A stretch of DNA of 32,000 nt from Nitrosopumilus sp. Lineage in GTDB: Archaea > Thermoproteota > Nitrososphaeria > Nitrososphaerales > Nitrosopumilaceae. The DNA is taken from contig OZ252243.1 in NCBI GenBank assembly GCA_965249555.1, forward strand, positions 1,924,961 through 1,956,960, in the 5' to 3' direction. Under the pieces are notes generated by a model, which worked only from the letters and a program-made list of their open reading frames with translations, did no database searches and was not told the origin of the DNA. The position numbers were made by a program, and so were the translations under genes. Shown one piece after another: positions 1-32,000 of this stretch (positions are counted from its first letter, which is position 1; each line of letters starts with the position of its first letter).

Positions 1-1084
1 TTTTTGATCTCTTTATGTTAACTGCTGGATTATTGAAATAGTCGCTACTCAATTTATCATACATCTTGCCTAATTTCTTGTAAAGTCGTTTGGGTTTTCT
101 TGCTTTCTGATTACTTAGAACATATAATGCAAGAATTGGAAATGCAATTGTCGAATCAGTATAAACTGTTATCAGTCCCTGATCTGAATGTCGAACTTTG
201 CCCCAACTTTTTCCTTCTTGCAGTGTTGCACCAGATAATCCTCCTGTGTCTGGTCGTGCATCTGTAATTTGAATAACGTAATCTTGCCCTCCATCATCCC
301 TTCTTAGTATTTGATCTAATAGAGGAGCTGTTTGCTGAGCCGTGTTCTTTGGTACTCCTCCACCTAGTTCTAAAATTCCTGATTTTTTTGAATTATAAAG
401 AATTGCTGCTTGTTCAATAATCTCTCTAACAAAATCTAGACTGAATATCTTATTTTCTAGTCTATGAACTACCAAATTCAATGCTAATGATGAATCCTTT
501 ATTGTGGAAATGTATACTGGAACATCATATTCATATGCCGCTGCAATGAAACTCTTTTCAGGATGTTTTGATTTCTCTTTACTTTTCTTTCCCATCAAAT
601 TACAAAATTCTGCAGTTGTAAATGGCTTGTCTTGAAAGTCTGATTCAAACATTTTCTGAATAACTTGATCTTCTGCTTCCAATGTTTCATAAAACTTGAT
701 GTATACATCTCTGATTCTGACAATCTCATTTTCATACAATTTTCCATCATCAACAACAGAACTTCCTTGTTTAACAGGTAATCCCCATGCAAAATGATCT
801 TCATGATAGACGTTAGCCCCAGTTGTAATAATCCAATCTACGAATCCTCTCTCGATTAATGTTTTAATGATTCCTCCAAATCCAACTGGTGTCATTGCAC
901 CAGCTACTGTGAGACAAATTGTTGCATCTTCTTTGATCATTTTGGCATAAAGTTTTGCCGCCTCTCCAAGTTTTCTTCCATTATATCCTGAACTTGCAAA
1001 TACATCAACCAAATCCTCAATAGTCATATTTTCATCTAATTTTATGTGAGGAATGTCTTTACCATGAAATTTGTGTGGATCCAC
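1..1084 (-). CDS. dys: Deoxyhypusine synthase; the 3' end runs off the left edge, so there is no stop in the window and it is absent from the ORF track
   Basis: Reverse-strand translation read by eye: ...KLGEAAKLYAKMIKEDATICLTVAGAMTPVGFGGIIKTLIERGFVDWIITTGANVYHEDHF..., ...ELGGGVPKN..., ...QITDARPDTGGLSGATLQEGKSWGKV.... These match the conserved DHS GGGxxK and SWGK regions. The first in-frame ATG is at 1026 (MTIEDL); GTG at 1084 (VDPHKFHGKDIPHIKL) is the more likely start. Confidence 0.85.
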   Translation of the reverse strand, partial: MDPHKFHGKDIPHIKLDENMTIEDLVDVFASSGYNGRKLGEAAKLYAKMIKEDATICLTVAGAMTPVGFGGIIKTLIERGFVDWIITTGANVYHEDHFAWGLPVKQGSSVVDDGKLYENEIVRIRDVYIKFYETLEAEDQVIQKMFESDFQDKPFTTAEFCNLMGKKSKEKSKHPEKSFIAAAYEYDVPVYISTIKDSSLALNLVVHRLENKIFSLDFVREIIEQAAILYNSKKSGILELGGGVPKNTAQQTAPLLDQILRRDDGGQDYVIQITDARPDTGGLSGATLQEGKSWGKVRHSDQGLITVYTDSTIAFPILALYVLSNQKARKPKRLYKKLGKMYDKLSSDYFNNPAVNIKRSK

Positions 1085-1200
1085 TTTTAAAAAATAACTT
1101 TTTGCTATAATTAATACTTGCGCAAGAATTCTTTTACATATGATATTCTGAACTTTCAAGCAAACATTACTTATGTATGAATAACATATACTGATACTAA

Positions 1201-1533
1201 ATGACTATCGTTGATTTGCATGATCCACAGCGAGTAAATAGAACGCCTGATGATGTTGAGGTTTTACTCTCCTCTGGAGATTTTATTCAAGACGGATTTA
1301 GAATATCTAAAGTTGAATTACGTCTTTACAATGAAAGATCTGATGAAAAGTTGGGAGATTATTCATTGATTACCTCTTTTGTTGAGACTGACAAGGGTTC
1401 TATTGAAATGATTTATGATGAAGGATTCCGTGGAAAAAAACCTCTTTTCAGAGCGGCTGAATTTCTTACTTCTAATTTAGGAATATCTGCACTGATTTTA
1501 CGCTCAATTATCTCACTACGTGAAAAAACATAA
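1201..1533 (+). CDS. Hypothetical protein, 110 aa
   Basis: Track ORF with an ATG start and unbiased composition, divergent from dys. I recognise no motif. Confidence 0.45.
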   Translation: MTIVDLHDPQRVNRTPDDVEVLLSSGDFIQDGFRISKVELRLYNERSDEKLGDYSLITSFVETDKGSIEMIYDEGFRGKKPLFRAAEFLTSNLGISALILRSIISLREKT

Positions 1534-1844
1534 AACATTCTCATGAATTTCTGTAATTTCAATTACAAACAACTTGTTTTATTACATTTGTTCCTAATAT
1601 TTCTGAAATGAGTTTAACTTCACAGACCTCAAAGTCTGATAACGTATATGATAATGAAATGCACAAATTAAACACTGAACTACAAATCGCATTATTGAAA
1701 TGGAAACTAAGATCCTTCAAGAAGCCATGCTGTGGAATATGCACTAAAAGCACTTGGAAATCAATAACCATGAAAATATCTTATTTTATTGGGTTTTTGG
1801 CTATGTGGAAAAACTATATTAAACTAAATTAGTTATTTCAAAAC

Positions 1845-2003
1845 ATGAAAAGAAACTCTGCATTTGGTCATTGGACAGAAGAGGAAACAAACTGGTCAGA
1901 AAAAGACACTGCTTTCATAGATGCTACTATAAACAAGAAAAACAATGGAATTCCTACTAATCTTAAAGAAATAAAAGAGCTTCATGAATCACTATCTTAT
2001 TAG
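1845..2003 (+). CDS. Small hypothetical ORF, 52 aa (MKRNSAFGHWTEEETNWSEKD...)
   Basis: ATG at 1845, TAG at 2001-2003, read by eye. It is below the track length cutoff and has no recognisable domain. Confidence 0.25.
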   Translation: MKRNSAFGHWTEEETNWSEKDTAFIDATINKKNNGIPTNLKEIKELHESLSY

Positions 2004-2472
2004 ATGGAAATCATGTATGTATCAAGCACTTGGATGTATATCATCTCAGAAAACATGTTTGATTCCCTTCTTCCATGTCTCAAAGCATGTGAGACTGAGA
2101 TCATCCTCATGCCCTGACTACTCATCTGCCCGCGAACATTCCTCTGCATCACGCACTTTGGAATGGAATTCTCTGCATCATTGTTAGTTGATGGAACATC
2201 ACCATACATGACAAACGTAAACATGCTGTTCCTTGTAGTCTTTAGCTTCTTGCCAAACTGAACCATCTCCGTATCACCTTTCAAATATCGTGTAATGATA
2301 CGGTCTGTTTTAGTAAATTATTCTTGTACCTTTCTCGCTGTTTTATGCAATGATTATTAGTTGATCTTGGATCTTTTTGTGTAAATTGATTTGTGCGTAA
2401 AGGTTGATACATACTGTAGTTATTGTTTTTAAAGAAATACTCGGATTTGTACGTAATTGATGTTCTGATCAT
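2000..2472 (-). pseudogene. IS66-family (ISBst12-like) transposase C-terminal remnant, frameshifted
   Basis: Track ORF 2000..2284 contains ...YGDVPSTNNDAENSIPKCVMQRNVRGQMSSQGMRMISVSHALRHGRRESNMF. This resembles the IS66 C-terminal signature TNNxAERxIRxxVxxRK...S..G......L..T. The adjacent ORF 2281..2472 is in another frame. No DDE core or N-terminus is present. Confidence 0.55.
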
Positions 2473-2547
2473 TTAAATCATTATGACATAATTTTGTGTA
2501 TGTCATCAGTTTAAAATTTTAAATATGTATATTTGGTATTATAATCA

Positions 2548-2637
2548 GGTGGGTAAAGTCTCTTGAGCAATCAAGAGGATCTTGACCGAATCAATGATGC
2601 CTATTTGGATAGGATGGGAGACAGGTCAAGAGTCACC
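2548..2637. other. GC-enriched multi-hairpin element (candidate structured RNA or IS-end DNA structure)
   Basis: Nested complementarity read directly. GGTGG(2548-2552) pairs with TCACC(2633-2637). TCTCTTGA-GCAA-TCAAGAGG forms a hairpin at 2559-2578. TCTTGACC(2580-2587) pairs with GGTCAAGA(2624-2631), enclosing CCTAT-TTGG-ATAGG(2600-2613). Confidence 0.3.
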
Positions 2638-2882
2638 AATTAATCTTATCTAATTTCTTACGATGATTTATTTTATTTGAAATCATATCAAAGTATGTTG
2701 AATCTTTATGTGTGATTTTTCTCTGCGTTGAAGGTAAAAAATTCTGATGACTTTGGACTAAATCCCACATCTCATGTTTCATCAATGTACACTGAAATAC
2801 ATGTCATAACCTATGACATTTCTCCAAGTTTAAAAATTAATTTACATTTTCTTTGTTTATCTGAATCATATATCAACAAATC

Positions 2883-2928
2883 GACTCTTGTCAATCTAGG
2901 TGATCTGACATAGTTAATGCTCAAAAGT
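2883..2928 (+). repeat. Solo copy (46 nt, 2 mismatches) of the dispersed IS-end repeat GGCTCTGGTCAATCTAGGTGATCTGACATAGTTAATGCTCAAAAGT
   Basis: gactcttgtcaatctaggtgatctgacatagttaatgctcaaaagt aligns with the reverse complement of 14749-14794 and with 17016-17061. Confidence 0.8.
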
Positions 2929-3023
2929 TAAATAAACAAATATCTAGACATGGAAGATCAAGTCCATGTGGGATCCGTTTTATTTAACAAGATATTAATT
3001 ATAATGTATTGAGAAATGAAAGC

Positions 3024-3188
3024 ATGATTAAAGAATTAGATGATACTATTTTTGAACCAAATATGCGAGGTTTACATAGCCCATATCTTTATTTTACAGG
3101 TTATAACATAAATCAAAATATGCAAAATGACCGTATAAAAAAAATAGATACATTAATCAATGAAATAGATAACATGTTGAATAATTGA
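3024..3188 (+). CDS. Small hypothetical ORF, 54 aa
   Basis: ATG at 3024, TGA at 3186-3188 (MIKELDDTIFEPNMRGLHSPYLYFTGYNINQNMQNDRIKKIDTLINEIDNMLNN). It is co-oriented with the downstream ORFs. Confidence 0.25.
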   Translation: MIKELDDTIFEPNMRGLHSPYLYFTGYNINQNMQNDRIKKIDTLINEIDNMLNN

Positions 3189-3266
3189 GTGCTTTTAGAA
3201 AAGATTATGAGAATAAAATTAACTGAAGATTAAAAAATACAACAAATCAAAGGTGAATATTCATAT

Positions 3267-3668
3267 GTGTTAGATATTGGAATTGAAAAAGTATTAGATG
3301 CTACTGAAATAGATTATGCTTCTGGCACTGATTATGAAAAAGATACTCTAAAACAACTCTTAATTCAAGAAGAATTAAAATGGGAAAAAATAGAAGAGTA
3401 TGATCGTAAAGCAAATCATGATGAAGATTTGAAAACACAATCTTTCAGTTTTATACCAAAAGCGCATGCTTCTCACAATAGTTGTTCAACCATGCCGTTT
3501 GTAAATATATTCAAACAAGTAACCGTTGATATTAACGGTCAAGATGGATTTGAAGGTGGAAATCAATTGTATAATGTTGTAAGAACTACAATGTCTGATT
3601 GTTCAGTAAAATACACACTATCATTCTTAGATGAGGATCATCCAAATTCTTGGGTTTGCTGCATATGA
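3267..3668 (+). CDS. Hypothetical protein, 133 aa (GTG start); possibly the 5' part of a frameshifted gene
   Basis: Track ORF that overlaps the next ORF by 38 nt in a different frame. Confidence 0.4.
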   Translation: MLDIGIEKVLDATEIDYASGTDYEKDTLKQLLIQEELKWEKIEEYDRKANHDEDLKTQSFSFIPKAHASHNSCSTMPFVNIFKQVTVDINGQDGFEGGNQLYNVVRTTMSDCSVKYTLSFLDEDHPNSWVCCI

Positions 3669-3909
3669 TCAAGTAAGATTGCATACATATGACAGAATCA
3701 CAGATGTGGAAGTATTTTATGTTCAATCTTCAGGAATATTTTTTGATGATACTTGGAGTGATGGAGACGATTTCTTTGTGTGGTTCGGACCACATGGAAC
3801 AACAACGAAACCATTTTCTTCCACTGTTTATGTAAGTAATGCTTGGAATCATAACTTTGATGTTATAGATGAAAATCCTAGTATGAGTAAATTCACATGG
3901 TTGTCCTAA
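3631..3909 (+). CDS. Hypothetical protein, 92 aa; possibly the 3' part of a frameshifted gene
   Basis: Track ORF with an ATG start inside the end of the previous ORF. Confidence 0.4.
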   Translation: MRIIQILGFAAYDQVRLHTYDRITDVEVFYVQSSGIFFDDTWSDGDDFFVWFGPHGTTTKPFSSTVYVSNAWNHNFDVIDENPSMSKFTWLS

Positions 3910-4178
3910 TCCCTTCTTTTTTTATATATCTTAAAAAATCTCTGTCTGTAATTCAGATCTTATTTTCTAGTATCATTTTATTTTTTATTATTAATGCTGA
4001 AACTTGGTTTTTTGGTCAGAAATTTAGCGGTGTTGAAGCTTTTTCTATCAATGGAACAATTGGAATTGTAGGCATTATAGTTGGTATTGCACAGTGGAAA
4101 AACATTACAAAGTCTGAAATGTTTTTAGTTGGATGGTATGTTACTGTCTTTTTTTGGTTTGCAGGTAATAGACTATGA
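3897..4178 (+). CDS. Small integral membrane protein, 93 aa
   Basis: Three hydrophobic stretches (ILFSSIILFFII, IGIVGIIVGIA, FLVGWYVTVFFWF). The 13-nt overlap with the upstream ORF suggests an operon. Confidence 0.5.
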   Translation: MVVLIPSFFIYLKKSLSVIQILFSSIILFFIINAETWFFGQKFSGVEAFSINGTIGIVGIIVGIAQWKNITKSEMFLVGWYVTVFFWFAGNRL

Positions 4179-4215
4179 GTGATTTGTTAGATAACTGAGG
4201 GTTGGGAGAATATCA

Positions 4216-4440
4216 TTACCCTTGTTGTATTTCAACAAAACAATCTAGATTTTCATCAAATTTCAAATTAACCATATCTCCACCCATAGAAACAAAATCA
4301 GAAACCCACACACAAGGACCAGCCAAATTACCATGAGTTATGAAATTAATAATTAATTTTAGATTGATTAGAAAAACAATACACAGTATTACCAATAAAA
4401 GTAAACCAAAAATAAAAAAGAGAAGTTTAAAAGTTATCAT
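4216..4440 (-). CDS. Small membrane protein, ~74 aa from ATG 4440 (the track gives 4216..4512)
   Basis: TM segment LLFFIFGLLLLVILCIVFLI. ATG at 4440 overlaps the stop of the upstream gene (C ATG ATA ACT TTT AA). Confidence 0.4.
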   Translation of the reverse strand: MITFKLLFFIFGLLLLVILCIVFLINLKLIINFITHGNLAGPCVWVSDFVSMGGDMVNLKFDENLDCFVEIQQG

Positions 4441-5329
4441 GCCACCAATGAACATAAGGTCCCCACCAAAAGCTTGGCCATGAATAACCCAAGACTTCAG
4501 GATTTGGTTCATTTTCAGTAATTATATAATTATAGCTATATGAGCTTATGATAGCTTGATCACGGAATGATCCATCATTACAATTTCCAGGAGAACCAGA
4601 AGTTACAACAGATGCAAAGTCATAAGGTCTAGAAGACTCGTCAGAAAAAGTAGCATAAGACGGAACCATGTGGTATCCATTTTGATACAGGTTGTATTGT
4701 GCAGCATACAATGCACTAAAACCAGATATGGTTGTAGGTGTAGAATCTGCAGGGTGAGGATTTTGATAGTTTCCACCACAAACTAGATTGGAATTACTGT
4801 TACTGTGATGAATTGTATGTATCGGATATTCAGACACACCAAATGCCGAAACAATTGGAGTAACATAATTAAATGTTGTAAAAGTAATTTCATTTACTTT
4901 ATTTACAGAATCAGATTGTGTTTCAAATAGAGATTTGAATTTTCCATTTTCAAATTCATATAATGCTTGATCTAGAGCATCTCTATTTGTTTCAAATTCA
5001 TCTACTTGACCAGTAGAGCCACTTGTTGCAGCAGTCATTATGTCATTATTATGAACTGCAAAATCATTTGCAATATCAATGTCTAGTTGTGACACATCAT
5101 AATCTTCGACTGCATCTATGATGTCAAATGTGATGTTTTTATTTTCATCATAAATTACATATGTCTCCATTACTCCAAAAGAGTGTTCAATTTCTTCTAA
5201 CGTGTATGTTTGTATTGGTTCTATTTCATCTGAACCACCTGGTATTGTCTGTGCAGTTACACCATTCATTCCTGCTGGAACTAATAGTATTGCCAACAAT
5301 AGTATTTTCAATGTCATTGTACTATACAC
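4427..5329 (-). CDS. Secreted protein of unknown function, 300 aa
   Basis: N-terminal signal-like sequence MTLKILLLAILLVPAGMNGVTAQ (ATG at 5317 is more likely than GTG at 5329). Trp-rich C-terminus WPSFWWGPYVHWWHDNF. Confidence 0.6.
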   Translation of the reverse strand: MYSTMTLKILLLAILLVPAGMNGVTAQTIPGGSDEIEPIQTYTLEEIEHSFGVMETYVIYDENKNITFDIIDAVEDYDVSQLDIDIANDFAVHNNDIMTAATSGSTGQVDEFETNRDALDQALYEFENGKFKSLFETQSDSVNKVNEITFTTFNYVTPIVSAFGVSEYPIHTIHHSNSNSNLVCGGNYQNPHPADSTPTTISGFSALYAAQYNLYQNGYHMVPSYATFSDESSRPYDFASVVTSGSPGNCNDGSFRDQAIISSYSYNYIITENEPNPEVLGYSWPSFWWGPYVHWWHDNF

Positions 5330-5531
5330 GGCACCTTGTTATAATAAAATTGATAATGACTTGCGGTATGCCTCAAAATAATAAAGCAGTTTATGGCAAT
5401 TTGCTATCTTACAAAGTATACGTGATGCCTGCAGCCCACAAATTGTACAGTTACACCAATAAAACAAAATCAAAGCACCAAAAAAGGTTCTATTAGATTT
5501 ACGGGATCTATCCAAACTGCTGCAAACTTGA

Positions 5532-5547
5532 GGCTCTGGTCAATCTA
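5532..5547 (+). repeat. 16-nt IS-type terminus GGCTCTGGTCAATCTA, a perfect inverted partner of 14779-14794
   Basis: Exact match to the outermost 16 nt of the repeat family. Similarity stops after 16 nt. Confidence 0.7.
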
Positions 5548-5875
5548 CATTTAATCCAATTAAATGAAAGTCTTTATGAGTGGGACAGGTAGTATGTTCC
5601 CATCTCTGAAGTGGATTTTTTGTTTGTGCAACATTTGTGATAAAGTGTTGTAATCTCCATTTACCAAGTTCTGATATGCCTTCTTTTTCTTTTAAAAAAT
5701 CATTCTCATACTTTATACTAATCCAAAATAATTTTTTAATTCCTTAAATTTTCATTATGCCTTGTAAAATTGTAAGAGGTATAGTTTTGGATTTTAGAGA
5801 TTGCTCAACTCTTTTTGTATGCTCATCCTTCCATTCTGGTGCATAACCTAATTTTGTATCCATCTTTTTGATCAT
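5540..5875 (-). pseudogene. 111-codon ORF with one in-frame TAA (5744-5746); unknown function
   Basis: Read by eye: MIKKMDTKLGYAPEWKDEHTKRVEQSLKSKTIPLTILQGIMKI*GIKKLFWISIKYENDFLKEKEGISELGKWRLQHFITNVAQTKNPLQRWEHTTCPTHKDFHLIGLNVD*. The terminal TGA (5540-5542) lies inside the 16-nt terminus. Confidence 0.35.
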
Positions 5876-6058
5876 CTATTATTACCTCCATTAAGCTATA
5901 CATTAGTAGATTAAAAAGAATTCGACTCTTGGCACTGTTAAGTTGACGGGTGCCGTCAGCAAACACCAATGCCAAGAATGATTGGTACAGATATGATGGG
6001 AAAATTATTAAGAAATATGAAAAATGTAGATCTCTCAAAGTCTGAATGAGAATAATGT

Positions 6059-9000
6059 CTAAAATTTATCCAGTCCTTTTTCTCCAAGAGACTCGTCAAA
6101 TTTTTCAGGAGTGATAAACATTGCACCCACTAGCTTTAGTTCAGGTTCCTGTCTCTGTCCTTCCTCTCTGGCCTTGACGGGGGTTGTCTCTTCCTGTATT
6201 CCTATAAATCCACCCAATTTTTTTATTCCAGTTATCAGACTCGTCATATCTTGACTTCGTTGATATTCTGAAAGTAACGAGTTCAAATCATCAGGCCACT
6301 GTCGCAGATATTCTGACTGTATAATGTTGATTGTCTCTTTGCCCTCATCTTTGATAATTTTCCCTTCTAATATTGCATCCAACACAACCTTGCATACAGC
6401 ATCAACATTTCTGTCATGCTTTTGGCGTTTTGTACTGTTACTATTTTTGGCATCTAATGACACTGTATCATTTTTTTTCTTTATTGCCTCTCGTGCCTTT
6501 TTATCTATTTTTAATAACAGTTCAAATGATTTTTGATTATCTTCACCATCCATTGGAAGATGAGTAAAAGTATCTTTCATGCAGGAAGCAAGACGTATTA
6601 CTTCAGAATCATCATCAGGCACCGCTGCCTTGTCTGTCTTGAAATCATAACGTACAAAATATACACGCCATTCTGGTTTTTCTTGCAGGTATGCCAGAAC
6701 CGTCTTTTGACTTTCTCCTTTCTTACCGCTACGTCTTCCTATTGGAATATCTTGAACCGTCTCCATTCCCTTTTCCTTGATGAACCGTCCAAGCTCATTA
6801 ATTGGCGATAATGCCGGCATTACATCGGATTCTTTTTCCATTTTTTGGATTAGTTCATCAGAGCCATCCTTACCTGCAAGTACCTTGATTCTCTGCATGG
6901 CACCATTGAACTGTTTTGGGGTGGGGGCTTCTCCCAATATCTCTGAATCTCCTCCAATTACCTCATCTACAACATGTATCTTGTCTAACAATTTTCCCAT
7001 CAATCTCAAAATATCATCCAGTTCCTTGTCCGGATAACATGCTCTTGTATGAATCACATCATATGTGCTAGTAAGTCTGTCAATTCTGCCTGTTCTCTGG
7101 ACAATTCTCATCGGATTCCAGGGAAGATCATAGTTAATCACATAGTTGCAGTCTTGAAGATTCTGTCCTTCTGCCAAGACCTCAGTTGATATCAGTATGT
7201 CTATCTCTTTTTCTTCCAGTGTGTCACCTTCTGGCAGATTTGCTTTGGGCGAGAATCGTCGGATATACTTTATTCTTGTATCCTGGTTTGTGTTTCCGGT
7301 AATGATTTGGATAACATTGTTTGGGAATTTTTCTTCTAGTTTTTTTGTAATGTATCTGGCAGTTGCAGTATATTCTGTAAATATCAAGAGTTTTTTGCTC
7401 TCATTTTCCAATACTTTTTCCCTTAGGATTGTTTTTGTAACCTCGTCAATCTTTGTGTCAACTGTTATCTTTTTGACCTCCTCTAGTAGGTTTTCCAATA
7501 TTTCCAAATCTTTTTGCATGTCTTGTTTTAGAGTTTCAATATCGTAATTTCTGCTAATCTTTTCTTTTGGGATATCTTCAATTTCTTTGAGGAAAAACTT
7601 CATCTTTTCATCCTCATCTGTATCCGTACTTGGATCCTCACCGGATTCTGCAGAACTCCATTTTGCAATTATCTTGTTAAAGTCTCCAACTCGTAGGATT
7701 TTTCCCTCATCAAACACTTTTTTGATATATGTGTAGAGATTCACTTTGTTCTCAATGCTTATTCTTACTGCCTCTACGCTGCTCTCAAATCTTTTTAATA
7801 ATAATATGACTTGAAGATGTCCTACTGCCCTGTACTTGTTTCTCTCTTCTTCAGTTAGGCTTGTGTCATACTTGTCTATTCCATATGGTGCCATTGTTAA
7901 TCTGCCAATATCATCTAATATCTTTTGAAAAATATTTCCAAACAATTCAGAAAGACTATACTCTATCGAAGAATATTGATGATCTGGAAACTTTATTTTT
8001 TTACCCTCTATCTTGTCATCCTTATACACGTCTTTGATGTATGACCTAGTACGCCTAACCATCACCATATCTAGTAATTGCTCTATCTTTTCTAATCCCT
8101 GTGCAAGATCCTTGTTTGTCGCATCCCTCATGTGTTTGTACAGGTCTGGTATTCCAATTTGACGAGAAAAGTAATCATCATTTCCGCCTGTAATTATTGA
8201 TAATTGATAGTACAAATCCATCAGAGAGTTGTTAATTGGTGTCGCAGTTAGTAATATTGCCTGCTTTCTTTTTCCAACACTCATTAATTTCATCAGATTC
8301 TTTCTCCTGTTTGCACTCTTTGTTCGAAAGTTTTGGGACTCGTCAATTAGTACCAGATCAATATTTTTATATTTACCAAGTGTCTCTATAATCTCTTCTC
8401 TGCCAAGTGACTCCATTGTCAGCATTTCCCGGACATTGATGTCCACTTCTTTTAGTTTCTCCTTCCACATGCTGTTTAAAACCTGGGATGGTGCAATGAG
8501 CAGAACCTTTTTACCCTCTTTTAGTATTTTTTGCCGTACCATCTCTATTCCGATATTGGTCTTGCCAAGTCCTGTTGCATCTGCAATTATAACCCCGCCA
8601 AATTCTGATACAATGAACAGTCCTGCCTGTACTGCATCATGCTGAAATTTTGTTAGCACCTTGTTGCTTTTTGTATCCTGTTCAACTTTTTCAAGCAACG
8701 GCCTGAACCGCTCAAAGAGCATCTTCATGTAAATCGGGTATGGTTCGGATGGAGTGCCAAACTTTGACTGCCTTAGGACATCGATTAATTCCTGTTTTTT
8801 ATCATCTGCATTATCCCACATTCTATCAAACCATTCCCGGGTAGCCTCTGTGACTCCTGGCTGATACAGTCCTGCATTTAGCTCATAATTCTGGGTCATT
8901 CCGCCTGCTGTAAAGTTACTAGAGCCGATAAAGACCGAGTTCTCTCCAAATATGTAGCATTTGGAGTGATTGAACCTGTTTCCACCAATACGGACCTTGA

Positions 9001-9367
9001 TGTTTTCTTTCTCCAACAAATTGATCAAGGCAGTTGTATCGTCTTTATGCTCTACTGTAAGATCAGTATCATCAAGACTTGTCTTTAGTGATTTCATTTT
9101 GATAAATTCTTCATGCTGTTTTACTAATTTTTCAAAAGAGCCTTCCATAGGCAATATTGCATCCTTGCCAAGCAGCAATCTCAACTCAAATGACGGGTCT
9201 TTTGCTGCCTTGTCTAGTTCCTCACGAAGCATGCCATACCCTCGCACATCAAAGTATCCAGTTGAGATATCCAACTGTTTGACAAGTGGAATTTCTGAAT
9301 TGAGAATTTTCTGCATGGTGATATCTTTCGAGTTATCGATGATGTCTTTTTTAATTCTCTTGCCCAT
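6059..9367 (-). CDS. PLD-family (HKD) nuclease domain fused to an SNF2/SF2 helicase, 1102 aa
   Basis: Single HKD motif NHSKCYIFGENSVFIGSSNFTAGG in the N-terminal ~190 aa. Helicase motifs: I ADATGLGKT, II LVLIDESQNFR, III LLTATPINNS, V/VI STEVLAEGQNLQ...NPMRIVQRTGRIDR. About 330-aa C-terminal extension. The start overlaps the upstream MTase stop by 17 nt. Confidence 0.9.
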   Translation of the reverse strand: MGKRIKKDIIDNSKDITMQKILNSEIPLVKQLDISTGYFDVRGYGMLREELDKAAKDPSFELRLLLGKDAILPMEGSFEKLVKQHEEFIKMKSLKTSLDDTDLTVEHKDDTTALINLLEKENIKVRIGGNRFNHSKCYIFGENSVFIGSSNFTAGGMTQNYELNAGLYQPGVTEATREWFDRMWDNADDKKQELIDVLRQSKFGTPSEPYPIYMKMLFERFRPLLEKVEQDTKSNKVLTKFQHDAVQAGLFIVSEFGGVIIADATGLGKTNIGIEMVRQKILKEGKKVLLIAPSQVLNSMWKEKLKEVDINVREMLTMESLGREEIIETLGKYKNIDLVLIDESQNFRTKSANRRKNLMKLMSVGKRKQAILLTATPINNSLMDLYYQLSIITGGNDDYFSRQIGIPDLYKHMRDATNKDLAQGLEKIEQLLDMVMVRRTRSYIKDVYKDDKIEGKKIKFPDHQYSSIEYSLSELFGNIFQKILDDIGRLTMAPYGIDKYDTSLTEEERNKYRAVGHLQVILLLKRFESSVEAVRISIENKVNLYTYIKKVFDEGKILRVGDFNKIIAKWSSAESGEDPSTDTDEDEKMKFFLKEIEDIPKEKISRNYDIETLKQDMQKDLEILENLLEEVKKITVDTKIDEVTKTILREKVLENESKKLLIFTEYTATARYITKKLEEKFPNNVIQIITGNTNQDTRIKYIRRFSPKANLPEGDTLEEKEIDILISTEVLAEGQNLQDCNYVINYDLPWNPMRIVQRTGRIDRLTSTYDVIHTRACYPDKELDDILRLMGKLLDKIHVVDEVIGGDSEILGEAPTPKQFNGAMQRIKVLAGKDGSDELIQKMEKESDVMPALSPINELGRFIKEKGMETVQDIPIGRRSGKKGESQKTVLAYLQEKPEWRVYFVRYDFKTDKAAVPDDDSEVIRLASCMKDTFTHLPMDGEDNQKSFELLLKIDKKAREAIKKKNDTVSLDAKNSNSTKRQKHDRNVDAVCKVVLDAILEGKIIKDEGKETINIIQSEYLRQWPDDLNSLLSEYQRSQDMTSLITGIKKLGGFIGIQEETTPVKAREEGQRQEPELKLVGAMFITPEKFDESLGEKGLDKF

Positions 9368-12300
9368 TTTGTTTCTCCTCTGGTTTTTGTTTTAGTGTTG
9401 ATATGTCGGAATTAAGATCATAATATTTCATAACCCGTTTGTACACCTCACCATAAAATCTTCGCATATGTTCATTTCTATCTGAATCTGATAGTTTTGT
9501 ATAGTTTACATTATTGGATAGTTCGTCTTCTGAAAAGGAATTTTTATCGGATTTAAAATTTTGTAATATACTTTCATATTCACTTTGTGTTAATCCGTAT
9601 TGTAGTGCCGATAATGCATCAATTTCGGATGTTATTTCTATACGGTTAATCAATTGCAAATTCTCAACATCTTTCTTAGAAATAGAAAACACATCGGCCA
9701 TATCTTCATGCCATGTTTCAGAAAGTGTGAGCATTGCACTTAATTTGGATATTTTCTTAGCTATATCACTTGTAAAATTTTCTGGTACTGGTGTATCATA
9801 CAAATGATATGTCTCAACATGTTTGTCAATTTTGAGTCTTATAATAAAATCAAATGTGGTAGAATTGAATATTCCGCATAGATATGCATTGAGTTTATGA
9901 TAATCAGAAGAAATTTCAAACATACCAATACGTGGTATTGCCATATAGGTGGCTATTGTTGTAAATACGGATTGTGGTATGATACATGAGATCATTGTCC
10001 GTGTATTGCTAGTTCCGCTAACGTTTCTATACACAAGTCGTGGATTGTCGTGGATTTCTTTACTCTGACTATTAAATTTTGCAATAGTTTTAACTCGTGT
10101 TAATGTTTTTTTAACGTCTGCACGATATTGCGGTGTAGAATAATTATGAATATGTTGATGAAAGTTTTTTGATTGAAATACTGGCCAACCTCCTTCTTTA
10201 ATGAGTAATTTCCTATCTTTTTTCTCTCCCATGTTTAATTCTCTACCTAAATCGACTTGCCAAATTTTCATGTCTTCGAGCCTAGGATGTAATGCATATA
10301 ATTTCTGCATTATTTCATAATCTTTTTGATTTTTGACTTCATAAATCAATGACATTTTTGGGGATAATTCATTAATCTTCTTTTTAGATAAAACTAATGA
10401 TTTATTTTCCAAATTGTCCAATTCATCTAAAGTTTGCAGATAAAAGGCAGCAGGAAATTTATCAGAACCTTTAGAATTTTGAACACTTAAGAGAGCAAAT
10501 CTATAAGCAGAATGAATTGGAAAAATCTTTTTTCTATTTTCAAAAATACAAAGTGATTTTATGTTCTTTGTTAGAAAATGTTTTCTTAATGCAGTAGCCC
10601 CTCTTGAATTTGCTATTGCAGATGGCATCACCATTGAAAACATTCCACCGGGTGCCAATACCTGTAATGAACGTTCAATAATTATTCGATACAAATCAAA
10701 ATCAGTGTTCTCACCCAAACCCCCATGGTTTTTATAAAATTCTCTTTTATCATCAAAACCTTTTTTGTATTTTTTATATTCTTCATCATATTTTTTTCGT
10801 GTTTTTTCCTTATCTTTGGTAGATTTGTCCCTGTATTCGAAATCTAAATTCCCAAAAAATTCATTGTTATTGGGTCTTACTTTATCCCAAGGGGGGTTCC
10901 CAATTATCAAATCAAACCCTCGTCTTGAATCAGTAAATGCATCCATCATTGCTAATTCCCATTGGAAAAATCTATAGGTATTAGATTTGTTACGAATGTT
11001 TTGAATTGTTAACTTTTCGTCTTGATTCATATCTGCTCCTAAAACCACATCAGAGATTCGTTTAAGATAAGCTGGAATATTTTTTTGTGCTTTTTTTGGT
11101 ATAATATCATTATCCATTTTTAATGCAGTTATTGTGTCGAGCATCATTTTGTGTGGTCTAATTTGTTTCATGTATTCGGCATAGGCGTTTTTACTATCTT
11201 GTACTTGACCTACCGTAATATCTGAATTATGCCCCACAAGAGTGATAAATTTGGAAGATTTTTCAGGATCTTCAATCCAATTATCAAGACTTTGTTCTGT
11301 GGGATTTTTTAATTCATCAAGACGTACTCCTATTGTGGAATCTCCATTTTTGATATGATGATCCATGTATGTTAATGGAACACCTATTGCAAAGGAATCA
11401 AGCCATAAGGATAACTTTGCCAGATTTACTGCCATTGGGTTGAGGTCAACTCCAAATATACATCGCTTCATTATTTTGCGTTTTAATAATACGTCATGAG
11501 TGAGAAGATTTTCATCTATTGTGATTTTATTTTTCTTTTGCTCTGCAAGTATTGTCATTCTATCTGATTCAATCTCTTCTAATAATGGATGCCCAGGGTA
11601 TGTCTTGAGTATATCAGTTGCCCACATGGTAATTCTATTCAAAGATTCTACAAGAAAATGCCCACTTCCCATTGATGGGTCTAATACCTGTATGTCAAGT
11701 ATTCGATCCATACATGTTTTCAAATCTTTTTCATTCTTACTTTTTTTATATTGTTTCACATCTTCTGCAATTAATTTTTCACGTTCATCAAATATGGGAT
11801 TCAATCCCTGGTTTACTAGAAATGTTACAATCTCATCTGGGGTGTAAAAGCTGGCTGAGGTCTTTCGTGATACAATGCCCCCTTTTGATGCAAGATACAG
11901 GTCATTTTTCTTGTAAGAGTACGTTGCATCCTTTTGCGTTTTTATCTCTCTTACTCCCTTTGAATCTTCAAGTAGCATGATGTCTTTTTCAGTCTGACGT
12001 GGACTGAATTCCATCAAGGTCTCAAAGATGTTCCCTAAATGTCTGACACTAAAATCTGCATAATCTATTGCCCCTCCATCATCTTCCAAAAGACCATAAA
12101 GTGCATTTACAATAAACTTGTTCCCAATTGATATGTCGTCAATAGATGGGTCTTTTTTAAACAAATCCCCGTTGTATTGTGGAAGATTGTGTTTCTGGCT
12201 TCCGTTTCTTATTCCATCAAACAGAACAAGTAGAGCCTTCCAACACTCATCATCAGTATTTTTTTCAAAAGAATCAAGATGGTTCCGAATTGATTGCAGT

Positions 12301-13418
12301 GATATTGGCTTGTATTTTGCATCTCTAGTGGGTAAAAGATTTCTAGATTCAGCATATGCCAAGAACCATATGCGGTACATTATTTTCAGAGAGGTCTGTT
12401 TTGCTGATTCCAATTCCTCACTTGTAAATGTCTTTTTCATGTCATGCTCAAGAACACCCTTTACAATATCCAAGAACAGTCCATCCGGACTCATTATATT
12501 ATCTGAAAGATTTTCCTCTATCTCTTTGGCATAGTTTTTGCCCTCTTCAAAGAATGAATCAATATCCCTTTTCTCACCTATTTTTTCAAATGATGCCGCA
12601 CCAAACAACATTATGAGATATTTTGTAATACTGTCCTGTGCAGAGTCTAGTGATATCTCAAAATAATTAGTACTCGATGCGGAAATTTTGGCAGAATAAA
12701 GTCTCCATTTTTTGCCATTAGTAAGTATTGCCCACTGTGATTCACGTAATGTGGCAACTGCAATATAGCTTGGGGCGACCTCTGTTTCATTTTTTCTAAT
12801 GCTGAGATTGTCCTGATCTGTAACAGTTATGGATACTGTTTTGTCAAAATATGGACCAGAATTTGAAATATCCCAACCCAATTCAAAAAGCAGTTGTTCT
12901 GTATCTCCTATCTTTTCTTTTGCATTCCCTAGTTTGTCGTCAACATTTTGTCGTGTGTCTGTAAATATTCTGTTACGTAGATAGTGGGTAGAAAATAATC
13001 CCCTGTTTACAAAATCTCCTGTGGCATTTGATATTTTGTCAATTAATGTTCGGATTGCAAGCTGTAGATCAATATCATCCTGTGCGCTTTCCATGTTTGT
13101 TGATTTTAAAATGTTCGTAACACGTTGATATTCTGAATCATTTTCCAAAGATATAGTGTAACTTTGATCTAATGATTTGAAAAATAAGATATTTTTTTCT
13201 TTTAAAAATATAATACATGTGTTGAAATTTTTTGTCTGTTTTTTTACTTCTCGAACATTTTTTGGTCCGCTTTCAACAAATATGATCGGAACTTTTTTTG
13301 ACGGATTTAGATGATTAAGACTGTAGCAAAGCCATTCTTTGTGAAGTGGTGGTTGTATCTCTCGTTTGGTATCAAGACTGACTCCCATTGAGGCAAATAA
13401 TGTCTCTTGTGAAGACAA
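9351..13418 (-). CDS. Large gamma-class N6-adenine DNA methyltransferase (Eco57I/Type IIG-ISP-like) with long N-terminal and C-terminal (putative TRD) regions, 1355 aa
   Basis: Motif X FYTPDEIVTFLV, motif I VLDPSMGSGHFLV, motif IV IIGNPPW, in gamma order. The N-terminal region has WAILTNGKKWRLYS, reminiscent of restriction-enzyme N-terminal modules, but I see no clear D..ExK. The track start is TTG 13418; ATG 13388 (MGVSLD) is an alternative. Confidence 0.9.
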   Translation of the reverse strand: MSSQETLFASMGVSLDTKREIQPPLHKEWLCYSLNHLNPSKKVPIIFVESGPKNVREVKKQTKNFNTCIIFLKEKNILFFKSLDQSYTISLENDSEYQRVTNILKSTNMESAQDDIDLQLAIRTLIDKISNATGDFVNRGLFSTHYLRNRIFTDTRQNVDDKLGNAKEKIGDTEQLLFELGWDISNSGPYFDKTVSITVTDQDNLSIRKNETEVAPSYIAVATLRESQWAILTNGKKWRLYSAKISASSTNYFEISLDSAQDSITKYLIMLFGAASFEKIGEKRDIDSFFEEGKNYAKEIEENLSDNIMSPDGLFLDIVKGVLEHDMKKTFTSEELESAKQTSLKIMYRIWFLAYAESRNLLPTRDAKYKPISLQSIRNHLDSFEKNTDDECWKALLVLFDGIRNGSQKHNLPQYNGDLFKKDPSIDDISIGNKFIVNALYGLLEDDGGAIDYADFSVRHLGNIFETLMEFSPRQTEKDIMLLEDSKGVREIKTQKDATYSYKKNDLYLASKGGIVSRKTSASFYTPDEIVTFLVNQGLNPIFDEREKLIAEDVKQYKKSKNEKDLKTCMDRILDIQVLDPSMGSGHFLVESLNRITMWATDILKTYPGHPLLEEIESDRMTILAEQKKNKITIDENLLTHDVLLKRKIMKRCIFGVDLNPMAVNLAKLSLWLDSFAIGVPLTYMDHHIKNGDSTIGVRLDELKNPTEQSLDNWIEDPEKSSKFITLVGHNSDITVGQVQDSKNAYAEYMKQIRPHKMMLDTITALKMDNDIIPKKAQKNIPAYLKRISDVVLGADMNQDEKLTIQNIRNKSNTYRFFQWELAMMDAFTDSRRGFDLIIGNPPWDKVRPNNNEFFGNLDFEYRDKSTKDKEKTRKKYDEEYKKYKKGFDDKREFYKNHGGLGENTDFDLYRIIIERSLQVLAPGGMFSMVMPSAIANSRGATALRKHFLTKNIKSLCIFENRKKIFPIHSAYRFALLSVQNSKGSDKFPAAFYLQTLDELDNLENKSLVLSKKKINELSPKMSLIYEVKNQKDYEIMQKLYALHPRLEDMKIWQVDLGRELNMGEKKDRKLLIKEGGWPVFQSKNFHQHIHNYSTPQYRADVKKTLTRVKTIAKFNSQSKEIHDNPRLVYRNVSGTSNTRTMISCIIPQSVFTTIATYMAIPRIGMFEISSDYHKLNAYLCGIFNSTTFDFIIRLKIDKHVETYHLYDTPVPENFTSDIAKKISKLSAMLTLSETWHEDMADVFSISKKDVENLQLINRIEITSEIDALSALQYGLTQSEYESILQNFKSDKNSFSEDELSNNVNYTKLSDSDRNEHMRRFYGEVYKRVMKYYDLNSDISTLKQKPEEKQNGQEN

Positions 13419-13451
13419 TTAGAGGTCTCCAACTTTGAGCAGATTTCGGTG

Positions 13452-13510
13452 ATTGGAAGAAGGAATTGGAAGAAGGAATTGGAAGAAGGAATTGGAAGAA
13501 GGAATTGGAA
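13452..13510. repeat. Tandem repeat, 13-bp unit ATTGGAAGAAGGA x4 perfect plus a 7-nt partial copy
   Basis: Units at 13452-13464, 13465-13477, 13478-13490 and 13491-13503, with a partial unit at 13504-13510. The array lies 33 nt upstream of the MTase TTG start. Confidence 0.95.
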
Positions 13511-13602
13511 TTGAGTGTCAGTCATGCAATGGGGGCTTAAGTTAGCCGATATTTTAATCCCATGGAATCAAATATGATGTATGATTTCCATACATGAATA
13601 AT

Positions 13603-13812
13603 TCAAATTTTCCTCTGTTCATCCTTTACCCTCTTCATCTTCTGTATCATCTCATCCCTCTTACTTTTTAAAAGACTGTATTCGTATTGTAATGCGGTTT
13701 TTTTGGACTTTGCAGACACCTCAGGACCTCAATATTTCTGTACAGTCTTGCCATTTTCAAAATATTCAAAGTAGGTGTATTTTTTCCCGTATTTTCTTAG
13801 ATTATACCTACC
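13603..13812 (-). pseudogene. ORF remnant with in-frame TGA (13729-13731), no start codon
   Basis: Read by eye: HGRYNLRKYGKKYTYFEYFENGKTVQKY*GPEVSAKSKKTALQYEYSLLKSKRDEMIQKMKRVKDEQRKI*. The ...GKxxxKY(L)G... pattern resembles C-terminal tails seen in mobile-element proteins, from memory only. Confidence 0.3.
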
Positions 13813-13846
13813 ATGTTAATTTAAAAAATACATATCTTATAACATG

Positions 13847-14725
13847 TTATTTTATTCCTATCGGGGCTTGACTTGCAAATGTCACCTTCTTTTCAAATGG
13901 GGTCTTGCCAAAACGAATCCATGATCGAACATTGGAATTAAAGAACCATGTAAAGCCAATGGATGTAAGAATATTGCAGATATCCCTCCATTGTTCTGAT
14001 TCAAGCCATCCCTTGGGTTCCACTTTTATGACATCACCACTAGCAAAGACAGATACACAATCGTTGTAATTTCCAAGTTTCTGGGTTATCTTTCTATTCT
14101 CTGAGACATTCTTGCTTGCAGCCATTGGGATTAATGTGTGATATTTTCCAGCAGAGACATCGTCTGTGATTGGTTTTAGCGTATCTACATACATCTTTAT
14201 GATTTTAGAAAATTTTTGAACCCAGATAATAATCGTATTGTGTGGAATTGGAATATTGTGAGAGAAATTTATGTGATCTGAGGCTTTGCGATATGACATG
14301 CCAGACATTACCATGTTAAGGGAAGATGTAATTATTTCTGGCGTATATTGTCTTCTCAAAACCTATCTCAGTTGAGACAAATCTTCTGTTGCACGACTTG
14401 CACTTGTTTTGATGATTTCTTGCCTGCCTTTGTGTACTTTGTGGTTCCTCAGTTGATACAGGCAATCACATGCTGTATTGGTTCTTGAGGAACCAGGCAC
14501 CACCTGTTTTGGAATAGTTGGGACGATAATTTTGTATTGTTTTATGACCTCAAGTATGTGATCACATAATTTATCATCAGAGCCTACTCTGATGGCATCA
14601 AGAAATTCTTTACATGTGCATGTCCATGAATTAGGATTCTTTCTATTTCTTTCTGCAACATATGATTTGTGTAAATAGTTTGATGTGACAATGAATCTAG
14701 GGGTTTTTTCAGGGGGGTCGGGCAA
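13847..14725 (-). pseudogene. Transposase-like protein (N-terminal SWIM zinc finger plus HTH) interrupted by in-frame TAG (14363-14365); no DDE core recognisable
   Basis: SWIM CxCx16CxH: WTCTCKEFLDAIRVGSDDKLCDHI. The frame continues ...SQLR*VLRRQYTPEIITSSLNMVMSGMSYRKASDHINF (HTH-like). The ORF begins immediately inside the repeat-family terminus. Confidence 0.55.
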
Positions 14726-14794
14726 TTCGAATAAGATCCATATTTGAGACTTTTGAGCATTAACTATGTCAGATCACCTAGATTGACCAGAGCC
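14699..14794 (-). repeat. IS-end repeat, ~96 nt, outer end at 14794
   Basis: The reverse complement aligns over ~95 nt with 17016-17110, mostly identical apart from a divergent ~9-nt stretch (ctgacatagtt versus ctagtatggat). The outer 46 nt also align with 2883-2928. Confidence 0.85.
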
Positions 14795-15093
14795 GTGTTG
14801 GTTCATCCTCAAAGAGTAAATAACCAATCTATTTTTAGTTTATTTTCTTTTTTGTATTTTTCATAATTCAATCATACCTAATTCCCTTTTGTATTATTTA
14901 GTATGATCTAGATGTGGTTACATTTCACAAATAACAATCACAGTAATAATACATATTATTTATGATAAATTTGACATATAGTAATTAAGATAATATTATT
15001 GAAATTTTGTTATTTAGTTTAATCTCCAATAGTGAGTTAATAGCCTCAAACTCCTAGTATTCATTTTAATACGAATCTGTTTTTTCAGAATAT

Positions 15094-16890
15094 GTGAAAT
15101 TATTTAGTATTGTTATGTTTGTTTTAGGTTTTTCTTTATTTGTAACAACTCCAATTTTTGCAACAATAGACAATCATACACTAACAGGATATGATCAAAA
15201 ATCAACAATTCAAATAGAGTTTGATAATAATCAACTAATTCGATATTCTTTAGAATTTTTAGATGGCGATTCTAAGCAAATAAATCTAACACAAATTGAT
15301 CCAAAATTCAAAATAAAAGATGATAGATTTTTTGTGATTGATAGGGCAAACGGACTTTTTATTATTGGAAAAAACATAGAAGATAAAAAATGGATTATAA
15401 TATCAAAAATAAAACTTGATTCAGAAAAAATAACTAAAAGATGGATTATAGATATTGAACCAACAAAAAAGATAACTGGACAGCGTGATTTGTTGGCAGA
15501 AAACGATAATAAATCAAGTCTAATAACTGAAAATTCATTTAAAAAATCTCAAAACTTGGACAAGTATAAGAAAATAGATGAAGCTGAAAGAATCCATCAA
15601 GAGAAACTGAAAAGATTAGAATCTCAAAATAATAAATTATCAAAAACAGAAATGGAAGCAAGTTATAGTAAATATGAAGAATACAAAAAAACAATTTTTG
15701 ATAGAGATGATGATAGACCTAAACCAATAGTTGATTCAAAAAATCAAGATGATATAGGATCTATGAAATTATTTTTATCATTGCCAAAAACTGTAGAGCA
15801 TAAACAAAAATTAGTTTACAGTGTTTTAGTAACTGATGAAACTAGAGGAAAATTTGAATCAAGTTATAATTCGTTTGTTGGTAATGGTATAGTTGATGTT
15901 ATTATTTCTAGTGTGATAAAAAATCCTCTAAATGTTGTCCTGCATGAATCAGATGGTGCTACTGATTCTAATGGTCTGTACAGTGATTCTTTCATAATAC
16001 CTGATAGGTCAACTACAAAGGGGAAATACATTTTAGAAATTAGTGCTACCAAGTCCATAGATGGAACTATACTAAAAGAGAGTTTACAAAAGAATTTTTT
16101 TGTCAATTCTGTTCATCAATCTGATAATACAAGACCATATTCTATAATAAAAGATGTATTGCCCATAATAACTATGAATCAAACAATACCAATTCTAGGC
16201 AATTTGATCAGTACCATTAAGATAGAATCTTCAAAGATTAATGCTACACATTTTAAGAGTAATGGTGGTGAAATATTTTACCTTGCCTTAAACAATCAAA
16301 CTGAATATTCTAAAGATGGCGAATATAACAAACTTGAAATAACTGCATTGCCCTATGATACAAAAAATTTTGATCTAACAAATTTTGATACAACACACTT
16401 TAAAAATTCTGATGATGTCTTTCATCGTATAAATGATACAGGAGACATAGAAACTTGGAATGGTGAAGAGTACATATTTGCGCCTAACTATACAGGATAT
16501 CAAAAGATCAATCATGCACAAGCACAATTTTTCTTAAAGGACACAGACATAGCTGATTATACAGTAACAAAATCAGAATGGCATTTAGATCAAACTGTGA
16601 AAGTTCAACTAAATGGAAGTGCTAGTTGGGATAGTGATGATCCTTTTAGTTCTTTAGAATTTTTATGGAGTATTGTAAATCCTGAAAAAAACAAATACGA
16701 AATAGATAAATCACAACTTACAGGAGCAACACCTACAGTTGATCTTAATGCTGAAGAAAAAGAAGTATTTTGGTTTGAATTGACTGTAAATGATGGAAGA
16801 AAGGATGACAGAACCCCTGCTTTGATGAATGTAACCATGTATAATGGGACAATCTATGATTCAAATTTTGTCTGCAAGTACTGTAAGTGA
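15094..16890 (+). CDS. Secreted protein, 598 aa, with a Lys/Glu-rich coiled-coil segment and a C-terminal PKD-like domain
   Basis: Signal-like N-terminus MKLFSIVMFVLGFSLFVTTPIFA (GTG start). C-terminal VQLNGSASWDSDDPFSSLEFLWSI...FWFELTVNDGRKDD resembles the PKD pattern LDGSxSxDxD..L.Y.W......f.LTVtD. Confidence 0.7.
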   Translation: MKLFSIVMFVLGFSLFVTTPIFATIDNHTLTGYDQKSTIQIEFDNNQLIRYSLEFLDGDSKQINLTQIDPKFKIKDDRFFVIDRANGLFIIGKNIEDKKWIIISKIKLDSEKITKRWIIDIEPTKKITGQRDLLAENDNKSSLITENSFKKSQNLDKYKKIDEAERIHQEKLKRLESQNNKLSKTEMEASYSKYEEYKKTIFDRDDDRPKPIVDSKNQDDIGSMKLFLSLPKTVEHKQKLVYSVLVTDETRGKFESSYNSFVGNGIVDVIISSVIKNPLNVVLHESDGATDSNGLYSDSFIIPDRSTTKGKYILEISATKSIDGTILKESLQKNFFVNSVHQSDNTRPYSIIKDVLPIITMNQTIPILGNLISTIKIESSKINATHFKSNGGEIFYLALNNQTEYSKDGEYNKLEITALPYDTKNFDLTNFDTTHFKNSDDVFHRINDTGDIETWNGEEYIFAPNYTGYQKINHAQAQFFLKDTDIADYTVTKSEWHLDQTVKVQLNGSASWDSDDPFSSLEFLWSIVNPEKNKYEIDKSQLTGATPTVDLNAEEKEVFWFELTVNDGRKDDRTPALMNVTMYNGTIYDSNFVCKYCK

Positions 16891-17015
16891 GTTTGATAAA
16901 AAACCTGACATGTATAATGGAACAATCTGTAATTCATCTATATGTTAACAATGATTAATCTATATTTGGTTTAAAATTTGAGATTCTTGAAAACTCATCC
17001 AGTAATACAATTTTA

Positions 17016-17110
17016 GGCTCTGGTCAATCTAGGTGATCTAGTATGGATAATGCTCAAAAGTGACAAATATGGATCTTATTCTAATTGCCTGACCTCCTGA
17101 AAAAACCCCT
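17016..17110 (+). repeat. IS-end repeat, ~95 nt, outer end at 17016; degraded IS interior follows to ~17530
   Basis: ggctctggtcaatctaggtgatcta...aatgctcaaaagtgacaaatatggatcttattctaattgcctgacctcctgaaaaaacccct aligns with the reverse complement of 14699-14794. The ORF start is corrupted: LPDLLKKPLIKSD... versus MPDPPEKTPRF.... Confidence 0.85.
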
Positions 17111-17573
17111 GATCAAAAGTGATATAAAAAATTCCTGAATACTATCAGAATTCCCCAAAATATACACTGTACAATTTTGGTGATCCGGACTCAGAATTCT
17201 AAAACAGACGTTTCTGATCTTTCTTGATATGCTTTTTGTTTTTACCAGTAGGTTTTTTGGGATTTTTAGAAATCTCAGCTCTGCATTTATGACAGTTTGG
17301 CTGTCAGACCACCATGCAAAAGTCTGCCTTGATGGATGTGTTGCATTGCGCATAAAGATAAGAACTTTTTTTATCGTTAATCACAAAACACTTGTTTTCT
17401 GCATTTGATAAAAGAGTGTGAATTTTTTTCTGATCAATTTCAGATAAAAATTCAGGTTTTTTACTGCATGGGGATATTATTGGTTTTAATTCTGTAGTGG
17501 ATTGTTCTAGTCAAGTACTTTAGAATGATAAAAGCGATTTACATCTTTTATACTACCAAATATTTTGAATTCT

Positions 17574-18074
17574 TTAGTACATGATCATCTCTTTGATTTT
17601 GTTTGTAGTGGGTCCAGTTCCATGGAGCAGTTGCATTTTCTCAGATTTTGATCCTCCTTCTGTAACAAATGGAATTTGATTCCACATCTCAGAGAGAGAT
17701 GCTTTTTTGATTTCCATATTGTCAATTCTTTCTTGCTCTTGTTTTACCAGTGTCAAAATAGCTTGTCTCACACTTGATGCAAAATACTTGGCAGGATACG
17801 ACATTTCAGATGTGACTAATCCCATACTTTACAATGAATTTACAATATGACATGTTTCAGTTCTGGGAGTTTGAGTTCCCTTTGATATTTCCAATGCTGT
17901 CCTTGAATCGTATTTTCCCAGATAGATGAAAACCCTGCTTTGATTAGAGGTCAATCCAAAATAGATCAACTCTTTCTTAATTTTCTCAAGAATGATCTGA
18001 TGTCTATGAAATTCTGTTTCAGAATTATTACCAAATAGAGAGATTGTTTCTGGCTTTATGATTGCTCCTTCATG
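17574..18074 (-). pseudogene. TrmB-like winged-helix regulator remnant with in-frame TAA (17829-17831), no ATG, C-terminally short
   Basis: Read by eye: ...ILEKIKKELIYFGLTSNQSRVFIYLGKYDSRTALEISKGTQTPRTETCHIVNSL*SMGLVTSEMSYPAKYFASSVRQAILTLV.... This fits the TrmB N-terminal pattern LGLs..Ea.vY..Ll..g..ta.eIa...gvpRt.vY.vL..L..kGlV. The frame is open from 18074, with TTG at 17969 the only plausible start. Confidence 0.5.
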
Positions 18075-18339
18075 TTATACTATACTGGTAACAGTTGGAG
18101 CGGAAATTTTTATCAATAATGAATTCATTTATGGAAAACAATCGATTAAACCTATACCGCAATTAACATTCGATAATCTTGGATGATAGTTCGCTTTTAT
18201 CCCTTGTTCTTCATGTATATTGAAACTGATGCATTTTCCAAACTATTGACCAGCATTGAAAAAATCAGGCTCAAAAAAAAATTCAATCTTATCTATTTTT
18301 TCATAACACTTAATTCAATTGTGTTTTCAGTTTGAAATT

Positions 18340-20205
18340 GTGCGTATATTGCAATTACACTGTGACAGCATCGAGTACACTCCGACAAAAAAAGAGATCA
18401 AGATGGCCGAAGATATCAAAAATCCTGAACTCCAAAGACTTGAGGAAGTTGTAGTTGCGTTTGTTGCAATAGAAGACGGCGATGATTCTTCAGTAGCACA
18501 AGATGCTATTTCTCAAATAAAAAATTCTATGGAAAAAATTGGTTGTAAAAGATTATTACTATACCCATATGCTCATCTTAGTTCTAATCTTGCAAAACCT
18601 TCTACTGCAATGGCACTGCTCAGCGAGATGGAGACTAGTGCATCTGAGCTTGAGGTATCCCATTCCCCATTTGGTTGGACTAAATCTTATACAATACAGG
18701 TAAAAGGACACCCTCTAGCTGAAAGCTCCAAAGTTGTAACAAAAGATTCAGCAGATTCCAAAAATGAAGAAATTACATCCAAAGCCCTAAAAGGCGAATC
18801 AAAAATTCGTTCTTATTGGAAGATAATGTCTCCTGATGGAACAATGACCAACATTGCTGATTTTAATTTTGCAAATCATAAAAATTTAGAAATTCTAGCA
18901 AAATATGAATCAGCAAAACAACGTAGTGTGGATGAATCTCCACCGCATGTTGCATTGATGAAAAAAATGGCAATTGCAGATTATGAACCAGCCTCTGATT
19001 CTGGCAATATGAGATTTTATCCTAATGGCCGTTTGATAAAATCTTTGATTGAACGCTATGTGACTGATAGGGTTAAAGATTATGGTGGATATGAAGTTGA
19101 AACTCCAATCATGTATGATTCAGAACATCCAAGTATGGTTAGTTACTTTAATCGATTTCCAGCAAGACAATACAATATTGATTCCGAAGGCAAAAAACTC
19201 TTTTTGAGATTTGCTGCTTGTTTTGGACAATTCCTTATGGCCAACCAATATCAAATGTCATACAAGAATCTGCCATACAAACTCTATGAGCTTACCCGAT
19301 ACAGCTTTCGACGAGAACAATCAGGCGAGCTTGTTGGCTTGAGACGACTCAGAGCATTTACGATGCCTGACTGTCATGCGTTCTGTAAAGACTTGGACCA
19401 GGCAGTAGATGAGATTATGCTAAGATTTGAATTATCTCAAAGTGTACTTTATGAACTCGGAATCGATGAATCTGATTATGACATGGCAATTAGATTCACT
19501 GAAGACTTTTACAATGAAAATAAATCCGCAATTGAGAAGTTGGTAAAAAAACATGGCAAACCAGTATTAGTTGAAATGTGGAAAGAAAAATTCTTTTACT
19601 TTGTGCTAAAATGGGAGTTTAATTTTATTGATAATTTGGGAAAGGCATCTGCTCTTTCCACAGATCAGATTGATGTGGAAAATGCCGATAGATATGGAAT
19701 TGAATTTGTTGATGAGAACAACAATAAACAACACCCAATCATTTTGCATAATTCTCCAAGTGGCGCTATTGAAAGAATCATTTACGCGTTACTAGAAAAG
19801 GCAGCAAAAGACTCCAAAGAGGGAAAAAAACCACAATTTCCATTATGGCTAGCCCCAACACAAGTCAGAATAATTCCATTAAAAGAAGAATTTAATGACT
19901 TTTGTGAATCATTGGCTGATAAAATCTCTCTCAATAATGTCCGTGTGGATATCGATGATAGAAATGAAAGCATTGGAAAAAGAGTCCGTGAAGCAGAAAA
20001 GGAATGGATAAGATACATCTTGGTAATTGGTGAGAAAGAAGTAAATTCTGAAAATTTGAGTATTCGTGACAGAATGATTGGAGATGTCAAAGAATTATCA
20101 TTTGATGATTTCTTAAATGAAATAAACAAACAAACTAAAGGAAAGCCTTTCACTGGTTTGAATTTACCAAAACATCTATCAAAGAGACCTCAATTAATGG
20201 TGTAA
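18340..20205 (+). CDS. thrS: Threonyl-tRNA synthetase, archaeal type with N-terminal editing domain
   Basis: Editing-domain pattern ...LLLYPYAHLSSNLAKP...SPFGWTKSYTIQVKGHPLAE. Class II core FRREQSGELVGLRRLRAFTMPDCHAFC. The probable start is GTG 18340 (MRILQLHCDSIEY); the track begins at TTG 18319. Confidence 0.93.
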   Translation: MRILQLHCDSIEYTPTKKEIKMAEDIKNPELQRLEEVVVAFVAIEDGDDSSVAQDAISQIKNSMEKIGCKRLLLYPYAHLSSNLAKPSTAMALLSEMETSASELEVSHSPFGWTKSYTIQVKGHPLAESSKVVTKDSADSKNEEITSKALKGESKIRSYWKIMSPDGTMTNIADFNFANHKNLEILAKYESAKQRSVDESPPHVALMKKMAIADYEPASDSGNMRFYPNGRLIKSLIERYVTDRVKDYGGYEVETPIMYDSEHPSMVSYFNRFPARQYNIDSEGKKLFLRFAACFGQFLMANQYQMSYKNLPYKLYELTRYSFRREQSGELVGLRRLRAFTMPDCHAFCKDLDQAVDEIMLRFELSQSVLYELGIDESDYDMAIRFTEDFYNENKSAIEKLVKKHGKPVLVEMWKEKFFYFVLKWEFNFIDNLGKASALSTDQIDVENADRYGIEFVDENNNKQHPIILHNSPSGAIERIIYALLEKAAKDSKEGKKPQFPLWLAPTQVRIIPLKEEFNDFCESLADKISLNNVRVDIDDRNESIGKRVREAEKEWIRYILVIGEKEVNSENLSIRDRMIGDVKELSFDDFLNEINKQTKGKPFTGLNLPKHLSKRPQLMV

Positions 20206-20208
20206 AAA

Positions 20209-21084
20209 ATGAGCTATACTGATCTCTATATGAACAAAAATCCTTTGCTTACATCCTCTAATGAGGATTCTGAGCCTGTAGCAACTGTATTTGGTGTTCC
20301 ATTTGATGCCACTCATTCTTACAAACCCGGTTGTAGATTTGGACCTGATGTGATTCGTGATTCATTTAACAATATCGAAGTTTTTCATCCCGAATTTCAA
20401 GTAGATGTGGAAGCTGTGCATATAGAAGATTTAGGAAATACACGTCATACTGTAGTTGCATCTGAGATGATTGATATGATTAAAAAAATTACTGCTGAGC
20501 TTGTAGCAAAACAAAGACAACTTTTCATTTTGGGTGGTGAGCATTCAATTACATATGGCACCTATGCCAGTTTTCCAAAAGAAACTGGGTATGTTGTGTT
20601 TGATGCTCACTATGATTTGAGAGATGAATTTGCAGACATAAAATTAAGTCATGCCTCTTATCTTCGACGAATTGTTGAGGAACGAGGTCCTGAAAATATC
20701 TTACATGTTGGTGCTAGGGCATTTGTCAAGGAAGAATTAGAGTTTCTTATAGAAAATAACATCAAAACAATTTCTGATAAAGAAATCCGAGAAGGAAAAG
20801 GGCCTCAACTTCTAAAAGATCATGTGTCTACTTTTAATGCCGTTTATTCTAGTTTTGATCTTGATGTGTTGGATCCTGCATTTGCTCCAGGTGTGGGCAA
20901 CCCCGAAGCTGTAGGTATTTCATCTCGAGAATTGTTTGACTTGATTCACTCTTTTGAGGAAACTAAGATGATTGGTGTGGATATTATGGAACTTAATCCG
21001 TATCATGATAATGGTTCAACTGCATCTCTTGCAGCCAAGATAATGTCCACTTTTATTGCCATAAATTTGTCGCAGAATAAATAA
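20209..21084 (+). CDS. speB: Agmatinase (arginase/ureohydrolase family)
   Basis: Mn-binding motifs LGGEHSITYG, VFDAHYDLRD and SFDLDVLDPAFAPGVGNPE. Starts 4 nt after the thrS stop. Confidence 0.88.
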   Translation: MSYTDLYMNKNPLLTSSNEDSEPVATVFGVPFDATHSYKPGCRFGPDVIRDSFNNIEVFHPEFQVDVEAVHIEDLGNTRHTVVASEMIDMIKKITAELVAKQRQLFILGGEHSITYGTYASFPKETGYVVFDAHYDLRDEFADIKLSHASYLRRIVEERGPENILHVGARAFVKEELEFLIENNIKTISDKEIREGKGPQLLKDHVSTFNAVYSSFDLDVLDPAFAPGVGNPEAVGISSRELFDLIHSFEETKMIGVDIMELNPYHDNGSTASLAAKIMSTFIAINLSQNK

Positions 21085-21194
21085 TGATTATTCCTGCGGA
21101 TGCAAGTTTACATTAACGATAATACTGGTTTTGTAAATTTTGACCTCGTTTTATTCCTGCTCACTTTATTAGCTAGTAGTGTTGGGATTATCTC

Positions 21195-21767
21195 GTGTTA
21201 AATAATCTCCGAGATACTCTCGCCCCAACACTTGAAAAGATTGGCAAAGGATTTGCATCAACAGGATTGTCTCCAAATTTTTGGACATGTGTTGGTCTTG
21301 CGTTTGCATTGATATCTGCAGTAGTGTATGGTTTGGGGATTGAATTTGGATTAATAATTGGAGGTATGCTGTTACTTGTTTCGGGATTCTTTGATATGGT
21401 GGATGGACAGGTAGCAAGAGTTACAGGCAAGACTTCAAAAAAAGGATCTTACTTTGATTCTATGTTTGATAAAATTGCTGAAGTTGCAATATTTTTAGGA
21501 ATTTTAATTGGCGGATATGCAGAACCGTATCTTGTACTACTTGCAATTACTCTATCATTGCTAGTCAGCTATGCCCGAGCAAAATCTGATGCTATTAACA
21601 TAAAACTTCAAGGAGTGGGTATTGGTGAAAGAGCAGAAAGGCTTTTGGTAATTGCCATAATCGGAATAATCGGTTTTATGGAATATGCAGTAATAATTGT
21701 GGTAATAATTGCTGGAATTACTTTGATTCAAAGAATGGCTGTAACTGCTAAAAACATTAAGGAATAG
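21195..21767 (+). CDS. CDP-alcohol phosphatidyltransferase family protein (archaeal lipid head-group synthase type)
   Basis: Signature D-x2-DG-x2-AR-x8-G-x3-D-x3-D: FFDMVDGQVARVTGKTSKKGSYFDSMFDKIAE. Multiple TM segments. GTG start. Confidence 0.85.
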   Translation: MLNNLRDTLAPTLEKIGKGFASTGLSPNFWTCVGLAFALISAVVYGLGIEFGLIIGGMLLLVSGFFDMVDGQVARVTGKTSKKGSYFDSMFDKIAEVAIFLGILIGGYAEPYLVLLAITLSLLVSYARAKSDAINIKLQGVGIGERAERLLVIAIIGIIGFMEYAVIIVVIIAGITLIQRMAVTAKNIKE

Positions 21768-21769
21768 TA

Positions 21770-22057
21770 CTATCGAAGTTTTCCACGTTTTCTTCTGTTA
21801 TCTGCTGATCTGATTTTAAGAATCTTAAAGTGAATTGCACATGAAATACAATACCATTTCAAAACTGTTGGCGAAGCAATGTATGCGCCTTGTGCACGTA
21901 GCTCTTTTGCCAATGTGTGCTCTACTAGGTTTATCCTGCCTGTGACTTTTTTTGCCTTGTCTTTTGGAACTGTTTGTCCACAATTTGTACATTGGACAGT
22001 TCCTGATGAGCCTTTTCCTCCTTTAGTACGACCTCTACTTGCACGTTTTAGTGGCAT
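21770..22057 (-). CDS. rps26e: Ribosomal protein eS26
   Basis: MPLKRASRGRTKGGKGSSGTVQCTNCGQTVPKDKAKK...YCISCAIH fits the eS26 zinc-ribbon pattern (CxxC...VPKDKAIK...CVSCAIH). Confidence 0.9.
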   Translation of the reverse strand: MPLKRASRGRTKGGKGSSGTVQCTNCGQTVPKDKAKKVTGRINLVEHTLAKELRAQGAYIASPTVLKWYCISCAIHFKILKIRSADNRRKRGKLR

Positions 22058-22337
22058 GAAAATAAAACCAATTTGCTTACTTATATTCTTGTGGACTAGA
22101 AATTTCTACTTATACGAATGAGTGGAGATCACCCAAAAAATATCAAGATTTTATCAAAAATAATGTGTCTATCTACTTTTGAGTTAGTCGAGACTTGGGC
22201 ATAATGATTTACAAAAAAACCAAAACTTTTCTCTAACAACAAAGCATTCTTTTCACAATCCTTGGATTCTCACTTTTAATTACACAGTTACAATACACTG
22301 CCAACTGATACGCCAGCACGCAAATCAGCACGAATGA

Positions 22338-22740
22338 TTATATATTCTCAAGTCCTTTCACCAGAACTGTTCTAATGCTAAACGTATCCTTGATTGTCTC
22401 AAAGAGTGCTTCAATTGATATTTTTCTCTGAGAATATAATTTCCGACCAACTGCTGAATTGCAAAACCCTGTCAACTTTGTTCTGTTTGGTGGCGTAGAA
22501 TGGTATTTTTTGACTGGACAGATCAATCTCATGGCATTATTCTTAGCTGACTCGTATGGTTTGGAATCATCATATGCCGGATCACACCATATACTATTCA
22601 TCAATCCAGAAAGTGACTCTCAATTTTTCATATGGCTTGACATCATGAACATTTGCAGCAGTTACACATGGCAGATAATGGAACAACTAGTCTTTCCTGT
22701 ACTGCAACTTCTGTGTAGTTTGTATCCATACACCATAGCA
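22338..22740 (-). pseudogene. IS4/IS5-family DDE transposase remnant, N-terminally truncated and frameshifted
   Basis: Three frames carry consecutive family motifs: YGYKLH (about 22713-22730); VTAANVHDVKPYEKL (about 22625-22670); WCDPAYDDSK...YSQRKISIEALFETIKDTFSIRTVLVKGLENI (track ORF 22338..22604). Confidence 0.65.
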
Positions 22741-22790
22741 ACTGTTAACTGTCGGTTGATATATAATTCAAAACGCTAGTAAGAAATGAG

Positions 22791-23099
22791 CTATTCTAGT
22801 TTATCAATTCTATTACTTAATGTTTCTATTCCTTGACCATTTGCAGTTGCAATTTCAATAACATTATCTAGTTTTTTATTCATAGTATCTAATTTTGTGC
22901 AGTTGATAGCAACTTGTTCTTTCAGTCCTCTAACTTCATTTTTTACTTCTGAGGATTGTTCTCTTAATCCACTAACTTCATTTTTTACTTCTGAGGATTG
23001 TTCTCTTAATCCACTAACTTCATTTTTTACTTCTGAGAATTGTTCTCTTAATCCACTAACTTCATTTATCAGTTCATCTGCCCATTGGGGTTTTTCCAT
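22791..23099 (-). CDS. Coiled-coil protein, 102 aa, with a tandem 14-aa repeat NEVSGLREQSSEVK
   Basis: Track ORF. The repeat units are encoded by perfect 42-bp DNA repeats. Confidence 0.6.
   Translation of the reverse strand: MEKPQWADELINEVSGLREQFSEVKNEVSGLREQSSEVKNEVSGLREQSSEVKNEVRGLKEQVAINCTKLDTMNKKLDNVIEIATANGQGIETLSNRIDKLE
22913..23067. repeat. 42-bp tandem repeat, ~3.7 copies, in frame within the 102-aa ORF
   Basis: Units 22930-22971 and 22972-23013 are identical. Unit 23014-23055 has 1 mismatch. Partial units flank the array. Confidence 0.95.
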
Positions 23100-23114
23100 A
23101 TTGTATGAAGTTCA

Positions 23115-23396
23115 TTACACTTTATTAAGTTTAGGTGATTGGGTACCTACTGCCCCTAGATTATTATGGAATATTTCACAAAAATAATGGATGGATTTTG
23201 TATCATTTGCAAAAGGTTCTGTCATTTCTCTTGCAAATGCATCAAATCTGTTTTGCAGGTTCATTGCATCTGATTGTCTGATCAGTAAAGTTCCCTGAAT
23301 GCTTTGGTTCTTGTCCAATTCTATAATCTCTGCATCAGATATTAATTTCTGTTCTAACTGTGGAACGTTCAATGAAATTTTATCTATGATATGCAC
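23115..23396 (-). CDS. Hypothetical protein, 93 aa
   Basis: Track ORF ending 15 nt upstream of the repeat-protein gene. No recognisable motif. Confidence 0.45.
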   Translation of the reverse strand: MHIIDKISLNVPQLEQKLISDAEIIELDKNQSIQGTLLIRQSDAMNLQNRFDAFAREMTEPFANDTKSIHYFCEIFHNNLGAVGTQSPKLNKV

Positions 23397-23645
23397 ATTT
23401 TACAACACCTGTTCCAAGGTCAAACCCTATCTTTACCATGCCGTAAAAATATCAGATTAATTCAAGGTATAAAATGGGTTTGAAGTTATTCTACCTTCTC
23501 GTGTTTTGATTTTGACTGGGTATCATGGTATATTCTGACAATAGAGGCGGTAAGAGAACTGAACATTCCCCATTTTTGGAACGAGCAACTAGGTGAATTT
23601 TATTTTAAACTATGAATCTTTTTCCATTAAAAATCTCAATATCGA

Positions 23646-24635
23646 CTATCCTGGTACAGATACATGCACATCATTTTCACTAAATGAATCTTTTTCCATT
23701 AAAAATCTCAATATCGACCCAACAATATCCCTAAAATGATCTTCTCCGAATCTATTATTCTTCTGAAATAATTTAATTATAATTAACATGCCTTCATCTT
23801 TTTTATTATTGTCTAGTATGGAAGATGATTTGCATTCCATCAATCTTCCATTATGTGGATCTTGATATTCATTTAGTACTGTTATAATCGCATATCTATC
23901 TGACCGTTCTTTATCATTTGGTACAAAATTTTCTGGGGATATTAAAAAATCTGTTTTAGTATTAAAACTCCGATCATTTATTTTAAAATATTCTTCTTCT
24001 ACCGTGCATGTATACTCTTTATCCCCTAATGTAAAACCAAATCCACTGTTTATTGGTTTTGTCAATATGCCCTCAGATTCAATATTTAGTCTGAAATACT
24101 CACGTATTACGTCTCTTGAATTTGCTTTATCTTTATCCTTATATTCTAAACTTATAGGTTCATTAAGAAATTTTATAATGTAATTCATATCTGAGATAAA
24201 TGCATTAATTTTTCTTGGACATGAGATTTGTAAAGCATTCACATATGCTTCATTGTCGTTTTTTCCTGATATGTATCCACGAATAATACTTGTAGACATG
24301 TAGGAGATTGGCGTGTCCGTATCTGTTATTCGTATTAGGACGTGTTTTTCCATTGGATCATTGTTGCTTGCTGAAAATGTGTTTTGACATATCAAAATAT
24401 CTGCTCTTGGATCAAATTTGGTTCCAAGTGATGGTAATTCAACACTATATTTTATTTCTTCATTAAAACACCTATATTTTTTGTTTCTAAGTATGAAATA
24501 AAATCCATCCTCATCACTACCATGTTTAATATTATTATAACTAATATATTGCCATTTTCCAAATTGATCTGGTTCTTCAATATATTTTTGAAAAATTGTA
24601 ACAAGATCTTTTATTGTAATATCTTTTTCAGACAT
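23646..24635 (-). CDS. Hypothetical protein, 329 aa, with an apparent internal two-domain duplication
   Basis: Track ORF with an ATG start. Segments FYFILRNKKYRCFNEEIKY...DILICQNTF and FGFTLGDKEYTCTVEEEYF...DFLISPENF look paralogous. No known domain recognised. Confidence 0.6.
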   Translation of the reverse strand: MSEKDITIKDLVTIFQKYIEEPDQFGKWQYISYNNIKHGSDEDGFYFILRNKKYRCFNEEIKYSVELPSLGTKFDPRADILICQNTFSASNNDPMEKHVLIRITDTDTPISYMSTSIIRGYISGKNDNEAYVNALQISCPRKINAFISDMNYIIKFLNEPISLEYKDKDKANSRDVIREYFRLNIESEGILTKPINSGFGFTLGDKEYTCTVEEEYFKINDRSFNTKTDFLISPENFVPNDKERSDRYAIITVLNEYQDPHNGRLMECKSSSILDNNKKDEGMLIIIKLFQKNNRFGEDHFRDIVGSILRFLMEKDSFSENDVHVSVPG

Positions 24636-24702
24636 GGCATTATAATTTAATTAATAAATATCAATGTTATCCTATTTGGAATTGTGTATTTTTACATACT
24701 TT

Positions 24703-25050
24703 TCATTGGTATATGTGGCAGTAGTGTAAAGAAGTGTAAAGAAATCTGCTATTGCCATACCAAACTGATGATGATTCCATGACAATATTGGCATGAATCG
24801 GTATGTCTGTAAAATGGTTCTTGATTGATTCATGAGTGTTCTCAACTTTTATGTTTTGTAATATCTTTCCGTCATTATCCATTGTTGCTACTTGAAGAGA
24901 TTCCTTGTGCAAGTCAATGCCAACATACATGCCCTTGTCTTTTTTTGCCCTAATCTGTTTCTTTGGACTTTTCTTGGAATACGATGGATTACGAGTCCTG
25001 GATCTGGGTTCATTTTTTATGCTATCTGAATTCCTTCTTTTTGTATTCAC
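24703..25050 (-). pseudogene. IS110-family transposase N-terminal fragment
   Basis: MYVGIDLHKESLQVATMDNDGKILQNIKVENTHESIKNHF...ANIVMESSSVWYG matches the DEDD_Tnp_IS110 N-terminus (vGIDlhK........d..G). The frame then degenerates and stops, and the C-terminal domain is absent. Confidence 0.65.
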
Positions 25051-25069
25051 ATATAGTTATTTTATCATC

Positions 25070-25402
25070 TCAGAAAACATGCTCAATCCCCTTGGTTTCC
25101 CGTGCCTCAAGGCATGCAAGAAAGACGGAGATCATCCTCATACCCTGATTTGTGCGTGAAGGTTGATACATACTTTTCATACTGTTAAATTCTTCCTGGG
25201 TTATTTCGCCTTTGACAAATCTGGTCTTAAGAAGTGTCATTGGGTTTTCGGCAACTTGGACATTGGAAATAGGTTTGCTGGTGTCCTCTTTATTTTCCTT
25301 TACTTCTTTGATTTTATCACGAATGTAATTGTATAAAATTTCTGCCTAGTCTTTTGGTATTACAACAATTGTTCCTTCTGCATTTCGTCCTCAAATGGCC
25401 AT
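25070..25402 (-). pseudogene. Chimeric remnant: SHOCT-like ORF with two in-frame stops, fused to an IS66-like tail
   Basis: Read by eye: MAI*GRNAEGTIVVIPKD*AEILYNYIRDKIKEVKENKEDTSKPISNVQVAENPMTLLKTRFVKGEITQEEFNSMKSMYQPSRTNQGMRMISVFLACLEARETKGIEHVF*. The stops are TGA at 25391-25393 and TAG at 25346-25348. LLKTRFVKGEITQEEF fits the SHOCT pattern. Confidence 0.4.
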
Positions 25403-25579
25403 ATTATGACCAGCCTTTGACATCTGTCATTCTATGTAATGAAAACACCCGACGCGCAACACGAATAAGATCCTTATTGAGTATATTCGATTTGGTAAAT
25501 CCGAACCCGTGAAGGTTGTAAATATTTATCAACATATACAAAACAATATGAACATGGAATATTGTGGGGGTAATGAGAA

Positions 25580-27440
25580 ATGACGAAGAAAATTAATAAA
25601 GAATCTGTAAACATAATAGATGAGAAAATATCTATTTTAAAGAAAAACTTTCCTGAATGCTTTATCGGGGGGGGGGGGGTTAAATTTTGATAGACTTAGA
25701 AACTCTTTAGGGGATCTGGTGGATACGGGGGATGAAAAATACACATTTTCTTGGGCTGGTAGGAAAGACACATTCGAAAATATTCAGACAACTAGCAAGG
25801 GAACACTTATTCCAGATAAATCTGAATCTGTAAACTTTGATGATACGGAAAATCTTTTCATTGAGGGTGATAATTTGGAAGTCTTAAAATTATTGCATAA
25901 ATCATTATTTCAAAAAGTTAAAATTATTTACATTGATCCCCCATACAATATAGGTAGTGATTTCATCTACAAAGACGATTTCAAAAAAGGTGTAAATAAT
26001 TATCTGGAGCAGACAAATCAATCAAAAGACGGAATAACATTAACCACAAATCCAGAAACATCTGGACGATTTCATTCTGATTGGATATCATTTATGTATG
26101 CAAGATTGTTTGTGGCTAAAAATTTACTTTCTGATGATGGTGTGATCTTTGTATCTATTGGTGACAATGAAGTTCATAATTTGAAATTTATAATGAATGA
26201 TATATTCGGAGAAGAAAACTTGATATCAGAAGTTATTTGGCATAGCAAGTACACTACGTCAAATGATAAAAAACTCATATCTACACAGCATGAATATGTC
26301 ATGATTTATGCAAAAAATATTCATAGAGCAAATTTCAACCTATTGCCACGTACAGAAAAAGCTGACAAGGATTACAAAAATCCAGACAACGATCCTCGTG
26401 GAAAATGGAAGCCCACACCAATACATGCAAAGAGTGGTAAAAATAATATAAAATATAATTTTACTAACATACGCAAGTTTGACGGCAAAAAAATACCCTC
26501 TTTTGTTTGGTCTGCACCAAAAGGAAGATATCCAAGATATAGCAAAGAAACACTGGGAAGACTTGAGGCAGACAATAGAATAAGCTGTGGTATAAATGGA
26601 ACAGGTGTGCCTAATTCCAAAACTTTTCTCAATGAAGTCCAACAAGGAATGGTATCAGGGTCTTTATGGAAATATGAGGATGTGGGACATACCCATGGAG
26701 CAAATGAGGAATTATCCGATTTGATAGGTAAGGGTGTTTTTGATAATCCAAAACCTGTGAAATTAATTAAAAGAATATTACAGTTATCAACAAATTCAAA
26801 AGGTAATGATATTGTATTGGATTTTTTTGCTGGCTCTGGAACCACCGCACACTCTGTATTGGGATTAAACAAAGAAGATGGTGGAAATAGAAAATTTATT
26901 TGTGTTCAAATACCAGAAACAATAGAGGATGAACTAGAAAACAAACCCACAATAGATTTCTTAAAAGAATTAAAAAAACCCATGAATATTTCCGAAATAT
27001 GCAAGGAAAGAATAAGACGTGTTATCAAGAATCTAGATTCAAATCAGGGATTCAAGGTATTCAAACTTGCAAAATCAAACTATAACATCTGGGAGAATTA
27101 TGATGGAAAAGACCAAAAAAAATTAAAAGAACAGATGAAAATATTTGCGACCCCATTAATTGAAAAATACAAGGATATTGATGTAATTTATGAATGCATA
27201 ATAAAAGAAGGGTATAATCTGAACAGTAAATTGGAAAAATTAACTATCAAACCAAACACCATATACAAGATATCAAATGATGATAAAATATTCTATCTGA
27301 CATTGGATAAAATAATAAAACTTGATAGTGTGGAAGAATTGGAACTTGGTAAAAACCAAACTTTGTTTTGTTTAGATTCATCACTGGATGACAGTATGAA
27401 GATGAATTTATCAAAACAATGTACACTGAAAACAATATAG
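25580..27440 (+). CDS. mod: Type III R-M Mod methyltransferase (beta-class N6A/N4C), reading frame split at a G13 tract
   Basis: Motif IV IYIDPPYN, then motif I LDFFAGSGTTAH. The 5' fragment is ATG 25580..TGA 25690. The main frame is open from 25641 (track ORF 25719..27440). The two frames are offset by +1 across the G run. Confidence 0.9.
25667..25679 (+). repeat. Homopolymeric G13 tract inside the 5' end of mod
   Basis: Counted directly: 4 G at 25667-25670 plus 9 G at 25671-25679. Confidence 0.95.
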
Positions 27441-27441
27441 A

Positions 27442-30024
27442 GTGAATATTATGGAGATAGAATTTTTATCAAATCTTGACTTTCAATTAAATGCCATAAA
27501 GTCAACCGTATCCATTTTTGAATCTCAGAAATTTAAAAGGGACACTTCTCTCCTGATGGGGGAAATAATTTCAAATAATCTGAATCTAACAACACCACAA
27601 ATACTAGATAATATAAAAAAAATCCAAGAAAGAAATAATATTGATCTAGTTAAAGAATTAAAAGGAATGAATTTTTCAATAGAGATGGAAACTGGGACAG
27701 GCAAAACATATGTTTATCTTAAAACAGTATTTGAATTGTATCAAAATTACGGGTTCAAAAAGTTTCTAGTAATTGTACCCTCTGTTGCAATACGAGAGGG
27801 GGTGATCAAAACTCTACAAATGACACAAAAACACTTTAGAGATATTTATGATAAAATCCCTTATGATTATTACGAATATGATTCAAAGAAAATCAATCAA
27901 ATCAGGCAATTTGTAAGATCTAATGATATTCAAATTATGATCATGACGATTGACTCTTTTAATAAAGATAATAACATAATGAATCAAGCACAGGACAAAC
28001 TAAATGGTGAAAAACCAATACACGTGATAAGCAAAACAAACCCAATAATGATATTGGACGAGCCACAAAACATGGAAAGCGACAAAACCAAAGATGCGAT
28101 ATCTAACATGAAACCGTTATTCACATTAAGGTATTCTGCAACTCATAAAGATGTTTACAATCTTGTATACCGTCTCAGCCCAGTTAATGCGTATAACATG
28201 AATCTTGTGAAAAAGATCGAAGTTATGTCAGTAATTAAAAACAACAAATTTAACCACTTACTTATCAAATGTGAAAAAATTATAGCTGAAAAGAAAGGAA
28301 TCAGGGCAAAACTATCGCTTAATAAAAAAACTGAAACGAATTACAAAGAAAAATTATTTGTGATTAAAATTGAAGACGATTTGGAACAAAAAACCAACAA
28401 TCCTGAATATAGTGGATTCATAGTATCTGAAATTGATGCAAAACGTAATTTTATCAGATTTACAAATGGAATCAAAATAAAGCTTGGTGAGGGGGAGGGC
28501 ACAGACAGAGAAGAAATAATGAAAAACCAAATTAGGCAGACAGTAGAAGAGCACTTTGAAAAGGCCGTGAGATTGAAGAAAAAGGGAATAAAGCCACTAT
28601 CATTGTTTTTTATAGATAAGGTGGACAACTATGTCCCAAAAGATGGGTTCATAAAAAAAACATTTGAGAATTCATTTGATAAATTAAAAAAGAATTATCC
28701 ACAATTTAAAAATTTGAAGGCAAAGGATGTTCACAAGGGATATTTTTCTAAACGAAAATCAGATAGTGGAATGGAGAATGATAAAGAGGTATTTAATTTA
28801 ATAATGAAGGATAAAGAAAAATTAATCTCTTTTGAGGAGCCAGTTCAGTTTATCTTTTCACACTCAGCACTAAGAGAAGGGTGGGATAATCCAAACGTGT
28901 TTAACATCTGTACACTAAATCAGACGAAATCTGTAATCAAAAAAAGACAGGAAATAGGGAGGGGGATGAGACTGCCAATAAACCAAGAGGGGGTAAGAGT
29001 CCATGGAGACCAGAATATTTTGTCTGTAATCGCAAATGAACACTATGCAAATTATGCGAAAACACTTCAATTGGAATATGAGGAAGAATATGGGTATGGA
29101 AATTCCCCTGGAATTCTTGATAGTTCAGAAAGAAAAACACTGAAATTAAAAAAGGGTTTTGAGTTAAATCCTGAATTTCAGAAACTTTGGAAAAAAGTAT
29201 CAAAAAAGACAAAATATGCGGTATCTATTGACACTAAACATCTGATAAAGTCATGTGTGGAAAGGATAGACTCGTCTGTTACCGTGTCCCCAATCAATAT
29301 CGATATTATAACTGCAACGCTGTCGGTAGTAGGAGATGATTCAGAGGTAAAAGTGGACACGGATATTGTTGGAATGGGTGGTGATAAGTTTGAAACACAG
29401 TTTTCAATTCCCAATATTATTGAACATTTAGCCAACGATACAAAATTAACACGTAATACCATATTATACATATTAACAAAAACCAGTAAACTTAATCAGA
29501 TTTTTTTGAATCCACAATTTTTCATATCCAGAATATCAGATATTATAAAAGATGAATTGAAAAATTTTCTGGTAAATGGTGTAAAGTATCAAGAAATAGA
29601 AGAATGGTATAAGATGGAATTGTTTGAAGATATTATAACCCATAAAGAGGTTGTTTCTGTAAAACACTCCATATATGAGAAACTGATTCGTGAATCTGAT
29701 GTTGAGGAAGGGTTTGCCGTAAGCCTCGACAAACAACCCAATGTCAGATTATTTACAAAATTACCAGATTGGTTCAAAGTGCAAACTCCAATTGGTGGTT
29801 ATAATCCTGACTGGGCTATTATGTTAAATGATATGGATGAACATAAGAGATTACGTGAAAAACTATACCTTGTGTCTGAAACAAAGGGAGCCATTAGCCC
29901 CAGAAGCCGTTCAATTGATGAGAATGACAAGATCAGGTGTGCCAGGAAGCATTTTGCGGAAATTGACACAAAGTATGATGTAGTAACAAGCATCGATGAC
30001 TTTCTAAAAAACCTCAAAAATTAA
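27442..30024 (+). CDS. res: Type III restriction enzyme Res subunit (SF2 helicase plus C-terminal PD-(D/E)xK nuclease)
   Basis: Motif I METGTGKTYVY, motif II IMILDEPQN, HSALREGWDNPNVF. Nuclease motif YNPDWAIML...LYLVSETKG. Starts 1 nt after the mod stop, at GTG 27442 or ATG 27451. Confidence 0.92.
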   Translation: MNIMEIEFLSNLDFQLNAIKSTVSIFESQKFKRDTSLLMGEIISNNLNLTTPQILDNIKKIQERNNIDLVKELKGMNFSIEMETGTGKTYVYLKTVFELYQNYGFKKFLVIVPSVAIREGVIKTLQMTQKHFRDIYDKIPYDYYEYDSKKINQIRQFVRSNDIQIMIMTIDSFNKDNNIMNQAQDKLNGEKPIHVISKTNPIMILDEPQNMESDKTKDAISNMKPLFTLRYSATHKDVYNLVYRLSPVNAYNMNLVKKIEVMSVIKNNKFNHLLIKCEKIIAEKKGIRAKLSLNKKTETNYKEKLFVIKIEDDLEQKTNNPEYSGFIVSEIDAKRNFIRFTNGIKIKLGEGEGTDREEIMKNQIRQTVEEHFEKAVRLKKKGIKPLSLFFIDKVDNYVPKDGFIKKTFENSFDKLKKNYPQFKNLKAKDVHKGYFSKRKSDSGMENDKEVFNLIMKDKEKLISFEEPVQFIFSHSALREGWDNPNVFNICTLNQTKSVIKKRQEIGRGMRLPINQEGVRVHGDQNILSVIANEHYANYAKTLQLEYEEEYGYGNSPGILDSSERKTLKLKKGFELNPEFQKLWKKVSKKTKYAVSIDTKHLIKSCVERIDSSVTVSPINIDIITATLSVVGDDSEVKVDTDIVGMGGDKFETQFSIPNIIEHLANDTKLTRNTILYILTKTSKLNQIFLNPQFFISRISDIIKDELKNFLVNGVKYQEIEEWYKMELFEDIITHKEVVSVKHSIYEKLIRESDVEEGFAVSLDKQPNVRLFTKLPDWFKVQTPIGGYNPDWAIMLNDMDEHKRLREKLYLVSETKGAISPRSRSIDENDKIRCARKHFAEIDTKYDVVTSIDDFLKNLKN

Positions 30025-30274
30025 ATCTGATGTTAAATAAATAATTTATTCTGCTTCCTAAGATGGTATAATTTCTTTAAAAAATATTTCATAAATTCAT
30101 ATTACATTCATTGGTAAGTGATATACAAAACAACAACTTAACAGTAAAAACCTCTAATTAGGTCAGTCCTGTTGAATCCTCTCTACTCAATCCTGAGAAG
30201 ATCATGATTTCATGTCTACCCTATAACCCAACAGTGCCCACATGGCAAAATACCTTTAAAACCGACAGGTATTA

Positions 30275-30325
30275 ATTCCATCCCTCGAATGGAACACCCA
30301 CTGATTCCATCCCTCGAATGGAACA
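30275..30325. repeat. Two direct copies (29-bp period) of the 22-nt unit ATTCCATCCCTCGAATGGAACA, each with the palindrome TTCCAT-n7-ATGGAA
   Basis: Copies at 30275-30296 and 30304-30325. A third degenerate half-site CTCGAAGATGGAACA lies at about 30357-30371. Confidence 0.85.
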
Positions 30326-30799
30326 TTTTGTTGAAATCATGGAAATTTGGGAAATCACTCGAAGATGGAACAGTGTAAAGATCCTCACCTAACACCCACA
30401 GATGCAACAGAACCAATAAGGAAATAGATATAATTAACTTGGAAGGGGTTGATTCGAATAGTGAAGTCAAATTGTTCTGAAACTGTTTCAATTTCTTGGC
30501 ATGGATAAAAATATCCAATTGTCTTCAATAGTCTTTTTTACAAATCCCCATGCTTGGTCATGACAGGTTTTTATGATGGTATTATGTAATTAAATTAATG
30601 GATGAACCAAAATTGAAGACAAGCACATTTGGAGATAATTTTGTTGTTACTGAAAATGAATCCATTGCAATTTTAAAAAAAATAACCAGTAAATATAGTT
30701 AATTTTTGTATCACTGTTGTAGAAATAATGGCTTTTCAGATATAGTTGTGATAAAAACAATGCAAAAAACTAAATCTGCAACATTTTGAACTAAAAGAA

Positions 30800-31669
30800 A
30801 TGAAATTAGCAGTATTTTCTCATTGTGCAATTGATACTATTACCATTGATAATTATAATTATGAACAAATTGGTGGTTCTGCCTGTTATTGTGGAATTAC
30901 TGCAAGACAGTTCAAATTTGATGTAGATTTGTTCACTAAATTTGGACCTGATTTTCCAAAACAATATCTTACTGAAAACAAAATCAATTTCATAAATTCT
31001 GAATCAGAAAAAAACACTACCAAATTTGCTATTTCTATTAACGGCTCAGATAGAACTCTTAAACTTGAAAATGAATGTGATGCAATTGATTACTCTAGTG
31101 TTAATGCTGATGGACATATAGTTAGTCCTATTTATCACGAAATTTCTTATGATACTTTAAAACAAATCAAAAATGATTCTAATTTCCTCTTTCTTGATCC
31201 TCATGGTTTTATGAGGAAAAAAGATTCTCAAAATAATATTGTTTTAGAAAATATCAATCTTGATTTATCAAATGTTAATGCAATAAAGGTTAATCCTGAA
31301 GAAGCTCAACATATTGTTAATGGCACCAATGATGAAATCATGTTGGCATTACAGAAAAAAGGAGTTGAATACGTATTGCTTACAAATAAAACTGACGTGT
31401 CTCTTTTGGTAAAAGATAAAATCTATTCCATTACTCTTCCAAATAAACAAATTCATGATACCACTGGAATTGGTGATATTTTTTGCTCAGCATTTTGTTG
31501 TACTATGCTTAAAGAAAAGGACTTTTTATGGGCATTATGCTTTGCTGGCGGTGCTGCTCAAGCTGCACTTGAATCAAAGAATGTAGGCTTGCAAAAGATT
31601 CCAAGAAAGGGAACCATTCAGACAAATGCCTCTTATTTTTACAATTTGTTAAAATTCAGAGATTTGTAG
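30800..31669 (+). CDS. PfkB-family carbohydrate/nucleoside kinase
   Basis: N-terminal GG region IGGSACYCG and the C-terminal PfkB signature DTTGIGDIFCSAF. Confidence 0.8.
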   Translation: MKLAVFSHCAIDTITIDNYNYEQIGGSACYCGITARQFKFDVDLFTKFGPDFPKQYLTENKINFINSESEKNTTKFAISINGSDRTLKLENECDAIDYSSVNADGHIVSPIYHEISYDTLKQIKNDSNFLFLDPHGFMRKKDSQNNIVLENINLDLSNVNAIKVNPEEAQHIVNGTNDEIMLALQKKGVEYVLLTNKTDVSLLVKDKIYSITLPNKQIHDTTGIGDIFCSAFCCTMLKEKDFLWALCFAGGAAQAALESKNVGLQKIPRKGTIQTNASYFYNLLKFRDL

Positions 31670-31709
31670 TGCGTTATTTTTTTATTATACTAAATAGTTT
31701 ATCATTTCT

Positions 31710-32000
31710 GTGCAAATAGGAATTTATGGTTCTGAAACTACAGATACTGCAGCAAAGACAATTAAAAAAATTCTAGAGGAATCTGGAATCAAATCTTTCC
31801 AAATAACAAAATCAAAGGGTAAACAAGCTGATTGCGTTATTGTTTTGGGAGGAGATAAGGGAGTTAGAAATTATTTTCATAGAACTTTTGATACTGTTTC
31901 TCCTGTGTTGGGAATTAGTGAAGGTGAGGCAAGTGGGTTTCTGGCTCAAATTGATCTTAGGGAATTCTCATCTTATGTCAATGTCTTAAAAAAACAGAAA
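31710..32000 (+). CDS. nadK: NAD kinase, 5' partial (runs off the right edge)
   Basis: GTG start. VQIGIYGSETT...ADCVIVLGGDKGVRNYF resembles the NAD kinase GGDG region. No stop in the window. Confidence 0.55.
   Translation, partial: MQIGIYGSETTDTAAKTIKKILEESGIKSFQITKSKGKQADCVIVLGGDKGVRNYFHRTFDTVSPVLGISEGEASGFLAQIDLREFSSYVNVLKKQK

What the first reader, a model, noticed from the sequence alone, without database searches (positions are those of the whole stretch)
5532..14794. The defence operon sits inside a 9.26-kb unit bounded by perfect 16-bp inverted IS-type termini
GGCTCTGGTCAATCTA at 5532-5547 is the exact reverse complement of 14779-14794, with both outer ends facing outward. The right end is the terminus of a repeat family seen at least three more times in the window. 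It is followed inward by a SWIM+HTH transposase-like gene (disrupted). The left end contains the stop codon of a small ORF (5540-5875), which is typical of IS ends. Everything between is that ORF, the PLD-SNF2 gene, the MTase gene, the 13-bp repeat array and transposase debris. Inference: either a cargo-carrying transposon that mobilised the defence operon, or an IS split by insertion of the operon. Caveat: I see no target-site duplication. The flanks are aaacttga at 5524-5531 and gtgttggt at 14795-14802.
Basis: partly seen in the sequence, partly recalled or inferred. Interest (0 to 1): 0.65.

Follow-up and report, generated by a model that had tools for sequence, protein, structure and literature searches.

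The report
Fossil archaeal transposon carrying defence genes
The 16-bp inverted repeats are genuine ends of an IS6-like transposon family of ammonia-oxidising archaea that habitually carries restriction-modification genes. This copy is dead and eroded, and the 5532 end is only a 16-bp stump, so the exact 9.26-kb unit is not proven.

Summary
Observation confirmed. GGCTCTGGTCAATCTA occurs exactly at 5532(+), 14779(-) and 17016(+), and with 2 mismatches at 2883(+). There is no target-site duplication.

Interpretation partly supported. The 14794 end belongs to a pseudogenised transposase (SWIM-like CxC..CxH, Zn-ribbon, HTH, IS240/IS6-type DDE). Its DDE core is deleted but its C-terminus is retained, so "IS split by the operon" is rejected.

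In Nitrosopumilales genomes, relatives form units of 2.3-13.4 kb bounded by 46-103-bp inverted repeats. Seven have perfect 8-bp target duplications, and nearly all carry restriction-modification or other defence cargo. The same transposase-MTase-PLD/SNF2 module sits at another chromosomal site (L044) inside a 16.7-kb unit with ~57-bp inverted repeats.

The 5532 end shares only 16 nt with the family terminus. On its inner side it abuts a truncated foreign gene, joined at a microhomology junction, so it is a deletion stump. A 46-bp, distal-type inverted repeat at 2883 (44/46 identical) is an equal or better partner, giving an 11.9-kb unit. More end stumps lie at 5922-5949.

Verdict: an immobilised fossil of a cargo transposon in a defence island, with its distal boundary unresolved. 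The family itself seems undescribed. A 2019 survey states that cargo-carrying transposons had not been found in archaea.

The parts
14699..14794 (-). Transposase-proximal end (type A terminus; outermost 16 nt = 14779-14794), including the subterminal motif AAATATGGATCTT
   Evidence: Homologous to L002:9780-9875, to 17016-17110 and to 2882-2928. Homology starts at the GG tip.
13847..14725 (-). Transposase pseudogene: SWIM-like CxC..CxH, Zn-ribbon, HTH, then C-terminal extension. The start region and the DDE core (P0001 residues 204-360) are deleted, and the Zn-ribbon region is frameshifted
   Evidence: tblastn: P0001 residues 20-203 and 361-467 only. P0001 hits PF13610 at 38.6 bits.
13603..13814 (-). 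Homologue of the 71-aa small ORF that follows the transposase in L002/L044; here it has a premature stop
   Evidence: No Pfam hit.
13518..13547 (-). Conserved 30-nt block (GGCnAAnTTAAnCCCCCATTGCATGACTGA) that ends the IS-side module and abuts the array
   Evidence: Shared with L002 and L044 upstream of different cargo genes. Absent in L045, L055 and L056.
13452..13516 (-). 13-nt tandem array just upstream of the MTase start; a feature of the cargo gene, not of the IS
   Evidence: Orthologues without the IS also have an array, with a different unit.
9351..13418 (-). Eco57I/MmeI-type (type IIG-like/DrmMI-like) DNA methyltransferase, intact
   Evidence: Orthologues of 1316-1329 aa.
6059..9367 (-). 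PLD(HKD)-SNF2 helicase/nuclease, intact; partner of the MTase
   Evidence: (PADLOC 'HKD+Snf2' 1e-56).
5922..5949 (+). Two further end stumps. TCGACTCTTG (identical to 2881-2890) overlaps by one base GGCACTGTTAAGTTGACGG, the terminus type of a sister SWIM-IS240 family
   Evidence: The L016:3904-7929 element has such IRs with a 370-aa SWIM+IS240 transposase and an MTase.
5548..5888 (-).
   Evidence: 76-80% DNA identity to L046:9781-10129. The homologue P0133 continues 29 aa further.
5532..5547 (+). 16-bp stump of the type A terminus, with its inner side pointing towards the operon
   Evidence: The junction with the truncated gene lies at 5540-5548 with 5/8 microhomology.
2883..2928 (+). Distal-type terminal IR (44/46 identical to 14749-14794); alternative partner giving an 11.9-kb unit
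   Evidence: score 94; 0/500 shuffles. Homology stops at about the same point as the L044 right IR.
17016..17185 (+). Third copy: a transposase-proximal end of 170 nt, then cut off by a fragment of another IS240-like element
   Evidence: 17005-17185 ~ L002:9769-9955; 17192-17303 ~ L002:21404-21293.
25063..30377 (.). Second decayed family element. Transposase remnant (25063-25530, -), type III Mod (25719-27440) and Res (27442-30024), then nested termini at 30220-30238(-) and 30278-30377(-)
   Evidence: Same layout as L021 and L029.

Best explanation
The region is an immobilised, eroded copy of a cargo-carrying DNA transposon. It belongs to an IS6-superfamily lineage of Nitrosopumilales.

The family (shown in relatives):
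- The transposase is about 450-467 aa: N-terminal SWIM-like CxC..CxH, Zn-ribbon, HTH, IS240-type DDE core, and a ~100-aa C-terminal extension.
- Everything between two long terminal inverted repeats moves as one unit.
- These repeats have an IS6-like tip (GG/TA..CTGkTcAA) plus subterminal repeats, and insertion makes an 8-bp target duplication.
- The passenger genes are almost always restriction-modification or other defence genes.

The window copy (shown):
- The transposase-proximal end is at 14794.
- The transposase is dead: start region deleted, frameshifts, DDE core deleted.
- The MTase + PLD-SNF2 operon downstream of it is intact.
- GGCTCTGGTCAATCTA at 5532 is a real copy of the family terminus in the orientation expected for a distal end.
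- It is a 16-bp stump. A deletion joined its inner half, at a 5/8 microhomology, to the middle of an unrelated small gene.

Inferred:
- The operon arrived here as cargo. The same transposase-operon junction occurs at another chromosomal site in L044 inside a 16.7-kb IR-bounded unit.
- Which end was last used as the distal end cannot be decided: 5532, the better preserved 46-bp IR at 2883, or the stumps at 5922-5949.
- Four ends stacked in the same orientation below the operon suggest a distal boundary that was replaced outward step by step, accreting cargo.
- The unit cannot move on its own any more.
For: - Terminus copies and the sharp outer homology boundary.
- Transposase identity and lesions. 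The nearest annotated relatives are IS6-family (ISCpe7-like) transposases at 27-28% identity.
- The tip matches the published IS6 consensus of GG tip, cTGTt, caaa (PMC7986276).
- Family architecture: long IR pairs around the transposase plus cargo in 23 of 42 related loci (17 distinct elements), 2.3-13.4 kb.
- Perfect 8-bp TSDs flank L013, L021, L023, L024, L026, L032 and L036.
- A 4976-bp element is duplicated at 99.98% identity at two loci of one genome (L005/L025).
- L024/L032 and L021/L029 are colinear through cargo and transposase in different genomes. L024 and L032 each have their own TSD; L029 has none.
- Cargo is R-M/defence in about 13 of 17 elements.
- Same module elsewhere: L044 carries terminus, transposase remnant, small ORF, conserved block, array, MTase and PLD-SNF2. 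It is colinear with window 14615-6046, lies between other flanking genes, and has a ~57-nt inverted family IR 8.4 kb downstream (score 83, 0/500 shuffles).
- Stump nature of 5532.
- 2883 as a distal-type IR.
- A second family element with type III R-M in the same window.
Against: - No target-site duplication for 5532/14794 or for 2883/14794.
- No second copy of the window's unit was found. The window's own proteins are not in the contig index.
- The metagenome and viral scans gave no close relatives.
- The operon also occurs without this transposase in three other islands (L045, L055, L056). Linkage is therefore not obligatory, and the IS could have inserted next to a resident operon.
- The only intact close relative (L002) has no recognisable full distal IR. 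It has a perfect 22-nt inverted copy of the subterminal motif 8.7 kb away, and the outer part is not significant.
- In most relatives the cargo lies upstream of the transposase, whereas here it lies downstream. L026, L004 and L035 do carry downstream cargo.
Confidence: 0.72

Rival explanations
1. 5532-14794 (9.26 kb) was the mobile unit, with 5532 as its working distal end. The end was later trimmed to 16 bp by an internal deletion.
For: - 16/16 identity in the correct inverted orientation.
- Classical IS6 IRs are only 14-20 bp (PMC7986276), so 16 bp might once have sufficed.
- The size is within the family range.
Against: - Family IRs are 46-103 bp, and the L044 distal IR is ~57 bp.
- The inner side of the 16-mer is a truncated foreign gene joined by microhomology.
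- No TSD.
- The stump is equally identical to the 17016 copy (17/17).
Confidence: 0.28
2. The last functional unit was 2883-14794 (11.9 kb). The 46-bp IR at 2883 is the true distal end, and the 16-mer at 5532 and the stumps at 5922-5949 are internal relics of earlier boundaries or nested insertions.
For: - 44/46 identity, with the 30 nt that follow the 16-mer identical (30/30).
- IR length and the point where homology stops match the L044 right IR and the family norm.
- Orientation is correct.
Against: - No TSD (AACAAATC vs GTGTTGGT).
- The genes at 3009-5329 have no defence signature.
- The left flank is itself IS debris, so the context is rearranged.
Confidence: 0.37
3. The operon was never cargo here. 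The operon was resident in a defence island, and family transposons inserted repeatedly around it, then decayed, leaving solo ends. The inverted 16-mers are unrelated remnants.
For: - The operon occurs without the transposase in L045, L055 and L056.
- In L055 a family element starts just outside the operon.
- Termini of family and sister-family elements are often within 10-50 nt of each other, which hints at targeted insertion.
- The window holds at least seven family or sister-family ends.
Against: - The window and L044 share the identical IS-block/array junction and colinear transposase plus operon at two different chromosomal sites. This needs co-transfer or two identical independent insertions.
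- All four left-hand ends point towards the operon.
Confidence: 0.2
4. An IS was split by insertion of the operon.
For: Only the inverted 16-mers themselves.
Against: - The transposase N-terminus, C-terminus and downstream small ORF are contiguous at 13603-14794, colinear with intact L002.
- The sequence next to 5532 is a foreign gene.
- The operon lies beyond the end of the transposase gene.
Confidence: 0.02

Closest known systems
IS6/IS26 family insertion sequences, especially the long Zn-finger clade such as ISCpe7
   Same: - IS240-type DDE domain (PF13610).
- HTH preceded by a Zn-ribbon.
- 8-bp target duplication.
- Terminus with GG tip and CTGkT..CAA motif.
- The best annotated tblastn hits are IS6-family transposases.
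   Different: - Only 27-28% identical.
- Extra N-terminal SWIM-like domain and a ~100-aa C-terminal extension.
- IRs are 46-103 bp with subterminal repeats, instead of 14-20 bp.
- Elements are 2.3-13.4 kb with passenger genes inside one IR pair, not ~0.8-kb ISs that flank cargo as direct repeats.
Transporter IS (tIS) such as ISDsp3, the single IS6-family member reported with a passenger gene (PMC7986276)
   Same: The transposase and passenger gene(s) lie inside one pair of IRs.
   Different: Here carrying cargo is the rule. It is usually a complete R-M or other defence system of up to about 11 kb, and the hosts are archaea.
Tn7-like and Tn3-family bacterial transposons that carry defence systems as cargo (PMC8649781)
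   Same: Unit transposons whose variable cargo is dominated by defence genes; they build defence islands.
   Different: Unrelated transposition machinery: a single IS6-like DDE protein, no TnsABC/resolvase, and 8-bp rather than 5-bp TSD.
Mobile forms of restriction-modification systems and IS-mediated end capture such as ISEcp1 (from my own knowledge, not tested)
   Same: R-M genes bounded by repeats; the distal boundary can shift outward when an alternative end is used.
   Different: The stacked ends here are true family termini rather than fortuitous look-alikes, and no event has been caught in the act.

Membership tests
IS6/IS26 family (superfamily level) | DDE transposase matching the IS240/IS6 catalytic domain | tested here: met
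   The intact relative P0001 hits PF13610 at 38.6 bits (cut-off 27). Its best annotated relatives are IS6-family transposases. In the window copy itself the DDE core is deleted.
IS6/IS26 family (superfamily level) | 8-bp target-site duplication | tested here: inconclusive
   Perfect 8-bp TSDs in 7 relatives. None for any end pair in the window.
IS6/IS26 family (superfamily level) | Short (15-20 bp) IRs with GG tip and cTGTt / caaa motifs | tested here: inconclusive
   The window tip GGCTCTGGTCAATCTA fits the motif with 2 deviations. Family IRs are 46-103 bp, and many start with TACACTG rather than GG.
IS6/IS26 family (superfamily level) | Compact ~0.7-0.9 kb (up to 1.76 kb) element with a single transposase gene; cargo carried only between directly repeated IS copies | tested here: not met
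   The smallest elements are 2.3-2.4 kb and already carry an extra gene. Cargo lies inside one inverted-repeat pair.
Unit (cargo-carrying) transposon / tIS | Transposase and passenger genes within one pair of terminal IRs | tested here: met
   Relatives. Window: the transposase remnant and operon lie between inverted family ends (16 bp at 5532 or 46 bp at 2883, and 14794).
Unit (cargo-carrying) transposon / tIS | Whole unit flanked by a TSD and/or present as identical copies at different sites | tested here: inconclusive
   Met in relatives. Not met for the window unit: no TSD and no second copy. The same module does occur at another site in L044.
Composite transposon (two complete IS copies flanking cargo) | A second IS copy with its own transposase at the other boundary | tested here: not met
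   tblastn with P0001 finds only the 13850-14698 remnant. 5532 and 2883 are bare ends.
   W-x-C-x-C ... C-x-H is invariant in 11 family members. PF04434 does not hit P0001; it hits the sister-family transposase in L016 exactly at the cut-off (19.6 bits).

The most novel reading that the evidence does not exclude
Nitrosopumilales and related ammonia-oxidising archaea host an undescribed family of IS6-superfamily unit transposons, with at least one sister family. They have a SWIM/Zn-ribbon/HTH/DDE transposase, long composite IRs and an 8-bp TSD, and they specialise in carrying restriction-modification and other defence systems. They would be the first cargo-carrying DDE transposons recognised in archaea. 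They would also give a physical explanation for the joint enrichment of transposases and R-M systems in sponge-associated Thaumarchaeota. The stacked same-orientation ends below the operon (5931, 5532, 2883; likewise 30238 and 30377 beside the type III system) would record stepwise cargo accretion by outward replacement of the distal end, which would make these elements builders of archaeal defence islands.
Probability: 0.45. Interest if true: 0.75.

Novelty: new variant of a known kind. Interest (0 to 1): 0.58.

Why it matters
If the family-level picture holds, transposon-borne defence is not limited to bacteria, where Tn7-like and Tn3-like elements carry it.

- An archaeal lineage of global biogeochemical importance would move complete R-M systems on IS6-like unit transposons.
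- A 2019 survey of thaumarchaeal mobile elements stated that passenger-carrying transposons had not been detected in archaea (PMC6563490).
- The IS6 review lists a single passenger-carrying member (PMC7986276).
- The finding offers a concrete mechanism for how defence islands are assembled and exchanged in these genomes.
- It also provides a set of natural elements (intact transposase P0001, defined ends, TSDs) that could be tested as archaeal genetic tools.

The window copy itself is only a fossil.

Tried and rejected
- Extended similarity of the 5532 end to the 14794 end beyond 16 nt: none.
- An IRR for an 'IS proper' after the small ORF, in L002 and in the window: only an 82% copy of the subterminal motif in L002; the outer parts are not significant.
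- The conserved block CCCCCATTGCATGACTGA as a hidden right terminus: by-eye comparison of its reverse complement with the left end found no convincing match. The repeat scan of L002:9770-11830 also found none. The dedicated scripts failed to run.
- Exact-protein look-ups of the window's own 598-aa and PLD-SNF2 proteins, to find the source contig or strain variants: not on record.
- Metagenome scan with P0001: only distant hits at 34-37% identity. Viral scan with a 24-nt terminus pattern: nothing.
- Pfam and PADLOC on the small ORFs (psi-ORF, the 71-aa ORF, P0133): no hits.
- Rfam and tRNA scans, to test whether the 16-mer is part of an RNA gene or att site: no overlap.
- TSD search for every end pair in the window, including inverted-complement pairings for 14794/17016: none.
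- L048 and L049 turned out to be strain variants of the L044 locus, so they are not independent.
- L005/L025 have no clean TSD despite being identical copies.


Full report
**Observation.** GGCTCTGGTCAATCTA is present exactly at 5532-5547(+), 14779-14794(-) and 17016-17031(+). It is present with two mismatches at 2883-2898(+) (0.15 matches expected at <=3 mismatches; 0/100 shuffles reach 4). Aligning the copies shows that homology starts sharply at the GG tip.
- The 2883 copy shares 46 nt with the 14794 copy (44/46). The 30 nt that follow the 16-mer are identical.
- The 17016 copy shares about 95 nt with the 14794 copy, and 170 nt with the intact relative.
- The 5532 copy shares only the 16-mer (17 nt with the 17016 copy). 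Its inner sequence scores no better than shuffles.

**What the 14794 end belongs to.** Reading inward from 14794, three frames must be combined to follow one protein. It has a SWIM-like WxCxC...CxH motif, a CxxC...CxxC Zn-ribbon and an HTH.
- A search with the reconstructed protein found full-length homologues of 461-474 aa carrying PF13610 (DDE_Tnp_IS240). The best is P0001 at 69% identity.
- tblastn shows that the window retains P0001 residues 20-203 and 361-467, in one frame. The DDE core was lost by a deletion between two TGDV(W)SA repeats.
- 186 nt including the start codon are also missing.
- Because the C-terminus and the following 71-aa small ORF (here with a premature stop) lie directly next to the N-terminal part, the IS is not split by the operon.

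**The family.** One scan of species-representative genomes with an alignment of 11 homologues gave 41 loci. Forty are assigned to Nitrosopumilus, Nitrosotalea, Nitrososphaera, Cenarchaeum and related MAGs; one short contig is labelled Dehalococcoidia.
- Self-comparison shows long terminal inverted repeats (46-103 nt) around the transposase in 23 of 42 loci, which make 17 distinct elements. Element sizes run from 2.3 to 13.4 kb.
- Their tips (TACACTGTTCAATCT...) are homologous to the window's GGCTCTGGTCAATCT. They fit the IS6 consensus of a GG tip with cTGTt and caaa motifs (PMC7986276).
- Seven units have perfect 8-bp target duplications: L013, L021, L023, L024, L026 (13.4 kb), L032 and L036.
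- A 4976-bp unit occurs twice at 99.98% identity in one genome (L005/L025).
- L024/L032 and L021/L029 are colinear through cargo and transposase at 76-81% identity in different genomes. L024 and L032 each have their own TSD; L029 has none.
- The cargo is overwhelmingly restriction-modification or other defence. It includes type III (L021, L029), type I (L026, L005), M+S (L023), HaeIII with a D12 MTase (L024, L032) and EcoRI-MTase with GmrSD/HNH (L013).
- It also includes SNF2, Mrr and MT-A70 (L019), an MTase with a TIR protein (L004), MTases (L010, L034) and type ISP with GmrSD (L002).
- A sister family with a 370-aa SWIM+IS240 transposase and GGAACTGGTAACTTGACGG-type IRs also carries an MTase (L016:3904-7929).
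- The nearest annotated proteins are IS6-family (ISCpe7-like) transposases at 27-28% identity.

**Is the operon cargo here?**
- The closest intact relative (L002) has the same layout as the window: terminus, transposase, small ORF, a conserved 30-nt block, a tandem array, then a large R-M gene. In L002 that gene is a type ISP enzyme.
- The closest orthologue of the PLD-SNF2 protein (88%, L044) sits at another chromosomal site, between a TENA/THI-4 gene and a phosphoribosyltransferase gene.
- L044 is colinear with the window from the transposase remnant through the PLD-SNF2 stop (window 14615-6046), and it has the same block/array junction.
- L044 has a diverged left terminus right after the TENA stop. 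It also has an inverted ~57-nt family IR 8.4 kb beyond the operon (score 83, 0/500 shuffles). This makes a 16.7-kb IR-bounded unit.
- This is the main evidence that transposase and operon travelled together.
- Against it, three more distant orthologous operons (L045, L055, L056) lack this transposase. Linkage is therefore not universal.

**The 5532 end.**
- The segment 5548-5888 is 76-80% identical to a two-ORF locus in L046. The second ORF there (P0133) runs 29 codons further.
- Homology breaks inside the inner half of the 16-mer (5540-5548), where 5 of 8 bases match.
- The truncated gene lies on the inner side of the terminus, where IS sequence should be. The 16-mer is therefore what a deletion left of a longer end.
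- It is not an intact short IR, and it is not an insertion into that gene.

**Other candidate ends near the operon.**
- The 157-nt segment between that locus and the PLD-SNF2 stop holds two more stumps in the same orientation. TCGACTCTTG is identical to 2881-2890. It overlaps by one base GGCACTGTTAAGTTGACGG, a sister-family terminus.
- The 2883 IR stops being homologous at about the same position as the L044 right IR. It looks like a genuine distal-type IR, whereas the 17016 copy is a transposase-proximal end.
- There are thus three or four stacked candidate distal ends, all pointing at the operon. None has a TSD with 14794.
- I rate 2883 slightly above 5532 as the last functional partner, and I cannot exclude that neither was.

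**Wider context in the window.**
- A second decayed family element lies at 25063-30377. It has a transposase remnant, a type III Mod/Res pair, and two nested termini at 30220-30238 and 30278-30377. This is the L021/L029 layout.
- IS66-like and IS110-like debris are also present.
- The region is therefore a defence island largely built from, and eroded around, these transposons.

**Comparison with what is known.**
- The machinery is IS6-like: DDE type, 8-bp TSD and tip motif.
- The elements fail the family's structural definition of a compact IS with short IRs and cargo only between direct IS repeats.
- They behave like unit transposons or tIS. The IS6 review lists one passenger-carrying member.
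- A survey of thaumarchaeal mobile elements stated that passenger-carrying DNA transposons had not been detected in archaea (PMC6563490).
- A 2026 archaeal IS survey does not describe cargo.
- A sponge-symbiont study notes enrichment of both transposases and R-M systems without linking them (PMC7848895).
- My literature search was limited to open-access text, so prior description elsewhere cannot be excluded.

**Verdict.** The 'cargo transposon' reading is right in kind, but the 9.26-kb boundaries are not demonstrated, and the element is a fossil. The specific locus is of moderate interest. The family it reveals is the more valuable result.

Noticed in passing
window 13452-13516; L044:5925-5965; L045:~5975-6005; the regions just upstream of the MTase start (~5900-6000) in L055 and L056; L002:11810-11853: Every orthologue of the Eco57I-like MTase, and the type ISP gene of L002, has a tandem array of a 10-13-nt unit (3.5-6 copies) just upstream of its start codon. 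The unit sequence differs in each case: TTCCTTCTTCCAA, CACTCCATCT, CTTACAACAA, GTTCGCGTCA, CACAGACTTTA and TTCCTTCCTAC. The MTase orthologues diverge mainly in a central, probably target-recognition, block. This could be a phase-variable or methylation-sensing promoter element that co-varies with specificity.
   Followed up: partly
window 25580-25720: A run of 13 G (about 25668-25680) interrupts the 5' end of the type III mod gene. An ATG at 25580 opens a frame that stops just after the run, and one G fewer would fuse it in frame to the 25719-27440 ORF. The PADLOC match to Mod starts at profile position 53, which fits a missing N-terminus. This is either a phase-variation switch or a homopolymer assembly error.
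   Followed up: partly
window 2547-2638 (+): Rfam DUF3800-X RNA motif above its gathering score (46.7 vs 38.2 bits). It lies between IS66-like debris and the 2883 terminus.
   Followed up: no
window 25063-30377: A second decayed SWIM-IS240 element carrying a type III R-M system. It ends in a ~100-nt IR with three subrepeats (30278-30377), with another terminus nested inside at 30220-30238.
   Followed up: partly
L021:5755, L036:8928, L013:11736, L016:3904/7911, L012:1929/2934: Termini of the sister family (GGnACTGkTAAGTTrACGG) often lie within 10-50 nt of the ends of SWIM-IS240 elements. This suggests that these transposons insert preferentially next to or into each other's ends.
   Followed up: no
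L002:9830-9851, 11652-11673, 18539-18560; window 14723-14745, 17065-17077; L055 ~13430: A subterminal motif AAATATGGATCTTcTCtGAATTG recurs about 50 nt inside ends that have different outer tips. In L002 it also recurs after the small ORF, and in perfect inverted form 8.7 kb downstream. It may be the conserved transposase-binding module.
   Followed up: partly
window 2000-2430 and 24703-25186: IS66-family transposase C-terminal debris at 2000-2284, with a related fragment at 25063-25186. An IS110-type (DEDD) fragment lies at 24703-25050.
   Followed up: no
window 22914-23067; L044:13590-13690: A 42-nt tandem repeat (3.7 copies) inside a coiled-coil ORF (22791-23099). In L044, a 22-nt unit is repeated about 5 times just downstream of the PLD-SNF2 operon.
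   Followed up: no

What the first reader, a model, noticed from the sequence alone, without database searches (positions are those of the whole stretch)
25580..25720. G13 homopolymer splits the Type III mod gene: a phase-variation (phasevarion-type) switch in an archaeon
ATG 25580 opens MTKKINKESVNIIDEKISILKKNFPECFIGGGGVKF, ending at TGA 25688-25690. The long mod frame is open from 25641 and reads ...GGGGLNFDRLRNSLGDLVDTGDEKYTFSWAGRKD.... Together these make a contiguous, typical Mod N-terminus. ATG 25580 to GTG 25719 is 139 nt (3n+1), so G12 or G15 would give one 619-aa Mod. G13 gives OFF, or at best an N-terminally truncated product, while res stays intact. Simple-sequence tracts in Type III mod genes are the established basis of phasevarions in host-adapted bacteria. 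I am not aware of this being described for archaea.
Basis: partly seen in the sequence, partly recalled or inferred. Interest (0 to 1): 0.75.

Follow-up and report, generated by a model that had tools for sequence, protein, structure and literature searches.

The report
Poly-G switch in archaeal methylase gene
A run of 13 G's breaks the reading frame of the DNA-methylase gene of a restriction system in an ammonia-oxidizing archaeon (Nitrosopumilus); related archaeal genes carry similar runs, some in frame and some not, which points to the random on/off switch so far described only in bacteria.

Summary
A pure G13 tract (25667-25679) splits an otherwise intact Type III mod gene. G12 gives a 619-aa Mod that aligns end to end with full-length homologues. 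res is intact. The host is a Nitrosopumilus, and the R-M pair sits in a variable island slot.

The tract is not chance and not a coding need. No other G/C run in the window exceeds 6, and GGG is the rarest Gly codon. Relatives have 9 mixed bases (T/S-E-G-x) at this site. The tract lies in a predicted loop of the N-terminal dimerisation domain.

I could not see reads or any second copy of this allele. So G13 versus G12 (assembly error) and reversible switch versus fresh pseudogene stay unresolved for this locus.

The family shows the comparative signature of phase variation. Type III mod genes on Nitrosopumilaceae or similar AT-rich contigs carry 5' poly-C tracts of 11, 11 (both out of frame), 12 and 15 (both in frame). 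One set of near-identical Mods is annotated with or without the tract-bearing N-terminus.

The mechanism is the known bacterial one (as in H. pylori modH), here in a new domain of life. A "phasevarion" regulon is unsupported; phase-variable defence is the more economical reading. This is a new member of a known kind, of moderate to high interest.

The parts
25667..25679 (+). G13 homopolymer tract, the putative slippage site. It encodes Gly30-33 of the restored Mod.
   Evidence: Relatives have T/S-E-G-x (ACA/TCT GAA GGG/GGA ACT/ATT/AAG, 9 nt after TTT) at this position. It lies in a predicted loop between N-terminal-domain helices 12-23 and 36-43.
25580..25690 (+). 5' fragment of mod: ATG 25580, 36 codons, TGA 25688. 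Residues 1-29 are the conserved Mod N-terminus (..LKKNFPECF).
   Evidence: The fragment aligns with the N-termini of full-length homologues P0002-P0012 and with EcoP15I Mod residues 15 onwards.
25641..27440 (+). Main mod reading frame (+1 relative to the ATG), open from 25641. The annotated start is GTG 25719 (573 aa). It contains IYIDPPYN (motif IV) and DFFAGSGTT (motif I).
   Evidence: Pfam N6_N4_Mtase scores 2.8e-36. PADLOC MTase_III scores 1.2e-167, and the 573-aa product covers profile positions 53-611 of 621. PDB matches are 6k0w and 4zcf Mod.
27451..30024 (+). res: Type III restriction subunit with an SF2 helicase and a C-terminal endonuclease domain. It is intact.
   Evidence: Pfam ResIII, DEAD and RE_endonuc. 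PADLOC REase_III scores 6.1e-236. Full-length alignment at 56% identity to L084 Res.
24703..25050 (-). Remnant of an IS110-family transposase (only the first ~76 of 343 profile positions), just upstream of mod. It marks the region as island cargo.
22058..30799 (.). Variable island slot between rpS26e (21770-22057, -) and the PfkB kinase gene (30800-31669, +). Here it holds IS remnants plus mod-res. Close relatives hold a Type II MTase, an HNH gene and an IS240-type transposase (PF13610) in the same slot.
   Evidence: Synteny with L081-L083, whose ThrRS is 92% identical. rpS26e identified by NCBIfam. PfkB identified by Pfam.

Best explanation
The G13 run is a hypermutable simple-sequence tract inside the 5' coding region of a horizontally acquired Type III mod gene in a Nitrosopumilus genome. 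Replication slippage changes its length by one or more bases. Lengths of 3n (G9, G12, G15) give full-length Mod, with 3-5 glycines in a loop of the N-terminal dimerisation domain. All other lengths, including the G13 in this assembly, stop translation after 33-37 codons. At best they leave a product from GTG 25719 that lacks that domain. Res needs Mod to find and cut DNA, so the tract switches the whole restriction-modification system on and off in a fraction of cells. That would be bet-hedging between virus defence and its costs. Shown: the tract, the frame logic, the gene identities, the host, the island context, and comparable tracts of in-frame and out-of-frame length in related archaeal mod genes. 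Inferred: that slippage occurs at a useful rate in this organism, that the OFF state abolishes activity, and that the switching is selected.
For: (1) The tract is the only lesion in 619 codons. The catalytic motifs are intact and res is intact.
(2) It is not chance and not a coding need. No other G/C run exceeds 6. GGG makes up 11.8% of Gly codons. None of the 24 Gly-Gly pairs in the window's ORFs uses GGGGGG.
(3) Relatives have 9 mixed bases at the site, so the tract has grown to 12+1.
(4) It lies in a predicted loop between N-terminal-domain helices, 5% into the gene. [quoted passage not shown]
(5) In 1.155 Mb of 160 homologue loci, the only three G/C tracts of 9 or more all sit at the 5' end of mod-like genes. 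L009 is out of frame, L066 is in frame in the same linker, and L069 follows directly after an ATG.
(6) Archaeal-type relatives carry poly-C tracts within the first 11 codons: C11 OFF (L171), C11 OFF at 86x coverage (L172), C12 ON (L173) and C15 ON (L174). L174 belongs to the Nitrosopumilaceae by its NuoD cluster.
(7) One cluster of near-identical Mods contains 649-aa forms with MVSKNAPPPP... It also contains a 632-aa form, named Nitrosopumilus or Nitrosopumilaceae, that starts just after the PPPP.
(8) Thaumarchaeota lack MutS/MutL (PMC4838380).
(9) About 43 shorter homopolymers lie inside long ORFs of the window without any frameshift, so the assembly is not generally indel-ridden.
Against: There are no reads and no second copy of this allele. 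The nearest homologue is 68% identical, and an exact-flank scan of metagenomes gave 0 hits. Length variation at this locus is therefore unobserved. A 13-base homopolymer is where long-read assemblies err, and related contigs carry names like those a HiFi metagenome assembler writes. The island contains decayed IS elements. In close relatives the resident Type II MTase is being lost through ordinary 2-nt deletions, so R-M decay happens in this slot. In L171 res is broken by an IS. I found the OFF examples through truncated protein calls, which is an ascertainment bias. The taxonomy of L171-L173 is not verified. Slippage rates in Thaumarchaeota are unknown.
Confidence: 0.55

Rival explanations
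1. Assembly or consensus error. The true tract is G12 and mod is intact and expressed. The frameshift is a homopolymer miscall.
For: G13 is one base from in-frame. It is the only frameshift in the gene and sits in the longest homopolymer of the window. Contigs of close relatives have names like those a long-read metagenome assembler writes. Two other tract-bearing genes are also exactly one base out of frame.
Against: About 43 shorter homopolymers in long ORFs of the window are in frame. L172's out-of-frame C11 comes from a contig labelled 86x coverage. The same kind of assemblies also yield in-frame C12 and C15 tracts. The errors needed would go in opposite directions: -1 for the window and +1 for L171 and L172. 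Even if this rival is true, a G12 tract would still be a predicted hypermutable site. It changes the state, not the nature, of the feature.
Confidence: 0.2
2. Plain pseudogene. The R-M system is island cargo under relaxed selection. A G-run expanded by neutral slippage and the gene is on its way to loss, with no selected switching.
For: IS remnants flank the system. The same slot in relatives holds an MTase broken by 2-nt deletions. L171 combines an out-of-frame tract with an IS-disrupted res. The tract is absent from all relatives of this allele.
Against: There is no second lesion in 1.86 kb of mod or 2.6 kb of res. A pure 13-base G run in a 33% G+C genome is not expected to arise or persist neutrally. 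Homopolymers recur at the 5' ends of diverged mod alleles (about 50-75% amino-acid identity), in both in-frame and out-of-frame lengths. That is the pattern of maintained contingency tracts, not of random decay.
Confidence: 0.2
3. Recoding or a truncated enzyme. Full-length Mod is still made from the G13 template by transcriptional slippage or a +1 ribosomal slip on the G run. Alternatively, the GTG 25719 product (573 aa, the form annotated in public databases) is active. In either case the gene is constitutively on, or only attenuated.
For: The +1 frame needed is the one a slip on GGG codons would give. An SD-like AGGGGAT lies 4 nt upstream of GTG 25719. The MTase core and the C-terminal domain that contacts Res are retained.
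Against: The truncated product lacks the whole N-terminal domain, which intertwines in the Mod2 dimer of EcoP15I. It also lacks profile positions 1-52, which full-length relatives all retain. No stimulatory element was identified. Tract lengths differ among alleles (11, 12, 13, 15), which argues against one fixed recoding site.
Confidence: 0.05

Closest known systems
Helicobacter pylori modH/modJ/modL and Campylobacter upsaliensis modU (Type III mod genes with a poly-G tract; Atack et al. 2018, PMC5909438)
   Same: A mononucleotide G run lies inside the mod ORF. ON/OFF follows from frame. The Mod belongs to the same beta-class Type III family. The window's Mod matches an 'Adenine specific DNA methyltransferase (Mod)' structure, 6k0w, at E 4e-68. 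That it is the H. pylori enzyme is my recollection, not a tool result.
   Different: The host is an archaeon (Nitrosopumilus), not a host-adapted epsilonproteobacterium. The tract has an independent origin, in the loop of the N-terminal domain. There is no allele series and no demonstrated switching or regulon. res is intact here.
Haemophilus influenzae / Neisseria modA phasevarions (tetranucleotide AGCC/AGTC repeats)
   Same: A simple-sequence repeat in the 5' part of a Type III mod gene gives stochastic loss and regain of methylation.
   Different: The repeat unit is 4 nt, not 1. Regulon control has been shown experimentally there and is untested here. That res is often inactive in those systems is from my own knowledge.
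Phase-variable restriction-modification as defence bet-hedging (reviewed in PMC11868660 and PMC12707154)
   Same: [quoted passage not shown]
   Different: All described cases are bacterial. The 2025 review lists archaeal distributions as future work.
Poly-C tracts at the 5' end of Nitrosopumilaceae-type Type III mod genes found here (L171-L174, P0254 cluster)
   Same: They belong to the same Mod clade (49-57% amino-acid identity to one another or to the window). They sit in AT-rich archaeal-type contexts. They are G/C homopolymers of 11 or more bases at the 5' end, in ON and OFF lengths.
   Different: Their tract is C on the coding strand (poly-Pro) and lies within the first 11 codons, ahead of the first helix. 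The window's tract is G (poly-Gly), 29 codons in. The origins are therefore separate.

Membership tests
Type III restriction-modification system (Mod + Res) | Mod is a beta-class N6-adenine methyltransferase: DPPY motif IV lies N-terminal to FxGxG motif I, with the target-recognition domain between them | tested here: met
   IYIDPPYN at residues 116-123 and DFFAGSGTT at about 414-422 of the restored protein. Pfam PF01555 scores 2.8e-36. PADLOC MTase_III scores 1.2e-167. EcoP15I Mod (4zcf) scores 3e-58 and 6k0w scores 4e-68.
Type III restriction-modification system (Mod + Res) | An adjacent, co-oriented res gene that encodes an SF2 helicase plus a C-terminal endonuclease | tested here: met
   27451-30024: ResIII, DEAD and RE_endonuc. 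REase_III scores 6e-236. It starts 11 nt after the mod stop codon.
Type III restriction-modification system (Mod + Res) | Hemimethylation of a short asymmetric site, and ATP-dependent cleavage that requires two inverted unmethylated sites | not testable with these tools
   This needs methylome data or biochemistry.
Simple-sequence-repeat phase-variable mod gene (criteria of Atack et al. 2018) | A mononucleotide tract of at least 9 bases inside the mod ORF | tested here: met
   G13 at codons 30-34 of the ORF that opens at ATG 25580. The criterion is quoted.
Simple-sequence-repeat phase-variable mod gene (criteria of Atack et al. 2018) | Gain or loss of repeat units moves the gene between a full-length and a truncated frame | tested here: met
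   In-silico series G9 to G17.
Simple-sequence-repeat phase-variable mod gene (criteria of Atack et al. 2018) | Different tract lengths observed between strains or within a population | tested here: inconclusive
   For this allele no second copy exists in the databases searched. For the related poly-C group the lengths are 11, 11, 12 and 15, but across diverged alleles. One cluster of near-identical proteins has forms with and without the tract-bearing N-terminus, but its DNA could not be fetched.
Simple-sequence-repeat phase-variable mod gene (criteria of Atack et al. 2018) | Demonstrated ON/OFF expression of the methyltransferase | not testable with these tools
   This needs reads, fragment analysis or methylome data.
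Phasevarion (phase-variable regulon) | Methylation state changes the expression of multiple unlinked genes | not testable with these tools
   No expression or methylome data are available. The intact res favours a defence role. The solitary poly-C mod in L174 would be a better candidate for a regulatory methylase.

The most novel reading that the evidence does not exclude
Ammonia-oxidizing archaea of the Nitrosopumilaceae use homopolymer-driven phase variation of Type III methyltransferases as a lineage-wide contingency strategy. At least some of these, such as the solitary poly-C mod in L174, would act as epigenetic regulators. That would be the first phasevarions outside Bacteria, in globally abundant nitrifiers rather than host-adapted pathogens.
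Probability: 0.15. Interest if true: 0.8.

Novelty: new member of a known kind. Interest (0 to 1): 0.6.

Why it matters
Simple-sequence phase variation of R-M systems is treated as a bacterial trait, mostly of pathogens. A 2025 review names archaeal distributions as an open item, and two recent surveys of archaeal R-M systems do not mention it. Suppose Nitrosopumilus and its relatives switch Type III systems on and off through G/C tracts. Then populations of a key marine nitrifier would be mosaics of restriction and methylation states. That would affect virus-host dynamics, gene flow and the reading of metagenomic methylomes. It would also mean that 'truncated' mod genes in archaeal MAGs should not be dismissed as pseudogenes. 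The claim is cheap to test, because the reads behind these public assemblies already exist.

Tried and rejected
- **Source genome not recovered.** Exact-protein look-ups for P0001 and for the agmatinase were not on record. Their clusters are singletons without names.
- **Exact-flank pattern with a variable gap in JGI metagenomes.** This gave 0 hits.
- **Eighty more metagenome loci of the family.** No tract was found.
- **Truncated Mods P0097 and P0105.** In L168 the upstream frame is simply open in frame from further upstream, with no homopolymer. L169 starts at the contig edge. Neither is a tract case.
- **Taxonomic naming of L171-L173 through cluster members.** No names were returned. An Rfam scan found only a tRNA.
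- **The 13-nt perfect tandem repeat upstream of the Type IIG gene (13452-13510).** I considered it as a second coding switch and rejected that. A TAA at 13421-13419 closes the long frame immediately upstream of its start, so no repeat number can fuse the upstream ATG to it.
- **The sigma-70 promoter and terminator scan.** It is not informative for an archaeon and I ignored it.
- **The 426-428-aa Mod-like proteins (P0080 group).** They are a consistently shorter family with a different N-terminus, not frameshift products.

Full report
**Observation.**
ATG 25580 opens a 36-codon frame (MTKKINKESVNIIDEKISILKKNFPECFIGGGGVKF) that ends at TGA 25688-25690. The +1 frame is open from 25641 to 27440 and reads ...GGGGLNFDRLRNSLGDLVDTGDEKYTFSWAGRKD.... 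The two frames meet in a pure run of 13 G at 25667-25679.

The run is far beyond chance. The next-longest G or C run in the 32 kb is 6, and the iid expectation for a run of 13 or more is about 4e-6. G9 never occurred in 100 dinucleotide-preserving shuffles.

An in-silico length series shows that G9, G12 and G15 give 618, 619 and 620 aa. All other lengths from 9 to 17 give 33-37 aa.

**What the genes are.**
- The restored 619-aa protein is a Type III Mod. Pfam N6_N4_Mtase scores 2.8e-36 and PADLOC MTase_III scores 1.2e-167.
- It matches the solved Mod structures 6k0w (E 4e-68) and EcoP15I 4zcf (E 3e-58), and the alignment begins at the N-terminal LK.NFP.CF motif.
- Motifs IV (IYIDPPYN) and I (DFFAGSGTT) are intact.
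- Public annotation carries only the 573-aa product from GTG 25719 (P0001). That product lacks positions 1-52 of the family profile.
- The next gene is a complete Type III Res. It has ResIII, DEAD and RE_endonuc domains, and REase_III scores 6e-236. It aligns end to end at 56% identity with a homologue's 852-aa Res, and its start is ATG 27451.
- In Type III systems Res must complex with Mod to cleave (PMC10609329). Loss of Mod therefore silences restriction as well.

**Host and context.**
- The ThrRS gene at 18319-20205 has the archaea-specific editing domain. It is 88-95% identical to many proteins named Nitrosopumilus sp..
- Contigs of relatives with 92%-identical ThrRS share a backbone: ThrRS, agmatinase, CDP-alcohol phosphatidyltransferase, rpS26e, [variable slot], PfkB kinase, NAD kinase.
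- In those relatives the variable slot holds a Type II MTase, an HNH gene and an IS240-type transposase (PF13610). In the window it holds IS remnants plus mod-res. The Type III system is therefore island cargo.
- A survey of 14 complete Nitrosopumilales genomes found no Type III system (PMC10609329).
- The nearest Mod relatives (68% and 66% identity; P0002, P0004) are full length and have adjacent 852-aa Res genes. The host of P0002 belongs to the Nitrosopumilaceae, because its NAD kinase is 78% identical to that of the ThrRS relatives.

**The tract compared with relatives.**
After the conserved codons CCN-GAA-TG(T/C)-TTT (PECF), relatives read ACA/TCT GAA GGG/GGA ACT/ATT/AAG, which encodes T/S-E-G-x. 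The window reads ATC followed by G13. A 9-base mixed segment has thus become a homopolymer and grown to 12+1 bases. The in-frame form carries one extra residue.

The tract is not needed for coding. GGG makes up only 11.8% of Gly codons in the window's ORFs. None of their 24 Gly-Gly pairs uses GGGGGG.

An AlphaFold model (pLDDT 85) places Gly30-33 in a loop between helices 12-23 and 36-43. In EcoP15I the corresponding N-terminal domain (aa 14-60) consists of helices that intertwine between the two Mod subunits and form part of the dimer interface (PMC4490356).

So in-frame length changes are probably tolerated. The GTG 25719 product would lack the whole domain. That this abolishes activity is an inference.

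**Is the frameshift real?**
I could not see reads. About 43 shorter homopolymers (A/T of 7 or more, G/C of 5 or more) lie inside long ORFs of the window without disturbing them. The assembly is therefore not generally indel-ridden.

A 13-base run is still exactly where consensus errors occur. Contigs of relatives have names like those a long-read metagenome assembler writes. No second copy of this allele exists in the protein database, in the genome scan or in JGI metagenomes.

G13 versus G12, and a reversible switch versus a fixed frameshift, therefore remain open for this locus.

**Comparative evidence in bacterial homologues.**
I scanned 160 homologue loci totalling 1.155 Mb. Only three G/C runs of 9 or more were present, and all three lie at the 5' end of mod-like genes.
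- **L009:** a Poribacteria MAG with a G9 that splits mod about 12 codons downstream of the window's site.
- **L066:** a Bacteroides MAG with an in-frame C9 in the same linker between FP.C.TE and IDFDKL.
- **L069:** a second Poribacteria MAG with a G9 directly after an ATG.

**Comparative evidence in archaeal-type relatives.**
Truncated Mod calls in the protein database led me to archaeal-type loci.

| Locus | Source contig | Tract | State | Notes |
|---|---|---|---|---|
| L171 | ENA ERZ25067264 ctg810573_5x_l | C11, 7 codons after the ATG | out of frame | res broken by an IS |
| L172 | ENA ERZ26695902 ctg129008_86.37x_l | C11, 2 codons after the ATG | out of frame | 2.03-Mb contig, 32% G+C, labelled 86x; res intact |
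| L173 | ENA ERZ25070786 ctg145447l | C12 | in frame (MSSKKRSPPPPG...) | |
| L174 | ENA ERZ28747376 ctg13675 | C15 | in frame (VNQPPPPPD...) | |

- L174 belongs to the Nitrosopumilaceae. Its NuoD falls in a 90%-identity cluster with proteins named Nitrosopumilus, Nitrosotenuis and Nitrosarchaeum.
- The poly-C mod in L174 is solitary and lies beside a convergent, complete mod-res pair.
- All of these ON/OFF assignments were checked in silico.
- A cluster of four near-identical Mods holds two 649-aa forms that begin MVSKNAPPPPRELSKGTM... It also holds a 632-aa form, named Nitrosopumilaceae archaeon / Nitrosopumilus sp., that begins at the Met just after the PPPP. A fourth, 625-aa form begins later still. 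This is what tract-length polymorphism would produce, but I could not fetch the DNA.
- The taxonomy of L171-L173 is inferred only from base composition and from similarity of mod-res to Nitrosopumilaceae loci.

**Mechanism and rivals.**
The best-supported reading (0.55) is a slippage-prone tract that toggles Mod, and with it the whole R-M system. Thaumarchaeota lack MutS/MutL (PMC4838380), which would favour instability. The actual rates are unknown.

The rivals are these:
- **A homopolymer miscall of G12 (0.2).** This would change the state but not the nature of the tract.
- **Plain decay of island cargo (0.2).** In close relatives the resident Type II MTase is being lost through 2-nt deletions that are not at homopolymers. 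L171 also has an IS-disrupted res. Against this, the window's mod and res have no second lesion. Pure G/C runs of 11-15 bases also recur at the 5' ends of alleles that are only about 50-75% identical.
- **Recoding or an active truncated enzyme (0.05).**

A 'phasevarion' in the strict sense, meaning a regulon, has no support here. With res intact, phase-variable defence is the simpler hypothesis.

**What is known.**
Poly-G tracts in Type III mod genes are the basis of H. pylori modH/J/L and C. upsaliensis modU. The field's criterion for a phase-variable mod is a mononucleotide run of at least 9 (PMC5909438). That survey's text does not mention archaea, and its supplements were not available.

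Two reviews of archaeal R-M systems cite phasevarions only as bacterial work. A 2025 review of phase variation lists archaeal distributions as future work. General homopolymer surveys included archaeal genomes but reported no such case.

Within the library I could search, the archaeal occurrence is therefore undescribed. REBASE itself could not be consulted.

**Verdict.**
[quoted passage not shown] Interest is 0.6.

Noticed in passing
L171 2080-2111; L172 3636-3652; L173 6001-6033; L174 6001-6024: A group of Type III mod genes on AT-rich contigs carries poly-C tracts within the first 11 codons. L174 is confirmed as Nitrosopumilaceae. The tracts are C11 and C11 (out of frame, annotated as truncated proteins) and C12 and C15 (in frame, encoding PPPP and PPPPP).
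   Followed up: partly
Protein cluster of P0254 (P0254, P0323, P0324, P0325): Four near-identical Mods are annotated as 649, 649, 632 and 625 aa. The shorter ones start just downstream of an N-terminal PPPP. One 649-aa copy is labelled Alphaproteobacteria and the 632-aa copy Nitrosopumilus, so mis-binning is likely. This suggests tract-length polymorphism, but the DNA was not retrievable.
   Followed up: partly
L174 6001-12361: A solitary poly-C mod gene lies next to a convergent, complete Type III mod-res pair, beside the nuo operon. This arrangement would suit a regulatory, phasevarion-like methylase.
   Followed up: no
L009 3820-3981; L066 4101-4109; L069 3509-3519: Bacterial MAG homologues also carry G9 or C9 tracts at the 5' end of mod. 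These are the only G/C runs of 9 or more in 1.155 Mb of homologue loci. The Poribacteria gene in L009 is split by its tract.
   Followed up: yes
window 13452-13510: A perfect 13-nt tandem repeat (ATTGGAAGAAGGA, 4.5 copies) lies 34-92 nt upstream of the start of the Type IIG gene on the minus strand. It cannot fuse reading frames, because a TAA lies directly before the ORF. It could still change the spacing of the promoter or leader.
   Followed up: partly
window 6059-13418 (-): A second defence module pairs a 1355-aa Type IIG / DrmMI-like methyltransferase with a 1102-aa HKD(PLD)+SNF2 helicase (PADLOC C3a139 'HKD+Snf2', DrmD-like). The two genes overlap by 17 nt.
   Followed up: partly
window 2547-2638 (+): An Rfam DUF3800-X RNA motif scores 46.7 bits (gathering threshold 38.2), in a stretch with few long ORFs.
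   Followed up: no
window 22338-25050: This stretch holds several remnants and unknowns. There is an IS110 N-terminal fragment (24703-25050, -). An 88-aa ORF at 22338-22604 (-) looks to me like a transposase C-terminal fragment, but I did not test it. A 102-aa coiled-coil ORF is built from 42-nt tandem repeats (22914-23067, 3.7 copies). A 329-aa ORF (23646-24635, -) has no family match.
   Followed up: partly
L081 16106-17155 compared with L082 and L083: In near-identical Nitrosopumilus contigs, the Type II N6_N4 MTase in the same island slot is intact in one. In the others it is broken by one or two 2-nt deletions that are not at homopolymers. This is ordinary R-M decay in progress.
   Followed up: yes
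L171 3892-8091: The res gene of this poly-C mod locus is interrupted by an insertion of a DDE_3 transposase. The helicase part (596 aa) is separated from the endonuclease part (203 aa).
   Followed up: no
window 15094-16890 (+): A 598-aa ORF between the defence module and ThrRS has no hit in Pfam, NCBIfam or PADLOC.
   Followed up: no
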